A stretch of DNA of 64,000 nucleotides from assembly GCA_026395955.1 (NCBI GenBank), contig JAPLXR010000004.1, positions 3,883 to 67,882 on the forward strand, in the 5' to 3' direction. The notes below the pieces were generated by a model. That model saw nothing but the letters and a program-made list of their open reading frames with translations, was not told the DNA's origin and did no database searches. This document shows positions 1 to 64,000 of this stretch, piece after piece. The position numbers were made by a program, and so were the translations under genes. This stretch comes from Candidatus Nomurabacteria bacterium. GTDB lineage: Bacteria; Patescibacteriota; Minisyncoccia; Phycocordibacterales; UBA9973. How positions within the stretch are numbered: the first letter of the stretch is position 1; every line of letters begins with the position of its first letter.

Positions 1-593
1 GTCACCATTATTATGGTCTGCCCTTCTTTGTGTAAATCCAAAAAGACACGCATAACTTGCTCTGAAGTTTCAGAGTCGAGGTTTGCTGTCGGTTCGTCAG
101 CAAAAATTATTTTTGGTTCATGAGCAATAGCACGAGCGATAGAGACGCGTTGTTGTTGTCCTCCTGAAAGCTCACTCGGTAAATTATTTTCACGATCGAG
201 AAGATCAACTTTTTTTAAAGCAATACGAGCTTTGGCTTCGGCTTTTTTCATATCATATCCTTGCATCAAAAGTGGCAACATTGTATTTTCGAGGGCTGTG
301 AGTGAAGGCAAAATAGCATAATCTTGAAAAATATATCCGAGGTCATTTAGACGAATTGCTGTACGTTCTTTTTCAGAAAGTTTTACTAAATCTTTTCCAT
401 CAAGCATTACCTCTCCCTCAGTAGGTAAATCCAAAAGTCCGAGCTGGTAAAGTAGTGTAGATTTCCCTGAACCAGACTTACCTGTGACTGTTAAAAACAG
501 TCCTTCAGGAACAGTAAAAGATAAATTGTTTACTGCGACAATTCTAGCGTCTCCACTCTTGAATGCTTTTGTAAGTTTTTTTATTTCTAACAT
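1..593 (-). CDS. ABC transporter ATP-binding protein (MacB/LolD-like), C-terminus cut by window edge
   Basis: Minus-strand translation starting at ATG 593 gives MLEIKKLTKAFKSGDARIVAVNNLSFTVPEGLFLTVTGKSGSGKSTLLYQLGLL... with Walker A, LSGGQQQRVSIARA signature and Walker B IIFADEPT. Continues to position 1. Confidence 0.85.
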   Translation of the reverse strand, partial: MLEIKKLTKAFKSGDARIVAVNNLSFTVPEGLFLTVTGKSGSGKSTLLYQLGLLDLPTEGEVMLDGKDLVKLSEKERTAIRLNDLGYIFQDYAILPSLTALENTMLPLLMQGYDMKKAEAKARIALKKVDLLDRENNLPSELSGGQQQRVSIARAIAHEPKIIFADEPTANLDSETSEQVMRVFLDLHKEGQTIIMV

Positions 594-595
594 TT

Positions 596-1873
596 TTATC
601 TACCTAAAATTGCTGATAATGTATTTTGCTTGATAACAATTCTAGCAGGAATATAACCAGCGACCATTGTGGTTATAAGTAATATCGTCGCACGCCAAAG
701 TGAGGTCGGAAGTGTCGCCACGAGTATACCATCAGAGAATGGGAAGTTTATCGGATGTGCTGCGAAGTATGGTTTGATTAAAAAGAAAATTAAAGACATA
801 CCAATAATAATTCCAAATCCTGCATAAATAAATGCTTGGTAAATATATGAATAAAGTATAGCTCTTTTATTTAAACCAATACCTTTCATAATACCGATAT
901 ATCGGCGACGTGTAATAGCATTCACAAAAATAACAATAAAAATAGTAATAGATGCTACAACAAGCCCAATACCAGAAATAGCACTACCGAGAATTCCAAA
1001 AGTAACTTTCATATCTTTTAAAAATTTTGGAGAAGCATCATCGGCAGTCTGCACACGTGCATATTCCCCTACTCCACTTTTTATTAAAAAGTCACGAGCG
1101 AAAACAGGATCAGCATTTGATTTTAATTTTATAGCGATTGATCCAGCATCGAGAGTTGTCTGTCCTGTTAATTTCCTTACCTCAGAATCCAAAGCAACAA
1201 CAGATGTATCAAATACATCAACCTTACTTGAAAGAATTCCTTTCACAAAATATTCTTTGGAATAATCACCGACAGTTATACGAACTCTCTGACCAATAAC
1301 AATATTTTTTAAAGTTTGAAAACCAGGAGCTTCAATAGGTGTAAATTCATACAATAAATTTTTACCGAGAAGAACACTATCTTGATCACCACTTTGTAAA
1401 TACGAACCACGAATTACGAATTTTGATACACCAGAAAAATTTTGTTCTTGTTGCGGATCAATACCCAAAAGTGAACCTGTTACTCCATCTCTCTTGTCTC
1501 CTGGTTTTATAGTATCTCTATAATTTGATTCAACTAATGCTCCACCAGTATATCTGACAGTATCAGATTGAAAATCTGGAAGTGTTTTAACTATTGATTC
1601 TACTTTTGGAGTTTGGTCAATATACGAACGATTTAAAAAAGAAGATATAACAACATCTCCTGTAGAATATTTTTTTTGTGCATCTTCTGAACCTTGAATG
1701 AGTCCAACCAAGATACCAGACACAATAATCAAGTTTAAAAAAGTTAAAGTCATTACGAAAATAATAAGAGCTGTTGTCCATTTATTCGCATGAGCGATAT
1801 CACGTTTAGCTAAAAACCAACCTACACGCAGATTTTGTGACAATGAATTTTCAATTTTTATTTTGTCGTCCAT
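596..1873 (-). CDS. ABC transporter permease, FtsX/MacB-like
   Basis: 425 aa. N-terminal TM, large periplasmic loop, 3 C-terminal TM helices. Start overlaps the stop of the upstream adaptor gene and it is followed directly by the ATPase gene. Confidence 0.8.
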   Translation of the reverse strand: MDDKIKIENSLSQNLRVGWFLAKRDIAHANKWTTALIIFVMTLTFLNLIIVSGILVGLIQGSEDAQKKYSTGDVVISSFLNRSYIDQTPKVESIVKTLPDFQSDTVRYTGGALVESNYRDTIKPGDKRDGVTGSLLGIDPQQEQNFSGVSKFVIRGSYLQSGDQDSVLLGKNLLYEFTPIEAPGFQTLKNIVIGQRVRITVGDYSKEYFVKGILSSKVDVFDTSVVALDSEVRKLTGQTTLDAGSIAIKLKSNADPVFARDFLIKSGVGEYARVQTADDASPKFLKDMKVTFGILGSAISGIGLVVASITIFIVIFVNAITRRRYIGIMKGIGLNKRAILYSYIYQAFIYAGFGIIIGMSLIFFLIKPYFAAHPINFPFSDGILVATLPTSLWRATILLITTMVAGYIPARIVIKQNTLSAILGR

Positions 1874-3396
1874 TAGTTTACAGTCAAAGCTATTTGTTCA
1901 TTTTCATTTAAACCAGAAGTAATTTCTACTAAATTATTATCACCGACAAAACCAATATGTAGTTCTCTTTGTTCGTTAGATTCACTGTTGTCATTTTTTA
2001 CAATATCTACAAAATTCTTACCATCTTTTTTTATTAGAGCTACAGCTGGTATCGCTATAACATGAGTTTTACCACCTGCATCTACATTTATATTTGCATT
2101 CATTCCAGGACGGATTATTTCATTCTGTTCATTGATACTTACTTTTATTTTATAATTTACAACACCGTTATTTGTCTGTGCAGATGGATCAATCTGAGCG
2201 ATAACTCCGGTGAATTTTTTATCATTACCAAAAGCATCAAAAGTAATATCTACATTTTGTCCAAGTTTTAGATACGCAATATTTGCTTCATTGATTAATG
2301 CTTCAATATACAGATTCTTTATATCTTCAATAGTAATAACTGATTTTCCTGCTTCAGCTAATTCACCATATTTTATATCTACTCTAGTTATTGTTCCGTC
2401 TGCTGGTGCACGTATTACAGTGTTTTCATATGCAGCTTCTGCTGACTGTAATACACCTTGAGCAAAAACAATTTCTGCTCCACCGACAGACAACTCAGCT
2501 TTTTTCTGAGATAAATTTGCCTCAGCATTAGAAACAGCAATATCACGATTTTTTAAAGCATCTTGATAAGCATTATAATTTTTTAAATAATCTACAGCAT
2601 GAGTATTTGGAATAACAATTTTCCAATCAACAACAGAAGAATTACTAGAATCTGATGGGAGTTTTATATATAAACCAGAATTTCCTAATGGTTGTGGTGT
2701 ATTATAATTCAATGAACCTGTGCCTGTTGTTAAACCAGAAAGATCAAAACTATATCCATTTACAGATTGATAATTTTTTATATTTAAAGTTCCTTCTTTA
2801 CCCAAAGAATAAGTACCAGAAATAACAGGATTTACATAATCATTACTAGAATCTTCTGGAACAGCCTCTATTGTAGAATTAAGTAAGGTATTATAAGCAT
2901 TATTAACCAAAATATCTTGTGCTTTTTTTACATTTTCTAAATCAATTTCTGCAGAAGAAAAAGAAACTTCAGACAATGCAGTACCACCAGCAGTAGATCC
3001 AGTACCATATTTAGCTTGAGCGGACATCAAACTTCCACGTGCTTGTGTGAGAGTAGCCAATGCTTCACCTTGATCCAAATGAGCCAATACTTGCCCAGCT
3101 TTGACTGTATCTCCGACAGCAACAGAAACACCTTTTACTACACCTCCTTTATTGAAAGATAAATTTAAATCAGTATTTGAAATTACCTGCCCTGTAGCAC
3201 GAACAGATTGTTTTAAATCTGTATATTTAACAGTAAAAATATTCAAGGTATTTGTTTTATTAGAACGAAAAACAAAAAAAGAAACTACAACCAAAACTAT
3301 TAAAATAATTATTGAAATTTTCTTTTTTTTAATAATTAAATTTTTAACTTTTTCAAAAGTATTTTTAAATTTATCCATATATCTAAAGAATACCAA
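1873..3396 (-). CDS. HlyD-family membrane fusion / periplasmic adaptor protein
   Basis: 507 aa. N-terminal TM followed by long coiled-coil-forming segments and a beta-barrel-like C-terminus. First gene of the adaptor-permease-ATPase operon. Confidence 0.7.
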   Translation of the reverse strand: MVFFRYMDKFKNTFEKVKNLIIKKKKISIIILIVLVVVSFFVFRSNKTNTLNIFTVKYTDLKQSVRATGQVISNTDLNLSFNKGGVVKGVSVAVGDTVKAGQVLAHLDQGEALATLTQARGSLMSAQAKYGTGSTAGGTALSEVSFSSAEIDLENVKKAQDILVNNAYNTLLNSTIEAVPEDSSNDYVNPVISGTYSLGKEGTLNIKNYQSVNGYSFDLSGLTTGTGSLNYNTPQPLGNSGLYIKLPSDSSNSSVVDWKIVIPNTHAVDYLKNYNAYQDALKNRDIAVSNAEANLSQKKAELSVGGAEIVFAQGVLQSAEAAYENTVIRAPADGTITRVDIKYGELAEAGKSVITIEDIKNLYIEALINEANIAYLKLGQNVDITFDAFGNDKKFTGVIAQIDPSAQTNNGVVNYKIKVSINEQNEIIRPGMNANINVDAGGKTHVIAIPAVALIKKDGKNFVDIVKNDNSESNEQRELHIGFVGDNNLVEITSGLNENEQIALTVN

Positions 3397-3423
3397 TATT
3401 TAAGCTCTTTTGCAATTAAAAAA

Positions 3424-3441
3424 CACACCTAGCTGGTGTGT
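3424..3441. terminator. intrinsic terminator hairpin ACACACC-TAGC-TGGTGTGT flanked by A-run and T-run
   Basis: Perfect inverted repeat with T6 downstream, between convergent-in-series minus-strand genes. Confidence 0.5.
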
Positions 3442-3469
3442 TTTTTAATAAGATAAAATTTATTTTAAA

Positions 3470-4162
3470 TTATTGGTGACGAGTGTCTTCTCCAAGTTTT
3501 TGAATAAATCTACCAGCTGCATCTTTGCCACCTAGACCAAAAGCGATAGCTCCTGCGATAGATAACATGGCGATGATTCCAGTAAATAATATTTGCATAT
3601 AAGCAGCTGCAATACCGAGTTGACCTAATGCTATTATGAAAGCAAAAATCCAAACAGCATATTTAGCAATTGAAGCTAACATATTTGCTGAACGTAGATT
3701 TACAGCTTTTGCTCCTGCTGCAATTGATTTTGAAATTGCTTCAGAAACAATAGTAGCGATAAGGAGAATAAAAGCAGCAATGATAACTCTAGGCAAGAAC
3801 ATAAGAACGTCTTGTGAAAGAAATCCTGAAACAGAATCCAATCCCATAAGACTAAGTGAAGGAATAAGGAAAGCAATTAAGATAAACCACTTTACTATTT
3901 CTCCAATAAAAAATCCTGTGTTTAGACGAAGTCCCATCTTTGAGAGCATTCCATCCATACCAATAGTTGCGAAAAGCTTATCGATTTTCAATGCACTGAT
4001 TACATTCTCAAATGCTTTTGAAACTAAACCAGCTAAAACCCAACCAATAATAAAGAAGATAATCGCCAAGATTAACTTCGGAGCAAACTGAATAAAACCC
4101 CACCATAAATTTTGAAGTGAAGCATTAAAAACGTCACCCCATGTAAGCCAAATGTTACTCAT
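3470..4162 (-). CDS. integral membrane protein with repeated conserved-TM-helix motif (mechanosensitive-channel-associated type)
   Basis: 230 aa, at least 5 hydrophobic helices. Repeated pattern of small residues (IAxxAxxxGxxG). No catalytic motif. Confidence 0.35.
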   Translation of the reverse strand: MSNIWLTWGDVFNASLQNLWWGFIQFAPKLILAIIFFIIGWVLAGLVSKAFENVISALKIDKLFATIGMDGMLSKMGLRLNTGFFIGEIVKWFILIAFLIPSLSLMGLDSVSGFLSQDVLMFLPRVIIAAFILLIATIVSEAISKSIAAGAKAVNLRSANMLASIAKYAVWIFAFIIALGQLGIAAAYMQILFTGIIAMLSIAGAIAFGLGGKDAAGRFIQKLGEDTRHQ

Positions 4163-4239
4163 AAATTATATTATAATCATAAACTTGTAAAAACTTTAAA
4201 GTTCGACCTTATAAAGCTATGATTCTATTATATCACTTT

Positions 4240-4878
4240 TTAGTTCTTTTTAAGTACTTGTGTGGATAACTCTTTAACTTCCACAATTACCTCGTGAGGA
4301 AAGTCAAGTATATCTAAAACCAGCTTATCGTACATATTGAAACGATACAAAAATTCTGCAGTATCAAATAAAGCATAGGTAAGTTCTTTACCAATTTCAG
4401 CTTCCATTCTTTTTAGACCATCTTCTATAACTTTACGTTTAATTTTATCCCCTACTATCAATAAGTCTACTCTGCTATCTTTATTTTTAATAAATGTACC
4501 AGAAGCAATAAGTAATTTTATTTTTCCAGCCTTTTTAGTCATTTCTAGAATTGCTTCTTTGTTTAAAGTATATGTCCCAGTTAAAAGTATTTCTATTTGT
4601 TCTAAATAAACAAAAGAAGAATTTAAAATCCAACCATTTTTATTCTTTTTAATAAAACCAATACCAGAAAGCATTGATATTTCTTTGCGAGTTATTTCAG
4701 GAGAAACTCTACTTCTATTTGCAATATCTTTATTTTCAAAAGCTCCATCAGGATTCAACAGAAAAAGACGCATTATCTTAATTCTTGCAGGACTTCCAAA
4801 TAGTTTTCCTAATATTTCCATATATTCTTTATAAACCTTTTTATTTAAAAAAACAAGGGTTTTGTGATTATAAAACAA
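4240..4878 (-). CDS. putative winged-helix transcriptional regulator with uncharacterised C-terminal domain
   Basis: 212 aa. N-terminal segment SPARIKIMRLFLLNPDGAFENKDIANRSRVSPEITRKEISMLSGIGFIKK resembles an ArsR/MarR-like wHTH. Confidence 0.4.
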   Translation of the reverse strand: MFYNHKTLVFLNKKVYKEYMEILGKLFGSPARIKIMRLFLLNPDGAFENKDIANRSRVSPEITRKEISMLSGIGFIKKNKNGWILNSSFVYLEQIEILLTGTYTLNKEAILEMTKKAGKIKLLIASGTFIKNKDSRVDLLIVGDKIKRKVIEDGLKRMEAEIGKELTYALFDTAEFLYRFNMYDKLVLDILDFPHEVIVEVKELSTQVLKKN

Positions 4879-4881
4879 AAA

Positions 4882-4903
4882 ACACCCATAGGGTGTTTTT
4901 TGT
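4882..4903 (-). terminator. intrinsic terminator of rplJ-rplL operon (ACACCC-ATA-GGGTGT + T-run)
   Basis: Hairpin 13 nt after the rplL stop in the minus orientation, followed by TTTTTTGTTTT. Confidence 0.6.
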
Positions 4904-4917
4904 TAGAATTTATTGAA

Positions 4918-5280
4918 TTATTTAAGTTCAACCTTTCCACCTGCTTCTTCGATTTTCTTTTTCAATTCATCAGCTTCAGCTTTCTTCATTCCATCTTTCA
5001 ATGTTGCTGGAGCACCGTCAACTAAGTCTTTAGCTTCTTTCAAACCGAGGCCAAGAACTTCTTTAACAACTTTCATAACAGCGATTTTTTGTTCACCTGC
5101 ACCTGCTAGAACTACTGTATATGAATCTTTTTCTTCAGCTGCAGGACCAGCTGCAGGACCAGCTACTGCTACTGCAGCGGCTGAAACTCCAAATTTTTCT
5201 TCTAATGCCTTCACTAATTCGTGAAGATCTAAAACTGACATACTATCTATTTTTTCTATAAGATCTTTAAATTTTTCCAT
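4918..5280 (-). CDS. rplL: 50S ribosomal protein L7/L12
   Basis: 120 aa. N-terminal dimerisation helix, Ala/Pro-rich hinge [18 protein letters not shown]-terminal domain [27 protein letters not shown]...[16 protein letters not shown]. Confidence 0.95.
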
Positions 5281-5307
5281 AATAATTTTTGATTAAATTT
5301 TTAATAA

Positions 5308-5790
5308 TTAACTTTTCTTCTCAGCAATTGCATTCAATACGACAGCAAAGCGTTGTATTGGAGAATTGATAAGGTTAACAAATTGACCAAGGAGAACTTC
5401 ACGAGGTGGGATTGTAGCAATTGTCATCATCTTTTCAGAATTTACAAAATTGTTTTCAAAAATTCCACCCAATATGTTCAAACTTATTTTATTTGTTTTT
5501 GCAAAATTATAAACTTCACGAGCTGGGGCTAACATATCTGCACCATAAGCCAAAGCAACTTCACCTCCGAGCTCTGGGATTTCCCCTTCTGCTTTTCCAT
5601 TGAGTGCACGCTTTAACAGTGTCTTTCTTGAAACTTTATAATTTACTCCAGCATCACGAAGACTTTTGCGAAGCATTGTCTCTGTTTGTGCAGTCAAACC
5701 ATGAAAATTAACAAAAACTACAGATGAACTACCCTTGATAGCTCCTTCCAAATCTTTTATTATCTCTTCTTTTTTTGATTTTAATAACAT
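5308..5790 (-). CDS. rplJ: 50S ribosomal protein L10
   Basis: 160 aa, immediately upstream of rplL. Typical L10 N-terminal region (KEEIIKDLEGAIKGSSSVVFVNFHGLT). Confidence 0.93.
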   Translation of the reverse strand: MLLKSKKEEIIKDLEGAIKGSSSVVFVNFHGLTAQTETMLRKSLRDAGVNYKVSRKTLLKRALNGKAEGEIPELGGEVALAYGADMLAPAREVYNFAKTNKISLNILGGIFENNFVNSEKMMTIATIPPREVLLGQFVNLINSPIQRFAVVLNAIAEKKS

Positions 5791-5947
5791 ATTTGTTTTA
5801 TTTTAAATTAAAAAAACGACATCCAGATAAACTGGTGCCGCATATTGCCTCCCAAATAAATGGGTGTCGACCACTAGATAGGACTTCTAAGGATTTTTCT
5901 CCCTTGCCTACCTTCTTTGCAGCAGAGATACTATAACATAAAGATCT
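5791..5947 (-). promoter_or_regulatory. candidate rplJ 5' leader (possible L10/L12 autoregulatory leader)
   Basis: About 155 nt untranslated stretch upstream of rplJ containing GC-richer segments (GGGAGGCAATATGCGGCACCAG...) in an AT-rich context. The structure was not verified. Confidence 0.25.
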
Positions 5948-6147
5948 TTATTTTGCAAAGGCTGATTTTATAAAACTAACAGTTTCTGGTTCACCAGTAA
6001 AATACAAACTTAAAAGACCTAGAGCAATAATTACGAGAAAAATAAATAGGACTTTTATAAAATGATTACTAAACATACATGTATTATACATAAAAAATAA
6101 AATAGTTAGAACTTTACTAAAAAAGTAAACTTAAGTATAGTAATTAT

Positions 6148-7440
6148 ATGAATAGAATCTGGCTTATTTTGTTTGGGGACTTTCTATCCTTTTGGGTGTC
6201 TTTTTTTATACTTTTTAATATACGTTTAGGAAATGCGACACCTGCTAATATTTTAAACGTACATTTAACAACATTCTCTATATTATATATCTGCTGGACT
6301 ATAATATTTTTACTTTTTGGATTATACGAACTATCAAATATAAAGCCAACGATACTTCAAATACAACGTACTAGTTTAGCTCTATTTTTTTGTTTTTTTA
6401 TAGGAATAAGTTTATTTTATTTAGTTCCCTTCTTTGGTATCACACCTAAAACAAATTTATTATTACAAGTTATATTTTTTGGATTTATTTCTTTTATATT
6501 AAGAAGAATTATTTATAGTTTCTTTTCAAAACAAAATGTACGCAAAGCTATATTAATAGGAGAAACAAATTATATAAATGAGCTATACCAAATAATAAAT
6601 ACAAACCCTCAAATAGGATTAAAAATAATTTACAAAACAAAAGATTTACAAGAAGTACTAAAAAAATATTCTAATTTAGAAAATTCAGTTTTTATTTTTG
6701 AAAGTATAAACCAAGAAATTCCAGATAAAGAAATACTTAATTTATATAAAAATAAAGTTGAAATAATAGACATTGCTGAAGCTTATGAAAAATATTTATT
6801 TAAAATACCAATATATTACATAAATAAATCATGGGTAATAAAAAACATAAATACCAAAAAAGACTTTTTATATGATTCTGTTTCTAGATTTTTTAATATA
6901 ATATTTTCTATATTTATTTTAATAGTTACATTACCTTTTACAATAATAAGTTTAATTTTTATTTATCTTTATGATAATGGTCCAGTATTTTATAAACAAG
7001 AAAGAATAGGCTTAAATGGTAAAATATTTGAATTATATAAATTACGATCCATGGTTTTAGATTCAGAAAAAAATGGAGCTGTATGGTCAGAACAAAATGA
7101 TACACGCATTACACCTATAGGAAAAATAATAAGGAAAATTCACATAGATGAAATACCACAAATGATAAACATATTGAAGGGTGATATAGCGCTAGTAGGA
7201 CCCAGACCAGAAAGGCCAGAATTTGTTTCATCATTAGAGAAAACAATACCCTATTATAATTTGAGACATACCATCAGACCAGGTTTTACTGGTTGGGCAC
7301 AAATAAAATACAGATACGCTCGTACAGTCGAAGATACAAAAGAAAAATTCCAATATGATTTGTATTACATGAAAAATAAAAATATTTTTATTGATTTTGG
7401 TATCATACTTCGAACCATTCAAATAATATTCTTACACTAA
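6148..7440 (+). CDS. polyprenyl-phosphate sugar-phosphate transferase (bacterial sugar transferase, WbaP/WcaJ-like), initiating enzyme
   Basis: 430 aa, 4-5 N-terminal TM helices. C-terminal catalytic domain with KLRSM, DEIPQ, LKGDIALVGPRPE and GWAQI motifs. Confidence 0.85.
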   Translation: MNRIWLILFGDFLSFWVSFFILFNIRLGNATPANILNVHLTTFSILYICWTIIFLLFGLYELSNIKPTILQIQRTSLALFFCFFIGISLFYLVPFFGITPKTNLLLQVIFFGFISFILRRIIYSFFSKQNVRKAILIGETNYINELYQIINTNPQIGLKIIYKTKDLQEVLKKYSNLENSVFIFESINQEIPDKEILNLYKNKVEIIDIAEAYEKYLFKIPIYYINKSWVIKNINTKKDFLYDSVSRFFNIIFSIFILIVTLPFTIISLIFIYLYDNGPVFYKQERIGLNGKIFELYKLRSMVLDSEKNGAVWSEQNDTRITPIGKIIRKIHIDEIPQMINILKGDIALVGPRPERPEFVSSLEKTIPYYNLRHTIRPGFTGWAQIKYRYARTVEDTKEKFQYDLYYMKNKNIFIDFGIILRTIQIIFLH

Positions 7441-7444
7441 TTCT

Positions 7445-8251
7445 ATGGCAAAAATATCAATAATAATTCCAACATATAATAGTAGTAAATTTATAAGAAA
7501 CACAATTCAAAGTGTTTTAGAACAGACTTATACTGACTGGGAACTTCTGATTATAGATGATTGTTCCAAAGACGAAACAGAAGAAATAATAAAAGAATAT
7601 AAAAAAAAAGAACCTAAAATTAAATTCTACAAAACAGACAATAATTCTGGTGGTCCTGCCCTATCAAAAAATATAGGAATAAAAAATTCTAATGGTAGCT
7701 ATATCGCATTTTTAGACCATGACGATGAGTGGCATAAAGAAAAATTAGAAAAACAAATAAAATTATTTGAAAATTCAAAAGATAAAAATCTAGGGATAGT
7801 TTCAACTTTTTTAGATATAAAAGAAAAAGAAACTATAATAAAATATAGTAAAAATTACAGAAAAGATATTTTAAAATATCTAGCTAGTGGAAACTTTTTA
7901 ATGACTTCTAGCTGTATTATGGTAAAAAAAGACGTATTTGAAAAAATAGGTTTATTTGATAAAAGTCTTTCTGTTTCAGACGATTTAGACATGTGGATAC
8001 GTATAGCTAAAAATAATTACAACTTTGATTATGTACCAGAATACTTAACAACATACATATATCACAATAAAAATGCTTCTCTTATAAACAGAGAAAATTA
8101 CACAGAAACTAAATTACTATTCAAAAAACACAAAGAAATATATCTTAAATATAATATTAAAATAGTTATATTAAATTACATATTATATTTATTTCCTAAT
8201 TCAGAAAAGAAGATAAAGAAAATAATCTTAAAGATAAAAAAATGCATATAA
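7445..8251 (+). CDS. family 2 glycosyltransferase
   Basis: ISIIIPTYN...DWELLIIDDCSKDET...DHDDEW: canonical GT-A/GT2 N-terminus with DxD. Confidence 0.8.
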   Translation: MAKISIIIPTYNSSKFIRNTIQSVLEQTYTDWELLIIDDCSKDETEEIIKEYKKKEPKIKFYKTDNNSGGPALSKNIGIKNSNGSYIAFLDHDDEWHKEKLEKQIKLFENSKDKNLGIVSTFLDIKEKETIIKYSKNYRKDILKYLASGNFLMTSSCIMVKKDVFEKIGLFDKSLSVSDDLDMWIRIAKNNYNFDYVPEYLTTYIYHNKNASLINRENYTETKLLFKKHKEIYLKYNIKIVILNYILYLFPNSEKKIKKIILKIKKCI

Positions 8252-9066
8252 AATTATCAATAATAATAGTAAATTGGAATACTAAAGACATACTAAAACA
8301 GACAATCGAGTCTGTTAAAAAAGAAACGAGTTTGTTTGAATACGAAATAATTGTTATAGACAATAATTCTACAGATGATAGTGTAAATATGATTAAAACA
8401 CTATTCCCTTCTATAAAGATAATAGAAAACCAAGATAATTTTGGTTTTGGTTTTGCAAATAACCAAGGGTTAAAGATCGCCACAAGAGAATGTATTTTGT
8501 TTTTAAATAGTGACACTATTATTTTAGAAAACGCTATAGAAAAATTAGTAAGATTTTTAGATGAAAATAAGGACATAGCAATGGTCGGTCCTAAAATTTT
8601 AAATAAAGACAGAACTTTTCAATCTGCATCAAAAAGAAACTTACCGACAATAAAAAATTCATTTCAATATTTATTTTTAAATAAAAAAGAAAATAATTAT
8701 AAATTAGAAAATGAAGGAAATATTAGTGAAATAACTGAGGCTATTTCTGGGGCTTGTATGTTAGTTAGGCATTCTATATACAAAAAAATAGGAGGATTCG
8801 ATGAACAATTCTTTATGTATGCAGAAGATCTAGATTATTGTAAAAGAATATTAGATAACGGATTTAAAATATATTATTTAAGTACTGCTGAAATAATTCA
8901 CTTAGGAGGAGAAAGTACTAAAAAAAATACAGAATCTTTAAAATATTTTTATAAAACAATGTGGCTTTATTATAAAAAATACTTTTATAATAACAGAAAC
9001 TTATTTGTGAATTTTAGTATTTATATAGGCATAAAAATACTTTATTTTTATAAAAAATTATTTTAA
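8242..9066 (+). CDS. family 2 glycosyltransferase
   Basis: LSIIIVNWNTKD...YEIIVIDNNSTDDS...LNSDT. Overlaps the upstream GT2 by 10 nt, indicating an operon. Confidence 0.8.
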   Translation: MHIKLSIIIVNWNTKDILKQTIESVKKETSLFEYEIIVIDNNSTDDSVNMIKTLFPSIKIIENQDNFGFGFANNQGLKIATRECILFLNSDTIILENAIEKLVRFLDENKDIAMVGPKILNKDRTFQSASKRNLPTIKNSFQYLFLNKKENNYKLENEGNISEITEAISGACMLVRHSIYKKIGGFDEQFFMYAEDLDYCKRILDNGFKIYYLSTAEIIHLGGESTKKNTESLKYFYKTMWLYYKKYFYNNRNLFVNFSIYIGIKILYFYKKLF

Positions 9067-11745
9067 ATTAATACTAAAATCTTCTCTTTCTTTTGTGAGA
9101 TTTATATTATAATAAGTATCTTTTTCAATTACTTCTTTCCATTTATTTTCCATATAATTTCTTTCAAATAAAACTCTTTTATATTTTTCTGGATTTTTAA
9201 ATTTTAAATCTTCATCAAATCCACGACTCAATGATTCATAATGATATAAAATAGAATAAGGTGTATAAACTATTAAATAATTTTTCTGTCTTAATTTTAA
9301 ACAAAAATCTACATCATTATAAGCTATAGGTAAATTAACTTCATCGAAACCACCAACCTCCAAAAAAAGACTTTTTTTAGTCAACAAACAAGCACCAGTA
9401 ACAGCACTATAATTTCTAATAACATCTAAAAAACCAGCATAACCATGAGAATTTAAATTATATTTCTTGAATGGATGACTAGCTATACCTAAACCCAGGA
9501 CTACACCAGCATGCTGAATAGTATCATTAAAATACAATAATTTTGCACCCACAGCTCCAACTTCTTTTCTCTGTATATGTTCCAACATAGAACTAAGCCA
9601 TTCGCCTTCTATTACTTCTGTATCGTTATTTAGAAATAAAATATATTCACTCTTCACAAAATTAACAGCAAAATTATTTATAGCCGAAAAATTAAATTCT
9701 TTTTCATATTTTAAAATATTTATATTTTCAATTTTATTCAAACTTTCTAAATAAGAAGAAGTTTCTTTTTCTTTACTATTGTTATCAACTAAGATAACTT
9801 CATAATTTTTATACGAAGTTATTTCTAAAATACTAGAAACACAATTTTTTAAAACTTGTACTTCATCTCTAAATGGAATAATTATAGAAACTTTTGGATT
9901 ACCAAGGATTTCTCTTTTACCTCTATAACTACCTTTAAATTTACCATACGAGAAATCCCCCCTTATATTATTTCTCTCAAAATATTCATTTAATGCTTTT
10001 TTTGCAGCTTCATTTGCGTATGATTTTGCATTAATACTGCCTGCAGTAGAACCTACTACTTTTCTCCAATGATATAAGATTTTTGATATATGAAAAATCT
10101 TACTAGAATTTGTTTTTTCTATAAACCTCAATACCAAATCATAATCTTGTGAACCTTCAAAGCCTTTACGAAAGCCACCAATATTATCAATAATTGATTT
10201 TCGATATAAACTCAAATGACAGGTGTACATTTCTGAAAGTAATAAATCGATAGACCAGTCAGGTTTGAAAAATGGATCACTTCTCTTGCCATTTAATTCT
10301 AATTTATCTTCGTCACTATATATAAAATCTATATCTTTATTTATATTTAAAACTTTTATATTTTCATAAAAAGCATTCAGAGACAATTCATCATCATTGT
10401 CTAAGAGAGCAATAAATTCACCCGTTGCTATTTTTAAGGCTTCATTTGAAGCCAAAGAAATGTTTTTATTTTCTTTACCAAAAAGTATTTTAATCCTAGG
10501 GTCAAAATCTTCCCATTTTTTTAAGCATTTTAAAGTATCTTTATTTGTAGAAGCATCATCATATAAACATAATTCCCAATTTTCATAATATTGATTCAAA
10601 ACTGAATTAATACATTTATCCAACCATCTTGGTTCAACATTATAAACAGGAGTAATTATAGAAATTTTTGGTCTATAATTTAAATTATTAATTTCTTTTT
10701 TTATTTCAGAAATATTTAAATTTTCATTATTATAAATCCAGATATCATAATCTTTATTAGAAATATTTTTTTTTGAACGAAAAATACTTTTTAATTTTTC
10801 ATATATTTCTTTCATTTTCCAAAATTTGGAAGCTTTCATAAAAGCTATTTCTTGGTTTTTTGAATTAATTATTTTGTGAAGATTTTTATTTTCTTGTTCT
10901 TTTATTTTTAATAATTCATTTAACTTTAAATGATCAATATTACTATTTAAATTAGTATCAATAATCTTATCTATTACAACTTCTTGAACTAAAGAATTTA
11001 TTTTTTTATATTCATCAACAACTTCTTTAGCAACACCAATCTTCTTAATCTCACCATTTTCTAAAATCATAGCGCGATCACAATAACGTTCTATGCTTGC
11101 TATATCATGACTGACCAAAATAACTGTTTTACCACTTGCTTTATATTTCTCAAATTCATTTATACATTTTATTTGAAAATTAGCATCTCCTACTGCAAGA
11201 ACTTCATCCATTAAAAGGATTTCTCTATTTGCATGGATAGCCACAGAAAAAGCCAAACGAACCTGCATACCAGAAGAATATTTTTTTATTTTCTGATCTA
11301 TAAAACGTTCCAATTCTGAAAAAGCTACTATTGAATCGAATTTTTCATCTATTTCTTTTTTGCATAAACCAAGGACAGTAGCGTTTAAATATATATTATC
11401 TCGACCAGAAAGTTCTGGATTGAAACCTATACCAAGTTCTAAAAATGGAGACACTAAACCATTTATTTCCAAAAAACCATTATCTAAACTATAAACACCA
11501 GCCAATATTTTTAAAAGGGTTGATTTACCACTACCATTCCTACCGAGTATACCGAAGAACTCTCCTTTCTTAACCTCAAAAGAAACATCTTTTAATGCAT
11601 AAAAGGAGTCGTAAGTTTTTTTATTAAATAAATTAATAAAAGCACTCTTTAAGGTATTTACTCTCTCATGTGGAATAATAAATTCTTTTGAAATATTTTT
11701 TACACAAATTGCATTTTTATTTTTTTGTTCATTTTCTTTACTCAT
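9058..11745 (-). CDS. fusion protein: Wzt/TagH-like polysaccharide-export ABC ATPase + coiled-coil linker + two GT2 glycosyltransferase domains
   Basis: 895 aa. N-terminus has GRNGSGKSTLLKILAG, YSSGMQVRLAFS and LLMDEVLAVGD (ABC ATPase). Residues ~350-600 show ISIITPVYNVEPRWL...LCLYDDAST...LDNDDEL (GT2). Residues ~640-880 show VSIIIPFRDE...EVILVDNNS...LNNDTEV (second GT2). Confidence 0.8.
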   Translation of the reverse strand: MSKENEQKNKNAICVKNISKEFIIPHERVNTLKSAFINLFNKKTYDSFYALKDVSFEVKKGEFFGILGRNGSGKSTLLKILAGVYSLDNGFLEINGLVSPFLELGIGFNPELSGRDNIYLNATVLGLCKKEIDEKFDSIVAFSELERFIDQKIKKYSSGMQVRLAFSVAIHANREILLMDEVLAVGDANFQIKCINEFEKYKASGKTVILVSHDIASIERYCDRAMILENGEIKKIGVAKEVVDEYKKINSLVQEVVIDKIIDTNLNSNIDHLKLNELLKIKEQENKNLHKIINSKNQEIAFMKASKFWKMKEIYEKLKSIFRSKKNISNKDYDIWIYNNENLNISEIKKEINNLNYRPKISIITPVYNVEPRWLDKCINSVLNQYYENWELCLYDDASTNKDTLKCLKKWEDFDPRIKILFGKENKNISLASNEALKIATGEFIALLDNDDELSLNAFYENIKVLNINKDIDFIYSDEDKLELNGKRSDPFFKPDWSIDLLLSEMYTCHLSLYRKSIIDNIGGFRKGFEGSQDYDLVLRFIEKTNSSKIFHISKILYHWRKVVGSTAGSINAKSYANEAAKKALNEYFERNNIRGDFSYGKFKGSYRGKREILGNPKVSIIIPFRDEVQVLKNCVSSILEITSYKNYEVILVDNNSKEKETSSYLESLNKIENINILKYEKEFNFSAINNFAVNFVKSEYILFLNNDTEVIEGEWLSSMLEHIQRKEVGAVGAKLLYFNDTIQHAGVVLGLGIASHPFKKYNLNSHGYAGFLDVIRNYSAVTGACLLTKKSLFLEVGGFDEVNLPIAYNDVDFCLKLRQKNYLIVYTPYSILYHYESLSRGFDEDLKFKNPEKYKRVLFERNYMENKWKEVIEKDTYYNINLTKEREDFSINLK

Positions 11746-12521
11746 ATAATTTCAGCTACTTTTTTCTCATATTTTTTAAATATAAAAAATGACAAGATAA
11801 ATACAAACACAATACTAAAAAATAAAATACTAAAATTATAAAATCCAGTAAAATTATTTGATATCAAACCTTGCTTTGAAAAATGAATTATAAAAGCCAA
11901 AGGATTTAATAATAAAATTTTCTGAGCATATATTGGCATTATTGATAGTGGATATACTATTGGTGAAGCATACATCAAAATAGAAAGTAGTACTTCCCAA
12001 ATATTAGACAAGTCACGAAAGCGAACAAAGAGTGGAGCTGTAACAAAAGAAAAGGCTACGATTAAAAGGTACAAAAGTATTGAATAAATTAAAAACATTA
12101 TAATACCTAAAAAGCTAGGCATTTTATCATAAATAAAAAAGAAAAAAGTTAGAACAATTAGATTCATTCCAAAAACAAAAAGAGAGTTAATAGTAGACCC
12201 TAAAACTATCGTCCACCTAGGAACGTAAGTTTTTGTAACAAGTTGAGCTTTTAAAACCAATGACATCATGCCGGCCATAGTACCTTCGGCAAAAAACTGA
12301 AACATTAACAATGCTGTCATTAACTCTAGAGGATAGTATGGATTAGTTGAATTCCTCATTCCGAAAATATTTGAAAAAACAAAATTCAAAACTGAAAACA
12401 TTAAAAGTGGTTTGAGTATAACCCAAACGTATCCCAAAGTACTACCATGATAACGTAATTTGAAATCCGTCTTAGCTAAACGTAAAACTAATTCTCTGTA
12501 ATTTTCATGTTTTTTTATCAT
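11742..12521 (-). CDS. ABC-2 type polysaccharide export permease (Wzm/TagG-like)
   Basis: 259 aa, 6 TM helices. Directly upstream of, and overlapping, the Wzt-like ATPase gene. Confidence 0.8.
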   Translation of the reverse strand: MIKKHENYRELVLRLAKTDFKLRYHGSTLGYVWVILKPLLMFSVLNFVFSNIFGMRNSTNPYYPLELMTALLMFQFFAEGTMAGMMSLVLKAQLVTKTYVPRWTIVLGSTINSLFVFGMNLIVLTFFFFIYDKMPSFLGIIMFLIYSILLYLLIVAFSFVTAPLFVRFRDLSNIWEVLLSILMYASPIVYPLSIMPIYAQKILLLNPLAFIIHFSKQGLISNNFTGFYNFSILFFSIVFVFILSFFIFKKYEKKVAEII

Positions 12522-12535
12522 AAATAATCCTTTAA

Positions 12536-14521
12536 TTATAACATAATACCATTATTTTTCAGTCTTAAAATAACTTTATTATAATTTGCAACGTCTTTAT
12601 TTTGATTAAAATATTTTATAAAACTTTTATAAATATCTACGTTAATTGTTTCTTGGTTTTTAAAATAAGAAACACTTAAATCAAAACTTTTTTCAAAGTA
12701 ACTAAAAGACTCATCATATTTTTGTTGATACATCAAATTAAAAGCTAAACCATAATTCACGTCTGGTCTATTTGGAGAAATATTTATAATCTTTAAAAAA
12801 GAATCTTCTCCTTTTTGTAAAAATAAAGTATCTTTCAATAAATTACCTTTGATAGTATAAGCATTAGCTAAATACATTAAAGATTTTAAATTTAATTGAT
12901 CTTTTAGTGAATATTCTTCAGATGCTTTGATGGCTAAATCAAATAATTTTTTAGTTTTTTCATTTTGTATATTTCTATTATCTCCTGTAAATAAAACAAA
13001 ATCGTTTCTGATATCCATCTGTGCAACAGTAAAAGGATATAAAACAGAATTAATATTCTGCAACATTAGATTTTGACTACCATCAACACGTAAAGAATGA
13101 TATTTATGCATTTGTGCATAAGCAATCAAATCATTACTAAAATATATAAAAACTATAAACACAGTTATTATTGGTAAAAATAAAGTGGTAGCTTTTAAAT
13201 ATTTTTTATTGTCTTCAACTTTATTTTCTTTTTTATTTAAATCTACAGAAACAATAAAAGCTAGAATAATGAAAAATGATATATATGTATTGATTTGATC
13301 AAAGATAAATAAAAGATGTACAAAAAGTGCAATACCATAGAACAACAAAGCTATATTTATTAGAGAAAAATCTTTCCTTTTAAAAATATTTCTAAAACAT
13401 AAGAAATATATAGCTAAATAAGCTATTAGACCTAAAAAGCCATTCATCACTAAAACATCAAATAATTTATCATGTGCTCTATCAAATGAAACAACTTCAT
13501 AATCAAACTGTTTTATATTGAAATATCTAGCATAAGCTTGAGCAAAATTCTCTGGACCCCAACCAACTAAAAACTTTTTTAGACCATTATGTGCAGGATT
13601 TACAGCGTCTAAACTCACACCTACGTTCAATATCCTCGTTTGTAGAGTCGTATCATTCGAAGTCATAACCGCTACCCTAGAAAAACCAGGAACCTTTTGC
13701 CAGAAAACATTTGAACGAGTAACAATGAAAATAAGAGAAAAAGAGAAAATAATACCTAACAATATCAGAGAGATTCTACTTAAATTGTACTTTTTATAAG
13801 AAATACCCTTCCCTTTCAAACTACAGTAAATAAGTATCAGAATAATACCAATAGCGAGACCCAGTATTGAGCCTCTAGTGCCAGTAACAAATATACCCAA
13901 GATTGATAATAAAAATACTTTTACAGAAAAGTATTTCCATAATCTATTTTTTTCTTCACTAAACACAACCAATGAACAAAAAATAGCAAAGAGTAAATAT
14001 CCAGCTAGAAATGTCGGGTTACTAAAAAAAGACCCAGGTCTAGCTACACCATTAAAATATTGGAAAAATTCCCTTATTAACAAAAAGAAGGAAGTAAAAA
14101 GACTTATTTTGAAAAACCATAAATAATCTTCTTTTTCAAAAATTAAAACAGAAAATACGAAGAAAAAAAAGATATAAGCTAGTCCCACGAAGCCTTCTGC
14201 ACGCTCTATATTGCCCCAGAAAGCTGTGTATTTATCTACAGCAAGAAAAGTACTAATAGTATATATGAAGAAGAATACCAATACAGATACAATCAAAGGC
14301 TTCTTTGTGAGTCTTTTTATTTTTTCGACAATTTCTGTTTTAAAGATCTTATCAGTAAAAAAATTAGTTAAAAATAATATACTAATCAAAAAAATCAAAC
14401 TTCTAAAGAAAAAACTTTCCCCTGTTATGTAAGGGTAAAAAACATTATTATCTACTATAAGTGGAGTAAGTGCAGTTAAACAGAGTAAAATCTTTATTAT
14501 CTTCTTCATATTATTTATCAA
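12536..14521 (-). CDS. O-antigen ligase/polymerase-family (Wzy_C-like) polytopic membrane protein with C-terminal TPR-like domain
   Basis: 661 aa, more than 10 TM helices. Contains GTRGSILGLAIGIILILIY typical of the Wzy_C/O-antigen ligase core. The soluble C-terminal ~190 aa are helical-repeat rich. Confidence 0.55.
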   Translation of the reverse strand: MINNMKKIIKILLCLTALTPLIVDNNVFYPYITGESFFFRSLIFLISILFLTNFFTDKIFKTEIVEKIKRLTKKPLIVSVLVFFFIYTISTFLAVDKYTAFWGNIERAEGFVGLAYIFFFFVFSVLIFEKEDYLWFFKISLFTSFFLLIREFFQYFNGVARPGSFFSNPTFLAGYLLFAIFCSLVVFSEEKNRLWKYFSVKVFLLSILGIFVTGTRGSILGLAIGIILILIYCSLKGKGISYKKYNLSRISLILLGIIFSFSLIFIVTRSNVFWQKVPGFSRVAVMTSNDTTLQTRILNVGVSLDAVNPAHNGLKKFLVGWGPENFAQAYARYFNIKQFDYEVVSFDRAHDKLFDVLVMNGFLGLIAYLAIYFLCFRNIFKRKDFSLINIALLFYGIALFVHLLFIFDQINTYISFFIILAFIVSVDLNKKENKVEDNKKYLKATTLFLPIITVFIVFIYFSNDLIAYAQMHKYHSLRVDGSQNLMLQNINSVLYPFTVAQMDIRNDFVLFTGDNRNIQNEKTKKLFDLAIKASEEYSLKDQLNLKSLMYLANAYTIKGNLLKDTLFLQKGEDSFLKIINISPNRPDVNYGLAFNLMYQQKYDESFSYFEKSFDLSVSYFKNQETINVDIYKSFIKYFNQNKDVANYNKVILRLKNNGIML

Positions 14522-15422
14522 AAATATTTACGAGGTAATTATCTATCGTACGTTGGTCTTCATCATAAAAATATTTATTTTCTTCATGTAAACGAGTAGC
14601 CAGTGCTACTCCTACGAAACGCCAGTGCCATGGTTCAAATTTATAATATGCATTACCATCTGGATATGAAATTACGAAACCATATTTATAACCATTGTCC
14701 ACGAGCCATTTGTATTCTGGTGTATGACTGAAACCAACCAAAATACCAGATGTTTTTGAAGTAGTGAAATCAAGTGCAGTACCTAGCTGATGTTCTGAAT
14801 AACCTTGATCAGCTGAAAAAGTATTTGCTCCTGATCCATATGCGACCTTGTAAGCATCTTTCAATGTAGATTGAGTAGCAAAAGAACGATAAGCAGAAAA
14901 AGCTTTTATAGAAACTCCGTCACTATTCCCTGCATCTATTAATTCTTGCAAAAAAGGAAGTGCATCTGTTAAAAACTGATAATTCACACTTTGCTCATCT
15001 CTGTATTCAGCAGGAACCTCAGCCAAAGAAACAGGAATATAATGTTCATTCAAAAAATAAACCTTTGAATATTTCTTTAAAAGCTCTGGATCTGTCGTAC
15101 TTAATTTTTCCAAAGCTCCGACAGTATTTGTAATCTCACTGAATTGATCATTTAAAATAGAATTTTTTTGTTTTTCTTGTTCTAATACACTAGCGATACT
15201 AGACTGAGTGGATTGTGTATTATTAATCAAATCATAAATTTCTTTAATTTTTTTCTGGTTTTGATTATTAGATACAGCCATTTGAGCCTCAGATTGAGCA
15301 ATCATTTTTTCTACACCATAAAAACGGTAATTAATATATGAAATTAGGCCAAATACAGCGATACCGATAATCAAAAAACCTAGATTATTAAGGTTTAAAA
15401 ATTTGTTAAAAATAGCTTTCAT
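14511..15422 (-). CDS. membrane-anchored D-Ala-D-Ala carboxypeptidase, VanY/peptidase M15B-like
   Basis: 303 aa. N-terminal TM, coiled coil, C-terminal domain with SEHQLGTALDF and EPWHWRFVG motifs (Zn ligands of the VanY family). Confidence 0.7.
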   Translation of the reverse strand: MKAIFNKFLNLNNLGFLIIGIAVFGLISYINYRFYGVEKMIAQSEAQMAVSNNQNQKKIKEIYDLINNTQSTQSSIASVLEQEKQKNSILNDQFSEITNTVGALEKLSTTDPELLKKYSKVYFLNEHYIPVSLAEVPAEYRDEQSVNYQFLTDALPFLQELIDAGNSDGVSIKAFSAYRSFATQSTLKDAYKVAYGSGANTFSADQGYSEHQLGTALDFTTSKTSGILVGFSHTPEYKWLVDNGYKYGFVISYPDGNAYYKFEPWHWRFVGVALATRLHEENKYFYDEDQRTIDNYLVNIFDK

Positions 15423-15445
15423 GGAGTGATTATAGCAAAATTAAA

Positions 15446-15478
15446 CAACAAAAAACACCCCGTGAGGGGTGTTTTTTG
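15446..15478. terminator. intrinsic terminator CAACAAAAAACACCCCGTGAGGGGTGTTTTTTG (copy 1 of an identical 33-nt pair)
   Basis: GC hairpin ACACCCC-GTGA-GGGGTGT flanked by an A-run and a T-run. Identical to 15851-15883. Confidence 0.6.
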
Positions 15479-15513
15479 GGTTCGGGTTTTCTTCTGTTTT
15501 AATAATATAAATA

Positions 15514-15762
15514 TTAAGATGCCAATTTTAAATCAAGTTTTTCAGCAATTTGTCTTATCCATTGATCATGTCTAGAAAGTTGATTTGAAATAGCTGCATA
15601 TTCTACTGTAAATTCACTTATTGATTTAGATAAAGAATCACTAGAGACAATGAGACCTTGAACAAGTTCTTTTAAACCTTCCAAGTCAACTTTAATCTCT
15701 TGAATATCATTCTTAGAAGCCAAGACGGAAGTTAATTTGTCTATATCTTGATCTGTTAACAT
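15514..15762 (-). CDS. small hypothetical coiled-coil protein
   Basis: 82 aa, heptad-like (LKELVQGLIV..., IRQIAEKLDLKL). No recognisable family. Confidence 0.35.
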   Translation of the reverse strand: MLTDQDIDKLTSVLASKNDIQEIKVDLEGLKELVQGLIVSSDSLSKSISEFTVEYAAISNQLSRHDQWIRQIAEKLDLKLAS

Positions 15763-15805
15763 ACAATTATTATATCAAACCGAAAAAACAGTGCAACTCC
15801 CCCGA

Positions 15806-15830
15806 ACTCGCAAGGACTGTCCTTGCGAGT
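15806..15830. promoter_or_regulatory. perfect 25-nt palindrome ACTCGCAAGGAC-T-GTCCTTGCGAGT (candidate operator or RNA hairpin)
   Basis: 12-bp arms and a 1-nt centre, GC-rich, ~45 nt upstream of the start of the 82-aa gene and 20 nt downstream of a terminator. Confidence 0.4.
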
Positions 15831-15850
15831 GGTTGGATGTTAAAATTAAC

Positions 15851-15883
15851 CAACAAAAAACACCCCGTGAGGGGTGTTTTTTG
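15851..15883. terminator. intrinsic terminator, identical copy 2 of CAACAAAAAACACCCCGTGAGGGGTGTTTTTTG
   Basis: Lies in the minus-strand 3' flank of the surface protein gene. Confidence 0.6.
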
Positions 15884-15926
15884 AATACGTTTTAAGGTGT
15901 ATTTACCAGTGCTACTCTTCTATAAA

Positions 15927-17879
15927 CTAGATAGCGTAATCAGAAAGTGTAACATCACCAGTTACGAAATCACCAAGATTTGATGAGTAGTAATTAGTAT
16001 TTGAATCATCACTTGCTGTACCCCAGTTTACTGAGTTAAGAGCTACATGGTAGAAACCATCAGAGTTTGTATGATCTGAGGCATCAAGAGCAAAGTTTAC
16101 AGTTAATGTAAATGTTCTTGAATCATTTGCGCCAACAAAGAATGCATCAACAGTATCATCTGTTGTAGCACCTGTAGCTGAAAGGATTCCAGTTGATGCT
16201 ACATATGTACCAGCTGCTGGTGCTGAATCAGTACCATTTTTGAATACACTGTAAGCATTTCCTTGTCCTGCACCTGTACCTGTACTATCTACTGTAGGCT
16301 TGTTTACATATAAATCTGTATCACCGAAATTAGATACCTTGTATTTAATAGTAAATGTACCACTATCAGGTGTTGTTGCTGGAGCTGTAGAAGAATGTAC
16401 TACAGCACCATCATTTGATGAAGAAACAAATTCTAGATTGATACCATCAGCAAAGAAGTTTTGAGTATTTCCTTGTGCTGTACCAACTCTGTTTCCTCCT
16501 GCAATAGCATCACCATTCGAATCTTCAACGTTTGAAGTTGCATAACTTACAAGCAAGTTTTCACCAGCAAGTAATGTTGCAGAAATCTTGTTAACTTTAG
16601 CGTATACATCAAAAGTTACTGTTTTTCCTGCAGCGATTTCTAAAGGATTATCAAGTGTGAATACATATGTATCATCACTAGATAATGTTTCATCGTTTGA
16701 AGCAATTTGTTCACCTAAAACCTTGATTGTAACTTCACTTGTAGCTTCAGATAATGTATCAGCTCCAGGAGTTGAAAGAGCAAGACTGATACTATTTACT
16801 GTCATTGCTGAACCAGTAGCCTTAAGTTTGAATTCATTCATCAATACACTTGTTGTAGTTGTTGAAGAAACTCTTACGTTACCAGCTGATGGCATTGAAC
16901 CTTTTGAGACTGTAAGTTTCAAATCTCCAGAAGCAAGACTATCAAAAGTTACTCCTGTATTTGTATTTGTACCATCTCTAGAAATTGAAGTAGTGTCACT
17001 CATAACCATTCCTGTTCCGTCCATCCAACGAGTTGAATCAACTGAAACAGTCCAGTCATTAGTTAAAATATCATTACTATCAATATTTGAAACTGCGGTT
17101 ATTGCTACATAGAAAGTTTGTTTATTTGAAACTCCTGCAGCTACAGTTGCACCTGTAAGTGAAATGTTTTTTGAGTAAGTTGTTCCAGATTTAACGAAAT
17201 CACTTATCAAAGCAGATCCTACTTTAGTAGAACCCATCCATACTGAAACTTCACTAGCATAACGATCGATTCTTGTTGAAGATCCATCTAGATCTGTGTT
17301 ATGGAATGAAACTTTAACATTGTTTACATTGATACTTGAACCAGCTGCTTGAGCCTTGAAAGCAAGTACTTTTGTAGCAACATCTCCTTCTTTTACTGAA
17401 CTATCAGTATCAGCTGTTGTAGCTGTGATTGTAAGATCACCTGCTGCACCTGAAAGAGAACCTGTTGTTGTTGTTCCTGGGTTAGCTGTACATGTGAATC
17501 CTGCTGGACAAGTAGCAGCAACAACTGGTGTTGTTGAAGTACATGTGAATCCTGCTGGACAAGTAGCTGAAGCTACTGGAGCTGCAGTACCTGCTAATGA
17601 AGCACGTGTAAGTGGACCTACGAATCCTGTTGAAGGGATACCGTGAGCTGTTTGGTAAGCTTTAACAGCAGCTAATGTGATATTTCCGAAATATCCTGTA
17701 GCTGGAGTAACAGCTAATTTTGTTTGAAGACAAGTAACGTCTGCTCCAGACATTGTTTGCTTTAAGTCCATTGAGATTGAACAATCAGCTGATGCCTTTG
17801 TACTTTTGAAAGTAACACCGACAACAACTAATGTAACAATCATTAAACCAAAAGCGATTGATTTTAATAATTTATTCAT
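15927..17879 (-). CDS. secreted/cell-surface protein with peptidoglycan-binding domain, Cys-containing tandem repeats and a long Thr/Ser/Gly-rich beta-rich region
   Basis: 650 aa. Signal-anchor MNKLLKSIAFGLMIVTLVVVGV. PG_binding_1-like segment LQTKLAV...GYFGNITLAAVKAYQTAHGIPSTGFVGPLT. Duplicated ATCPAGFTCT units, encoded by a 51-bp tandem repeat at ~17492-17571. Confidence 0.55.
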   Translation of the reverse strand: MNKLLKSIAFGLMIVTLVVVGVTFKSTKASADCSISMDLKQTMSGADVTCLQTKLAVTPATGYFGNITLAAVKAYQTAHGIPSTGFVGPLTRASLAGTAAPVASATCPAGFTCTSTTPVVAATCPAGFTCTANPGTTTTGSLSGAAGDLTITATTADTDSSVKEGDVATKVLAFKAQAAGSSINVNNVKVSFHNTDLDGSSTRIDRYASEVSVWMGSTKVGSALISDFVKSGTTYSKNISLTGATVAAGVSNKQTFYVAITAVSNIDSNDILTNDWTVSVDSTRWMDGTGMVMSDTTSISRDGTNTNTGVTFDSLASGDLKLTVSKGSMPSAGNVRVSSTTTTSVLMNEFKLKATGSAMTVNSISLALSTPGADTLSEATSEVTIKVLGEQIASNDETLSSDDTYVFTLDNPLEIAAGKTVTFDVYAKVNKISATLLAGENLLVSYATSNVEDSNGDAIAGGNRVGTAQGNTQNFFADGINLEFVSSSNDGAVVHSSTAPATTPDSGTFTIKYKVSNFGDTDLYVNKPTVDSTGTGAGQGNAYSVFKNGTDSAPAAGTYVASTGILSATGATTDDTVDAFFVGANDSRTFTLTVNFALDASDHTNSDGFYHVALNSVNWGTASDDSNTNYYSSNLGDFVTGDVTLSDYAI

Positions 17880-18429
17880 AAAGTTATCTAATATCCCTAC
17901 ATCTGGTTCTTTATTTTTAATTTATAAAAATTAATAATGTAATAAAAAATTCAGAGTAAGTTTTTGTACGCCATTAATTAGTTTCGACAAAACCAAGGAC
18001 GTACATTTTTTCTATCACTTTTACTTGTTCCCTTTTTAATGGAATAAGGAAAAGTGGACAGATATAAACTAATCGAAAAACAATAAACTAAATCCAACAG
18101 AATTAAATTCTGTGAGATTTTTTTATTTATTTTTCAATGACCTTTCATTTCATTTATCTTGATATTCTTTCGACAAAATCTCAAAACAAATGATCGTAAG
18201 TGTATCAAAGTAATACGTAAAAATACGTGATACTCTGACACAATACTATTATAATACTCGACTGTATAAACAGCAAATATTATATGTGGATAACTAAGGC
18301 TTTTTGGCCAAAATCACCACTCCTATAGTATCGCATATTTTAAGCAAAAATGCAACTATGAGGAGTCAATATATATGACGAGATAGATGAGAAATTCTTA
18401 CAAAATTTTAAGACAGTTTCAAGGACATT

Positions 18430-19410
18430 TTACATGGACAAGAAGTATCGGGACCATCTCTTCTCTCCGGTCTTTTTTAGGACACTGTCCTTGACCATTG
18501 AGACCAATTCTCTTTGCAAAGTTTTCTCTCCACATGATACGATAGTTCCTATTTTTGTGTCCTTTATATCTTTGATAGTGAGTCCATTAGGAAAAACTTT
18601 TTTGTTTTCTTTTATTGCTTTAACTATGTCTTCCCTTCTATTCTTTTTAAGTAAATCGAAGGAAGATTTCTCCTCCCCCTTCGCTAAGGGGGAGGTTTGG
18701 TGGGGGTGTTTTGATTTCATGTCTGATAAAGCTTTCATTAAACTATGTCCGTTTTGTAGTCCGAGTCTAGTAGTTTGTATCTGTCTCTTAGTAGGGATTA
18801 ATGCTCCATGTCTCTTAAAGAGTTGTCCTTTAGAATTGTTTACATTACTCTCAGTGTTATCTTTTATTTCAGAGAAATCATTACTTTCAATATTTTCATT
18901 TTGTCCTAAACCAGTAAAAAATTCTGACAATGAAAGTTCATTACTATATGAGCTTTCTGTTACAGAATTATATAGTTGAGTGAATTCTTTTTTTAGAATA
19001 TTTTTATTCATTTCAGAGATCATGGACACAGTACTTGCGATGTCCAAGAAGTTCATAATTTCTGAAATTCTTCCTTTCATTACAGACACGAGCTGGTGAC
19101 CTTCCATAGGATTTTTGAGTGCCAAGATATTTATGTCTGAAATGATATTTGCACCAAGTGTCCTTAACTTATTTCTTATTGGTTCTTCCTTGTCCATTAC
19201 ATCTGTAACAATATATAGAGCCATAATAAGCTTATTTGTTTTTGGATATGGTATAGAGATGTCCTTTAAATCAATCTCAGTTCCAACCATATTTATATGG
19301 CCATTATCAATGTCTTTTTGACTGTCCTTGAGATTTTTATTTTCTGGTAACATGGTTTCAATTATATATAAAGGACAGATAAATGCAAGGGCGACAAGAT
19401 AAATGAACAT
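18430..19410 (-). CDS. hypothetical protein with C-terminal winged-helix-like segment
   Basis: 326 aa. C-terminus GLTIKDIKDTKIGTIVSCGEKTLQRELVSMVKDSVLKKTGEKRWSRYFL matches the 'xTxQRDLxxLxxxGxLxKxGxxRxxxYxL' wHTH found at the ends of Fic/AlbA_2-type regulators. The annotated N-terminal hydrophobic stretch may reflect a too-early start. Confidence 0.35.
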   Translation of the reverse strand: MFIYLVALAFICPLYIIETMLPENKNLKDSQKDIDNGHINMVGTEIDLKDISIPYPKTNKLIMALYIVTDVMDKEEPIRNKLRTLGANIISDINILALKNPMEGHQLVSVMKGRISEIMNFLDIASTVSMISEMNKNILKKEFTQLYNSVTESSYSNELSLSEFFTGLGQNENIESNDFSEIKDNTESNVNNSKGQLFKRHGALIPTKRQIQTTRLGLQNGHSLMKALSDMKSKHPHQTSPLAKGEEKSSFDLLKKNRREDIVKAIKENKKVFPNGLTIKDIKDTKIGTIVSCGEKTLQRELVSMVKDSVLKKTGEKRWSRYFLSM

Positions 19411-19529
19411 GGATTATTTTCTTTTTCTCAGGTCCTCGGGTCGCCTTGCTAGGCTCAACCAGACCATTCGAAAAAGGAAATAATCCATGTTTTTAAAATA
19501 CTTTTAAAAATGCTAAAATATACTTACCT

Positions 19530-21737
19530 ATGGCAAAAAATGACAAAAATAAAAAAGAAAATTTTAAAGATAAGAAATCAAATAATATTGAAAAAAAGAA
19601 ATTAAAAAATGAAACTAAACATGGCATACTCGCCGTCGTTTTTTTTGTTTTAGCACTCTTCCTATTACTAGCAGGATTCAATTCTGCAGGACCTGCAGGA
19701 AAGTTTTTTAAAGAAATTTTTACATATCTTTTGGGAGTCGGTTATGCACTGTTACCTGTGCTCTTGGTAATGCTCGGATACTCTTTTGTTAAATCTGAAA
19801 AACCAGAAATAGGTATCAGTCGTGCACTTAGTTCTAGTTTGTTTTTACTCTCAGGATTAGGACTGTTTGATATCGCTTCTCGTAATCATGCTGGTGGAGT
19901 TTTAGGAGAAATAACTGCTGCTCCTTTCGTCGGACTTTTTGATGTTTATGCGAGTATTATTTTCCTCGGAGCAATACTAATAATTTCAATCTTGGTCATG
20001 TTCGATGCCAAGCCAATGTTGATGCCATATCTAGAAAAAATTTGGATGTTCCTAAGAGGTAAAAAATCTGAAAATGAAGATGATGAAGAATATGAAGAAC
20101 CAGTTAAAAAGATAGAAGTAGAAGATGATGAAGAGGAGGAAGTTCCAGAAAAAGTTATAGAGAAAAAGAAAGAAAAAATAAAAGATATTAAACCAAAAGA
20201 AGAGGAAGATTTACCTCCACCTGTCGGCGCTAGATACGTGTCTCATGCATACGTTCCTCCACCACTTTCACTCCTCGAAGAAGACAAAGGAAAACCAAAT
20301 ACAGGAGATATAAAAGCAAATGCAAATATTATAAAACGTACACTTCAAAATTTTGGTATCGAAGTTGAAATGGATGAGATCACAGTCGGACCCTCTATCA
20401 CTCGTTATGCTTTGAAACCAGCCGAAGGTATCAAACTCTCTCGTATCGTAGGATTACAAAGTGACCTCGCACTCGCACTCGCGGCACACCCTATCCGTAT
20501 CGAAGCTCCTATTCCCGGCAAGTCACTCGTCGGTATCGAAATTCCAAACAAAGTAAAATCAACAGTTGGACTCGCTACACTCCTCGCTGATGAAAAATTC
20601 CAAAATTCTGCAAAGCCACTCACTATCGCTCTCGGCCGTGGAATCTCTGGCAAGGCCACATTCGCAAACCTCGCAAAGATGCCACATGCTCTCATCGCTG
20701 GTACTACTGGATCTGGAAAATCTGTAACCATTCACTCTGTTATTACTTCCCTACTATATAGAAATGGACCAGACGATTTGAAATTTATCATGGTTGATCC
20801 GAAACGTGTCGAGTTAACTTTGTATAATAAAATTCCTCACCTCCTAACTCCTGTTATCACAGATGCGAAGAAAGCTATCCTCGCACTCAAATGGGCAGCA
20901 AAAGAAATGGATAGACGTTATGATATCCTCCAAGAAGAATCTGTGCGTGATATTAGTTCTTATCATGAGACAGTTTATCCAAAGCTCTTAAAAAATTATG
21001 AAAAAGCTCAAGACAAAGATGATGTCATGGCTAAAGTTCCAGAACGCATGCCATATATAGTAGTAATCATCGACGAGCTCGCAGATATTATGACTGCCTA
21101 CCCTCGTGAACTCGAGTCAGCTATCGTCCGCCTCGCCCAGATGTCTCGTGCTGTCGGTATTCACATCATCCTTTCTACTCAACGTCCTGAAGTAAACGTC
21201 ATTACAGGTCTGATTAAAGCAAACATTCCTGCTCGTGTCGCCCTCAAAGTGCAATCCGGTATCGACTCTCGTACTATTCTCGATGCTACAGGTGCTGAAA
21301 AACTTCTCGGTCAAGGAGACATGCTCTATTCTTCCGGTGAAGCTCAACCAGAACGTCTACAATCTGCTTATATCTCTGAAGGTGAAGTAAAGAAAGTTGT
21401 AAAATACCTCGCTGACGCTTATGTAGATGAAATATCAAATGAAATTTCATTATCTTCTGAAAATATTAGTCACGATAAAAGTATCTTTGACAGTAATCTA
21501 GAAGACCCAAACGAAGATACAGATGAAATGTACGAAGAAGCTCGTATTTGTGTAATGGAAGCCGGCAAAGCTTCAACTTCATATTTACAAAGAAAACTTA
21601 AACTCGGTTATGCTCGTGCAGCGAGACTAATGGATATGCTCGAAGAACGTGGAGTTATCGGTCCTGGTGATGGAGCAAAACCACGTGAAATATTAGAAAA
21701 GATAGAACATGATGAGAATGGAGATAATGTGATATAA
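19530..21737 (+). CDS. ftsK: DNA translocase FtsK/SpoIIIE
   Basis: 735 aa. N-terminal TM helices, acidic Glu/Lys linker, motor domain with GTTGSGKS (Walker A), IVVIIDELADIM (Walker B), and a C-terminal gamma domain (winged helix, YLQRKLKLGYARAARLMDMLEERGVIGP). Confidence 0.9.
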   Translation: MAKNDKNKKENFKDKKSNNIEKKKLKNETKHGILAVVFFVLALFLLLAGFNSAGPAGKFFKEIFTYLLGVGYALLPVLLVMLGYSFVKSEKPEIGISRALSSSLFLLSGLGLFDIASRNHAGGVLGEITAAPFVGLFDVYASIIFLGAILIISILVMFDAKPMLMPYLEKIWMFLRGKKSENEDDEEYEEPVKKIEVEDDEEEEVPEKVIEKKKEKIKDIKPKEEEDLPPPVGARYVSHAYVPPPLSLLEEDKGKPNTGDIKANANIIKRTLQNFGIEVEMDEITVGPSITRYALKPAEGIKLSRIVGLQSDLALALAAHPIRIEAPIPGKSLVGIEIPNKVKSTVGLATLLADEKFQNSAKPLTIALGRGISGKATFANLAKMPHALIAGTTGSGKSVTIHSVITSLLYRNGPDDLKFIMVDPKRVELTLYNKIPHLLTPVITDAKKAILALKWAAKEMDRRYDILQEESVRDISSYHETVYPKLLKNYEKAQDKDDVMAKVPERMPYIVVIIDELADIMTAYPRELESAIVRLAQMSRAVGIHIILSTQRPEVNVITGLIKANIPARVALKVQSGIDSRTILDATGAEKLLGQGDMLYSSGEAQPERLQSAYISEGEVKKVVKYLADAYVDEISNEISLSSENISHDKSIFDSNLEDPNEDTDEMYEEARICVMEAGKASTSYLQRKLKLGYARAARLMDMLEERGVIGPGDGAKPREILEKIEHDENGDNVI

Positions 21738-21744
21738 AAATTTA

Positions 21745-21780
21745 CCTCACCCCGACCCTCTCCTTATAAAGTAGAGGGAG
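21745..21780. repeat. GC-rich polypyrimidine/polypurine hairpin repeat, copy A (CCTCACCCCGACCCTCTCC-TTATAAAGTA-GAGGGAG)
   Basis: Matches 26726-26771 (reverse complement) over ~35 nt. Related hairpins occur at 23287-23330, 46285-46329 and 60855-60920. Confidence 0.5.
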
Positions 21781-21790
21781 AAAAACAAAC

Positions 21791-22144
21791 ATGAAAAACG
21801 ACGTAAAGAAAACAATAAAAATAGTTTCCCTTTTAGCTTTATTTCTCTTTATTATTATTTTTGCTTTCTTTCGCTCTAGAGAATTAGTCTTTGGAGTAAA
21901 AATTAAAAATATAAACATAGTAGATGGTACGAAATTCATAGGTAGCATACTACCTATCACTGGAAATGCTAAAAATGCTGTAGAAATAACGATAAATGGC
22001 CGTGAAATATCAGTTGACCAGAGTGGAAATTTCAACGAGACAATCGTTCTCCTTTCGGGTTATAATATAGTAGATATAAAGGCCAAAGACAAATTTGGTC
22101 ATAGTGATGAAAAAATTTATAAATTAATGTATTTAGGTTTGTAA
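21791..22144 (+). CDS. hypothetical membrane-anchored protein
   Basis: 117 aa. N-terminal TM (IVSLLALFLFIIIFAFF) then a beta-rich domain. Confidence 0.4.
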   Translation: MKNDVKKTIKIVSLLALFLFIIIFAFFRSRELVFGVKIKNINIVDGTKFIGSILPITGNAKNAVEITINGREISVDQSGNFNETIVLLSGYNIVDIKAKDKFGHSDEKIYKLMYLGL

Positions 22145-22208
22145 TTTTTCTTTTCTGAGTTGGTCTGGCTGACCCCCTTCCAAGGACCCGAAGAAAAGGA
22201 GAAATTAC
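22141..22208. promoter_or_regulatory. long imperfect inverted repeat (GTAATTTTTCTTTTC ... GAAAAGGAGAAATTAC) enclosing palindromic CCTTCCAAGG, between the 117-aa gene and recA
   Basis: 15/16-nt arms spaced by ~37 nt of GC-rich sequence. The left arm begins in the stop codon of the upstream gene and the right arm ends 20 nt before the recA ATG. No T-tract follows. Confidence 0.35.
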
Positions 22209-22228
22209 AAACCTAATAAAAATCAATC

Positions 22229-23284
22229 ATGATTAAAAAACCAAAAAAAGCGGGCAATAGTGAGACAATGGATAACAGAGCACTCGAAGATACACTGAAA
22301 TCAATTCAGGCGAAATTTGGTGAGGGTTCAATAATGAAACTTGGTGAAAAACCAAAAGTAGATATCGATGTCATCCCTACTGGATCCCTCGGTCTAGATA
22401 TGGCTCTCGGTATCGGTGGTGTACCTCGTGGCAGAATCTTAGAAATCTTTGGCCCAGAATCATCTGGAAAAACAACTCTCGCATTACATATCATCGCTGA
22501 AGCTCAAAAGAAAGGTGGTATTTGTGCATTTATCGATGCTGAACATGCCATGGATCCTGTCTATGCAAAGGCTCTCGGAGTAAAAATAGATGATTTACTT
22601 ATCTCTCAGCCAGATACAGGAGAACAAGGTTTAGAAATTACTGAGTCACTTGTACGTTCAGGAAAAATCGATGTCATCGTCATCGACTCTGTCGCAGCTC
22701 TCACTCCAAAAGACGAAATCGAAGGAGATATGGGTCAAGCACATGTCGGTAGACAAGCTCGTTTAATGTCTCAAGCACTTCGTAAGCTCACAGCTATCAC
22801 GGCTCGCTCAAAGACTACAGTTATTTTCATAAATCAAATCCGTATGCAAATAGGAGTTATGTTCGGTAATCCTGAAACTACTCCAGGAGGAAAGGCTTTG
22901 AAATTCTATACTTCTGTCCGTCTCGACATCCGCCGTATTGCTCAAATTAAAAAAGGAGAAGAAGTAGTCGGTGGACGCACACGTGTGAAAGTTGTGAAAA
23001 ACAAAGTCGCTGCTCCATTTAAACAAACTGAATTCGATATTATCTATGGTGAAGGTATTTCACATGAAGGTGAACTTATGGCTCTCGGAGAAAAGCTCGG
23101 CATCATAGAAAAATCTGGTGCTTCATATAGTATGAAAGACAAAGAAGGAAATAAAATATCAATGGGACGTGGTTATGATGCTACACGCACATGGCTCAAA
23201 GAAAATTCTAAGGTCGCTAAAGAAATAAAGAAAGAAATCGAACACCGTTTTGGAGAAATCCAAGTGACGAGTGCTGGGGAATAA
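22229..23284 (+). CDS. recA: recombinase RecA
   Basis: 351 aa. [12 protein letters not shown] Walker [17 protein letters not shown], and L1/L2 loop regions conserved. Confidence 0.97.
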
Positions 23285-23286
23285 TA

Positions 23287-23330
23287 AACCCCTCCTAACC
23301 TCCCCTTATCAAGGGAGGAAATTTGGGTTT
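23287..23330. repeat. GC-rich nested hairpin AAACCCCTCCTAA-CCTCCCC-TTATCAA-GGGAGG-AAATTT-GGGTTTG, directly after the recA stop
   Basis: Inner stem CCTCCC/GGGAGG and outer stem AAACCC/GGGTTT. Member of the GC-rich hairpin family. No clean T-tract. Confidence 0.45.
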
Positions 23331-23388
23331 GATTATTTAGTCCATTTTTGATAGGATAACTATATTAAAATTTAAATAAAATACATTT

Positions 23389-23967
23389 ATGGCAACACTA
23401 GAATACAGTGAAATAAGAGAGAAAAAAATAATATTACATGATGATGAGCCATGTGAAGTAATAGAATCACATGTAGCTCGTACTCAACAAAGAAAACCTC
23501 AAAACCAAGTGAAACTTCGTAGTCTCATTTCTGGCAAAGTCTTCCCTGCTACATACCACGTTTCTGATAAAGCAGACGAGGCTGATATAGAAAAAAGAGA
23601 AGTTACTTTCCTTTATCATAACAAAGGTGAATACTGGTTCTGTGAAGTTGGAAACAAAGCAAATCGTTTCAAACTAGATGAAACATTACTCGGAAGTACA
23701 GGAAAATTCTTGAAAGAAAATGAAAATGTTACAGCTTTAGTTTGGGATGATGACGGAGATGAAAAAACAATCGGATTGAAACTACCTATCAAAATGCAAT
23801 TCAAAGTGAAAGAAGCTCCTCCTGCAGTCCGCGGAGATACTTCAAAAGGTGGTAACAAATACATTGTCTTAGAAAATGGATCATCTATCACTGCCCCGAT
23901 GTTTATAGAAGCTGGTGAAGTGGTTATCGTAAACACAGAAACTGGTGAATACGTAGAAAGAGCATAG
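23389..23967 (+). CDS. efp: elongation factor P
   Basis: 192 aa. KPGKG-equivalent region and the three OB/KOW-like domains. Closely matches EF-P length and organisation. Confidence 0.9.
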   Translation: MATLEYSEIREKKIILHDDEPCEVIESHVARTQQRKPQNQVKLRSLISGKVFPATYHVSDKADEADIEKREVTFLYHNKGEYWFCEVGNKANRFKLDETLLGSTGKFLKENENVTALVWDDDGDEKTIGLKLPIKMQFKVKEAPPAVRGDTSKGGNKYIVLENGSSITAPMFIEAGEVVIVNTETGEYVERA

Positions 23968-23976
23968 TAATAATAT

Positions 23977-24005
23977 TTCTAAATTAAAAACTCCCATCTG
24001 GGAGT
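23977..24005 (+). terminator. efp intrinsic terminator AAAACTCCCATCTGGGAGTTTTTAATTT
   Basis: Hairpin CTCCCA-TCT-GGGAG followed by a T-run. Confidence 0.6.
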
Positions 24006-24247
24006 TTTTAATTTGTCTAGAATATAATTCTTACATTACTTGACTTTTATATAACTATATGATAATGTGAGGACTGGTTTTGTACTTTGATAATATGTTT
24101 AAAAACATACTTTTATGTGAGTATAGGTAGCACTTTGGACGGAAAAATTCTTTCCAGTGTGCTCTCTATACTCTATTTGTATATGGCAATCGTTTGGTTA
24201 CCGCGAATATCGGGCCGGCTTAAAACAGTACAAAAAACAATAAAAGT

Positions 24248-26413
24248 ATGAAAAAAACAATGTACAATTGGCTATTAGTAGCTATCCTATTATTAACAGG
24301 ATTGAAAGTTAATGCGCAAATCGGCAATGCGAGTTTTGCTGTGAGTAAAGATAGTATTTGTTCTGGCGGTATGGTGTATGTACACAATACATCACCCGAT
24401 ACATTATTACCTGGTGTACAATTTATGTGGCAGTTGAATGGAAATGGCTCCCCTCAAAACTGGACGGGGTCTAGTGTTCCTCAAGGATTTCATCTTTGGA
24501 ATACTAACACTTACCAGATTAATTTAATGGAGTTAGATTCAAATGGAGTTTTCTTGGGTTCTTTTACAAAAGATATCCACGTATTCCCTGAACCTAACTG
24601 GCCAAATTTATCACCAAATAATCTTTCAGTTGAGTGTGGTCCTGTATTTATTACAGACAACAACAATACAAATGACATTTGGATGAATGCGGCAGGAGAC
24701 ACTCTAGGAACAGGTAGTTCAATTACATTGAACATTCCTGGATTTTACAATGTTTCAGCTATTAGTCCTTTTGGTTGTATTAATTCAAACCCTATGGGTT
24801 TCAATATACAACAAGGACAAACCTCTGTAAATATTGGATCAAATAGTATGAGCATGCCTTACAATAATGATAGCATTATCTACGGTTGCCAAGGTGACCA
24901 AGTTTTTCTTAATGCTAACATAAACTATATGTTTAATGGCGGAGGATTTGTTTGGGAAAATGGATCAAGCGCATGGAACAGAACAGTAACCCAAGCTGGG
25001 TATTATTCTTTAATCTATACCGGGGCAAGCGGTTGCAGTATTACAAAAACTGTTCATTTAATAATGAAACCAAAACCTCATCCTACAATCACAGCATCCG
25101 GACCAACAACCAGATGTGGTAATGAAAGTATTACATTCAGTGTAACACAAACATATATCGATTATACTTGGAACAATTGGAACTTTAGTAGCGGGAATCA
25201 AACCTTCATATCATGGAACTCAGGATATAACTATGTAGTAGTTACTGATACTAATGGATGCAAGGGTGTTTCAGATAGTATTTTTGTAACAGAAAATCCT
25301 GTACCACCACAAGCAACAATTACTCCAAGCGGTTGTAATTTAATTTCTGATATGCCAAATGATGGAATACATATCAATATCTGGAAAATAGATACACTTA
25401 GCACTATCATAGGAAGCACTCAAATGATTTCTCCTATGGTAAGTGGCGCCTATACAGATATGATTGTTGATGTGACAACAGGTTGTCACTCAACATCGTT
25501 ACCATACAGTTTTGTGTTACCACCTGTACCAGTAATTGTTGGAAATTTAGATATCTGCCAGGGTGACACAGCTCACCTTACAATATTTAATCCAAACCAA
25601 TACAGCCAGTTTTTCTGGTCGAATAGTGCTGATGGCCCTATCGATACAGCGACAGTATCTGGTTACATAAACGTTGAGGCTCAATACGGATCTCAGGGTG
25701 GTTGCATAGTAGTTAACCCTTATAGTGTTTATGTTACGGTACATCCAAAACCTATTGGAATAATAACTGCTAGTAACACTACTTTATGTGCCGGAGATTC
25801 AGTAACGCTTTCTGTTCCATCTGGAACAAATGACAGCTGGAGTACAGGCGAAGTTGGCTCAACAATTTACGTAACAAATGGTGGATATTACTCTGCTCTT
25901 ATGACAAATAGTTATGGATGCAGTTATGTAACACCAGCAGTTCATATAATTGAGCACGCAAAACCAAACAAACCGACAATTACCGGACCTTGTATACTAT
26001 CTACTAATAGTGGATTCTCTTCATACCAATGGTACGAATTAGACACATTATTAAACATGATACCCATTACAAGTTCTACTGGACAATTCTTGTCGATAGT
26101 TCACGTACCAAACTACTACACAGTAGGAGTTACTGACGCTAATGGATGTAGTAATACTTCCGATCCGTATTGGTCAAGTTGTGGAACAGGAATAAATGAA
26201 GAAACAAATACTATTTCTGAAGTTTATCCGAATCCGTTCACTAACCAAATCACAGTAAGATTTTCTGATAACAAAGAACATATGATAAATATGTTTGATG
26301 TTTTAGGTAAAGTTGTAATTTCTGAGAAAGGTCAAAATGAAATGACTCTGAATACAACTGAACTAAGTTCTGGAATTTACTTTATTCCGGGAATTGGAAA
26401 AATGATTAAATAG
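24248..26413 (+). CDS. secreted multi-domain adhesin-like protein with type IX secretion system (T9SS/Por) C-terminal sorting domain
   Basis: 721 aa. Signal peptide MKKTMYNWLLVAILLLTGLKVNA|QIG, with Bacteroidota-style cleavage before Gln. About ten ~60-70 aa repeats each carrying a conserved Cys (CSGG, CINSNP, CQGDQ, CSITK, CGNES, CKGVSD, CHSTS, CQGDT, CAGDS, CSYVT, CSNTSDP), resembling SprB/PKD-like Ig domains. C-terminal ~65 aa VYPNPFTNQITVRF...MFDVLGKVV...LNTTELSSGIYFIPGIGKMIK matches the T9SS CTD (Por_Secre_tail) consensus. Confidence 0.8.
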   Translation: MKKTMYNWLLVAILLLTGLKVNAQIGNASFAVSKDSICSGGMVYVHNTSPDTLLPGVQFMWQLNGNGSPQNWTGSSVPQGFHLWNTNTYQINLMELDSNGVFLGSFTKDIHVFPEPNWPNLSPNNLSVECGPVFITDNNNTNDIWMNAAGDTLGTGSSITLNIPGFYNVSAISPFGCINSNPMGFNIQQGQTSVNIGSNSMSMPYNNDSIIYGCQGDQVFLNANINYMFNGGGFVWENGSSAWNRTVTQAGYYSLIYTGASGCSITKTVHLIMKPKPHPTITASGPTTRCGNESITFSVTQTYIDYTWNNWNFSSGNQTFISWNSGYNYVVVTDTNGCKGVSDSIFVTENPVPPQATITPSGCNLISDMPNDGIHINIWKIDTLSTIIGSTQMISPMVSGAYTDMIVDVTTGCHSTSLPYSFVLPPVPVIVGNLDICQGDTAHLTIFNPNQYSQFFWSNSADGPIDTATVSGYINVEAQYGSQGGCIVVNPYSVYVTVHPKPIGIITASNTTLCAGDSVTLSVPSGTNDSWSTGEVGSTIYVTNGGYYSALMTNSYGCSYVTPAVHIIEHAKPNKPTITGPCILSTNSGFSSYQWYELDTLLNMIPITSSTGQFLSIVHVPNYYTVGVTDANGCSNTSDPYWSSCGTGINEETNTISEVYPNPFTNQITVRFSDNKEHMINMFDVLGKVVISEKGQNEMTLNTTELSSGIYFIPGIGKMIK

Positions 26414-26438
26414 AATGCAACTATAATACAAATGCAAA

Positions 26439-26472
26439 GCCCCGTTAACAAAATGTTAACGGGGCTTTTATT
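26439..26472 (+). terminator. intrinsic terminator GCCCCGTTAAC-aaaatg-GTTAACGGGGC + TTTTATTT
   Basis: 11-bp perfect stem with a T-run, 25 nt after the stop of the T9SS-CTD gene. Confidence 0.65.
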
Positions 26473-26507
26473 TGCACATTTTTCAAAAATAAATTTAATC
26501 TTGAAAA

Positions 26508-26708
26508 TTATTTAGCTACGAATGGGAGAAGTCCCATGAAGCGAGCATGCTTGATAGCTAATGCTAAAGCACGTTGATTCTTTGATGTAACACCAGTTCT
26601 CTTGTGATTCATTATCTTGCCGTTGGCATTGATAAATTTCTTCAAGATATCAGTATCTTTGTAATCAATGTGTTTGATATTGTTTGATGAAAAGTAATCT
26701 TGTTTCAT
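26508..26708 (-). CDS. rpsR: 30S ribosomal protein S18
   Basis: 66 aa. YKDTDILKKFINANGKIMNHKRTGVTSKNQRALALAIKHARFMGLLPF is a typical S18 core. Confidence 0.9.
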   Translation of the reverse strand: MKQDYFSSNNIKHIDYKDTDILKKFINANGKIMNHKRTGVTSKNQRALALAIKHARFMGLLPFVAK

Positions 26709-26725
26709 TATATTGTGTATTCCAT

Positions 26726-26771
26726 CCCGGCGCCCCTCTACTTTATAAGGAGAGGGGTTGGGGGTGAGGTG
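26726..26771. repeat. GC-rich hairpin repeat, copy B (reverse-complement match to 21745-21780), between ssb and rpsR
   Basis: On the minus strand reads CACCTCACCCCCAACCCCTCTCC-TTATAAAGTA-GAGGGGCGCCGGG. Shares CCTCACCCC..ACCC.TCTCCTTATAAAGTAGAGGG with copy A. Confidence 0.5.
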
Positions 26772-26787
26772 CTAGTTAATAATTTTC

Positions 26788-27246
26788 CTAAAACGGTATA
26801 TCTTCTGGGTTTATGTCTTCTTCTGGATAGTCGATACCTCCATCTAAATCTTCATCTTTTGGTGCTCCAGCAGATACTGGTGCTGATGAAGCTGGTGCAC
26901 TACTGCCTCCTGTTGCACCTCCTCTAGGACCAAATTGAGTCTTGTCAGCAATGATTTCAGTACGATATTTCTTACTGCCATCTTTGTCGTCCCAAGAACG
27001 TGTCTGCATTCTTCCTTCGACGAGCATAGAGTTACCCTTTTTCATATATTGAGCAACTGTTTCTGCTTGGCGTCCGAAAACTACAACATTGTGGTAGTCA
27101 GCAGATTCTTGCTTTGCACCATTTTTATCTTTCCAAACACGATTTGTCGCAAGAGAAAATGAACAAACTTTTATTCCAGAAGGAAGTGCTTTTAGTTCTG
27201 GGTCTCTTGTTAAGTTACCTATGACGATTGCTTTGTTTAAATACAT
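26788..27246 (-). CDS. ssb: single-stranded DNA-binding protein
   Basis: 152 aa. OB-fold N-terminus (LNKAIVIGNLTRDPELK...YHNVVVFGRQAE...). Gly/Pro/Ser-rich tail ending in the acidic DEDLDGGIDYPEEDINPEDIPF, characteristic of SSB C-termini (DIPF). Confidence 0.9.
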   Translation of the reverse strand: MYLNKAIVIGNLTRDPELKALPSGIKVCSFSLATNRVWKDKNGAKQESADYHNVVVFGRQAETVAQYMKKGNSMLVEGRMQTRSWDDKDGSKKYRTEIIADKTQFGPRGGATGGSSAPASSAPVSAGAPKDEDLDGGIDYPEEDINPEDIPF

Positions 27247-27304
27247 ATGTTTATTATTTTAATTAACTTATAATAAATACTTTAATTTTTATTTTGTTAT
27301 TAGA

Positions 27305-27787
27305 TTATGCTTCTATCATAGCATCGATTTCTTTATCGATTTCTTCTTTGTTTATTTCTGGAGCTTCTTCCCCTTCTGCACGGACTTTTGGAGTGTATTT
27401 CTTTGCAACAGCTCCTCCTGCAACAAATTTCTTTGTAGCAATTGTATTTTCACGAACAGTTTTTAATATAAGGAAACGAACAATTTTAACATCTAGATCA
27501 AGTTTCTTTTTTAATTCTAAAACTTTCTCAGGATCCATAGCAAACTTTACCCAACCGAAGTATGCATTGTCGAATTTGTGTTTCTTGTTTGCAATAATTT
27601 TTTCGATAGTATAAGCGAGTTCTATGTCTCTAGGCATTTCATCAGAAACTATTTCTCCATCGAGTGATGAAATAAGTTCTTTTAAATTACCATATTCTAA
27701 GGCTACATCTGCTTCTTCGATTGAATTACTCAAAAGGTAACCAACTTCATAAATACGAGCATCTGAATTTTTTGTATTATCTTCCAT
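27305..27787 (-). CDS. rpsF: 30S ribosomal protein S6 with extended acidic C-terminal tail
   Basis: 160 aa. First gene of the conserved rpsF-ssb-rpsR arrangement. N-terminal region YEVGYLLSNSIEEADV... Confidence 0.8.
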   Translation of the reverse strand: MEDNTKNSDARIYEVGYLLSNSIEEADVALEYGNLKELISSLDGEIVSDEMPRDIELAYTIEKIIANKKHKFDNAYFGWVKFAMDPEKVLELKKKLDLDVKIVRFLILKTVRENTIATKKFVAGGAVAKKYTPKVRAEGEEAPEINKEEIDKEIDAMIEA

Positions 27788-27827
27788 TTTTGTTTAAATT
27801 TAAATTTATTAATATATGTCATGGCCA

Positions 27828-27845
27828 TTGATCTATATAGATCAA
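27828..27845. promoter_or_regulatory. perfect 18-nt palindrome TTGATCTATATAGATCAA in the rpsF 5' leader
   Basis: 9+9 perfect inverted repeat containing two GATC sites, ~40 nt upstream of the rpsF start codon. Confidence 0.4.
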
Positions 27846-28008
27846 ATGCAATATAGACGACCTGCTATATCGAACATATATGCTTAAATTAGCAAAAAAA
27901 ACCTTATTTGTCAAACACAGAAATAAATAAAAACTAATAAAATTTAAGGAGTCGTGGGTCCCCTGTCCTATGTCTCCGAGGGCGAAGGCGGGAAAATTTT
28001 ATTAGTTT

Positions 28009-28800
28009 TTATTGTATTCCAAAGATTCTTTTAGCATTCTCAAAAGTAGCCATAGCAACTTCATTTTCAGTCATATTTTTAAGTAAGGCTATTTTTTTAA
28101 CGACTTCTTTTACCATGTATGGTTCACAAGTTTTACCTCGATACGGTACAGGTGCAGCAAAAGGTGAATCTGTTTCCGTCATTATTGATTCTATAGGTAT
28201 TAATTTTATAACTTCATCATAATCAGTAGTAAAAGTAATAGGTCCATCAAAAGACATTGTGAATCCTATAGCGAGTGCTCGTGTTGCAATAGTGACATCA
28301 CCGACAAAGAAATGAAAATTACCACTCAAAAAATTATTTTCTTTTTTATAATTTTCTAAAATATCAAGAGCGTCTTCGTATGCGTCCATATTCCCTTTTG
28401 ATGGTCTTGCATGTATCATCAGTGGCTTGCCTACTTTTATAGCCAATTCAATATGACTCTTAAAAATTTCTTTTTGTTTTTCTTTTGTAGTCTCATCTGC
28501 TCCACGAAAATAATCTAGACCACATTCACCGATACAAACTACTTTTGAATTTTGTGCTAATGTTTCATATTTTGAAATATCAAAATCCTCACTCGTATTA
28601 TCTGTCGGATGTAGTCCAACTCCCACCCAAATAAAATCATATTTTTCTGCTATAGTTATAGCCTCCTTCGAGGTCTCATAGTCCACACCAATAGTAATAG
28701 TACTTACATTATTTTCTACCATACGAGCAATAACCCCCTCATGATCAGACTTGAGTGGTTCTAAATTTAAATGTGAATGTATGTCTATGTATTTTGTCAT
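28009..28800 (-). CDS. tatD: TatD-family metal-dependent hydrolase (DNase)
   Basis: 263 aa. IDIHSHLN at the N-terminus, GECGLDY, HARPS..., and ETDSP motifs of the TatD family. Confidence 0.85.
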   Translation of the reverse strand: MTKYIDIHSHLNLEPLKSDHEGVIARMVENNVSTITIGVDYETSKEAITIAEKYDFIWVGVGLHPTDNTSEDFDISKYETLAQNSKVVCIGECGLDYFRGADETTKEKQKEIFKSHIELAIKVGKPLMIHARPSKGNMDAYEDALDILENYKKENNFLSGNFHFFVGDVTIATRALAIGFTMSFDGPITFTTDYDEVIKLIPIESIMTETDSPFAAPVPYRGKTCEPYMVKEVVKKIALLKNMTENEVAMATFENAKRIFGIQ

Positions 28801-28848
28801 ATATCTATTCTACACAAAAAAGACAAATAAAAAAGCCATAATGATTAA

Positions 28849-29856
28849 TTATTCATTATGGCTCAAATACTTATCTTCAACTCGTCTTTTTTCAGAAACA
28901 GCAATAAGCTTTTTCTGAACTCTCCTAGTGCTAAATTCAGTTTCTTTTAATAAACCTTTTCTTAAAAGAAGTTCATCACGAATGTCAGCAGATTCTTCAA
29001 ATTTTTGACTATCGTTACTTTTTTCAAGAAGAATCTTCAACTCTTCTTCTGTCATATTTTCATAATCAATTCGTTGGAAAGTATACTCAGTTGCAGTTTT
29101 AGAACACCGCATAAAAAGAGTAAGTAATCCTTTGCAATTTTTAGAATCATTAAAGTTACCAATATTAATTTTTCCTTTAACATTTCTATCAAAATACATC
29201 TTTGTATCAGCAACAAGAAAGAAAAACTTATACTCACCTAACTCTACTAGAGATACCGGATTTATAATCAAAATAGAAACATTTTTATTACCAGAAATTA
29301 TTTTATATTTTAAAAACTCTAATAAATCTGACAAGTTATTTTCATCTGGATATTCAGAAAGTAATACCGTTACTTTCCCCTGTCTATTAAGAAATCCATT
29401 CAGAGCAATAATCGCTTGATTCTTAAAAAAAGAATCATTTTGAAAAACTTCAAAAATATACACATACGATATAGCAGTAGTAAAAATACAATTTAATACA
29501 TACCGAGGCTTAACATCTTCATCAATTCCAAAGCAAAAATTTTCCTTTTTAAAAGCTTTTTCTTTAAGCCAACAATACCAATATGGGTCTGTTTTTTCTG
29601 TTGTTGTTATTTTATTATTACGATAATAACTTTCGTCTGGGAAAGAACGCATAAAAGTTTCTTTAATTTCTCTTTCTACTTGTTCTTCTTTTTTATTTTG
29701 TTCAGCTAATTGAGCTATAATTTCTTTTTTAATTTTTTCTTTTAATTTTTCTTGTTTCTTTACTTCTTGTCTTTTATAAATTCTTATAGCAATCCAAAAA
29801 ACAAACGCAATAATGGTTGTCTCTATTGCTTCTTCAAGTAAAATACTTGTATTCAT
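28849..29856 (-). CDS. hypothetical membrane-anchored protein
   Basis: 335 aa. One N-terminal TM, Lys/Glu-rich coiled segment, then an uncharacterised domain with several Cys (YWYCWLKEK, FCFGID). Confidence 0.35.
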   Translation of the reverse strand: MNTSILLEEAIETTIIAFVFWIAIRIYKRQEVKKQEKLKEKIKKEIIAQLAEQNKKEEQVEREIKETFMRSFPDESYYRNNKITTTEKTDPYWYCWLKEKAFKKENFCFGIDEDVKPRYVLNCIFTTAISYVYIFEVFQNDSFFKNQAIIALNGFLNRQGKVTVLLSEYPDENNLSDLLEFLKYKIISGNKNVSILIINPVSLVELGEYKFFFLVADTKMYFDRNVKGKINIGNFNDSKNCKGLLTLFMRCSKTATEYTFQRIDYENMTEEELKILLEKSNDSQKFEESADIRDELLLRKGLLKETEFSTRRVQKKLIAVSEKRRVEDKYLSHNE

Positions 29857-29922
29857 TTTTCAAGGTTTTAATTAATACTTATTTAACTTCAAAATAACAT
29901 GAAGTGTTAAAAAATACAATAT

Positions 29923-31380
29923 TTAATCTTTTCTCAAAAATAGTGGTTGTTCTGGCATTTTTCCAGATTTTGCAATTTCTACAATTTTTTTACTGGTCTC
30001 TGGAAGTACAGGCGTGAGCATCATTCCAATGTTATGAAGCTTTATAACTAGTTCTTTTATAATCTCAACAGCTTCTTCTTTATTTGTTTTCACAAGTTTA
30101 AATGGTTGTTTTGTTTGTATTAACTCATCAAGCTCAGTAACGTGTTTAAAAACTAAATTCATGGCCTCGTGTATATTAAAATTATCCATCGCAACGATTA
30201 CTGGAGCCCAATCTTCAGTAAGAGTCATTGCTGGAATCTCAGTAATAGTTTCTAAATTTGTCTCTGCCATTTTCATAATACGACTAGTAAGATTCCCTAT
30301 TCCATTTGCAAGACCTGCATTATAAGCATCTTTAAAACGTTCCATAGTAAATGGTGAATCTTCAAACGAAGAAACTTCTTTAGCAAGGAAAAAACGAAGT
30401 GCATCAGTACCGTATTCAGATACAATATCTTTCGGATCAATGACATTACCAAGTGTTTTAGACATTTTTACTCCACCATCAGCAGTAATAAAACCATTAA
30501 TAATTATTTGATGAGAATTCGGCACATCAGCTGCCATTAGCATTGCTTGCCACATTGCAGATTGAAAACGAAGGTTGTCTTTACCACAGTATTGTGTAGG
30601 ATTTCCATTTACCCAATATTTATCAAAATCTCCACTAGCCTCTGGCCATCCAAGTGTAGATATATAATTAGTTAAAGCATCAAACCAGACATACATAACA
30701 TGCTCTTCATCCCCTGGTACTGGTATACCCCATGGCATTTTATCCTTCAAACGTGAAATAGAAAAATCTTGAAGTCCACGTTCAACGAATGCTTTGATTT
30801 CATTAAAGCGAAAATCTGGTACAACAAAATTTGGATTTTCTTTATAAAAATTTAATAATTTTTCAGTGAATGCACTATATTTGAAAAAATAGTTTTCTTC
30901 TTGAATAATTTCAAGCGCACGTCCAGGATGTATAGGACACTCATCATTTACAATTTCAGAATCACTCTTGGTTTCTTCACAGCCTACACAGTATCTAGCT
31001 TCATAATTCTTTTTGTAAATATAACCATTATCATATACTTTTTTCCAAAATGCTTGAGCAGAATTTATATGATTTTCATTAGTGGTACGAGCAAAATGTA
31101 AAATACTTTCATCCATTCCAAAGATATTAACTGAGTCTTTAAATCGAAAAAAACTATCATTAACAAACTCTTGAGGAGTCTTCCCTGCAGCAACTGCTTT
31201 CTCGTATATTTTCATTCCATGCTCATCTGTACCTGTATTAAAAAATACATCATAGCCATTTAATTTTTTATAACGAGCAATAATATCAGCACGAATAAAT
31301 TCCAGTGCATGACCCATATGGAGATCTGCATTCACATACGGAAGCGTAGTAGTAATGTAAAAACTATTTTGATTCTTCAT
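29923..31380 (-). CDS. metG: methionyl-tRNA synthetase (short form without C-terminal appended domain)
   Basis: 485 aa. HMGH (LHMGHALE) and KMSKT (KMSKTLGN) class I motifs. Zn-knuckle CVGCE...CPIH. Confidence 0.95.
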   Translation of the reverse strand: MKNQNSFYITTTLPYVNADLHMGHALEFIRADIIARYKKLNGYDVFFNTGTDEHGMKIYEKAVAAGKTPQEFVNDSFFRFKDSVNIFGMDESILHFARTTNENHINSAQAFWKKVYDNGYIYKKNYEARYCVGCEETKSDSEIVNDECPIHPGRALEIIQEENYFFKYSAFTEKLLNFYKENPNFVVPDFRFNEIKAFVERGLQDFSISRLKDKMPWGIPVPGDEEHVMYVWFDALTNYISTLGWPEASGDFDKYWVNGNPTQYCGKDNLRFQSAMWQAMLMAADVPNSHQIIINGFITADGGVKMSKTLGNVIDPKDIVSEYGTDALRFFLAKEVSSFEDSPFTMERFKDAYNAGLANGIGNLTSRIMKMAETNLETITEIPAMTLTEDWAPVIVAMDNFNIHEAMNLVFKHVTELDELIQTKQPFKLVKTNKEEAVEIIKELVIKLHNIGMMLTPVLPETSKKIVEIAKSGKMPEQPLFLRKD

Positions 31381-32461
31381 TTTCTTTTTGTTCGTTTTGT
31401 TCTTTTGTAAAAATTTTATGCTTCTCTATATCATTCAACAATTCCATAATAAACACAGCACCAGGAATAGCGAGTACTACTCCCCAAAAACCTGCTAAAT
31501 TAAAACCTACTAATAAAGCCAAAATAACTATAAGTGGAGAAAGCCCCGTCACACGCTTTACGATGAGTGGAGCGAGTAAATAAGCTTCAAACTGGTGAAT
31601 AATGAAATATGCACCACCTACCATCAAAGCACCAGAAAATCCACTAGAAAGGTATCCTAGACCAATAGCAGGTACCATAGATACTATCATTCCATATGGA
31701 ACAAGTTCAAATATTCCTGTAAGTACAGCGAGAAGAAGTGCATATTGTATTCCTAAAATAGAAAGGACTAAGTACACCAAAATACCAACGATAAGTCCGA
31801 GCATCATTTGTCCTTTTATCCAAAGTGCAATCTTCCTACGGACACGTTCCCATAGATCGACAGCATAGTCTTCGTGTTTTTGAGGAACAACAATGCGAAG
31901 GAAACTTTCGATTCCCTTTTCTTGAATTGAAAGATAAAAAGAAATAACGATAATTAAAACTACGTTGAATATACTACCGAATGCATAAGACAATGTAGAG
32001 AAAAATCCACTTGAAAGATTTGAGATAAATGCTTTTGAAGTAGTTAACAATGTACTAATAGATAGATTGTTTTGCAAATTAGCAAAGACGTCTTTAGCTC
32101 CTGAAAAAGCATCATTGTGGAAGAAATTTACAAGACCTGAGTCTGGGAAATAATTTGCTAAAAGCGTAGAGAAATTATAAATTTCTGTAATTAAAAGAGG
32201 GGCAAATAGATAAAATACTCCTGCTAAAAAAGTAAGGCTGAAAACATATAGAAGTATTACTCCAAAAACTCTACCTATTCCTATTCTTTTCATTCTAGAA
32301 CTTGCAGATTCTACGAATGAAGCAATGACAATTGAAGTTAAAATGATAAGAACTAAATCTCTAAGATAATAAAGAACAAAGAAACCAAGTAACACTAAAA
32401 CAGCCCGAATCATAGTACTCGTAGTAATAGAAATAGCCACACTTTTTTTATTTTCTTGCAT
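31364..32461 (-). CDS. AI-2E family (PerM/UPF0118) transporter-like membrane protein
   Basis: 365 aa, 8 TM helices with the typical AI-2E arrangement and a conserved Gly-rich last segment. Confidence 0.7.
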   Translation of the reverse strand: MQENKKSVAISITTSTMIRAVLVLLGFFVLYYLRDLVLIILTSIVIASFVESASSRMKRIGIGRVFGVILLYVFSLTFLAGVFYLFAPLLITEIYNFSTLLANYFPDSGLVNFFHNDAFSGAKDVFANLQNNLSISTLLTTSKAFISNLSSGFFSTLSYAFGSIFNVVLIIVISFYLSIQEKGIESFLRIVVPQKHEDYAVDLWERVRRKIALWIKGQMMLGLIVGILVYLVLSILGIQYALLLAVLTGIFELVPYGMIVSMVPAIGLGYLSSGFSGALMVGGAYFIIHQFEAYLLAPLIVKRVTGLSPLIVILALLVGFNLAGFWGVVLAIPGAVFIMELLNDIEKHKIFTKEQNEQKENEESK

Positions 32462-32485
32462 AAGAATATTATAACATTAAAAGTC

Positions 32486-33781
32486 TTAAACTTTCAAAAT
32501 AGGTAAAAACTCGCTAGTTTCTTTGAAGGGACCAATAAGGGCAAGGTTCAAATTTTTATCTTGAAAAATCTTGCGAGCCATATCGCGAACTTGTTTAGGT
32601 GTAACTGCTCTTATTTTCTTTGCTTTATCTTCTGCATTTTCTATTTTCTTTACCATTATCTCTTGTCCCCCATAAAAATTTGCAACATCATCGGTAGACT
32701 CGAGACCCATCTTCATCCCTGCAGTAAATATTTCTTTTACTTTATTTAATTCTTTTTCGGATACTAATTCGTCTTTTAATTTTTTACATTCTTCTAAAAT
32801 TGCAGTAATAACTTCCTTAACTCTTTTATTGTCTACACCGGAAGAAATTTGAAAAACTCCATGGTCTGTATATGGATCTGTATTTGCACGAACATAATAA
32901 CAAACTCCCATTTCCTCGCGAAGCTTATGAAAAAGTCTTGAGCTCATCCCTGCTCCCAAAACTCCTGCCATTACAGAATTAATTGCATTCTTTTTATCAA
33001 AAGCATTTAATGCACGAAATGCTAGAACAAAATGTGTCTGATCTGTGGCTTTGTGTTTTATTTTAGCTTGTGGAACTGATTGTTTTTCTGTTGTTTTTAA
33101 TTTTCCAGATTTTTTCTCACTTTTCAAATGAGCAAAAGCTTTTTTAACTTCTATCATCATGTCCTTTTCACTCACTCCCCCAGCAACAACGACAGTAGTA
33201 GCTTTTGGAACGTATTGTTCTTTTTTGTATTTAACAAAATCATCACGTTTCATTTTTTTAATATTTTCTATCGGACCAGCGATGTTCCATCCTGCTGGCT
33301 GGTCACCATACAAAACGTCCATGATCATATCTTGCACATGACGCATTGGTAAGTCTTCATACATATTTATTTCCTCTATAATCACACCTTTTTCTTTTTG
33401 CATTTCTGCTTCAGGGAAAGTTGAATTTAAATATACATCACTCACAACATCAAAAATCTTTTTGAAATGTTTAGCATCACTTTTTGCATAATAGCCTGTG
33501 TATTCTTGGCCAGTAAAAGCATTGTATTGTGCACCCATAGTATCGAGCTCAGTAGTAATGTCACGTGAAGTAGGACGCTTTACAGTGCCCTTGAAACACA
33601 TATGCTCCAAAAAGTGAGACAAGCCATTTATCTCTTTTGTCTCATATTTACTACCTGTCTCCACCAAGACCAAAGCCGTAACCGTCGGGCTTTCTTTCAT
33701 TGGTATTGTTATAACTCGTAATCCATTCTTTAAAATTGTTTTTTTAGCTTTCATACGTTTTATATTAGCACATTTTTTCAA
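32486..33781 (-). CDS. M16-family (insulinase/pitrilysin-like) zinc peptidase
   Basis: HFLEHMCFKGT inverted zinc-binding motif (HxxEH) and downstream E. The start is probably the internal Met (MKAKKTILKNGLRV) near 33754. Confidence 0.8.
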   Translation of the reverse strand: MKKCANIKRMKAKKTILKNGLRVITIPMKESPTVTALVLVETGSKYETKEINGLSHFLEHMCFKGTVKRPTSRDITTELDTMGAQYNAFTGQEYTGYYAKSDAKHFKKIFDVVSDVYLNSTFPEAEMQKEKGVIIEEINMYEDLPMRHVQDMIMDVLYGDQPAGWNIAGPIENIKKMKRDDFVKYKKEQYVPKATTVVVAGGVSEKDMMIEVKKAFAHLKSEKKSGKLKTTEKQSVPQAKIKHKATDQTHFVLAFRALNAFDKKNAINSVMAGVLGAGMSSRLFHKLREEMGVCYYVRANTDPYTDHGVFQISSGVDNKRVKEVITAILEECKKLKDELVSEKELNKVKEIFTAGMKMGLESTDDVANFYGGQEIMVKKIENAEDKAKKIRAVTPKQVRDMARKIFQDKNLNLALIGPFKETSEFLPILKV

Positions 33782-34262
33782 GTGTTTCTTTTATCTCCCG
33801 ATTATTTCGGACAATAAATATTTTTTTAGTATCCTTATAATTTTCTACCAATAAGAGCATTTCTTTTTTAGGGAATTGAACAATATATTTTATTAAATCC
33901 CAACCAAGTTTTTGTTTCGCACCATCTGGACCCTTGAATGATTCGTGTTTTTCAAACATTCTAATAAAAGCCCTCCAAAGACATCGCCACACGGGAAAAT
34001 CAAAATATACAATCACATCAGCTCTTTCTAACCTCATGTCAATTGTTTTTTTGTAACTACCTTCTATAATCCATTTATCTTCGTCAACAATTTTTTTTAC
34101 TGCTTGTTTAAATTCAACTTTTGTCGGATAACGCCGTTGCCAATTCGAATCCCAAAATATTTTATCGAGAGATACAATCGGTCGTCCTAATTTTTTACCA
34201 AGCTCATTTGCAAAAGTAGATTTACCAGAACCAGATATTCCAAAAATTGTTATACGGTCCAT
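33765..34262 (-). CDS. small P-loop NTPase/nucleotide-kinase-like protein (topology-modulation/adenylate-kinase-related fold)
   Basis: 165 aa, ITIFGISGSGKSTFANEL Walker A. Size and layout of the AAA_33/FlaR-like kinases. Confidence 0.55.
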   Translation of the reverse strand: MDRITIFGISGSGKSTFANELGKKLGRPIVSLDKIFWDSNWQRRYPTKVEFKQAVKKIVDEDKWIIEGSYKKTIDMRLERADVIVYFDFPVWRCLWRAFIRMFEKHESFKGPDGAKQKLGWDLIKYIVQFPKKEMLLLVENYKDTKKIFIVRNNREIKETLEKMC

Positions 34263-34267
34263 AGAAA

Positions 34268-35581
34268 CTAATTTAGTTTTTCTTTTATATAAGAATTCAA
34301 ATCACTTACTTTTACTCTCTCTTGAGTTCCAGTATCACGATCACGGACAGTGACAGTATCATCTGTGAGTGTGTCGAAGTCGACGACGATACACCATGGC
34401 GTACCGATTTCGTCTTGTCGGCGGTAACGCTTACCAATGTTTCCATTATCATCCCAAGCAATTCTTCCAAATTCTTCTTTGAGTGGGGCAAAAACTTTTA
34501 CATTCGCATATTCGACGAGTTCAGGTTTATTTTTTAGAAGTGGAGATACACAAGAAATTATAGGAGCCATTTTAGGCTTGAATTTCAAGAATACACGAGT
34601 TTCTTCACCACTTGTGTCTTCTGTATATGCAGATAGGAATAAGGCTAAAAATGCACGGTCTACACCAAAAGATGGCTCGATGACATGAGGAGTCATCTTT
34701 TCACCAGCTTCTTCGTCAACATATTCTATTTTATGAGTATTCAAATCAAAACTTCCACGATAAGCTAGTCCAAAAAGTTCTTTGCGTCCGAAAGGATAAT
34801 CAAATTCGAAATCCACTGTACGCTTTGAATAGTGAGCAAGGTCTTCCCCTGCTACTTCGAGTTCATGGACTTTACTCATATCGATACCGATGTCTTCCAT
34901 CCACATAGACATTTGTTCTTTCCAATATTCAAAATGTTTTTCCCAATCAGCTTCACGAACAAAATATTCTATTTCCATTTGTTCGAATTCTCTTTGACGG
35001 AAAATAAAATCACGAGGAGTTATTTCATTTCTAAATGCTTTACCGATCTGAGCCATACCGAAAGGAAGTTTTGGATGATAAGCATCGACAGTATTTTTAA
35101 AATTCACAAAAATACCTTGTGCTGTTTCTGGACGTAAATATGAAATAGCAGAAGAATCTTCATTTGCTCCGACCTTAGTCTGAAACATCATATTAAACTG
35201 TCTTGGTTCACCAAGTTTACCATTACATTCTGGACAAATTTCTTGTAAATTTGGATCGAGTTGATCTGCACGAAAACGACGTTTACATTTTTCACACTCT
35301 ACCATTGGGTCAGCAAAATGATCAGCATGACCAGTCGCCTGCCAAACTTCTTGACGCATAAGTATTGCAGCACGAATACCGTACATATCTCGACGAGCAG
35401 AGACAAACCTCTTCCACCAAGAATTTTTTATATTATGAAGCAATTCCCCTCCTAGGTCTCCATAGTCAAAAGTACCAGCGAGGCCACCATATATTTCAGA
35501 ACCTTGAAATATAAAACCTCGTCTTTTGCAAAGACTTACCACTTTCTCCATCAATTCATTTGTTTCTTTTTCTTTTGACAT
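34268..35581 (-). CDS. glyQS: glycyl-tRNA synthetase, dimeric (alpha2) class II type
   Basis: 437 aa, N-terminus MEKVVSLCKRRGFIFQGSEIYGGLAGTFDYGDLGGEL... Class II motifs 2 and 3 and an anticodon-binding C-terminus. Confidence 0.9.
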   Translation of the reverse strand: MSKEKETNELMEKVVSLCKRRGFIFQGSEIYGGLAGTFDYGDLGGELLHNIKNSWWKRFVSARRDMYGIRAAILMRQEVWQATGHADHFADPMVECEKCKRRFRADQLDPNLQEICPECNGKLGEPRQFNMMFQTKVGANEDSSAISYLRPETAQGIFVNFKNTVDAYHPKLPFGMAQIGKAFRNEITPRDFIFRQREFEQMEIEYFVREADWEKHFEYWKEQMSMWMEDIGIDMSKVHELEVAGEDLAHYSKRTVDFEFDYPFGRKELFGLAYRGSFDLNTHKIEYVDEEAGEKMTPHVIEPSFGVDRAFLALFLSAYTEDTSGEETRVFLKFKPKMAPIISCVSPLLKNKPELVEYANVKVFAPLKEEFGRIAWDDNGNIGKRYRRQDEIGTPWCIVVDFDTLTDDTVTVRDRDTGTQERVKVSDLNSYIKEKLN

Positions 35582-35584
35582 ATA

Positions 35585-37504
35585 TTATTGTATTACTCTT
35601 TCTGTACCAGCTGTTTCAGTAGCAAGCCTTGTAGTTAAAGAAGCCTTGTTAACTGTTACATCTACATTAGCAAAATCATCGTGTCCGGTCAAAATTGCAT
35701 CATTTATAATTGTTGGTATATCTCCTACTTGTGATAATGAAGGTTTAAATCCAATTTGGAAAGAAACTTGTTTACTATTATTTCCACTAATACCAGCCCC
35801 TTTTGGTATACTTCCAATATTCCAAATTACTTGTTTTGAACTATCATCATACTTTACATCTTCTGAAGCAGGATCAATAGGGCCAACAAAACGAACAAAA
35901 GCAGGTAATGTCGCAGTCATTTTTGCATTTGAAATACTATTTGCAGTATTTGAAAGTGACCAAACTATTGTATAAGTAGTTTCTTGTTCAGCTTTTGGTG
36001 GTAATGGTCCACTATTAGGTAATGTGCTTCCAGAATATAAAGCCTTTACTGTGACACCAACATCTGAAATCAATTTAATTGTTTTAGATTCAGAATCAGT
36101 CAAGGAATTATTTATATTACCTTCAAGTGGTTGTTTACCTGAAATCGATACATCTATAGTAACTGTCGGACTATCTAAAAGACCACTAGAAGAAAACAAA
36201 GATAATGGAGCTAAAGAGAAATCAACAGAACCTGTATCTCCTGGATTTACTTCAGTAAAATTAGAGAAGGAACTTTTGTCCCACAACATAGTATTTGAAA
36301 CAGAATCAAAAATACCCTTAGAGACAATTACCTTTGACCGATCGAAGGCATTACCAGAAATTCTTGCAGTTATAGATAAATCGTTTATTTTTGTAGTTAA
36401 ATTATTTGCCCATTGTATTTGACCTTGAATAGGTGTCTTTGAATCAGACACATATGAATTTTGATAAATACCATTCACAAAAAGTCTCGCTTGAATAAAT
36501 GGTTTATTTATTAAAATAGTATGGCCTAAAGAATTAAATACAACACCGATATTGGCTTTATCATTTTGATCTGCTGAACCAGTAAAGAAGTGAAAGGTTT
36601 TTTGTTCACCATCTTGAGCCCCAATCATACTACCTGTTATTGTAATAGTTCTATCTGCTCCAGGAGAGATATCACCCAAATTCCAAACATTATTATCTAC
36701 CGTCGGAGAAGGGTTTGCGTTCTTGAATTGAAAGCCGACAGGATAATCAGCTTTCAACAAAAGACCTGTTGCTGATTTAGTAGAATTAAGTGTAGCCTTT
36801 ACATTAAAAGTAATATCTTGATTAGGTGTAGCTGTGTCTGGAGCATTTATTGCTAAATCAATAGGAGCAGAACTAATAGATACAGAATAATCTTTTTCTT
36901 TAACAAAGATAGCATTGGAACCTTCTACCCTATACTCTAGAGATACTTTTATTGGCCTAATACTACCTTGTTCACCAAACAATACAACCTTTACTGTATC
37001 TGTGTGTATTTGACCAGCTGGAATAGTGCCGAGTGAATCTCGAAGCTTATTTGAATCTTGAGCCAAATCAACAGCTGAACCTTTTGGATACTCAACTACA
37101 AGATCTGCTAATTCAAGTGGTGCATTATTTTTATTTGTAATTTCAATCTGTAAAGGTAAATCTTCACCCCCTGCTGTAAAAGCATTACCCAAAATCGCAA
37201 TATCAATATTATCATTAGAAACAGTATTTCCTCCACCTAAGAATGAATACAGGGCAAAAATAATTGCTAAGGCAAAAAAACATATTGAAAAAATAAAAAA
37301 CTTTTTAAAAATAGATGTTTTCATAAAAATTTTATCTGTTATGTTAGATTCCTCTTCTTCTTTCCATGAATCTGGAATGTCGTATTCTTTCTTATGAAGA
37401 ATTCCAGAACGTTTTATTTGTAGATTTTTATAGCTTTTACTAAAAAGCCTGCTCTTCATATCTTCTAATCTATGAAGTTTTTCTTTTTCTTCCTCATTTT
37501 GCAT
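35585..37504 (-). CDS. hypothetical single-pass membrane protein with large beta-rich extracytoplasmic region
   Basis: 639 aa. Cytoplasmic Lys/Glu-rich N-terminus, TM FFIFSICFFALAIIFALY, then repeated beta-strand-rich segments. No family recognised. Confidence 0.35.
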   Translation of the reverse strand: MQNEEEKEKLHRLEDMKSRLFSKSYKNLQIKRSGILHKKEYDIPDSWKEEEESNITDKIFMKTSIFKKFFIFSICFFALAIIFALYSFLGGGNTVSNDNIDIAILGNAFTAGGEDLPLQIEITNKNNAPLELADLVVEYPKGSAVDLAQDSNKLRDSLGTIPAGQIHTDTVKVVLFGEQGSIRPIKVSLEYRVEGSNAIFVKEKDYSVSISSAPIDLAINAPDTATPNQDITFNVKATLNSTKSATGLLLKADYPVGFQFKNANPSPTVDNNVWNLGDISPGADRTITITGSMIGAQDGEQKTFHFFTGSADQNDKANIGVVFNSLGHTILINKPFIQARLFVNGIYQNSYVSDSKTPIQGQIQWANNLTTKINDLSITARISGNAFDRSKVIVSKGIFDSVSNTMLWDKSSFSNFTEVNPGDTGSVDFSLAPLSLFSSSGLLDSPTVTIDVSISGKQPLEGNINNSLTDSESKTIKLISDVGVTVKALYSGSTLPNSGPLPPKAEQETTYTIVWSLSNTANSISNAKMTATLPAFVRFVGPIDPASEDVKYDDSSKQVIWNIGSIPKGAGISGNNSKQVSFQIGFKPSLSQVGDIPTIINDAILTGHDDFANVDVTVNKASLTTRLATETAGTERVIQ

Positions 37505-37548
37505 ACCTTTAATTATAACACTTAAAATAATATTTTAAAATAGAAATA

Positions 37549-38145
37549 TTACATTTGTGTTTCATGTAAGGCCTTATTTATTTCTATTAAAATTTCTTTC
37601 TTATTTAGAGTTACATAAGGCAATAAACCTTCCACAAAAGGCGAAGAAACCAGTTCATCTACTTTTTCGTGATTACCTAAATATCCTAAATGATATAAAA
37701 TACGTAAAACTAAAATCATTTCTATGTTTTGTATTTCTTCTTTTTGAATTTCTTGATTATTTATTTTATTTTCTAAAATATAAAAACCATCTAAGATGTC
37801 TTTAAATAAAGCTTCATTTTGTTCCTCCCCTTGTAAAAGTCTCTTTAAGAGTTTAGATATATTAGCAACTGTCTGTAATCCTATTTCTTTTTTAATTAAT
37901 TTATCTAATTCACCAGTTTTTTGTGCACTCGTAATACGCCAGAATTCTTTACCGCGGACTAAATCTACTTTTACATAAGAAAAATCTTGTAAAACGTAAC
38001 GAAGTTTCGAAGACATTTTCCTTATCCCCTGCGCCGATGCATTTATCATGCCTAGTTCACGAGTAAAAATAGAATAGAACTTTCCAGTCTCTCCGAAATC
38101 ATTACTACCCAATATTATTCCTTCTGTGTGATAGATATGGTGCAT
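37549..38145 (-). CDS. recO: putative DNA repair protein RecO (short form)
   Basis: 198 aa. N-terminal OB-fold-like TEGIILGSNDFGETGKFYSIFTRELGMINASAQGIRK resembles the RecO N-domain. Shorter than typical RecO. Confidence 0.45.
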   Translation of the reverse strand: MHHIYHTEGIILGSNDFGETGKFYSIFTRELGMINASAQGIRKMSSKLRYVLQDFSYVKVDLVRGKEFWRITSAQKTGELDKLIKKEIGLQTVANISKLLKRLLQGEEQNEALFKDILDGFYILENKINNQEIQKEEIQNIEMILVLRILYHLGYLGNHEKVDELVSSPFVEGLLPYVTLNKKEILIEINKALHETQM

Positions 38146-38147
38146 TT

Positions 38148-38771
38148 TTATTCAACTTGAAAACTTTCTTTAGATAAAGCAATAAATTTTTCATGTGTTT
38201 CTGGGGTCTTATCGTAATGCATAGAAATTATTTTACCTATCTTTTTAAATTTTTTTGCAAAAATAAATGCTTCTTCTGGACCAAATGTATAAAAGGTACC
38301 TACAGGTAAAAGAGCTAAATCTACTTCTAAACTTGAAACATCAATCCCAGATTCATAAAACATATCTCCTGCAAAATATATATTCTGCCCATCTACATTT
38401 AATAGAAAACCAAAATTTTCTTTTAATGGAGCTGAAACATTTGGACCGTGGTCAACATTGAAAAATGTTACAGTCATATCATCTATAAAAATAGTATCCC
38501 CCACCTCAACTACATTAATTTTAAAATTAAAAGATTCTTCTCCTAATGTTTCTAAACATTCCGCATTTAAAAATAAATTCTTTATTTTGAGAGATTTTAT
38601 ATTCTGAATATCAAAATGATCACCATGAATATGAGAAACGATAAATGCATCAACTCTACCCACCTTAGCTAGGTCTGAATTTGATGTTTTATTACCTATA
38701 TCAAAAGCTAGACGAAAACCACTATTATTCTCAATTACGAAACCAGATTGTTCATATTTTTCTATTTTCAT
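38148..38771 (-). CDS. MBL-fold metallo-hydrolase
   Basis: HIHGDHF (HxHxDH) plus downstream His/Asp ligands. 207 aa. Confidence 0.7.
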   Translation of the reverse strand: MKIEKYEQSGFVIENNSGFRLAFDIGNKTSNSDLAKVGRVDAFIVSHIHGDHFDIQNIKSLKIKNLFLNAECLETLGEESFNFKINVVEVGDTIFIDDMTVTFFNVDHGPNVSAPLKENFGFLLNVDGQNIYFAGDMFYESGIDVSSLEVDLALLPVGTFYTFGPEEAFIFAKKFKKIGKIISMHYDKTPETHEKFIALSKESFQVE

Positions 38772-38867
38772 CCTTATATTTTAACATAAATATCAAATCT
38801 GTGGATAACTTGCTTTTTTATTTTAAATGGTGTATAATATATACAAATAACTTAAATATTCTTTGTA

Positions 38868-39173
38868 ATGAATCTACCTGAATTCAAGGAATTGCTAAAT
38901 GCGATTCCAGACTCTGAGACAAGAGTCAAGGAAATTAATAAAAGTTACTTCGAGGAACAAGAAATAAAGAAAAAAAATCCCAACTTTCATGCAACTGGTT
39001 GGGAAAATATAGTTTTAGGAAAATGTCCCACAAATCTAAAAGACGATACAAAAACCTGGAAAGGTTTTGTATCAAAGTACAATGCTATAAAACGAACAGC
39101 TAAAAAATGTGGTACAACAATCAGAGAACTATTAGCAAGAGAAGATTTGATACAAATGTATCATGTGAAGTAA
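38868..39173 (+). CDS. hypothetical protein
   Basis: 101 aa, followed by a terminator hairpin AATGTCGTAC-aaaa-GTACGGCATT + T-run at ~39181-39215. Confidence 0.3.
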   Translation: MNLPEFKELLNAIPDSETRVKEINKSYFEEQEIKKKNPNFHATGWENIVLGKCPTNLKDDTKTWKGFVSKYNAIKRTAKKCGTTIRELLAREDLIQMYHVK

Positions 39174-39211
39174 TTTTTAAAATGTCGTACAAAAGTACGG
39201 CATTTTTATTT

Positions 39212-39847
39212 TTACGAATGGAATAAATCGTAGTCTTTTTTGAAGAAATATTTATTTAAATTATAAATAGAATATGTTATGTAAAAAGCAGAAAGTACAT
39301 CGATAGTGTAATGTAAATGTCCCATCAGAACTATAGCTCCAAAGAAAACAGACATAGCTAAAAAGAAATATCTCACATACTCTTGCTTCCAATAAATAAG
39401 GGCCATAAGAAATGGTAGCCCTGTATGCCCAGAAAAAAACAAATCACCAGAAAAAATAAAATGGTTTAAAAAATTAGTAGAAGCAATAGCTATCTGTGAA
39501 GGAAAAGGTGCAATATGAGTAAGACTAACAAAAACAGATCGAGTAAGTACAAAAAATGAAATTGATTTCAATATAAAAGGAATTTTTTTAGGTTCATACA
39601 AACAAAAAAGTGTAATAATAATAAAAATCATAAAACCTCCATATATAAACAAACCATCAACATCAAAAGTACGAAGGTTGCTAAGTATTACATCTGTAAC
39701 AGAATTACTTGCTCTCTCTGTCGCATATATACCAGCATAGAAATTTATAAACATACTGCCAACAAGCATAAGAAGCCCAAAAAATATTTCTGTCAGAAAT
39801 ATTTTATTTGTAAAATTACTTTTATATGAAGTTAATATTTTATCCAT
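39212..39847 (-). CDS. PAP2-like (type 2 phosphatidic-acid-phosphatase family) membrane protein
   Basis: 211 aa, 5-6 TM. FSGHTG and HLHYTIDVL resemble PAP2 motifs C2 (PSGH) and C3 (SRxxxxxHxxxD). Confidence 0.4.
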   Translation of the reverse strand: MDKILTSYKSNFTNKIFLTEIFFGLLMLVGSMFINFYAGIYATERASNSVTDVILSNLRTFDVDGLFIYGGFMIFIIITLFCLYEPKKIPFILKSISFFVLTRSVFVSLTHIAPFPSQIAIASTNFLNHFIFSGDLFFSGHTGLPFLMALIYWKQEYVRYFFLAMSVFFGAIVLMGHLHYTIDVLSAFYITYSIYNLNKYFFKKDYDLFHS

Positions 39848-39872
39848 ATTTTTATTATATCAATTTAAATAA

Positions 39873-40586
39873 CTAACGTATATCTTTATATTCTTTTGAA
39901 GCAGGTTTACCTCTAAAAGAAACTGAAAAGAAGTTTAATATATACAAAATTGCAGTCTTTCCTGTTCCTTGACCCTTGAAACGCCTAGCAGAAGTATACA
40001 TAGGTAAATTTGGTATAAATTTAACTTTACCAACCTTGCTCAATCTCTTCGCTATATCTGTGTCTTCTCCATAAAAAGTGATACTTTTATCAAAGCCACT
40101 TATTTTTTCTAAAGCATCTTTTTTTGCTATAAAATTACCACCCACAACCATATAACCCGTAATCAATGAAGTAGGATAAGCAAAAAGATTCCAATACAAC
40201 CAAACTGAAAAACTTTTTAATGGTTTAACATCATGATAAATATATGGACCACTAATACAAACAAAGTGTGGATTTTTAGAAAAAGATTTCAAAACTTTTT
40301 TACCCCAATCTTTTGGCATCTTTGTATCAGCATCAATATAGGCTATCAAATCTCCTGTAGCAGATTCGAGGCCTTTCTGTCGAGCACTAGTTAAACCTTT
40401 TTGAGCTTCATGAATAACTTTTACTCCTTTGAATTTTTCTGCAACTTCCCTAGTCTTATCTGTACTAGCATTATCTATCACGATTATTTCATAAAAAAAA
40501 TCAGGTGCATTTTTAAATACACTTTCTAAACAAATGCCAATATATTTTTCTTCATTATATGCTGGAATAACTAAACTAATTTTCAT
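39873..40586 (-). CDS. family 2 glycosyltransferase
   Basis: ISLVIPAYNEEKYI...EIIVIDNASTDKT...DADT. Confidence 0.8.
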   Translation of the reverse strand: MKISLVIPAYNEEKYIGICLESVFKNAPDFFYEIIVIDNASTDKTREVAEKFKGVKVIHEAQKGLTSARQKGLESATGDLIAYIDADTKMPKDWGKKVLKSFSKNPHFVCISGPYIYHDVKPLKSFSVWLYWNLFAYPTSLITGYMVVGGNFIAKKDALEKISGFDKSITFYGEDTDIAKRLSKVGKVKFIPNLPMYTSARRFKGQGTGKTAILYILNFFSVSFRGKPASKEYKDIR

Positions 40587-40590
40587 ATTT

Positions 40591-41352
40591 TCATCGAATT
40601 ACTTTATATACAAAACGTTTCTTTAAGAAATTTGGTAACAGTGGTGGAATATTCCAATAAATAAATAATTTCCACCAACCAAATTTTTCAAATCTTCTAG
40701 TAGAAGTATAAACTTCATTAGTATCTAAGAAAAAGAATTTTCCAAATTTTTGTGCATCTTTGAGAAATTTCAAATCTTCACCCATGTCTAAATCTTCATT
40801 AAAACGTACACGATCCAAAAGACTACTTTTTATTATCTGTATTGCGTATGAAGTTTTCGTGAATTTGTGACCTATATCATAAAAACGAAACCAATGCTGT
40901 GCTTTTTTACTAAAAGGTATTGGGTTTATTTGTGTTGTTCCAACTGAATAAATATTATTAATATCTTTAATTAAAAGATTATTTAAATTATTTAAAAAGT
41001 ATTTTTCTAAAATAGTATCTGCATCTAGAAAAATAGTCCATTCACTTTTTGGACTAATTTTTTCTATCCCTAGATTTTTAGCTGGTGAGACTCCTTTTTT
41101 AGGAGAAGTAAAAATATGAGTATTCTCACTTTCAAACTTTTTAGCAATATTATATGTATCATCCTTGGAACCATTTTCTATTACGATGACTTCATATAAA
41201 TCTTTTGGATATTCTAGTAATCCTATCTTTTTTAAAGTATGTGCTATATACAAAGCTTCATTGTGAGCAGGTATAACTATAGAAAAAAACAGCTTCTTAT
41301 CCCCTCCTATTTTAGTGAATATTTTACTTTCCATCATATAACTGTACCACAA
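40591..41352 (-). CDS. family 2 glycosyltransferase
   Basis: FSIVIPAHNEALYI...EVIVIENGSKDDT...DADT. Confidence 0.75.
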   Translation of the reverse strand: MWYSYMMESKIFTKIGGDKKLFFSIVIPAHNEALYIAHTLKKIGLLEYPKDLYEVIVIENGSKDDTYNIAKKFESENTHIFTSPKKGVSPAKNLGIEKISPKSEWTIFLDADTILEKYFLNNLNNLLIKDINNIYSVGTTQINPIPFSKKAQHWFRFYDIGHKFTKTSYAIQIIKSSLLDRVRFNEDLDMGEDLKFLKDAQKFGKFFFLDTNEVYTSTRRFEKFGWWKLFIYWNIPPLLPNFLKKRFVYKVIR

Positions 41353-41356
41353 AAAA

Positions 41357-43699
41357 TTAATTTTTAATAAAATATCTCTTCATCAAGAAATACTGTAATA
41401 GTCCAAAAATAGACAAGATTACGAGTGATTCGAGTACATAGTTAATAGATGGGAAAGGAGTAGTAATATTAAAGAAGTTAATTAATACTGGAATCTTAGT
41501 CAAAATAAAAATCAAAACTATTTCAATAAAAGCTAAAATAAATAAATGAGATTTTTCTTTTCTAGTCAAAGAAGAAGAATAAACATTTGGAGCTAAAGCT
41601 AAGAATGTAAAACCAGAAACAATAAAACCTAAGATTGCTAAAGTATTAGGTTGTATATTTTTCAAATACTCTGGACTGATAAAAAATACTAGAGCGATAG
41701 AGATAGATTCAACTATCGCACAACACAAAACGAAAGGAAGTATCTGACCCAAAAATGTTTTTTCATTTGAAGGTGGAGTTTTTCTAGATGGTTGTATCGC
41801 CCAGAGACCAATAACTAATCCCGGAATCCCAACAGTAAAATAATTTATCAAAGTTATATTTAGCGGTGTGAGAGTAAAAGCATATCCAAATATTGAAATA
41901 ATTGTAAAGAAAAATAATCCGATTAAACTTTGATTTATAAAAACCCCAGCATTCATCTCTATACTACGAATAAAGTTGTCTGCGAGCTCTACAGCCCCTG
42001 GTAAGTCAGTAAAAGTACTATTCATCAAAACTACACCGGCGAGCTGACGAGTCACTGGAGCGCCATCAAACATCGCTACACCTAGGTCCGCACGTTTGAT
42101 AGCTAAAGCATCATTCACCCCATCCCCCACCATCGCAGTAAAACCGTCTTTTTTAAAAGCTTCAATAAGTTTTAATTTTTGTTCAGGTAAAATTTGAGCA
42201 AAGACAGTATAGTCGTGAACTTTCTTTTTGTAATCTTCATCAGTCCATTTTGAAACTTCGTCCCCTGAAATAACTACATCACTATTTTTTATTCCGACAG
42301 ACGTTGTAACAGCTCGCACAGTATCTACGTTATCTCCTGAAATAATTCTTATTTTTATTCCGCGATCTTGGAAGAAACTAATTGCTTCTTTTACTCCAGC
42401 ACGCAAAGTATTAATAAAGACAAAAACAGATACAACAGAAAGTTTTGTTTTTGAAAGCTCACGAGGTAAAGATGATTCTTCTGAACGCACAACGCACAAA
42501 ATTCTTTTTCCTGTATGTGCATTTTTTTGCAAAACATCTTCCAACCATTTTTTCTCAACAGGATTCACTATTTGTGGTAAAAAAACACTTGCAGTACCCA
42601 CGAATACAGTGCCTTTGCCGAGCTTATCATTTATAACTACTGCACCATATTGTCTCCAAGAAGAAAACGGTAAAGCATCATTGGCTTCACTCTCTTTTAC
42701 TTTTTCTTCTCCTATATATTTTTCTATAGCTGAAATAGTCTGAGAGGAATCACCTGATCCATTTATATATAGAGAAGTTAAATCAAAAACTACTTCTTTG
42801 GAAATACTTTCTGGCATAAAAACATCTTCAACAACGAGAATATTGTCAGTCAAAGTTCCTGTCTTGTCCATGCAAAGATTTTTTATTCTACCGAGTTTTT
42901 CTGTCGCATTTATTTCTTGGAATAAAACATTATGTTTTGAATAACTACTTGCTCCAATAGTGAAAAGCAATGTTGTAATAACCATCAAACCTTGAGGTAC
43001 GATAATACTAGCCAAGGCACCAATATGCATTACGATATTTACATACGCTTCATGAAAAAAATATCCACGAGCAATAACAAAAATAATACTAGCAATAAGT
43101 ATAAAGCCGGAATATTTTATAACCGTATTTATAGATCTCTGAATAGAGCTAGGATTCAAAGCGTACTTTTTTGCATCTTCAGTAATTCTAGAAATTCTAC
43201 TTTCTTTGAAAATATTTTCTACTTGTAAAATTGCATTACCGGAAGTAATAATACATCCGGCTACTAATTTATCATTTTCTTTTTTAGGAAAAGAATCAGA
43301 CTCCCCTGTGAGTAATGCTTCAGATATTTCTAAATTAATAGCAGAAATTAAAACACCATCACAAGGAACTTGATCACCTAATTTTAATTTTATTTTATCT
43401 CCAACGATTAATTTTTCAGCCAAAACATCTTCTTCGTTATTGTCTTTATTCAAACGTATAGCATGAAGTGCTGTTAGCATTTGTAAACGTTCGAGCATGA
43501 ACCGAGCACGAATGTCTTGGATAACACCGAGTAAAATATTTATTATGAATACTGCACCAATAAAAATAGAAGCTTGTTTGTTACCAAAAACATAAAGTAA
43601 AATAACAACAGCAAAAATAATACCGTTAACCAAGATTACAGTATTACGAAAGAGTATAGGAAGAACGCTAGGTAATACTCTTTTATATAATTCAAACAT
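41357..43699 (-). CDS. P-type cation-transporting ATPase
   Basis: TGESD (actuator), CMDKTGTLT (phosphorylation site), GDGVNDA (hinge). The annotated ORF extends to 43759 but overlaps the tRNA. The ATG at 43699 (MFELYKR...) is the likely start. Confidence 0.88.
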   Translation of the reverse strand: MFELYKRVLPSVLPILFRNTVILVNGIIFAVVILLYVFGNKQASIFIGAVFIINILLGVIQDIRARFMLERLQMLTALHAIRLNKDNNEEDVLAEKLIVGDKIKLKLGDQVPCDGVLISAINLEISEALLTGESDSFPKKENDKLVAGCIITSGNAILQVENIFKESRISRITEDAKKYALNPSSIQRSINTVIKYSGFILIASIIFVIARGYFFHEAYVNIVMHIGALASIIVPQGLMVITTLLFTIGASSYSKHNVLFQEINATEKLGRIKNLCMDKTGTLTDNILVVEDVFMPESISKEVVFDLTSLYINGSGDSSQTISAIEKYIGEEKVKESEANDALPFSSWRQYGAVVINDKLGKGTVFVGTASVFLPQIVNPVEKKWLEDVLQKNAHTGKRILCVVRSEESSLPRELSKTKLSVVSVFVFINTLRAGVKEAISFFQDRGIKIRIISGDNVDTVRAVTTSVGIKNSDVVISGDEVSKWTDEDYKKKVHDYTVFAQILPEQKLKLIEAFKKDGFTAMVGDGVNDALAIKRADLGVAMFDGAPVTRQLAGVVLMNSTFTDLPGAVELADNFIRSIEMNAGVFINQSLIGLFFFTIISIFGYAFTLTPLNITLINYFTVGIPGLVIGLWAIQPSRKTPPSNEKTFLGQILPFVLCCAIVESISIALVFFISPEYLKNIQPNTLAILGFIVSGFTFLALAPNVYSSSLTRKEKSHLFILAFIEIVLIFILTKIPVLINFFNITTPFPSINYVLESLVILSIFGLLQYFLMKRYFIKN

Positions 43700-43700
43700 G

Positions 43701-43774
43701 TCCACCCTCATGGATTCGAACCATGGACCCCAGAGGTATAAGCTCTGTGCTCTAACCAACTGAGCTAAGGGTGG
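43701..43774 (-). tRNA. tRNA, anticodon UAU (tRNA-Ile reading AUA), 74 nt, no encoded CCA
   Basis: Minus strand reads CCACCCT-TA-GCTC-AGTTGGTTA-GAGC-A-CAGAG-CTTATAC-CTCTG-GGGTC-CATGG-TTCGAAT-CCATG-AGGGTGG-A. Full cloverleaf with 7/4/5/5-bp stems, T-loop TTCGAAT, D-loop AGTTGGTTA, anticodon loop CU-UAU-AC. Unusual C1:G72. Confidence 0.75.
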
Positions 43775-43848
43775 AGATTGATTTTTCCTTTTTCAAGAAA
43801 AAATCAAGGTTATTTTTATCTTATCTAATTAGTGCAATTTAATCAATA

Positions 43849-45777
43849 CTAACTAATTTTATTTTCAATATCTTTCTTCTTTGGTAAAATTCCATTCGCT
43901 ATTATTATCTTTTCGTAATCAGCTTGTTCAAGTGTTTCTACATCTATCAAAGCATTCGCAATAGCATCGAGGGCTTTTCTGTGATCAGTGAGAACTTTTT
44001 CTGCAGACTTTATTCCGTCTGTGACTATTCTTTTTACTTCACTATCTATCTTACCAGCAACTTCTTCTGAATAATCTTTTTCACTTCCACCTCCCCATTT
44101 TTGATTTCCACTATCTTCTGCAAAAACTACAGGGCCAACGAGGTCACTCATTCCCCATCTTGTAACCATAGCGCGAGCAAGGCGTGTCGCGACTTGTAAA
44201 TCAGATGATGGTCCTGTAGTAATATCTCCAAAAATCATTTTCTCTGCGACATAGCCACCCATAGACATAGCAATATCATCTATAAATTCTTTTCGACTTT
44301 GTAGTTTTCTATCTTCTAGTGGAAGCTTGAGCGTGTATCCTCCAGCACTACCACGAGCAACAATAGAAACTTTGTGAACTGGATCAGCATAAGGCAGGAC
44401 TGATGCCACAAGTGCATGGCCTGCTTCATGATATGCAGTAATTTCTTTTTCTTTTTTAGAAAGCAAATGACTCTTTCTCTCAGGACCGAGCATTACTTTT
44501 TCTATCGCACGAATCAAATCAAATTGAAAAACTTTTTTACGAGCTTCACGAGCAGCGAGAATCGCACCTTCGTTCATAAGTGAATATAGGTCTGCTCCAG
44601 AAAATCCTGGTGTTCTTTCTGCTATTACAGTAAAGTTTACATCTTCGGCAAGAGGCTTTTTAATTGCATGAATTCTCAAAATTTCTTCACGGTCTGCACG
44701 GTCAGGAAGATCGAGCATAACACGACGATCAAAACGTCCCGGGCGAAGAAGTGCAGGATCGAGAACATCTGGGCGATTTGTCGCAGCCATTACGATAACT
44801 TTTTCATTTGGTTCAAAGCCATCCATTTCTACGAGAATTTGGTTTAGTGTTTGCTCACGTTCATCATTACCTCCACCATAACCACCACCACGTACGCGTC
44901 CGACTGCATCTATCTCATCTACGAAAATAATTGCAGGAGCTGCTTTCTTTGCCATTTTGAAAAGATCACGCACACGAGACGCTCCCACACCGACAAACAT
45001 TTCTACGAATTCAGAACCAGACAAATGAAAAAATGGAACACCTGCTTCCCCTGCTACTGCACGAGCGAGCAATGTCTTTCCTGTTCCAGGTGCACCGTTA
45101 AGCATTACACCTTTTGGAATTCGTGCACCAATGTCTAGAAACTTTTTTGGTTCTTTTAAGAAATCTACAATTTCAGAAAGTTCTTGTTTAGCTTCTTTGT
45201 TTCCTGCCACATCTTTGAAAGTAACTTTATTATTTTTATCATTCGGATCTGTGATACGAGCCTTTGATTGTCCAAATGTAAATGCCTGCATTCCAGCACC
45301 CTTTACACTACGAGATAAATACCAAAAGAAAAATACTATTAGAAGAATAGGCAAAGCAAAAGGTAAAATATTCATGAGCCAATATCCGAAACCACTTTCG
45401 TCTTTAACTTGGATATTTGTTTTTGCTAATGCATCAGCTTTTACACCGTAATTAAATAATGTTTGAGATAGTGAAGCTTCAACTTCTTTCTTGGCTTCTT
45501 TCACATCTCCATTTACATATGAAATAGTTAAAGTTTCTCCTGCTACATCGATACTTTTAACTTCTCCGTTTTGCACACTTTTCGCTAAGTCAGATATAGA
45601 AACTTGAGGTGTCTCTTTGATGCTTCCAGAAATGGCCAAATACAGAGCGGTAATAATCATAAAAACCAATACCATTCCTGCTATATTCTTTGAAAAACTA
45701 CTACCCTCTTTTCCTTCCTTGCCCTTCTTTGGGTCTTTATTTTCTTTATTATTTTGATTTAAAAAATTGAAATTCAT
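43849..45777 (-). CDS. ftsH: ATP-dependent zinc metalloprotease FtsH
   Basis: Two TM helices, AAA+ module [23 protein letters not shown], Walker [13 protein letters not shown], and protease HEAGHAL. The true start is MNFNFLNQ at 45777, because the longer ORF to 45990 overlaps divergent smpB. Confidence 0.93.
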
Positions 45778-45830
45778 AAGCAAAGAATAGCATGAAAAAC
45801 GGAAAAATAAAAATGTGCTAATATTAAAAC

Positions 45831-46274
45831 ATGGCGAATTATGCGGAAAATAGAAAGGCGCGTTTTGATTATGAAATCCTCGAGAAATACGAGGCTGGTA
45901 TTGAGCTTCTAGGAACAGAAGTAAAATCAGTCCGTGGTGGACGAATGTCACTGGAAGGGGCTTTTGTGATCGTGCGTGGATCTGAAGCATTTATTATCAA
46001 TGCGAATATTCCACCATATCAAGTTAAAAATACTCCGTCTTCTTATGACCCGCTTCGCAATAGAAAACTTCTTTTGACTCAAAAAGAAATTGCCGAGCTC
46101 GGTGGAAGTGAGAAAAATAAAAGTTTGACTATAGTACCACTTTCAGTGTATAATAAAGGTTCCAAAATTAAAGTAAATATTGCTTTGGTTAAAGGAAAAA
46201 AACAATTTGATAAACGCGAAACAACAAAAAAGCGTGAAACAGATCGTGAAGTTCGCAGAACTTTAAAAAATTAA
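45831..46274 (+). CDS. smpB: SsrA-binding protein SmpB
   Basis: 147 aa. NRKARFDYEILEKYEAGIELLGTEVKS...LLLTQKEIAEL is the canonical SmpB sequence. Confidence 0.95.
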   Translation: MANYAENRKARFDYEILEKYEAGIELLGTEVKSVRGGRMSLEGAFVIVRGSEAFIINANIPPYQVKNTPSSYDPLRNRKLLLTQKEIAELGGSEKNKSLTIVPLSVYNKGSKIKVNIALVKGKKQFDKRETTKKRETDREVRRTLKN

Positions 46275-46284
46275 TAGGTTATAG

Positions 46285-46329
46285 ACCCCCTCGCCCGATT
46301 ACGGGCACTCCCCCTTATTAAGGGGGAGA
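46285..46329. repeat. tandem GC-rich hairpins after smpB (GCCCG-ATTA-CGGGC, then CTCCCCC-TTATTAA-GGGGGAG)
   Basis: Member of the polypyrimidine/polypurine hairpin family (TTAT-AA loop). No T-tract. Confidence 0.45.
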
Positions 46330-46369
46330 TTGATGGATAAAAAATTATTAATAATTTTTTACTGTATTT

Positions 46370-46779
46370 GGGGATGCAAGGCATAGACAAGAAGTATATT
46401 TGTTATTGATGCATGTCGAGCATGGACGCAATCTCGTAAAAATTCGTCTAAATGTTAATTGCAAAATTAGCTACTAAGGCAAAGGATGCACTTTCTCCAT
46501 ACTTCAGTATGAAGGATTTCGCTTTTGCTCCAGCACTCGCCTAACATAACTGGCCGGTCTGGTGTCTCCTCTATCGACTTCCGATAGATAGAAAGAGGCA
46601 TAATATTATCGGGATAGGAAAAATGAATGACTCGACTTTTTTCCAAAATAAAGGGAATCGATTAAAAAATATTTTGTTTACTTAATAGTTTTTTAATTTA
46701 AACAAATAAATAAACTACACATGTAGAATTCTTTACAAACACTTTTTGCACGGGAGTTCGATTCTCCCCATCTCCACAA
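46370..46779 (+). ncRNA. ssrA: tmRNA (SsrA)
   Basis: 5' GGGGATG pairs with 3' CATCTCC-A, including a G3:U70 wobble. T-arm GGGAG-TTCGATT-CTCCC. Pseudoknot-1-like GCATGTCGAG...CTCGTAAAAATTCGTC as in E. coli tmRNA. Candidate tag ORF resuming at GCA 46461 and ending at TAA 46542-46544 (..KDFAFAPALA*). Immediately downstream of smpB. Confidence 0.8.
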
Positions 46780-46783
46780 TTTA

Positions 46784-46809
46784 AAAAATCCCCGAAAGGG
46801 GATTTTTTA
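46784..46809. terminator. bidirectional intrinsic terminator AAAAAATCCCC-GAAA-GGGGATTTTTT (copy 1 of 5)
   Basis: Shared by the tmRNA (+) and the 1244-aa gene (-). A-run and T-run on either side. Confidence 0.7.
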
Positions 46810-46816
46810 AATTTAA

Positions 46817-49800
46817 TTACTTATATCTAGTGGCAAAATTCATTACATCGTCTTCGTTGAGTCCAACTTTAGACATTTTTTCTTTTACCACCTTTTTCAT
46901 ATATTCTTCGGCTGTATCATTATCCTTTATAGTTTCCTTGTCTTTTTTACTTGGAGTAATAAATTCAAAATGAGCTGTTGGATACTTTAATTTCAATTCT
47001 TCTATCTTCTTTTTCAAACCAGCTACTTTTGCAGGGTCTGATTCAAAAATCATAAAAGCTTGTTTATTACGTCTAGGTAAGTCTTTTGCTTGTTCTATTT
47101 TACTGTCTATTTCCCTCTCCAATGTCTTTGGAGTATCTGTCATAATAGAGAAAATATTATTGATATTTTTATCAAAAGGAACTTCTTTTATTTCTTCTTG
47201 TTTTTGATTTTTCTTTTTATTCTTTTTCTCGAAAACACTATTTATACTGTCTAGACCATTATCTAATGCATCTAATCCTTTACCCATAGTATTCTCAACT
47301 TTATCTAATGCTTCATTAATTTTTTTCTTTATAGATTTCTTTTCTTTTTCTTCTTTAGCTTTCTTTTCAGCCTTTTTATCTTCTTTCTTTATTTCTTGTT
47401 TTTTAACTTCTTTTTGAACTACCACTTTTTTAATTTCTTGTTTTGGATTTTCTATTTTTTCTTCATCTTCAATTTCTTTTTTTAACTCAAATATCTTTGA
47501 ATTAATAGCTGCTTGAACTTTAGTATTTGTTGCGTTAGGAAGATAATCTTCTAATGTTTTCAAAAATTGAGCCCTTTCTTCTTGCTTAGATAATTTTTTA
47601 TCTTCTTTTGTTTCCACTTTTTCACCTGAAGATATTTTTACACCACTCAAATATGTCTCCATTTCATTACCGATAATTTGTAGTTCTTCTTTGTTGAACC
47701 TTGTAGGTTTTTCATCTTTTATGAAAGCCAATTCATTATATCTTTTCTTTCCATATTCAGACTTGAAACTTGATTCTTCAAGCATGATAATACCATGATG
47801 TGATTGAATTTCTTTGTTCAACATTTTTAAATCATCTTTCAATCCTCCGTATTCAGCTTCGGTAACTTCTTTTGAAAATTCTTTATTTTCTTTTAATGTA
47901 TTCTTATCTTCTTCTCCATAAAAACCGTCTGTCAAAATAACCTGTCCATCTGGAGATTTTTTATCTTTAATTTGTTCTTTTTTATTTTTATCTTCTTTTG
48001 CTTTTTTCCTAGCTGGTTCTAACGGATCACCAGGAACTACTGGAATAAATGGAGGAACTCTATAATCATATTTACCAGGAATAATGAAATTAGTTTTATG
48101 AATTTCATCAACAGCTCCAGTATAAGTACTAATATCTGAAAGTCCCTTTCCTTCCATTGTTCCTAAAATTTTAAATTTACCATCACCCAAGTCTTCGGCA
48201 ACTTCACCAAATCTTCCGTTGAATTGAGCATGACCATTTACTTTTGAGAAGAATAATTTTCCAAGTTCACTATTATGTTCAACATTTATTTTTCCATTTG
48301 CATCAACATCAACCCACATAGCATGGTTCTGAGTTCCTTCAGACATAGTAAAAAGCATTTTCAATTTTCCAGCTGCTAATAATTCTCTTGCATTCGCAGA
48401 GAGGTCTCCATGAAAAGATCCATCTGGTGTCATATGACCAACGTCTAAAACATAATCTCCATTTCCGTTTATACCTGTACCATTTTCTCCACTCCAATAT
48501 GTACGCAACTCATTTTGATCAAATTCTTTTGTATCATTGTCATACCACATTTTTCTTTCAATATTATGAAAGCCCTTTGGATGATCTTTTATATAATCAG
48601 CCGGATCACTATAGGTATGTTTTTCTAAATGACTAGCATAGTTAGTATCTACTTTTATATCTATTCCGTTTTTATGCAAAACATCAATTGCTTCTTTACT
48701 AAATGTTCCATCTCCATTCATTGTTAAATGATTTCCTATGACGTCTTTTCCATTCAATAAATTAAATGAGCCATCAGGATTATGAACTAAATTCATACCT
48801 TCTGGTAATTTCATAGTATTTGAACCCATTACAAATTCATGAACATTATTGCCAGAAAAATGTGAAGACATATCACTAGAAACATAATGCTTCAAATATG
48901 CGAGTCCTGTCATTTTTTCTACTCCACCCAAAGCTCCAGTAACATGGTCACCTTTTATATCATGGTAAACATCTTCTATAATTCCTGTTCTGTGAGTGAA
49001 ATGCACTGCAGCTTCTTGGGCTAATGTGCCAATAGTAAGACCAGTTATAAATCCTGTTAATGCGGCTTTATTACCCTTACTTCTTTTCATTTTATTGAAA
49101 GCACGATCTTTGACATCTATACCATGTTCTTTATCAGTAACTAAAGCATTTACTTGTGTATCTGTCATAGCAGAAATATAAGTATCAAAATTATATCCTT
49201 CTGGAATTTCCAATTTACCAGACTTACTCATCTTAATAAGTTCTGCTTTTAATTTAGATCTTTCTATATCTACTTTCCATCTCTCTTCGACAACTTTTGA
49301 AGGGTCGGAATAATGAATCATATCTATATGTTCTTTATCAGACAAACGAACACGTGCTTCTATTTGTGAAAAGTTAACCAGAATACTTTGTAATATTTCT
49401 GGAGTTATAGATTTGTCACCACTAGCAATCATTTCTTGAACTCTTTGGAATTCTTCTATAACAGCTGTAGCACCGATAGTATCTACACGGAAATTTTCCA
49501 TTTCTTTTCTATTTAAATCTTTTTCACCATAATCTAAACCTTTTGCCATATCACGATTATGATGAGTACGATTTTGAATCATTTCTCTTTGCTTGCGACT
49601 TTTTGCAATTATCCCAGAAATCAAAGCACTACCACCGAAAGTCATAAATTGAGCAGCTTTATTACTAGCGAGTTTAGATGAAAGACTTCTAGACAAACTT
49701 GTAGCCAAAGCTATCGCAGTCGCCACTGTTGTTTCATTTACAAATTGACCGATTTTTGTCTCAGAGATCTTTTCTGCCCATTTTTCTGAATGAGTAAATT

Positions 49801-50551
49801 TTGATTCTGTACGAACATCACCTTTTGATTTTCCATATATCAAATCAATTTCAAAGTCTTCATCAGCTAAGATTTGACCATTTTCCATTGCTTTTTTAAC
49901 TTGTTTTGCAATTTCGAGCATATTAGAAGCATGCATAACATCGGTACGAACTTGTTTTCCTTCTATATCCCCTTTCAATTCACCAAATAAATGTTTTTCA
50001 AATTCTAAAAAACCCGCTTCAGAAATTTTTCCTGTAGCATATTCTTTTATTTTTTCTTTTACAAAATTTTTAACTGATTCTTCTTTTCTATTTACCTCTG
50101 AATCTTCTTTTTTACCATCATAAACTTTTTTCATTTCTCCCGCATCAGTGTGTATTGCTGTTTCGTATTCAGAAGAAAATTGATTTACGAGGTCATTAAC
50201 GAATTTATCATGATATGCTTGATCTTTATCTTCTCCTGCACCAATATTTCCACTATTTAAAATCTTTTCACGAGCCTTGTATATCTCTTTGTTACGAGTA
50301 TATTCACGTAAAATACCGTGTTTCCATATTCTAGTACCAGTACGTTTCCAAAATTCACTTTTAAAGAATTTTTTCATTCCTTTTAAATCTTCTGGGTTTT
50401 CTGGTGGTTCGAGTGTCATCTTTTCATCAGCAGCATCACGTGCAGCTGATTTCATAACGTCAGTAGTATCAACGAGAACAGCCTTAAAAACTTTTTTCTC
50501 AATATTTTGTTTTACTTCTTCATTAATGTTGTTAGGGTTAAAATTTTCCAT
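46817..50551 (-). CDS. giant hypothetical protein (1244 aa), two internal hydrophobic segments, Gly/His/Asp-rich central region, Lys/Glu-rich low-complexity C-terminal third
   Basis: Uninterrupted ORF with no motif I can assign. Hydrophobic stretches at ~aa 265-315 (TTVATAIALATSLS...FGGSALISGIIAKS) and ~aa 515-535 (ALTGFITGLTIGTLAQEAAV). Central region rich in NG/DG/HG dipeptides. C-terminus has KKVVVQKEVKKQEIKKEDKKAEKKAKEEKEKK. Confidence 0.5.
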   Translation of the reverse strand: MENFNPNNINEEVKQNIEKKVFKAVLVDTTDVMKSAARDAADEKMTLEPPENPEDLKGMKKFFKSEFWKRTGTRIWKHGILREYTRNKEIYKAREKILNSGNIGAGEDKDQAYHDKFVNDLVNQFSSEYETAIHTDAGEMKKVYDGKKEDSEVNRKEESVKNFVKEKIKEYATGKISEAGFLEFEKHLFGELKGDIEGKQVRTDVMHASNMLEIAKQVKKAMENGQILADEDFEIDLIYGKSKGDVRTESKFTHSEKWAEKISETKIGQFVNETTVATAIALATSLSRSLSSKLASNKAAQFMTFGGSALISGIIAKSRKQREMIQNRTHHNRDMAKGLDYGEKDLNRKEMENFRVDTIGATAVIEEFQRVQEMIASGDKSITPEILQSILVNFSQIEARVRLSDKEHIDMIHYSDPSKVVEERWKVDIERSKLKAELIKMSKSGKLEIPEGYNFDTYISAMTDTQVNALVTDKEHGIDVKDRAFNKMKRSKGNKAALTGFITGLTIGTLAQEAAVHFTHRTGIIEDVYHDIKGDHVTGALGGVEKMTGLAYLKHYVSSDMSSHFSGNNVHEFVMGSNTMKLPEGMNLVHNPDGSFNLLNGKDVIGNHLTMNGDGTFSKEAIDVLHKNGIDIKVDTNYASHLEKHTYSDPADYIKDHPKGFHNIERKMWYDNDTKEFDQNELRTYWSGENGTGINGNGDYVLDVGHMTPDGSFHGDLSANARELLAAGKLKMLFTMSEGTQNHAMWVDVDANGKINVEHNSELGKLFFSKVNGHAQFNGRFGEVAEDLGDGKFKILGTMEGKGLSDISTYTGAVDEIHKTNFIIPGKYDYRVPPFIPVVPGDPLEPARKKAKEDKNKKEQIKDKKSPDGQVILTDGFYGEEDKNTLKENKEFSKEVTEAEYGGLKDDLKMLNKEIQSHHGIIMLEESSFKSEYGKKRYNELAFIKDEKPTRFNKEELQIIGNEMETYLSGVKISSGEKVETKEDKKLSKQEERAQFLKTLEDYLPNATNTKVQAAINSKIFELKKEIEDEEKIENPKQEIKKVVVQKEVKKQEIKKEDKKAEKKAKEEKEKKSIKKKINEALDKVENTMGKGLDALDNGLDSINSVFEKKNKKKNQKQEEIKEVPFDKNINNIFSIMTDTPKTLEREIDSKIEQAKDLPRRNKQAFMIFESDPAKVAGLKKKIEELKLKYPTAHFEFITPSKKDKETIKDNDTAEEYMKKVVKEKMSKVGLNEDDVMNFATRYK

Positions 50552-50571
50552 TGTATTAATTAATTAAAATA

Positions 50572-50895
50572 TTAAGCAATATATCTAGTTCTAAAGTCTA
50601 AATATTCTCCAGCTAAAACTTCTGCCATATTTGGAATAGTTGCAGTGTAAAAATCACTGATAGCTTTTTCATCATCACTATCTAATACTTTTTCAAATTC
50701 ACCAAGTTTATATTCAGGAATATTTGATAAAATTACAGCATTTATTCTATCTTCTAAACGATCTAGCATGTCTTTTTTTAATTGAGTTAAAACTTCAGCG
50801 TCTAAGTCGATAGCCATACCAGCTTCGACAATAAGCTTTTCAATAAACTCTTCATTCATATTTTTAACACTTGCGACGTTTGTATTTTGTGACAT
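50572..50895 (-). CDS. small acidic helical hypothetical protein, co-oriented 20 nt upstream of the giant ORF
   Basis: 107 aa, net acidic (many D/E), no TM. Probably co-transcribed with 46817-50551. Confidence 0.4.
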   Translation of the reverse strand: MSQNTNVASVKNMNEEFIEKLIVEAGMAIDLDAEVLTQLKKDMLDRLEDRINAVILSNIPEYKLGEFEKVLDSDDEKAISDFYTATIPNMAEVLAGEYLDFRTRYIA

Positions 50896-51003
50896 AATTT
50901 TTAAAAATTAAGATTAGTAAATATAAAACTCTTTAATTATACACCCATTTGCAAAAAATCAATACTTCTGCTAGAATACTAAGAGTTTTTTAAATATATA
51001 AAA

Positions 51004-51510
51004 TTGCGAGAAAGAATAAACAATCAAATAAGAGCAAAGGAATTACGTGTTTTAGACAGTGAAAACAAGAACCTCGGCCTTTTAAGCTTCAAAGAAGCCT
51101 TAGAGTTGGCAACAAAACAAGGCCTTGATCTCATTGAAATATCACCAAATGGTAATCCCCCAATTGCAAAGATAGCTGATTTTGGTAAATACCAATACGA
51201 ACAAAGTAAAAAACAAAAGAAAGCTAAAGCTAATGCAAAACCGACTGAAACTAAATCAATTCAAGTTAAAATCGGTACTGGAGATCACGATTTGGAGTTA
51301 AAAGCTAAAACAGCTTCCAAATGGCTCAAAGAAGGACATCGTATAAAAGTAGAGCTTTTCCTCGCTGGTAGAGCTAAATATATGGATGAGAAATTCTTGA
51401 AAGAACGTTTAGATCGAGTTTTACATTTTATAACAGAAAACTATAAAATCTCAGATCCTTATAAAAAAGGACCAAAAGGTATAATAATTACAATAGAGAA
51501 AGACAAATAA
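51004..51510 (+). CDS. infC: translation initiation factor IF-3 with non-AUG start codon
   Basis: 168 aa matches the IF-3 N- and C-domains (IRAKELRVLDSENKNLGLLSFKEALELA...DLIEISPNGNPPIAKIADFGKYQYE...). The reading frame begins at TTG 51004 (an in-frame ATA at 50998 is also possible) and has no in-frame ATG before residue ~125. Confidence 0.88.
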   Translation: MRERINNQIRAKELRVLDSENKNLGLLSFKEALELATKQGLDLIEISPNGNPPIAKIADFGKYQYEQSKKQKKAKANAKPTETKSIQVKIGTGDHDLELKAKTASKWLKEGHRIKVELFLAGRAKYMDEKFLKERLDRVLHFITENYKISDPYKKGPKGIIITIEKDK

Positions 51511-51514
51511 TTTT

Positions 51515-51700
51515 ATGAAAACAAACAAATCATACTCAAAAAGATTAAAAGTAACAAAAACAGGCAAACTCATAACACGTTCACCTGGTTTTAATCATTT
51601 TAATGCAAAACAATCTCGTACTACACAGCTCGCTGGTAGAAAAGGCCGAGAATTTATTATCAAGGCAAAGGCAAAGAGCCATTTGTTACCAAACAAATAA
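51515..51700 (+). CDS. rpmI: 50S ribosomal protein L35
   Basis: 61 aa, MKTNKSYSKRLKVTKTGKL..., basic. Confidence 0.9.
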   Translation: MKTNKSYSKRLKVTKTGKLITRSPGFNHFNAKQSRTTQLAGRKGREFIIKAKAKSHLLPNK

Positions 51701-51721
51701 TTAAAAGTTAACTAAAATATT

Positions 51722-52045
51722 ATGACAAGAGTTAAAAAAGGAGTACATGCGTTAAAGAGAAGAAGAAGTGTCTTGAAGCAAACAAAAGGAATGCGTCAAG
51801 AACGTTCTAGTAAGGAGCGATCTGCAAAAGATGCTCTCCTTCATGCTGGAGCTTACTCTTTCGCTCACAGAAAGGACAAGAAATCACACAACAGAAAGCT
51901 TTGGAATATAAAAATCAATGCTGGATACAGTAAAATGATCGGCGCATTATCTAAAAAGAAAATAATGCTTGATCGTAAAATCCTAGCAGACCTAGCAGAA
52001 AACAACCCTGAAGTCTTCGCAAAGATAATCGCACAAGTTAAATAA
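51722..52045 (+). CDS. rplT: 50S ribosomal protein L20
   Basis: 107 aa, MTRVKKGVHALKRRRSVLKQTKG... Confidence 0.93.
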   Translation: MTRVKKGVHALKRRRSVLKQTKGMRQERSSKERSAKDALLHAGAYSFAHRKDKKSHNRKLWNIKINAGYSKMIGALSKKKIMLDRKILADLAENNPEVFAKIIAQVK

Positions 52046-52050
52046 TAAAT

Positions 52051-52076
52051 AAAAAATCCCCTTTCGGGGATTTTTT
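52051..52076. terminator. bidirectional terminator AAAAATCCCC-TTTC-GGGGATTTTTT (copy 2 of 5)
   Basis: Lies between convergent rplT (+) and the LOG-like gene (-). Confidence 0.7.
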
Positions 52077-52078
52077 AT

Positions 52079-52696
52079 TTATATTACTTTATTTTCTTCA
52101 GCGGCGTCTTTGTCTTTGTAGATAAGTGCGACTACTTTTTCGACGAGTTTCTTTGGGTCAGAATCGAAAACTATTTTTGCATTTGGACGATGACCTTTTT
52201 CTATAATTGTTTTAATCTCATCCCCCATCTCCCATCCAGCGTCTTCTAAGATTCCGATAGGTTTGTCATCTTCGAAAGCAACAGTGAATTCATGAATAGT
52301 ACCTATACGTCCACAGCCGAGTATTACAGCGTCAGAAGAACGAGTAAGTAGAATATCTCTCATTTGATAACCGAAACCAGTGTAAATAATCAAATCCATA
52401 TAATCCACTGGAAGCTTATAAACTTGAATATGTTCCTTTTCTGTAGCTGCAGGAGAAAGACCGACTGATATACCTCCGACTTCTTTTGCGCCCATAGCTG
52501 CCCATAATGGAAAGCCTGTAGTTGCTCCTGTTACTAACACTCCACCTTGGCGCACTATTTCAGCTCCGAGGTCTTTTGATTTTTGTAATGCATTTGGTCC
52601 ACAATGACCAGTTTCAGCTGCACCAGACACACAGATTTTTAATTGTCTGTGTCCGTGTTTTGTATAAGGGTTACTGTTTAATATTGATAAGTCCAT
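52079..52696 (-). CDS. LOG/SLOG-superfamily Rossmann-fold protein (TIGR00725/LOG-like)
   Basis: 205 aa. ICVSGAA...GGVLVTGATTG...AAMGAKEVGG.SVGLSP...SDAVILGCGRIGTIHEF follows the LOG-family GG..G...A....GG / PGG.GT.EE layout, but without the exact PGGxGTxxE motif. Confidence 0.45.
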   Translation of the reverse strand: MDLSILNSNPYTKHGHRQLKICVSGAAETGHCGPNALQKSKDLGAEIVRQGGVLVTGATTGFPLWAAMGAKEVGGISVGLSPAATEKEHIQVYKLPVDYMDLIIYTGFGYQMRDILLTRSSDAVILGCGRIGTIHEFTVAFEDDKPIGILEDAGWEMGDEIKTIIEKGHRPNAKIVFDSDPKKLVEKVVALIYKDKDAAEENKVI

Positions 52697-52716
52697 AGGT
52701 GTATATTATAGCACAA

Positions 52717-54099
52717 TTAAAATTCTAGAAAAACACTCTCTCCTTTTATAGGTTGACGAGCATTGAGACCTAGGTTGTCTCTAATTTTTTGTATTAAAAA
52801 CATTGATGAACTTGGTTCTCCCATAACAGTGAAAATTTGTTTTACTGTTTCGGCAGTACCAGCAACGAAATCTAAAAGTGCATCAGAATCTTTGTGACCA
52901 GAATAACCAGAAATCATTTCTACTTTTGCACGAATTAGAACTTGTTCACCGTTTATATAAACACTATTTTCTTTATCTTGAATATGTCTACCGAGAGTTC
53001 CAGCGGACTGATAACCAGTCAAAAGTATCGTATTATTCGGATCAGGTAAATAATTATGTTCATGGTGCACTATACGTCCACCAGAAGACATACCAGAACC
53101 AGCAATAACAATCTTTGGATTTGGTGTACGCAAGATCATTTTTGAATCTTCGGCTTCAGGTGTTTGTTTTAACCCAGGAAAAACGAAAATATTTTTTCCA
53201 GATTTAGCCATTTCTCTAGCCTCATCATTCATTTCATTCTCATATTTTTTATAAACATCAGTGAGCTTGATAGCGAGCGGTGAATCTAAAAAGAAAGGAA
53301 CCAAAGGTATACGCCCCTTAATTATAAGGTCATCTATTTCAAAAAGTAATTCTTGGGTTCTTTCTAGAGAAAAAGTAGGCATAACTAAAACACCTCTCCT
53401 TTTCACATTATCTTGAATAATATGTTCGAGTAAAAGCTTTCTATTATCTCTATCTTCATGGTTACGGTCTCCATAAACAGATTCCATTACTAGATAATCA
53501 GCATCTGTTAATTTTTCACAATCTTTTAAGATTGGTGATGGTGAATTTCCCAAGTCTCCAGTGAAAACTATTTTTTTACCATTACAAATCATTTCTATAA
53601 AAGCAGAGCCGAGAATGTGGCCAGAATTTCTGAAATTAATTTGTAAACCTTTTATATCAAATGGCTTGTGGTATTCTATCCCCTCCCATAAACGCATCAT
53701 TGTATTTATATTTTCTTCACTATAAATCTCTAAGATTTCTTTTGTAATTGTAGGATTGTTATGTCTGTTATGTGAAAGTATATGAGCTTCATCTTCTACC
53801 ATGTATCGAGCGAGATCTTTTGTAGCAGGAGTTGAAATAATTCGTCCTTTAAATCCTGCATTTATCAAACGTGGAATACGTCCGACATGGTCTAGATGAG
53901 CATGAGTTACAAAAAGTACATCTATAGTTTTAGGGTCATAAGAAAAAGCAGCATTATTGTCTTCTTCTGCTGTTTTTTCACCTTGCACTAAACCACAATC
54001 AACAAGTATCTTTAAACCCTGTTCTTCATCTTCGAGTAAATAATTCGCACCTGTAACTGTATCGACACCTGTACAAAAAGTAAGTTTTAATTTTTTCAT
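52717..54099 (-). CDS. MBL-fold beta-CASP family metallo-hydrolase (RNA-metabolising nuclease type)
   Basis: 460 aa. HAHLDH motif 2, downstream Asp/His motifs, beta-CASP insertion and a C-terminal RMMBL-like segment. Confidence 0.75.
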   Translation of the reverse strand: MKKLKLTFCTGVDTVTGANYLLEDEEQGLKILVDCGLVQGEKTAEEDNNAAFSYDPKTIDVLFVTHAHLDHVGRIPRLINAGFKGRIISTPATKDLARYMVEDEAHILSHNRHNNPTITKEILEIYSEENINTMMRLWEGIEYHKPFDIKGLQINFRNSGHILGSAFIEMICNGKKIVFTGDLGNSPSPILKDCEKLTDADYLVMESVYGDRNHEDRDNRKLLLEHIIQDNVKRRGVLVMPTFSLERTQELLFEIDDLIIKGRIPLVPFFLDSPLAIKLTDVYKKYENEMNDEAREMAKSGKNIFVFPGLKQTPEAEDSKMILRTPNPKIVIAGSGMSSGGRIVHHEHNYLPDPNNTILLTGYQSAGTLGRHIQDKENSVYINGEQVLIRAKVEMISGYSGHKDSDALLDFVAGTAETVKQIFTVMGEPSSSMFLIQKIRDNLGLNARQPIKGESVFLEF

Positions 54100-54109
54100 G
54101 ATAAATATA

Positions 54110-54511
54110 TTATACTACTTTCATATTTTTATTCATAATCACAAAATATGATGCTAAACCACCAGACAAATCAAAACAAATGTCAGATATAGTATCAAGT
54201 GTATTAAAAAACTGACCACCTAAAATATTATTAAAAATAATTTCAAAAAATTCCCAACCAATACCGACAATTAAAGTGAATAAAAATACATATAGAATTT
54301 GTTCTTTAAAATTTAACTCTAACAAGTTTATTTTTACAAACTTAGAACAATAAACAGCTAGTAAACCGACAAATACTCCCCCCAGGAAGTGCATTGGCAT
54401 ATCGAAATACCAAATAGAAATATACCAATACAGCTTTCCTGCTATAAAATTTAAAATAAAAATAAAAAAAACGAGTTGTGCCATTCGTTTTAAAATTTTT
54501 TTTCTATCCAT
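54110..54511 (-). CDS. VanZ-like small membrane protein
   Basis: 133 aa, 4 TM. YFDMPMHFLGGVFVGL and EFFEIIFNNILGGQFFNTLDTISDICFDLSGGLASY fit the VanZ-family D..H..Y and E..Q...D..N..G...G patterns. Confidence 0.45.
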   Translation of the reverse strand: MDRKKILKRMAQLVFFIFILNFIAGKLYWYISIWYFDMPMHFLGGVFVGLLAVYCSKFVKINLLELNFKEQILYVFLFTLIVGIGWEFFEIIFNNILGGQFFNTLDTISDICFDLSGGLASYFVIMNKNMKVV

Positions 54512-54798
54512 ATGAATATTGTAACAAAATAAGTCTTAAAAAGAAAAAATCCGCCTAACGCGGAGTGCTTCTTAGGACTATTTCCAATATATTACCATAG
54601 CGTTTTAAGCTAAGTGGGTGACAGACGCTATAGGCCAAAGCCAGTAACGATCGAGCCTCCCATAAAAAATTGTTCTAGGTAATAATTGGAAATAACCCTA
54701 TCTAAAGTATACTAATTCCATAAATCAACGCAACTTTTTTATCAAAAAACCACATAAAAAAACAAAAAACAAATTGACAAAAATAATTTTACAAATCT

Positions 54799-54822
54799 AA
54801 AAATCCCCTTTCGGGGATTTTT
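54799..54822. terminator. terminator ATCCCC-TTTC-GGGGAT with T-run (copy 3 of 5), after ndk
   Basis: Same hairpin as at 46784, 52051, 58732 and 61549. Confidence 0.7.
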
Positions 54823-54828
54823 AAGAAA

Positions 54829-55305
54829 TTATTCTTTATGTTCTGCGTAAACAAAATCTGAATCAATTTTTTGATAAGAAAATATTTCATCTTTTTCAAA
54901 AAAACGAGCCACTTCTATTTCACCAGCTTCTACAGAATCAGAAGCATGTACGATATTTGATTGTGTTGAAAGAGAAAAATCTCCACGTATTGTTCCTGCT
55001 GTAGCTTCCCAAGCCTTTGTAGGACCTACAAGTAAACGAATAGATGAAACTGCATTAATACCTTCTATTGCCAAAACGACAACAGGACAAGCTTTCATAA
55101 AATCACGAATACCTGGGAAAAATGGTTTATCTTTTATATGAGCATAATGTTCTTCTAATGTTGCATCTTCTAAATTCATCATTTTCATACCAGTTATTTT
55201 TAAACCTTTCTTTTCTAAGCGAGAGATTATATCCCCTACTAGATTTCTTTGAACTGCATCTGGTTTTATAATGATTAATGATTTTTCATCGTTTGGTCTT
55301 GCCAT
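54829..55305 (-). CDS. ndk: nucleoside diphosphate kinase
   Basis: 158 aa, IIKPDAVQRNLVGDIISRLEKKGLKI...NIVHASDS (active-site His). Confidence 0.95.
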   Translation of the reverse strand: MARPNDEKSLIIIKPDAVQRNLVGDIISRLEKKGLKITGMKMMNLEDATLEEHYAHIKDKPFFPGIRDFMKACPVVVLAIEGINAVSSIRLLVGPTKAWEATAGTIRGDFSLSTQSNIVHASDSVEAGEIEVARFFEKDEIFSYQKIDSDFVYAEHKE

Positions 55306-55381
55306 AATTTTTTTTAAATTAAAATACTAATAAGCCTATACTAGCAGAAAAATACTAAAGAGGCAAAAAATAAATTACTAC

Positions 55382-58129
55382 CTAACTCTGATACCTCGCC
55401 ATAATTTCTTCTTCTATTTCTTCACGGTCGCGACCGTATTTTAGATATGAAAGTTCTTTTAGAGCTTCAACTATTTCAGGGTTCCCTGGTTCTGGAGCAA
55501 GTGTATGCATATTGAATGGCTTTGTTGGTTGACCTTTTACTAGCATTGAAACATATGCATTATAATTATCAATTTTAATAATATCAGAAGCAGCAAATGT
55601 CGGTTTGAATTTTGGTTCTAAAAAAGCTGCATCTTCAGGTGAGATACGGAATACAGCCATTGAACCAACGTTTCCAAAAACAGCATTTTTAATTCCTTCA
55701 TCAAGCTGAGAAATGTATTGATGAGCGACGTTGAGTGACAAACGATATTTACGAGCTTCAGATAAAATAGAAGAGATGGAATCTGTAGTGACATTTTGGA
55801 ACTCGTCGATATATAGATAAAAATCATTCATCTTTTGACCAAACATATCTACGCGAGAAAGTGCCGCCATTTGTATTTTACCGACAAGCAATAGACCGAT
55901 AAGGTTCGCATTTATATCTCCCAATCTTCCTTTTGAAAGATTTACCAAAAGTATCTTTTTGTTATCCATAATCTCACGGAAATTGAAAACTGATTTTTGT
56001 TGCAAAACTACAGGACGCATAATATCGTTCGAAATGAAATTATCAAATTTTGATGAAATATAAGGTACAAAGTTCGCAATAGATTGATCCCCTGTAGTCG
56101 CTTCTGCACTACGCCAGAATTCTTTAATAATTTGATTTTTACATTTTGCGAGAAGTGAATCACGATATTCTTTATTACCTAAGACACGAGTAATCTCTAG
56201 CAATGTACCAGGAGTTTCAGGATCATCCATTATTAGAAAAGCTGAGTTTTTAAAATATTGTTCAAACATCGGACCCATAGATTCTTTTGTGAAGAGCTTA
56301 TTGAAAATACCCATTAGTTCATTCACTACAAATGTCTTTTGTTCTGGATATTTTGGATCATATTCGAGCATATTGAGCCCCATAGGACGCGCAGTATAAG
56401 CAGGGTCAAAATAAATAACATCATCGATACGTTCTTTTGGAATACGAGAAAGTATCGTTTGAATATCTGTACCGTGTGGATCGATATAACAACAACCATC
56501 ACCATTCTTGATGTCTTGAGTAATCATATTAAGCAAAATATTCGTCTTACCAGTACCTGTCTGTCCGATAACATACATATGACGTACACGATCTTCGCGA
56601 GTCATACGTATTTCTGTATCTTTACCTCTATAACTATTTATTCCGAGAATAATACCTTCATCACCCATTTCCATCGGTGCAGGTGCAATACCAGCTTTTG
56701 CTTCTTTGAGTTGTGGTTGAGATGAAATTCCAACAGGAAAATGAAAAACTGACGCAAGTTCTTTTAAATTCATTGGTAGAGTTTTGGTATCAACAAATGA
56801 ACGGTATGAAAAATCATGAAAAAGTTTTTTCAAATCACTACCACTAGCTTTATCAAAAACAAAATGATTACTAGCTGGCATTGTAAATTGATTAAAAGAA
56901 GATTCTATTTCAGTCAAAATCATTTCAGCACGTTCTTTCGTCTCAGCAGAAGCTACTACTCGAATATTTGCTTTCATTATTGTACTCTTCAATTTATTTG
57001 CAATCTTTTCTGGTCCCCCATCATCGATAGCGCTATGTGCTTTTATTTTTCCTTCGAGACCTTCGTCTTTTTTATTTTTACCAAAAAACATTTCCTTACC
57101 TACAGACAAAACAGCACTATGCCATTTATAAAAATTATCATCTGCTTTTTTAATAGAAGTACCAGCTTTTACATCATTTAAAATTAAGTGAAATTGTTTT
57201 GTAAATTTATCTCCTGATGGACAAACTACCATTTGTATAGCTGCACCCTCTCCACCTTTTTTTAACTTAGAAAAGACATTCAAAATAGTATTCATCGGAT
57301 CATGATCTATTTCTTCATAAGTCTTTATAGGTAAAACTGGCTTCTCAGCAAAATGTGCATAAGCTCCGGCTGAATGTCCTTTGTCTGCAAAAATATTATA
57401 GTCATCACTCACTTCCATTATTTTTGCATTATCATAAAAAGCTAAAATTTGTTTTTCAAAAAGAGATACATATTCGTTAGGAATACCTGCATACACAACG
57501 ACTTCATCACTTTGATTACCTAGAGCAATTTCTAATGTAAAATAATTTTCTTTTTCATTGTTGTATCCAGCAGAGATTGACTGCATACCAGCATAGAACT
57601 GCTCCATAGCACCAATGAAATCTTTGAAACCTCTTTTATCAGTTCCTTCATTTGAAGGTGGTAATGTAACTTCAAAAAGAGTCATATTTAATTCTTTCCA
57701 AAGTGGTGAACCTTCTTTTAATCCATCGACAACTTGTCCTGTTTTTAAATATTGTACAAGCAAACGATGAAAGTCATCATCTATATGCGGATTATTCATT
57801 GACTCCACAATAGACATTGCATTACGTATTCCCTTTGTAAGCATAATACCTAAAATTTCTTCCATTACTACATCATGTGCTTCTGGTTTTAATTTTAAAA
57901 CAATTGCTTCGGCTTCTTTTTCTTTTATTAAAACATCTTTGTGAATTATTTCTTCAGCTGGAACTTCCATGTACTCAGTAATAACATCTGCACTCGCACG
58001 TTCGATAGAATTCTCAAAATGACCTTTTTCTATTAAAACTTTTTCACGATCAGCAACTTCGGCACGTAAAAAATTCAACTCCTCTTCGGGAGACTTAAAC
58101 TTTGGCATTTCTCTAAAAATTGATTCCAT
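55382..58129 (-). CDS. TraG/TraD/VirD4-family (TrwB_AAD-bind-like) P-loop ATPase with ~450-aa uncharacterised soluble N-terminal region
   Basis: 915 aa. C-terminal half has IGQTGTGKTNILLNMI (Walker A), YIDPHGT, LYIDEFQNV (Walker B-like) and VAHQYISQL. No N-terminal TM helices, unlike canonical coupling proteins. Confidence 0.55.
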   Translation of the reverse strand: MESIFREMPKFKSPEEELNFLRAEVADREKVLIEKGHFENSIERASADVITEYMEVPAEEIIHKDVLIKEKEAEAIVLKLKPEAHDVVMEEILGIMLTKGIRNAMSIVESMNNPHIDDDFHRLLVQYLKTGQVVDGLKEGSPLWKELNMTLFEVTLPPSNEGTDKRGFKDFIGAMEQFYAGMQSISAGYNNEKENYFTLEIALGNQSDEVVVYAGIPNEYVSLFEKQILAFYDNAKIMEVSDDYNIFADKGHSAGAYAHFAEKPVLPIKTYEEIDHDPMNTILNVFSKLKKGGEGAAIQMVVCPSGDKFTKQFHLILNDVKAGTSIKKADDNFYKWHSAVLSVGKEMFFGKNKKDEGLEGKIKAHSAIDDGGPEKIANKLKSTIMKANIRVVASAETKERAEMILTEIESSFNQFTMPASNHFVFDKASGSDLKKLFHDFSYRSFVDTKTLPMNLKELASVFHFPVGISSQPQLKEAKAGIAPAPMEMGDEGIILGINSYRGKDTEIRMTREDRVRHMYVIGQTGTGKTNILLNMITQDIKNGDGCCYIDPHGTDIQTILSRIPKERIDDVIYFDPAYTARPMGLNMLEYDPKYPEQKTFVVNELMGIFNKLFTKESMGPMFEQYFKNSAFLIMDDPETPGTLLEITRVLGNKEYRDSLLAKCKNQIIKEFWRSAEATTGDQSIANFVPYISSKFDNFISNDIMRPVVLQQKSVFNFREIMDNKKILLVNLSKGRLGDINANLIGLLLVGKIQMAALSRVDMFGQKMNDFYLYIDEFQNVTTDSISSILSEARKYRLSLNVAHQYISQLDEGIKNAVFGNVGSMAVFRISPEDAAFLEPKFKPTFAASDIIKIDNYNAYVSMLVKGQPTKPFNMHTLAPEPGNPEIVEALKELSYLKYGRDREEIEEEIMARYQS

Positions 58130-58295
58130 TTTTTAATTATACCCTAAAAGCTGTATTTACAAGAGTTTTTATTCTATTGACTTTTAAAACAAAGTCTGAT
58201 ATAATTGATACATTAGTGGTATAGACACATATTACCTATTAGGTATATAATGTTATTATAAATGTCGCAAATTAATTAATAGAAATAATAAAAAT

Positions 58296-58721
58296 ATGAA
58301 CGAAACATTAACACCAAAAAACACAGAAGAAGTTAAATCAACATTAGATACACATTCTATTGCAGAAGAAGCAATGAAAACAGAAGGTGTAGTAGGAGGA
58401 GTTTCTCCAAAAGTAGAAAGACCAAAAGAAGACAAGAAATCATCTGGATTCATGAGCAGAATATCTTCTTTAACAAACAGAATTAAAGATCAATTAAATT
58501 CAGGAGAAAAAGAAAAACAAGAAAAATTAATGAAGAGATGGGACAGTCCTGCATTTAAAAGTGAATATACAAAATTAATGAAAGAAAACCCAGACAAAGC
58601 AGCAAAATTTAAATACGCTGTAGAAAATATAACTCAATTCGTTTGGAGTGAAGCAGACAATAATTACATGGATAAAACAAAATACTCTGTAGCTTCAGGT
58701 GAAGGAACAGCAGGAAAATAA
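58296..58721 (+). CDS. hypothetical protein
   Basis: 141 aa, hydrophilic and Lys/Glu-rich, followed by terminator copy 4. Confidence 0.3.
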   Translation: MNETLTPKNTEEVKSTLDTHSIAEEAMKTEGVVGGVSPKVERPKEDKKSSGFMSRISSLTNRIKDQLNSGEKEKQEKLMKRWDSPAFKSEYTKLMKENPDKAAKFKYAVENITQFVWSEADNNYMDKTKYSVASGEGTAGK

Positions 58722-58731
58722 TCTCTAAAAC

Positions 58732-58757
58732 AAAAAATCCCCTCTCGGGGATTTTTT
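58732..58757. terminator. terminator AAAAAATCCCC-TCTC-GGGGATTTTTT (copy 4 of 5)
   Basis: Lies between the convergent 141-aa gene (+) and map (-). Confidence 0.7.
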
Positions 58758-58760
58758 GTT

Positions 58761-59543
58761 TTATATTTTAGTTAGAATTTCAGGTTCGTTATCTGTAATA
58801 GCGACAGTACATTCAAAATGTGCACTGCGTTTTTTGTCTACTGTTTTTATAGTCCAATCATCTTTTGCAATCATGACATTTTTTGATCCGAGGTTTAGCA
58901 TTGGCTCGATAGCTATAACCATTCCCTTTTTCAAAATAATTCCTGTTCCCTTTTTACCAAAGTTTGGTATGTATGGATCTTCGTGTATTTCTACTCCGAC
59001 ACCATGACCAGACAACACATCGACGATTCCGTATTTACCCGATTTAGGACTATTGGATTTTACAAAAGTCTCAATAGCATAACCGATATCCCCTACACGC
59101 GCTCCAGCCCTCGCAGCATCGATTCCGACATGCAAAGCTTGTTCTGTAACTTCTAACAACTTTTTGTCTTCAGCACTGATTTTACCGACAGGTACAGTTA
59201 GGGCCATATCTGTAAACATACCTTTGTGTTTTACTCCTAGATCAATACAAACAATATCACCTTCTACCAGAATATGATCTTTCTTCGGAATACCATGAAC
59301 AACTTCGTCATTTACAGATACACAGAGAGATGCTGGGAAAGGTTTCTTGGCCCCTGCCGGACGATAATTCAAAAAAGCCGGAGTATCACCATATTCACGG
59401 ATTAGTTTTTCTGCATACATATCTAAATCTTTTGTAGAAATACCTGGTTTTACAAAGTCTTTTACTTTATACAAAACAGTCGCGAGGTGTTTACCTCCTT
59501 CACGAATAATATTTATTTGTTCATCTGTCTTTATTATTATCAT
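58761..59543 (-). CDS. map: type I methionine aminopeptidase
   Basis: 260 aa with the conserved metal ligands D(96)/D(107)/H/E/E pattern (CIDLGVKHKGMFTDMALT, HGVGVEIHEDP, IAIEPML). Confidence 0.93.
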   Translation of the reverse strand: MIIIKTDEQINIIREGGKHLATVLYKVKDFVKPGISTKDLDMYAEKLIREYGDTPAFLNYRPAGAKKPFPASLCVSVNDEVVHGIPKKDHILVEGDIVCIDLGVKHKGMFTDMALTVPVGKISAEDKKLLEVTEQALHVGIDAARAGARVGDIGYAIETFVKSNSPKSGKYGIVDVLSGHGVGVEIHEDPYIPNFGKKGTGIILKKGMVIAIEPMLNLGSKNVMIAKDDWTIKTVDKKRSAHFECTVAITDNEPEILTKI

Positions 59544-60223
59544 TTTATTTTTGTTCCTATAAATTCTAAATTATTTAAGCAATTCTCTAAATTTTCTATA
59601 TTTTTACCATTTAATATTGCTACTTCTATACCCTCATCCTCTGCTATACCAGAAGCTATCGGATCAAAAGGAGTACTGAGTCCTGGATTCCATTCTTTTG
59701 GAATCAACTCTCTATATTCAGACCAAGAAATATTTTCCAATTTTTTTGCATCTGGGTATTTGTTTGGATCTTTGTCATAAGCAAAATCAATATTTGAAAG
59801 ATTAATAACTCTCTTTGCATTTATTGATTTAGCTAGAAGTACTGCATCATAATCTGTACTCCATCCTGGCTTCCAGCCTGCACCAATGACCAATGGTTTT
59901 TCAAAATTCACTGGTAACGTAGGGTCAGTAATTATTATTTCTTCTGCAATGCCTGTGAAAAATAATTCTAAAAACTCAGCATTCAAACGAGTGGAATATA
60001 TTCCAAGCCAGTCTAAGTGCTCGAGTGATGGATTAGATATTTCCTTCAATGCTGATTGGTATTTTCTAGCTGTCTTCCCTCCTCCTGTAATTATAATAAA
60101 CTTCTTACCTTTTTCTATTTGAGACAAAATTATTTTTTTAAATTCTGTCAGAAAATCAATATCGATCTCATTTGGGACTATTAGTGAACCTCCGAGAGAA
60201 ATAATGATTTTTTCTTGTTCCAT
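59540..60223 (-). CDS. pyrH: archaeal-type UMP kinase (amino-acid-kinase family)
   Basis: 227 aa. IIISLGGSLIVPNEIDIDFL, IIITGGGKTARKY, AGWKPGWSTDYDAVLLA and IDFAYDKDPNKYPDAKK align with archaeal PyrH motifs. Confidence 0.7.
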   Translation of the reverse strand: MEQEKIIISLGGSLIVPNEIDIDFLTEFKKIILSQIEKGKKFIIITGGGKTARKYQSALKEISNPSLEHLDWLGIYSTRLNAEFLELFFTGIAEEIIITDPTLPVNFEKPLVIGAGWKPGWSTDYDAVLLAKSINAKRVINLSNIDFAYDKDPNKYPDAKKLENISWSEYRELIPKEWNPGLSTPFDPIASGIAEDEGIEVAILNGKNIENLENCLNNLEFIGTKIK

Positions 60224-60224
60224 G

Positions 60225-60845
60225 TTAATTTTGAAAATTTAAAGATTTAATAATGTCTTTTGAAACTTCTTCGATGGTTTGGTGACCATTGATATCGTGG
60301 ATTACATAATTACTATTTACTCTAAAGTATTCCATTGCTGGTAAAACTTTATTAAAGTATTCGTTACAACGATTTTCAATAGCACTTGTATTGTCATCAG
60401 CTCTCGCACGGAGCAACATTCTCTTTAAAGCTTCTTCTTTACTAACTTGAATATTTATAATATGAATATTTTTTCTACCATAGAAATTCATAGCTTTTTC
60501 AAAAAATTCTGATTGTACAATACTACGAGGGTATCCATCTGTAATAATATGATTATCTTCTGAAATAGTATTTATTAAAAGATTCATAAAAACAGAATTT
60601 GTGAGGAAGTCTGGCTGTAACCCTCCTTCATTTAGAACTTTTCTAACCAAATCAGCTGTCTGACTGTGTGTCTCTACTATTTTTCGATATTCATTACCTG
60701 TATAAGCATGAATAATCTCTTTATTATCCTTGGATTTCAAGAAATCTATAAGTAACTGTATTTGTGTCCCCTTTCCAGAGCCAGCGATACCAAAGAATAC
60801 GAATGTTTGTGATTGCATATACACAGAATACAGGATTTTAAACAC
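60225..60845 (-). CDS. adk: adenylate kinase
   Basis: GIAGSGKGTQ P-loop and DGYPR motif. The start may be the second Met (MQSQTF..., ~60818). Confidence 0.8.
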   Translation of the reverse strand: MFKILYSVYMQSQTFVFFGIAGSGKGTQIQLLIDFLKSKDNKEIIHAYTGNEYRKIVETHSQTADLVRKVLNEGGLQPDFLTNSVFMNLLINTISEDNHIITDGYPRSIVQSEFFEKAMNFYGRKNIHIINIQVSKEEALKRMLLRARADDNTSAIENRCNEYFNKVLPAMEYFRVNSNYVIHDINGHQTIEEVSKDIIKSLNFQN

Positions 60846-60854
60846 TAAATCAAT

Positions 60855-60920
60855 GACCCCTCCCCGACTTCGTCACCCCTCCCCATTTTTGTAAAAAATG
60901 GGGAGGGGTTTTGGGTGAGG
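60855..60920. repeat. GC-rich nested palindrome in the adk/cmk-like divergent region (CCCCTCCCCATTTTT-GT-AAAAAATGGGGAGGGG, flanked by TCACCC / GGGTGAGG)
   Basis: 15+15 perfect inverted repeat with additional outer pairing. Upstream partial direct copy GACCCCTCCCCGAC. Confidence 0.5.
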
Positions 60921-60986
60921 TAGACTTTAGCAAGAATTATGTTAATATTATAAGTAATATAAATAGCTCATTATAAAAACAAACAA

Positions 60987-61553
60987 ATGAAAAAGAAACA
61001 CATAATTACAATAGCTGGTGACCTAGGAAGTGGTAAATCAAGTACTGCAAAAGGTGAAGCTGAATTACTTGAATACAAACACTTCTCTTCTGGGGATTTT
61101 ATGCGTGAAGTTGGTTTAAAAAAGAACGTTAATTTAATGGAACGTTCAGAACAAGCTGAAAAAGACAAATCAATTGATGAAGAGATTGACGAAAAAATTC
61201 GAGAAGTTGGTAAAGGTGACAATCTAGTAATAGATTCTCGTCTAGCCTATCATTGGATTCCTGAGTCTTTCAAGGTTTACTTAAAGCTTGATCCTGAAAT
61301 TGCTAAAAAAAGGATTTTTGAGGACTTAAATAACAATCCTTTACGTAAAGAAAGTGAAGGATCTCAATCTGAAGAAGAAATTTATCAAAAAATTATCAAA
61401 CGCAGAGAAAGTGAAAAAAAGAGATACAAAGAAATATACAATCTCGACCATACTGATCCGAAAAACTTTGATTTGGTTGTAGATACAAGTAAACACAACC
61501 TTGAAGAGGTTATCCAAATAATAAAAGACGAATATATTAATTGGTTAAGATAA
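60987..61553 (+). CDS. cytidylate-kinase-like P-loop nucleotide kinase
   Basis: 188 aa. ITIAGDLGSGKSSTAKG P-loop and a Lys/Glu-rich insertion. Archaeal-type CMP-kinase-like layout. Confidence 0.55.
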   Translation: MKKKHIITIAGDLGSGKSSTAKGEAELLEYKHFSSGDFMREVGLKKNVNLMERSEQAEKDKSIDEEIDEKIREVGKGDNLVIDSRLAYHWIPESFKVYLKLDPEIAKKRIFEDLNNNPLRKESEGSQSEEEIYQKIIKRRESEKKRYKEIYNLDHTDPKNFDLVVDTSKHNLEEVIQIIKDEYINWLR

Positions 61554-61574
61554 TAAACAAAAAATCCCCTTTCG
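61549..61574. terminator. bidirectional terminator AAAAATCCCC-TTTC-GGGGATTTTTT (copy 5 of 5), between cmk-like (+) and secY (-)
   Basis: Same sequence as the other four copies. Confidence 0.7.
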
Positions 61575-61596
61575 GGGATTTTTTAATTTATTTAAA

Positions 61597-62868
61597 TTAG
61601 TATTCTCTCATTGAGATTTGAGCGTCTACCTTCTTTATAAGGTCTAGGACAACAGAAACAACAATAAGGAGTGCTGTACCACCCATAGCGATAGCTGTGA
61701 TACCTGTAAGTGAACGCATGATGAGTGGGAGGATAGCGATGAGTCCGAGGAAGATAGCACCAAGCAATGTAATACGATTCAATACTTTAGAGATATAAGC
61801 ACTTGTACTTGCTCCTGGACGAATTCCTGGAATAAATGCTCCGTTCTTTTGTAAGTTTTCAGACAACGCTTCTGGGTCGAAAGTTACAGCTGTGTAGAAG
61901 TATGTGAAAAGGAAAACAAGAACGAAATACAAAACCATATACAACCATGTCCCTTGAGTAAATGAAACTAAAGCATGTGATAGAGAGAGCACCCAAGCAT
62001 GTGTAGATGTAGATAATACATTACCGATCATTTGTGGGAAAAGGAGTATAGACAAAGCAAAGATTATAGGAATAACTCCAGCTTGGTTTACGCGAAGTGG
62101 TAAATAAGTACTTCCTCCTGCTGTTGAAGATATTCCACGAACTTGTTTTGCATAAGTCACAGGTATTGGATGTTCTGCTTCTGTGATAACAACAACACCA
62201 GCAATAACAATTATTCCTAGAACTAGGAAAATTATAAATAAAGGAATTTGAGAAACATCAAAAGAGAATAACATTTGACTAACGTGACTAGGAATATTTG
62301 CGATAATACCAGCAAAGATTATAAGTGATACACCATTACCAATACCGAATTCAGAAATTAATTCCCCAATCCACATAAGCAATATTGAACCAGCTATTAC
62401 TACGATCAAGTTTGAAGCCATTTGGAAGCCAGTAAGTTGACCTAAAATATTTTGACGAGCGAGTAGTGTCAAAAGTCCGAAACCTTGAATAGCAGCTAGA
62501 GGTACAGCTATGAGACGTGAGTATTGAGTAAATTTCTTTCTTCCTGCTTCACCTTCTTCGTTATAAAGAGCTTTGAACTTTGGAACCATGATAGTCAAAA
62601 GTTGCATGATAATACTAGAAGTAATATATGGACCAACACCGAGCATTATTATAGAAAGATTTGTAAGTCCACCTCCAGAGAAAATATTTAATACTCCTAG
62701 AAATTGGTTATTTGAAATAAAACGAGAGAGGGCTACAGCATCGATACCAGGTATCGGAATAGTTGCGAGTAATCTGAATGTTACCAAAGCACCAATAACA
62801 AAAAGAATTCTTTTCCTTAAAGACTTGTCTTGGAAAACTACTTTTACTTTACTGATGAAATTTTGCAT
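61597..62868 (-). CDS. secY: preprotein translocase subunit SecY
   Basis: 423 aa, 10 TM. Conserved SecY regions (IPGIDAVAL, GVGPYITSSIIMQLL, plug and hinge). Confidence 0.95.
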   Translation of the reverse strand: MQNFISKVKVVFQDKSLRKRILFVIGALVTFRLLATIPIPGIDAVALSRFISNNQFLGVLNIFSGGGLTNLSIIMLGVGPYITSSIIMQLLTIMVPKFKALYNEEGEAGRKKFTQYSRLIAVPLAAIQGFGLLTLLARQNILGQLTGFQMASNLIVVIAGSILLMWIGELISEFGIGNGVSLIIFAGIIANIPSHVSQMLFSFDVSQIPLFIIFLVLGIIVIAGVVVITEAEHPIPVTYAKQVRGISSTAGGSTYLPLRVNQAGVIPIIFALSILLFPQMIGNVLSTSTHAWVLSLSHALVSFTQGTWLYMVLYFVLVFLFTYFYTAVTFDPEALSENLQKNGAFIPGIRPGASTSAYISKVLNRITLLGAIFLGLIAILPLIMRSLTGITAIAMGGTALLIVVSVVLDLIKKVDAQISMREY

Positions 62869-62877
62869 ATGTTTTTA

Positions 62878-63318
62878 TTATTTAGCTACTACTTCCCCGC
62901 CAGCCTTTTCGATCATTTCTTTTGCACTAGATGAAACACTACAATTAGATACTTGGATTTTAATTCCAAATTTTTCTTTACCACTTAAGATTTTAACTTT
63001 AGGAGTGAAACCTTTTACTTTTTTGATAGCTTTCTTTTCGAGTAAGATTGCAGGTGTTATAGCTCCACCAGCTGAAAAAGCTTTTGCTATAGCATCGAGA
63101 GAGATGTGTACAGGCTTTACTTCAAAAGAATGAGCACGGTATCCACGAAGTTTAGGTAATTTCTTGATGATATCACGGAGCTCTGGGCGTTTTTTGTTAC
63201 CAGCACGTGAACTTTGTCCTTTTGTACCACGGCCTGAAGTCTTAGCGTGTTTACCACCGCGTCCTACGATGCGATCCCCTTTATTCTTATGTACTCTTTT
63301 TAAATCGTGTATTTGCAT
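62878..63318 (-). CDS. rplO: 50S ribosomal protein L15
   Basis: 146 aa, Gly/Arg-rich N-terminus KNKGDRIVGRGGKHAKTSGRGTKGQSSRAG. Confidence 0.9.
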   Translation of the reverse strand: MQIHDLKRVHKNKGDRIVGRGGKHAKTSGRGTKGQSSRAGNKKRPELRDIIKKLPKLRGYRAHSFEVKPVHISLDAIAKAFSAGGAITPAILLEKKAIKKVKGFTPKVKILSGKEKFGIKIQVSNCSVSSSAKEMIEKAGGEVVAK

Positions 63319-63334
63319 ATAATTTATATTAAAA

Positions 63335-63904
63335 CTAATTTATACTTGGCTTCTCTGTCAAAGCAACTGGAGCTTCAACTTCTGCTGTAAATCTAGGTGT
63401 TTTTACTGCTACTTGTGACAATGCAACTATAACAGCTTTTGAGTTGTTTAATTTGTTTTTTGTACCTCCGTGGATCTTTGCAGTAATGTCTTTTACTCCA
63501 GCGATATTTAAAATATCACGAACAACAGAACCTGCTACCATTCCACGTCCGTGGTTTGGCATAATAGAAACTTGTGAACTTGAGAATTTTGCAGAAACTT
63601 CATGAGGAATAGACAAAGTTTTTGTAAGCTTTAGCTTGATCATGTTTTTCTTTGCAGAACGGAGAGCTTTGTTGATAGCCATTGATGTGTCTCCTGATTT
63701 ACCGAGACCTAGACCTACTGAACCTTTCTTGTCCCCTGCTACTAGAGCAACAGAGAAAGAGAAACGACGTCCTCCTGCGACAACACGTGTCACACGACGA
63801 ATATCAATAATCTTTTGATCAAATTCTGGCTTTGGTCTGTCGAAAGAAGATGGTCGGCGACCTCCTCGTGTATTTGTATTTCTTTGTTGTGTAGTATTTT
63901 CCAT
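63335..63904 (-). CDS. rpsE: 30S ribosomal protein S5
   Basis: 189 aa. dsRBD-like N-domain, and IPHEVSAKFSSSQVSIMPNHGRGMVAGSVVRDILNIAGVKDITAKIHGGTKN is the S5 C-domain. Confidence 0.95.
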   Translation of the reverse strand: MENTTQQRNTNTRGGRRPSSFDRPKPEFDQKIIDIRRVTRVVAGGRRFSFSVALVAGDKKGSVGLGLGKSGDTSMAINKALRSAKKNMIKLKLTKTLSIPHEVSAKFSSSQVSIMPNHGRGMVAGSVVRDILNIAGVKDITAKIHGGTKNKLNNSKAVIVALSQVAVKTPRFTAEVEAPVALTEKPSIN

Positions 63905-63913
63905 AATTGTGTA

Positions 63914-64000
63914 TTAAAAAACTAATCCTGCTGCACGAGCTGCATCAGCGATAACTTTAATGCGACCTGTATATTTAAAACCATTTCTATCAAAAACAAC
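63914..64000 (-). CDS. rplR: 50S ribosomal protein L18, C-terminal 28 codons (N-terminus beyond window)
   Basis: Minus-strand translation ..VVFDRNGFKYTGRIKVIADAARAAGLVF* matches the L18 C-terminus. Stop at 63914-63916. Confidence 0.8.
   Translation of the reverse strand, partial: VVFDRNGFKYTGRIKVIADAARAAGLVF

Follow-up and report, generated by a model that had tools for sequence, protein, structure and literature searches.

A Bacteroidota-type T9SS sorting domain protein in a strain-variable cassette of a Nomurabacteria chromosome

Between the housekeeping genes efp and rpsR, a Candidatus Nomurabacteria chromosome carries a gene for a 721-aa protein that ends in a type IX secretion (T9SS) type A C-terminal sorting domain (CTD). 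The initial annotation of the 64-kb stretch of DNA analysed here (the window) had described it as T9SS cargo of the Bacteroidota type in a CPR-like genome, and this headline proved correct. We consider it fairly probable that the protein is a horizontally acquired, Sec-exported adhesin of the GhpA/SprB/CHU class with an orphan CTD, encoded by a cassette in the Nomurabacteria efp-rpsR slot. GenBank already names this protein and the one orthologue found (MCX6752843.1 and MCX6755067.1) “T9SS type A sorting domain-containing protein”. The features of the locus are listed in Table 1.

Table 1. Features of the efp-rpsR slot and of the encoded protein (coordinates are those of the window)
Feature	Coordinates	Strand	Description	Basis
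Variable slot	23968..26507	+	efp stop to rpsR stop, holds the cassette, 2540 bp	Locus comparison
efp terminator hairpin	23981..24014	+	16-nt perfect arms	Hairpin reading
Promoter-like site	24040..24068	+	TTGACT, 17 nt, TAATGT; TG one base upstream	Direct reading and alignment
5' leader	24075..24247	+	Long, conserved, about 175-195 nt	Alignment with orthologue
ORF, T9SS-CTD protein	24248..26413	+	Encodes 721 aa	
Sec-type signal peptide	24248..24316	+	aa 1-23, predicted signal peptidase I site VNA/Q	Direct reading, model, orthologue alignment
Tandem Ig-like domains	24317..26182	+	n = 8, aa 24-645, Ig_7 / CHU_C-associated / GhpA-SprB type	
Linker	26183..26209	+	About aa 646-654, low confidence	pLDDT below 50 at aa 649-654
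T9SS type A CTD	26210..26410	+	aa about 655-721	Profile matches, fold
Terminator of the gene and rpsR	26436..26468	.	Perfect 15-bp stem, common to convergent rpsR	Conserved in orthologue

The CTD was assessed via profile searches and structure prediction. Pfam Por_Secre_tail (PF18962) matched aa 659-713 with an E-value of 3.5e-13 and 50.1 bits (cutoff 27), and NCBIfam TIGR04183 matched with 38.7 bits (cutoff 23), or 43.4 bits when the last 80 aa were used alone, which upholds the assignment that had been made from consensus residues only. The predicted fold is a seven-stranded beta-sandwich which superposes on solved T9SS CTDs, and direct reading places it at the extreme C-terminus of a protein that begins with a Sec signal peptide. 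It keeps the GxY motif (GIY) and the terminal lysines K718 and K721, and thus appears to bear all sequence hallmarks of a working signal: fold, GxY, and near-terminal Lys. Because these hallmarks are kept, a loss of its signal function is read from context. In the two CPR proteins, 13 and 15 residues separate GxY from the C-terminus, versus 19-25 (median 22) in 57 homologues, and the last beta-hairpin of both CPR CTDs is 7-9 residues shorter than in the 57 homologous CTDs. This shortening falls within the stretch from GxY to the end, i.e., the last two strands, which have been reported as those most needed for T9SS export (PMC11969387). The linker upstream of the domain corresponds in position to the place of PorU cleavage in canonical cargo (compare PMC11969387). 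Used by itself as a database query (82 aa), the CTD drew almost no candidates and no usable match. Its conservation between the two orthologues equals that of the best-conserved Ig domains. A surface anchor was sought in the protein, and no C-terminal transmembrane segment, LPXTG motif, or lipobox was found; lacking an evident anchor, it might just be released.

The signal peptide reads MKKTMYNWLLVAILLLTGLKVNA, followed by QIG, and contains a helix at residues 4-16 with low pLDDT in the AlphaFold model. The predicted cleavage site before Gln that the initial annotation had emphasized is present as VNA/QIG, while its generality did not stand, since the orthologue reads MNA/LPF there; the Gln is a relic that only one of the two has kept. 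The repeats had been counted as about ten and marked by Cys, which had to be revised to eight, seven of them with a Cys pair (130/177, 214/263, 290/338, 363/413, 437/486, 514/558, and 582/634). The Cys columns are invariant across a 30-sequence alignment. Repeats 1-3 are strongly diverged, and the Pfam Ig_7 model (PF19081) scored 22.2 bits on the protein, which is below its threshold of 27.3. The full-length model (pLDDT 81) forms a chain of eight all-beta domains, and its top PDB matches are GhpA stem fragments (9flp, E 4.7e-30).

The gene lies between recA-efp (+ strand) and rpsR-ssb-rpsF (- strand), confirming that it is wedged between convergent housekeeping operons, and the strong terminator ascribed to it was located as well. 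Its start at 24248 is backed by ATGAAAAAA, which the alignment shows to be kept in the orthologue. One gene caller starts at Met5 instead; the 717-aa call is present in the contig index, where no match to the exact 721-aa product was found. The promoter-like site corresponds to TTGACT-17-TAGTAT in the aligned orthologue and was missing from the list of a consensus scanner. The leader that follows contains a hairpin at 24119-24173, whose apical loop is longer by a 20-nt insertion in the orthologue. The leader matched no Rfam family and was not found in viral contigs, in the rest of the window, or in loci lacking the gene. Promoter and leader together are more conserved between the two orthologues than the coding sequence. 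The cassette is self-contained, with promoter, long structured leader, coding sequence, and terminator. The efp terminator hairpin resembles the single bidirectional terminator which fills the entire efp-rpsR spacer in relatives without the gene. The missing Shine-Dalgarno sequence was considered as a relic of the donor and rejected, because only 5 of the 55 window genes have one.

The Logan assembly of SRR20698640 matches the locus at 100% identity over 4568 nt in the order recA-efp-gene-rpsR, with both joins spanned, and a diverged orthologue (53% identical) occupies the same slot in a second Nomurabacteria MAG (GCA_026395995.1) and a second Logan assembly. Between these two loci the neighbouring proteins are 78-94% identical, compared with 53% for the cassette protein. 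Relatives at loci L005-L014 have a slot of 50-59 bp and no such gene, the slot is likewise empty in the outgroup loci (L009-L014), and locus L015 holds an unrelated ORF there. L002, which has the gene, was compared with L005, which lacks it: at the DNA level efp is 98.3% and rpsR 95.8% identical, homology ends exactly at the efp stop codon, and the 51-nt spacer is replaced by 2536 bp. The gene is not a fixed feature: it forms a cassette that varies from strain to strain, and the slot which holds it is flexible. The cassette borders showed no transposon-like repeats, and no transposase lies inside. An IS200-type Y1 transposase occurs in the adjoining recA-efp slot, in relatives only. Searches for further orthologues in 185,579 GTDB species genomes found just the known Lac Pavin MAG; those in JGI metagenomes gave none beyond one weak CTD-only match, and those in viral contigs gave none. 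The family is known from two MAGs and one lake. Its history of gain and loss is ambiguous, as ancestral gain with a recent deletion in the L005 lineage and cassette exchange by recombination both fit.

Divergence between the two orthologues gave a dN/dS of 0.23 overall and 0.33 for linker and CTD, at dS values near saturation (about 0.7-1.6, similar to the 0.6-1.3 of the flanking genes), and of ten segments tested, nine had pN lower than pS, among them the CTD. Purifying selection has preserved the intact gene in two species.

The CPR-like surroundings described initially were borne out in all three marks, as S5 adjoins L15 with no L30 between them in the ribosomal protein cluster, PyrH is of the archaeal type (TIGR02076, 193 bits), and a PG_binding_1 protein is encoded. 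The best EF-P matches are named Nomurabacteria, Paceibacterota, or Minisyncoccia, and the core genes are syntenic with Nomurabacteria/Paceibacterota MAGs, in line with the names in GenBank. Pfam and NCBIfam searches of the ~55 window proteins found no T9SS machinery (SprA/Sov, PorK/L/M/N, PorU/V) and no outer-membrane families, which agrees, within the 64-kb window, with the earlier claim that both are missing. T9SS is described in the literature as confined to the FCB group, and the few described CPR cells are monoderm (PMC8871954). In the literature on T9SS or sorting domains in CPR, Patescibacteria, Parcubacteria, and Nomurabacteria, no paper discussing such a case was found. The composition of the gene is only subtly different from its neighbours, as had been judged by eye: its GC3 is 0.263 (z +1.1), GC and GC3 fall inside the core-gene range, and its codon-usage likelihood is the third lowest among the 55 window genes, comparable to that of FtsK and SecY. 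Its codon usage is ameliorated.

The protein was matched by 15,291 cluster representatives, none of which outside its own cluster exceeded 40% identity. The best matches are repeat proteins of 2,000-7,000 aa, the named homologues are mostly Bacteroidota/FCB, and the best non-CPR matches are 33-40% identical. A Gln directly after the signal peptide, the Q-rule, is a Bacteroidetes trait (PMC5837995), and it is obeyed by 58 of the 72 homologues with a recognisable signal peptide, as well as by the VNA/Q site seen here. The protein contains the D(S/T)(A/I/L/V/M/T) sequon 10 times, where 2.1 would be expected, and no such enrichment was found in the native secreted proteins of the window. Both the Q-rule Gln and the sequon enrichment fit a Bacteroidota origin. 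Together with the homologues, they give good support to horizontal acquisition, one of the explanations offered at the outset; the gene would have come, not recently, from a Bacteroidota/FCB-type donor, and no particular donor can be named.

Another of those explanations, a chimeric or contaminated assembly, is excluded by the identical Logan assembly and the orthologue in the same slot, and the gene does belong to the CPR chromosome. A Bacteroidota fragment spliced into a CPR contig would account for the domain architecture and for codon usage at the edge of the window distribution, but the joins are the same in two independent assemblies of one allele, the diverged orthologue recurs in another MAG and another Logan assembly, GC and GC3 are those of core genes, and the cassette is merely 2.5 kb with CPR genes on both sides, so that this reading is almost certainly wrong. 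Hardly more probable is an organism with its own T9SS and outer membrane for which the protein is ordinary cargo. The CTD is indeed intact, conserved, and under purifying selection, and the search for T9SS genes covered 64 kb only; against this stand the typical CPR character of the window (no L30, archaeal-type PyrH, Nomurabacteria/Paceibacterota synteny), its lack of T9SS and outer-membrane families, the reported restriction of T9SS to the FCB group, the monoderm envelope of described CPR cells (PMC8871954), and the shortening of the essential last hairpin. The family might instead be native to CPR, or have moved from CPR to Bacteroidota, as could be argued from the unnamed donor and from best non-CPR matches of just 33-40% identity. 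This is very improbable given that more than 15,000 homologous clusters, dominated by giant proteins and mostly Bacteroidota where members are named, stand against a single CPR cluster, that the closest CPR relatives have empty sites, and that the protein carries the Bacteroidota-specific Q-rule Gln and O-glycosylation sequon.

Two further alternatives concern what the protein now does. The CTD could itself be the working end, binding T9SS components on the surface of a Bacteroidota host (PorV or the PorU attachment complex) and thereby tethering the epibiont to that host or exploiting its machinery. Purified CTDs bind SprA-PorV complexes in vitro with no energy input (PMC10994853), the domain is as conserved as the best Ig domains, and a Bacteroidota-derived protein is what transfer from a host would leave. 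In the solved complexes, however, the CTD sits inside the SprA pore, whose outer side is capped (PMC10994853), no host is known, nothing evident anchors the protein to its own cell, and the shortened hairpin falls within a segment that T9SS handling reportedly requires (PMC11969387), which leaves such mimicry very improbable. Slightly less so, and still unlikely, is a neutral passenger, i.e., a recently transferred cassette heading for loss whose CTD is kept by inertia. Its absence from near-identical relatives and its presence in two genomes only would agree with this, but the ORFs are intact despite about 45% amino-acid divergence, pN stays below pS in nearly all segments including the CTD, dN/dS is low overall, and promoter and leader are conserved above the coding sequence.

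We thus favour the acquired adhesin. In this explanation, the protein would be a miniature, with eight Ig-like domains, of the giant T9SS-exported Ig-repeat adhesins of the Bacteroidota GhpA/SprB/CHU class, gained by a small Nomurabacteria lineage through horizontal transfer. It would be exported via Sec with cleavage of the signal peptide and would form a disulfide-stabilised rod outside the cell, where it may act as an adhesin or host-contact protein in an episymbiotic lifestyle. With no outer membrane or T9SS, the CTD would no longer be a secretion signal and may be retained as a terminal beta-sandwich module serving stability or non-covalent surface retention or binding. Recruitment of the CTD for another purpose in a CPR cell, the third explanation offered initially, is plausible because of the purifying selection and the lineage-specific shortening.

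T9SS sorting domains are regarded as diagnostic for T9SS cargo and serve to predict secretomes, and here selection keeps one in a lineage seemingly without T9SS or outer membrane. An automated “T9SS type A sorting domain” annotation therefore need not mean that a T9SS is present. The protein offers a concrete case of a secretion signal moved into an incompatible envelope, with the fold kept and the export-critical hairpin trimmed. It is also a candidate host-contact protein of an uncultured Nomurabacteria lineage, and its likely Bacteroidota origin is a mere hint at the organisms that the lineage lives with. Were host mimicry true, an episymbiotic CPR bacterium would have turned a stolen secretion tag into a ligand for recognising its host or tethering itself to it.

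Among known systems, the domain is like the T9SS type A CTDs (PF18962 / TIGR04183) of F. johnsoniae NucA, FspA, and RemA (PDB 8glk, 8glj, and 8gl6), further examples being T. forsythia mirolase (8qb1) and P. gingivalis RgpB, PorZ, and PorU. It differs from such cargo in that the window shows no T9SS and the lineage seemingly has no outer membrane, and cleavage and attachment by PorU would not proceed as known. The type A CTD also varies naturally in length in Prevotella intermedia, whose short CTDs have lost N-terminal strands, keep the last two, and are still T9SS-functional (PMC11969387); the CPR domain is the opposite, with N-terminal strands kept and the last two shortened.

The repeats share a consensus (P.P.I...G..tfC.G.sV.L.a....Y.W..G.t...i.v...G.Y.v.vt..nGC) with Ig_7 (PF19081)/PKD repeat proteins of Cytophaga, Chitinophaga, and Flavobacteriia, and most homologues have precomputed PF19081 matches. 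The overall layout, in which Ig-like repeats with conserved Cys residues stand in tandem ahead of a T9SS CTD, is that of the Aureispira grappling-hook adhesin GhpA and the SprB-type gliding adhesins, whose role is in cell-cell contact. GhpA is a T9SS substrate built of Ig-like repeats which catches prey cells. Unlike these adhesins, the Nomurabacteria gene has no adjacent PorP/PorE-like anchor genes, and its product has eight repeats in 721 aa, whereas GhpA has 52 repeats in 5,898 aa and forms a heptamer.

The gene X, which lies between efp and rpsR and encodes a C-terminal type IX secretion system (T9SS) sorting domain (CTD), is almost certainly a real gene and not an artefact. The Logan assembly of SRR20698640 was 100% identical over 4568 nt spanning recA-efp-X-rpsR, and a 53% identical orthologue (locus L002) occupies the same site in a second Lac Pavin MAG (GCA_026395995.1) and in the Logan assembly of SRR20698644. 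The gene order after the orthologue is that of the window (rpsR-ssb-rpsF-tatD-...-metG-...-M16), and the proteins around it share 78-94% identity across the two genomes. A chimeric or contaminated assembly, one option of the initial annotation, is vanishingly unlikely, as both joins recur in a second assembly and a divergent allele sits in the same place elsewhere. The X family is known from these two MAGs, both from one lake.

Judging by its gene content, the window is a small-genome Patescibacteria (CPR) chromosome. In line with the initial description (no L30, archaeal-type PyrH, a PG-binding surface protein), S5 is followed directly by L15 without L30 between them, PyrH matches TIGR02076 (193 bits), and a PG_binding_1 surface protein is present. 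FtsK, RecA, EF-P, S18-SSB-S6, aminoacyl-tRNA synthetases, SecY, one tmRNA, and one tRNA are also encoded, and the closest EF-P homologues carry the names Nomurabacteria, Paceibacterota, or Minisyncoccia. Scanning the ~55 window proteins with Pfam and NCBIfam gave zero T9SS or outer-membrane family matches, which bears out the absence first reported for these 64 kb, and a local CTD HMM, run over every frame of the window, detected no further CTD protein.

X is, with near certainty, a strain-variable gene of foreign type that is kept by selection. Relatives' loci were retrieved via the closest EF-P homologues. The relative in L005-L008 is approximately the same organism as the orthologue MAG (EF-P and S18 100%, S6 98%, and AI-2E 99.5% identical; efp 98.3% and rpsR 95.8% DNA identity for L005), and its efp-rpsR spacer of only 51-59 nt is one bidirectional terminator. 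Homology between L005 and the orthologue locus ends exactly at the efp stop codon, with 2536 bp in place of the spacer. The site is likewise empty in a more distant group (L009-L014), and in another Nomurabacteria MAG (GCA_021413905.1, L015) it holds an unrelated, cytoplasmic-looking ORF. The window still keeps the ancestral-looking efp terminator. The cassette behind it consists of its own promoter-like site (TTGACT-17-TAATGT, TG upstream), a ~175-195-nt leader, the X coding sequence, and a terminator with perfect arms; its borders carry no transposon-like ends. Two histories are compatible with this: either the common ancestor of the window and L002/L005 lineages already had the cassette and L005 recently lost it by deletion, or recombination in the conserved flanks passes it between lineages that co-occur. 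The dS between the two X alleles (~1.6 vs 0.6-1.3 in flanking genes) speaks against the two known carriers having exchanged the cassette recently.

Coordinates of the X cassette and of other features in the window and in related loci
Feature	Window (strand)	Related loci
Low-GC surface-glycan block	6148-14521	
efp terminator	23981-24014	
X leader	24075-24247	L002 700-901
Leader hairpin	24119-24173	
X ORF, 721 aa	24248-26413 (+)	
Cassette terminator	26436-26468	
212-aa ORF in efp-rpsR slot		L015 5755-6393
recA-efp junction insert		L005 1674-2955; L009 ~6291-6848
335-aa membrane-anchored ORF	28849-29856 (-)	L002 5481-6374
MetRS	29923-31380	L002 6465-7913; L005 5976-7427
P-type ATPase ORF, mechanically called (TTG start 43759)	41357-43759	
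tRNA-Ile(TAT)	43700-43774	
1243-aa protein	46817-50551 (-)	
VirD4/TraD-like coupling ATPase, 914 aa	55382-58129 (-)	

Nearby sites vary too. The recA-efp junction of the relatives (L005-L008 and L009-L014) holds an IS200-type Y1 transposase with a 137-aa ORF, or a 185-aa ORF; recA directly neighbors efp in the window. The 335-aa ORF between tatD and metG shares the presence/absence pattern of X, being found in both Lac Pavin genomes (43% identity) and not in L005 or L009, where tatD abuts metG. MetRS is only 59-63% identical among genomes that share 96-100% identity in the flanking genes (L002 vs L005: MetRS 61%, AI-2E 99.5%), a pattern suggestive of allelic replacement or of a hot spot for recombination.

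Elsewhere in the window, a block with a GC content of 0.21-0.28 (0.31-0.40 in surrounding 1-kb windows) encodes a sugar transferase, several GT2 enzymes, an ABC-2 permease, an 895-aa fusion of an ABC-ATPase with two GT2 domains, and a Wzy_C/O-antigen-ligase-like protein. This block is a candidate surface-glycan source and may, like X, have been acquired as an island. The 1243-aa protein, without Pfam or NCBIfam match, adjoins a DUF5663 protein just downstream of the tmRNA gene. The tRNA-Ile(TAT) overlaps the called 5' end of the P-type ATPase ORF, so the true start lies further downstream. No other recognizable conjugation genes were found near the coupling ATPase.

The X leader is ~90% identical between the alleles, compared with ~74-77% DNA identity for the coding sequence, and its predicted fold is a long hairpin (z -3.85 relative to shuffled sequences) whose apical loop has a 20-nt insertion in the orthologue. 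It is present only upstream of X and has no Rfam match. Only 5 of 55 window genes have a Shine-Dalgarno-like motif and many have TATAAT 5-10 nt upstream of the start codon, which suggests leaderless or very short-leader mRNAs; a conserved hairpin leader in such a genome suggests an unknown cis-regulatory RNA.

None of the families to which X belongs is new, and the GenBank pipeline had already labeled it [quoted passage not shown] (MCX6752843.1). By reading, its N-terminus (MKK, hydrophobic core, VNA/Q) is a predicted classical Sec signal peptide; this cleavage site, proposed initially, stands for X, but the orthologue has lost its Gln. Next come eight all-beta domains in tandem, each ~72-90 aa long, seven with a Cys pair at fixed positions, so that the Cys marking was correct and the count of about ten repeats was not. 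In the full-length model (pLDDT 81), a short low-confidence linker joins the array to the C-terminal domain.

Searching all 1.84 billion cluster representatives with HMMER returned 15,291 clusters homologous to X, with E<=1e-30 for 1,131. X and its orthologue share one 50% cluster, no other representative exceeds 40% identity, and the top matches are proteins of 2,000-7,000 aa aligned by dozens of repeats. Named homologues are mostly Bacteroidota/FCB (Fluviicola, Chitinophagaceae, Ferruginibacter, Bacteroidia). The sequon D(S/T)(A/I/L/V/M/T), which we take to be a Bacteroidota O-glycosylation motif, occurs 10 times in X vs 2.1 expected (p ~0.0005; aa 35-601) and 6 times vs 2.1 in the orthologue, being in part inherent in GDSVTL of the Ig-repeat consensus; the window's native secreted proteins show no such enrichment. 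Gln after the signal-peptidase site is the Q-rule of Bacteroidota (PMC5837995), followed by X and, in a crude test, by 58 of 72 signal-peptide-bearing homologues; a native secreted window protein lacks it. Both features survive in X as Bacteroidota-specific habits and, with the named homologues, support the horizontal acquisition first offered as an option; a native CPR family, or transfer in the reverse direction, is highly improbable. The GC3 of X (0.263) and its codon-usage likelihood, within the FtsK/SecY range among window genes, agree with the subtle compositional difference noted by eye. This composition is ameliorated, which makes the transfer an old one on the scale of amelioration, with a donor that is not nameable.

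The first database search gave P0003 (L018; ENA ERZ4209337 NODE_9021; GC 38%) as the closest homologue from outside CPR. It has 1259 aa with a Laminin_G_3 domain, Ig repeats, and a Q-rule signal peptide, without a CTD. Its neighbors are a fragment of a Wzt-like ATPase, a triple-GT2 protein of 1022 aa, and another Ig-repeat protein.

Between the two alleles, dN/dS (Nei-Gojobori) is 0.23 across X and 0.33 for linker and CTD (pN 0.20 vs pS 0.46), and the CTD identity of 63% is among the highest in X. On this allele comparison the CTD is not decaying, and a cassette carried as a neutral passenger is unlikely. A deletion common to both CPR alleles affects the final beta6-beta7 hairpin, leaving 13 and 15 residues from the GxY Gly to the C-terminus vs 19-25 (median 22) in 57 other recovered CTDs; the sandwich is still closed in the model by two four-residue strands, and the near-terminal Lys is retained. 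Within the CTD, the last two strands are reported to matter most for export (PMC11969387), and conserved CTD motifs chiefly set the fold, the near-terminal Lys being the single contact of functional importance (PMC10994853). The literature searched contained no paper on T9SS sorting domains in CPR; the CPR setting and the derived CTD are new.

T9SS has been reported in the FCB group only and described CPR cells are monoderm (PMC8871954). A cell without outer membrane or T9SS cannot use the CTD as a T9SS signal, and it is therefore read as an orphan domain, which may persist because it aids folding or stability, or because it serves binding or retention. A T9SS hidden in the X-bearing organism is extremely unlikely on this lineage context and on the ~55 window proteins scanned. 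Host-directed mimicry, in which the CTD binds T9SS surface parts of a Bacteroidota host, draws on the binding of purified CTDs to SprA-PorV in vitro, but the binding site sits inside an externally capped pore (PMC10994853), and we regard it as very unlikely.

We consider it probable that X is a maintained, foreign-type, Sec-exported, adhesin-like rod with an orphan CTD; the main weakness is that X has no evident anchor to the cell. X would be exported by Sec, its signal peptide cleaved, and the chain folded in the oxidizing exterior into a rod of eight Ig-like domains. The case is a somewhat surprising and tidy example of a surface protein carried across phyla along with a secretion tag that is now orphaned. 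By analogy with GhpA and SprB, and in keeping with the episymbiotic lifestyle attributed to CPR, the rod may serve contact with other cells or surfaces. GhpA fragments are the top solved-structure matches to the full-length model (E 4.7e-30), GhpA being the T9SS-secreted Ig-repeat "grappling hook" of Aureispira prey capture (bioRxiv 10.1101/2024.01.29.577165), and X resembles GhpA and SprB in its array of Ig-like repeats.

Follow-up and report, generated by a model that had tools for sequence, protein, structure and literature searches.

Organization of the locus

What does the largest open reading frame (ORF) of this stretch of DNA encode, and how is it related to the small gene that precedes it? 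The window, by which the whole 64-kb stretch analyzed is meant, has as its largest ORF a minus-strand gene at 46817..50551. Its product of 1244 aa (the second largest ORF has 915 aa), called the giant here, consists of a conserved core and a short-tail C-terminal region. The first gene of the pair, at 50572..50895 on the same strand, encodes a 107-aa acidic protein with 22 Asp and Glu residues versus 11 Lys and Arg. Between the two lies an A/T-rich gap of 20 nt (50552..50571, minus strand), in which inspection of the sequence revealed neither a terminator nor a clear Shine-Dalgarno sequence. A single copy of the pair is present in the window, as in each locus fetched.

The small gene and infC (51004-51510) diverge from a common intergenic region of 108 nt. 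A possible −10 hexamer, TATAAT (50936..50941, minus strand), can be read about 40 nt 5′ of the small gene's ATG; since a two-hexamer consensus scan gave no report of it, it remains an unvalidated candidate. At the other end, the giant converges with the tmRNA gene ssrA (46370-46777/46779), and the perfect palindrome AAAAAATCCCC-GAAA-GGGGATTTTTT (46783..46808, no strand assigned) lies between the end of ssrA and the giant's stop codon. Read from the sequence, it forms the hairpin A6-T-CCCC-GAAA-GGGG-A-T6, a candidate bidirectional intrinsic terminator common to both genes that is absent from the output of a consensus terminator scan. An earlier sequence-only reading had described this layout exactly (coordinates, spacing, protein sizes and acidity, flanking genes and the terminator shared with ssrA), as judged from the ORF list, sequence and composition.

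Conservation of the gene pair

The same reading had called the pair an orphan, which is wrong, and had found no assignable motif in the giant, which is right for the giant but would not hold for the small protein. The small protein matches the Pfam family DUF5663 (PF18908) with 37.8 bits versus a cutoff of 23.7 (E 2.9e-9), over profile positions 2-80 of 84 (79 positions). This profile is also matched by 83 of 87 aligned homologues, and a protein identical to the 107-aa product carries the NCBI name 'DUF5663 domain-containing protein'. A search with the DUF5663 profile gave 248 matches, and the family also contains paralogues of ~140 aa and stand-alone copies. As for the giant, an exhaustive search of public data yielded 806 representatives of its core at 50% clustering, 502 of them with E <= 1e-30, and all named representatives belong to the CPR/Patescibacteria. 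Both ORFs are real genes and not chance products, for each has conserved homologues in the hundreds.

The two genes also travel together. In each of the 28 informative loci reached through the giant, the gene directly upstream of it is a DUF5663 gene in the same orientation, typically with a gap of −8 to +40 nt. Conversely, downstream of each of four independently picked DUF5663 genes lies a homologue of the giant (E 1e-40 to 1e-90). Pairwise identities of the two proteins co-vary (Pearson r = 0.82, 210 locus pairs), and in none of 172 proteins is DUF5663 fused to the giant, which suggests that it needs to act as a free polypeptide.

By contrast, the flanks change, with no single flanking gene and no nearby secretion-system genes conserved across loci. 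The neighbours are infC-rpmI-rplT and ssrA/smpB in the window and in loci L001 and L029, infB in L006 and L033-L035 (the module follows infB in several Saccharibacteria), secY-map in L004, and tRNA ligases in L004 and L038, while in L032 the module sits inside the S10 operon, between rpsJ and rplC. Unrelated genes, such as Zip, LysM-M23, UvrD and RecG, are found at other loci. As adjacency and co-orientation are kept despite these changes and the identities co-vary, the earlier proposal of co-transcription and a partner relationship is well founded. The two ORFs represent one copy of a two-gene operon that is ancient and has been inherited vertically in the CPR/Patescibacteria. Pfam had already catalogued the DUF5663 family; the near-obligate pairing with a downstream giant is shown here and is not described in the literature searched.

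Domain organization of the giant

The conserved core spans aa ~18-850 (48002..50500, minus strand, as are all segments below), according to BLAST extents and an alignment with 30 homologues from a word-index search, which are 25-64% identical to the window protein taken as reference. Its invariant residues are E139, N210, T248, R328, D410, R424, K435, D482, G508, E513 and W669. The core begins with an alpha/beta domain at aa 20-265 (49757..50494), identified from the secondary structure of the model (pLDDT ~80-89), in which the motifs VDTTD, AGE, MHASN and GKSKxGVRTE are kept. After a first hydrophobic region comes a helical-bundle domain at aa 319-496 (49064..49597), which has basic flanks, contains the motifs RRQHxREMAKG, EARIRLSD, IDLIxYSD and KDRIFNKM, and is both the best-conserved and the best-predicted part of the giant (pLDDT 82-93). 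A second hydrophobic region separates it from a G/N/H-rich domain at aa 545-832 (48056..48919), predicted by the model to be beta-rich, with the motifs WYDNDT and HMTPDGSFH; the homologue at L031 lacks this domain. The composition noticed by the sequence-only reading was confirmed: each 100 aa between 501 and 800 contain 11-13 G, 7-10 N and 5-8 H, and aa 801-1244 are K/E-rich.

The AlphaFold2 model of the core has a pLDDT of 74.8. Neither the core sequence, compared with Pfam, NCBIfam, PHROG, PADLOC and PDB sequences, nor the model, compared with the folds of PDB and BFVD, gave a match. Among PDB sequences, the family profile reached only those of a GT2 mannosyltransferase (6yv7; E 0.26, not significant). 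Remote homology has thus assigned no mundane function to the giant. No relatives were found in IMG/VR, and PADLOC gave no defence-system match for the module.

In the alignment, the two internal hydrophobic stretches reported earlier (aa ~273-318 and ~497-520) keep their position in 30 of 30 homologues; their hydrophobicity in the window giant is weak. Region 1, at aa 273-318 (49598..49735), comprises two Gly/Ala/Ser/Thr-rich helices (about 50-58% G/A/S/T) followed by a basic flank, and is a candidate membrane hairpin; the pLDDT is low at aa 268-306. Region 2, at aa 497-520 (48992..49063), includes the invariant G508 and E513 and the near-invariant Q512. The Kyte-Doolittle (KD) maximum over 19 residues is ~1.1 in the window giant and 1.5-1.84 at the same aligned positions in some homologues, against a canonical transmembrane criterion of ~19 or more residues with KD >= ~1.6; in most members, hydrophobicity is marginal. 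No N-terminal hydrophobic segment occurs in any sampled member: within the initial 70 aa, hydrophobicity over 12 residues peaks at <= 1.2. As far as can be judged from this, signal peptides are absent from the family. The flanks of the helical bundle carry mean net charges of +2.4 and +3.9 and are positive in 30 of 30 sequences, which would favour a hairpin or monotopic anchor.

Enzymatic tails and the short-tail subclass

Most family members carry a divergent glycosyltransferase (GT)-like domain of ~420 aa, with recurrent matches to GT2 Pfam families (best 1.5e-5), an invariant SNDAD motif of the DXD type and a GED motif; one such protein (P0021) has the NCBI name 'glycosyltransferase'. The domain is fused or adjacent to the core in 24 of 32 loci. 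Among 172 proteins, 91 consist of core and GT, nine of core, GT and kinase, and 67 of the core only. Core, GT-like domain and kinase are thus modular, with gene fission and fusion. In a minority (nine representative proteins, five loci), a Hanks Ser/Thr kinase forms part of the protein with core and GT or comes immediately after it, and PP2C phosphatase genes adjoin the module upstream in two loci of Saccharibacteria genomes. Some relatives contain GT9 or a YkuD L,D-transpeptidase, the latter preceded by an extra hydrophobic segment; YkuD, GT9 and kinase all exceed the Pfam cutoffs. The GT2, kinase, GT9 and YkuD tails are orthologous across lineages (33-53% identity), and other tails are conserved unknown modules.

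The window giant belongs to a minority, GT-less 'short-tail' subclass, in which a helical module, a K/E-rich stretch and a small terminal domain replace the enzymatic tail. It has no GT2 match in Pfam, a tblastn search of the 64-kb window with the family's GT-like domains gave no match, and Pkinase (PF00069) is absent from both the giant and the whole window. The ~75-aa helical module 'FKSEYGKKRY...RFNKEEL', at aa 896-975 (47627..47866), is typical of the subclass and is present in one or two copies in 24 other family members, and P0291 has two at the N-terminus. The Lys/Glu-rich low-complexity stretch at aa 986-1115 (47207..47596), defined by composition, has almost no homologues. Only the nearest relatives share the terminal ~125-aa domain at aa 1121-1244 (46820..47191), which is 70% identical to the C-terminus of P0002/L001; at L009, it is encoded as a separate ORF of 135 aa.

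Proposed function and alternatives

These findings point to a CPR-wide, uncharacterised cell-envelope machine. Tentatively, the module may be a membrane-associated platform for envelope biogenesis or signalling, located on the cytoplasmic face and equipped with an obligate small partner; this is the explanation preferred here, and it is a possible rather than a probable one. Basic flanks, the lack of a signal peptide and the use of nucleotide sugars or ATP by the fused domains would place the giant's large domains in the cytoplasm. Its hydrophobic helices, as a hairpin or a monotopic anchor, would hold the protein to the membrane from the cytoplasmic side, and the core would position enzymes that build or regulate the envelope (related to glycoconjugates or peptidoglycan), perhaps under Ser/Thr phospho-control. 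DUF5663 would then be an obligate soluble partner, either an assembly or holding factor or a regulatory subunit bound to a basic surface of the giant.

Such a platform resembles known systems only in part. Like membrane-associated GT2 (GT-A) enzymes, for instance, the polyprenyl-phosphate glycosyltransferases of the DPMS/GtrB type (PDB 6yv7), most family members would have a GT-A domain in the cytoplasm together with hydrophobic helices. Nevertheless, ~400 residues separate these helices from the GT domain that follows them, they are part of an 850-aa core that known GT2 enzymes lack, and the window giant is entirely without a GT domain. The Hanks kinase and PP2C genes of some relatives are shared with envelope-signalling modules of the PknB/PASTA-kinase type; in those the kinase is N-terminal to a transmembrane helix, whereas in the family it is at the extreme C-terminus, without PASTA or other known sensor domains, and is missing from the window copy.

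Other explanations are weighed against this platform. The two hydrophobic regions might each span the membrane and flank an extracytoplasmic helical sensor domain (aa 319-496), which would pass a signal from outside the cell, perhaps contact with a host, to GT or kinase outputs in the cytoplasm. In effect, the order of hydrophobic segment, ~175-aa helical bundle, hydrophobic segment and output domains is like that of two-TM sensors such as chemoreceptors and sensor kinases, the bundle is the best conserved and predicted part, kinases are fused or adjacent, PP2C genes are adjacent, and segments of some homologues reach KD 1.7-1.8. This arrangement is unlikely, however, because the strongly basic bundle ends place the bundle in the cytoplasm by the positive-inside rule, and because hydrophobicity is marginal in most members, the window copy included. 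It also needs a 270-aa N-terminal domain kept inside without a signal peptide, with only one region-1 helix spanning, and no known sensor domain matches the fold. CPR bacteria are episymbionts, and their large unknown proteins are suspected interaction factors. The sequence-only reading had accordingly suggested host attachment or an immunity/effector pair, and the giant could be secreted or displayed on the surface to interact with the host, or could act as a polymorphic effector, the small protein serving as secretion chaperone or immunity partner. Effectors are paired with small chaperones and carry hydrophobic helices in T6SS (Eag chaperones and prePAAR effectors) and T7SS (LXG toxins and Lap partners). 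The module shares with them a small helical partner upstream of a large protein that has hydrophobic helices, reminiscent of translocation domains, and a C-terminal region differing between lineages; the partner is acidic, as are many secretion chaperones. Even so, such a role is improbable, and neither suggestion is supported by the data. There is no signal peptide, known trafficking domain or secretion-system context; no LXG, PAAR, RHS-type, repeat or adhesin domain was found by Pfam in the window giant or its 30 relatives. The tails are orthologous enzymes of housekeeping type and not toxin cassettes. An immunity gene would be variable and lie downstream, but the small gene precedes the giant, is conserved and co-varies with the core, and the window giant is followed by the terminator and ssrA. 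Moreover, the pair is single and sits in housekeeping neighbourhoods, including the S10 operon, its inheritance is vertical across the whole superphylum, and PADLOC, PHROG (for the giant) and viral searches gave no matches.

The remaining alternatives concern the small protein and the gene neighbourhood. DUF5663 might be a dedicated chaperone, a stand-alone relative of the peptide-binding helical domain of trigger factor (TF; its C-terminal part) or SurA, holding the giant (its hydrophobic helices, for instance) while it is synthesized or inserted into the membrane and not remaining as a permanent subunit. This role, which is compatible with the platform explanation for the giant, is weakly supported and rather unlikely. 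Like those ATP-independent chaperones, DUF5663 is small and all-helical, and it is acidic and always separate from and upstream of the giant. Its profile lists TF from three organisms among PDB sequences, each time around TF ~251-321, where the C-terminal chaperone domain begins (E 0.4-1.4); hhalign aligns the same segment with the N-terminal half of DUF5663 (P = 0.03), and P0131 is labelled 'trigger factor' by JGI. Nevertheless, no sequence, profile or fold match is significant, the hhalign probability is 1.6%, and small all-helical proteins yield many spurious likenesses. Pfam Trigger_C is absent from the top 25 families of all 87 members, even at E <= 1, and a Foldseek search of PDB with the confident model of the small protein gave a best E of 1.6, with no TF, SurA or Spy in 50 matches. 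The weak TF resemblance, together with the recurrent translation-gene neighbours, might also suggest that ribosomes or nascent chains are what the module acts on, for instance by tethering translation to the membrane. This is very improbable: no single neighbour is conserved, translation genes are expected nearby by chance because CPR genomes are small and dense in them, and the enzymes fused to the core serve the envelope or signalling rather than binding RNA or ribosomes.

The small partner

The AlphaFold2 model of the 107-aa protein (pLDDT 83.7, pTM 0.70) predicts a five-helix bundle, with helices at residues 5-25, 33-57, 61-72, 76-86 and 90-106. The model matched no fold in PDB and no viral-protein fold, and PHROGs gave only E ~1e-3, to a phrog of unknown function. 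In the literature searched, DUF5663 has neither an assigned function nor publications on the family. D42, F101 and Y105 are invariant among the 24 partners compared. In a Tn-seq study of Southlakia epibionticum, the DUF5663 gene SEML1_0162 was classed as essential (GD/ES/ES), and its family was flagged as core and Patescibacteria-enriched (PMC10633639 Table S1).

The two-gene locus in the window

On the reverse strand of the window, an ORF of 107 aa (50572-50895) is followed, 20 nt downstream, by one of 1244 aa (46817-50551), and no ORF in the window is larger than the latter. On either side of the pair lie a divergent infC (51004-51510) and a convergent tmRNA gene (46370-46777/46779). Acidic residues (22 D+E) outnumber basic ones (11 K+R) in the small, acidic protein, and the 1244-aa protein, referred to here as the giant, is rich in G, N, and H at its centre and in K and E over its last third. 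The giant also has two hydrophobic stretches, at aa ~273-318 and ~497-520. Their positions are conserved among homologues, and in the window protein they are weak, with a Kyte-Doolittle maximum of ~1.1. Re-reading of the sequence bears out the sequence-only reading in its description of the ORFs, their composition, the hydrophobic stretches, and the flanking genes.

That reading had also proposed a terminator common to the pair and ssrA. In effect, a perfect palindrome, AAAAAATCCCC-GAAA-GGGGATTTTTT (46783-46808), is in the right place, between the end of the tmRNA and the giant's stop codon, and is compatible with a bidirectional intrinsic terminator; nevertheless, it is not among the terminators listed by a consensus scan. 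Upstream of the operon, a search against Rfam (E <= 0.1) found no regulatory RNA. Proteins identical to both products have been deposited from a Candidatus Nomurabacteria MAG, the giant as a hypothetical protein and the small one as a "DUF5663 domain-containing protein".

Family size and taxonomic distribution

The pair had been taken for an orphan module, a view that does not survive database searches. The small protein matches Pfam DUF5663 (PF18908) with a score above the threshold, and the conserved core of the giant (residues ~18-850) has 806 representatives at E <= 1e-3, and 502 at E <= 1e-30, in an exhaustive phmmer search over 1.84 billion cluster representatives. Nearly all of these matches are 1000-2000 aa long and contain the full-length core. 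A word-index search returned 30 homologues of the giant, which have residues ~18-850 in common at 25-64% identity and are divergent beyond this region, and the DUF5663 profile retrieves 248 stand-alone proteins of ~100-125 aa. It is true, as first noted, that no motif can be assigned to the giant: its core has no match in Pfam, NCBIfam, PHROGs, PADLOC, or PDB sequences, either as a single sequence or as a 30-sequence profile. A literature search found no mention of DUF5663 or PF18908 in the text of papers.

From the named sources of the sequences and from scanning species-representative genomes, giants occur in Nomurabacteria, Saccharibacteria, Moraniibacteria, Uhrbacteria, Doudnabacteria, Paceibacterota, Minisyncoccia, and Parcubacteria. 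The module is also present in four MAGs labelled "uncultured Gammaproteobacteria" (loci L018, L020, L027, and L029). As L029 has the neighbours infC-rplT-smpB in common with the window, these labels are probably wrong, and the four MAGs are probably mislabelled CPR (Patescibacteria) bins. A phage or mobile origin of the module was also considered and rejected, with no relatives found on viral contigs.

Pairing of the two genes

The two genes form a co-inherited operon. In all 28 loci that were reached through the giant and that have upstream DNA present, the giant is immediately preceded, on the same strand, by a DUF5663 homologue, typically with a gap of -8 to +40 nt (225 nt in one locus). 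L027 alone seems to break this rule; it borders a scaffold gap (Ns) and was therefore discounted. The pair is thus kept among CPR relatives, while the genes around it vary between loci and show no conserved surroundings. The reverse test gives the same picture: four DUF5663 proteins were chosen solely for their position on long contigs, and after each comes an unannotated gene of 1132-1398 aa that is homologous to the window giant. In addition, pairwise identities of the small and giant proteins co-vary (Pearson r = 0.82, 210 locus pairs). No DUF5663-giant fusion is present among 172 collected giants. One BLAST link hinted at an internal DUF5663-like segment in the giants, and this was rejected after an HMM search of the same 172 proteins gave nothing below E 0.04.

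In Saccharibacteria, the module is expanded to DUF5663a, the giant, a ~100-aa acidic protein, and DUF5663b (~140 aa). The two additional conserved small genes lie downstream of the giant (L006, 10055-10915; L033, 12627-13422; L034, 12556-13371; L035, 9980-10766), and the ~100-aa acidic helical protein has no Pfam match.

Modular tails in relatives

Most members of the family carry a domain of ~420 aa beyond the core. Judging from its motifs and profile matches, this is a divergent GT2 (GT-A) glycosyltransferase domain: it shows recurrent matches to GT2 Pfam families (best 1.5e-5) and contains a GED motif as well as an invariant SNDAD; among PDB sequences, the family profile touches only a GT2 mannosyltransferase. 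A Hanks Ser/Thr kinase is added in some members. These parts are found both fused and split: L004, L014, and L015 have a single core+GT+kinase ORF, in L002 and L010 the kinase gene is separate and comes after core+GT, and in L012 it is the GT-like gene that is separate, coming after the core alone. The 172 collected proteins include 91 with core+GT, 9 with core+GT+kinase, and 67 with the core only; in 24 of 32 loci, a GT-like domain is either fused to the core or encoded next to it. Further tails include GT9 and a YkuD L,D-transpeptidase.

Six proteins have instead a tail domain of ~400 aa with invariant D..D, DTS, and DHH motifs (P0025, from L038, aa 809-1250; P0162; P0229; P0266; P0292; and the L031 giant, aa 554-980). 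These motifs are reminiscent of DHH phosphoesterases, an identity that was set aside, as neither Pfam nor a PDB profile search recognises the domain. In the L031 giant, this tail is joined to the N-terminal half of the core only, and the beta-rich domain is missing.

The window copy falls in the short-tail class, in which a ~75-aa helical module, present once or twice (aa 896-975 in the window protein, and also in 24 other members), is followed by K/E-rich sequence. The ~125-aa terminal domain of the window protein is restricted to its nearest relatives. Within the 64-kb window, there is no homologue of the GT-like domain or of the kinase. The window copy is devoid of enzymatic tails, and this shows the core to have an independent function. 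In Saccharibacteria, a PP2C Ser/Thr phosphatase gene can be found directly upstream of the module (L033, 6834-7865; L034, 6956-7906), complementing the Hanks kinases that are fused or adjacent in other lineages.

Anatomy and topology of the giant

An AlphaFold2 model of aa 1-860, with a 30-sequence alignment as input, reached a mean pLDDT of 74.8 and a pTM of 0.56. It predicts an N-terminal alpha/beta domain (aa 20-265), a low-confidence helix pair with 50-58% Gly/Ala/Ser/Thr (aa 273-318), and a confident helical bundle (aa 319-496, pLDDT 82-93), which holds the most conserved motifs of the giant (RRQHxREMAKG, EARIRLSD, IDLIxYSD, and KDRIFNKM). Next come a second hydrophobic helix with invariant G508 and E513 (aa 497-520) and a beta-rich domain with the motifs WYDNDT and HMTPDGSFH (aa 545-832). 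Foldseek provided no credible relatives of the core model (best E 0.22 in PDB and 0.011 in BFVD, with TM-scores near 0.1); its matches to transporters, neurotoxins, and tape-measure proteins were dismissed as long-helix noise. Neither these comparisons nor the profile searches assigned a mundane function to the giant, and the 850-aa core appears to have an unrecognised fold, as far as the PDB and BFVD libraries reach.

An N-terminal hydrophobic segment is missing from every family member. The helical bundle has basic flanks throughout the 30 aligned proteins, with a mean charge of +2.4 just after the first hydrophobic region and +3.9 just before the second, which argues that the bundle is cytoplasmic. 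GT2, GT9, and kinase domains depend on cytoplasmic nucleotide substrates, and YkuD, normally extracytoplasmic, sits behind a weakly hydrophobic segment of its own. In the most coherent model, all of the large domains would face the cytoplasm, and the helices rich in small residues may anchor the protein in the membrane, as a hairpin or monotopically, although these candidate anchors are only marginally hydrophobic.

Genomic context and published essentiality data

The module adjoins infC/ssrA in the window, L001, and L029, and follows infB in several Saccharibacteria. In the saccharibacterial locus L032, it interrupts the S10 ribosomal-protein operon, which is otherwise highly conserved, with rpsJ on one side and rplC on the other; it comprises there a 110-aa membrane protein, DUF5663, a 1349-aa giant, and a 97-aa acidic protein (7611-12709). 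The DUF5663 protein of this locus is recorded in 378 collection blocks, its lineage being widely sampled.

To our knowledge, a single Tn-seq screen of this kind has been published for Patescibacteria. In it, the DUF5663 genes of Southlakia epibionticum are flagged as "core" and as a "Patescibacteria-enriched" family (Wang et al. 2023, PMC10633639, Table S1). The screen calls SEML1_0162 essential (GD/ES/ES) and SEML1_0221 dispensable, and it records a growth defect for SEML1_0163 (PMC10633639). According to the same tables, SEML1_0221 has no adjacent giant, and pairing is therefore obligate for the giant and not for DUF5663. SEML1_0161, an unannotated and essential gene of 767 aa (Tables S1/S2), occupies the giant's slot after infB and is by this synteny a candidate giant. 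SEML1_0222 was rejected as a giant, since the published table gives a gene of 110 aa. The main text of PMC10633639 does not discuss SEML1_0161-0163 or SEML1_0221.

Proposed role and alternatives

The conserved core repeatedly fuses with, and splits from, GT2, kinase, GT9, and YkuD modules. Perhaps the core is a membrane-associated platform on the cytoplasmic face, serving envelope glycoconjugate or peptidoglycan synthesis or its Ser/Thr phospho-regulation, with DUF5663 as the obligate free partner of the giant. This role, suggested by the fusions, is put forward tentatively, at somewhat less than even odds. A broader proposal is that the pair is an ancient, near-universal, Patescibacteria-specific machine, membrane-associated and made of folds absent from solved structures, that, under Ser/Thr phospho-control, organises envelope glycosylation or the remodelling of peptidoglycan and is needed for episymbiont growth; this is rather unlikely to hold as a whole.

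Among the alternatives, taken here in order of plausibility, DUF5663 could be a dedicated chaperone similar to the trigger factor C-terminal domain or SurA. The case is weak: several signals converge on trigger factor, but they are sub-significant in Foldseek, in the PDB profile search, in hhalign against E. coli trigger factor, and in a Pfam scan of 87 members. The giant might otherwise be a sensor with two transmembrane helices and an external helical bundle, and here the basic flanks of the bundle argue against such an orientation. The sequence-only reading raised the possibility of an effector with an immunity partner, or of an adhesin for host attachment. This is now disfavoured, as an export signal is missing, the tails are conserved enzyme domains, the partner gene is upstream and co-varies with the giant, and the gene neighbourhood is of a housekeeping type. 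Finally, a link to translation would be drawn only from the neighbouring genes, and such neighbours are expected in small genomes.

The CPR comprise a large share of bacterial diversity, and we know of no function for most of the proteins that distinguish them. What seemed to be an orphan pair is a defined, widespread module, with 806 representative clusters, strict pairing, and links to glycosyltransferase, kinase, and peptidoglycan-crosslinking domains. It has no detectable relative among characterised families or solved structures, a statement of non-detection in limited fold libraries and not proof of absence. If the envelope-machine proposal is true, the module would rank among the "dark-matter" cell-biology systems that define the CPR. 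The core would also be well worth solving structurally should it prove to be a new membrane-platform fold. Saccharibacteria are genetically tractable and have the module, so a role in the envelope or in host-dependent growth is now testable.

Other features of the window and a syntenic locus

In the syntenic Nomurabacteria locus L001, a DGR-like block of bAvd and reverse-transcriptase genes (2111-3534) is inserted between an LDcluster4 gene and rplT, an insertion that the window lacks. The window encodes a tRNA-Ile with anticodon TAT (UAU) (43700-43774, -), an uncommon bacterial means of reading AUA. Its FtsH ORF (43849-45990, -), listed as 713 aa, overlaps the opposite-strand smpB by ~160 nt. 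As its syntenic homologue in L001 has 640 aa, the true start is probably an internal Met at ~45774. Lastly, the stretch at ~6000-14000 has a markedly low GC content (0.23-0.27 vs 0.31-0.39 elsewhere) and holds ORFs of 895 aa (9058-11745, -) and 661 aa (12536-14521, -); it is possibly a foreign or fast-evolving island.
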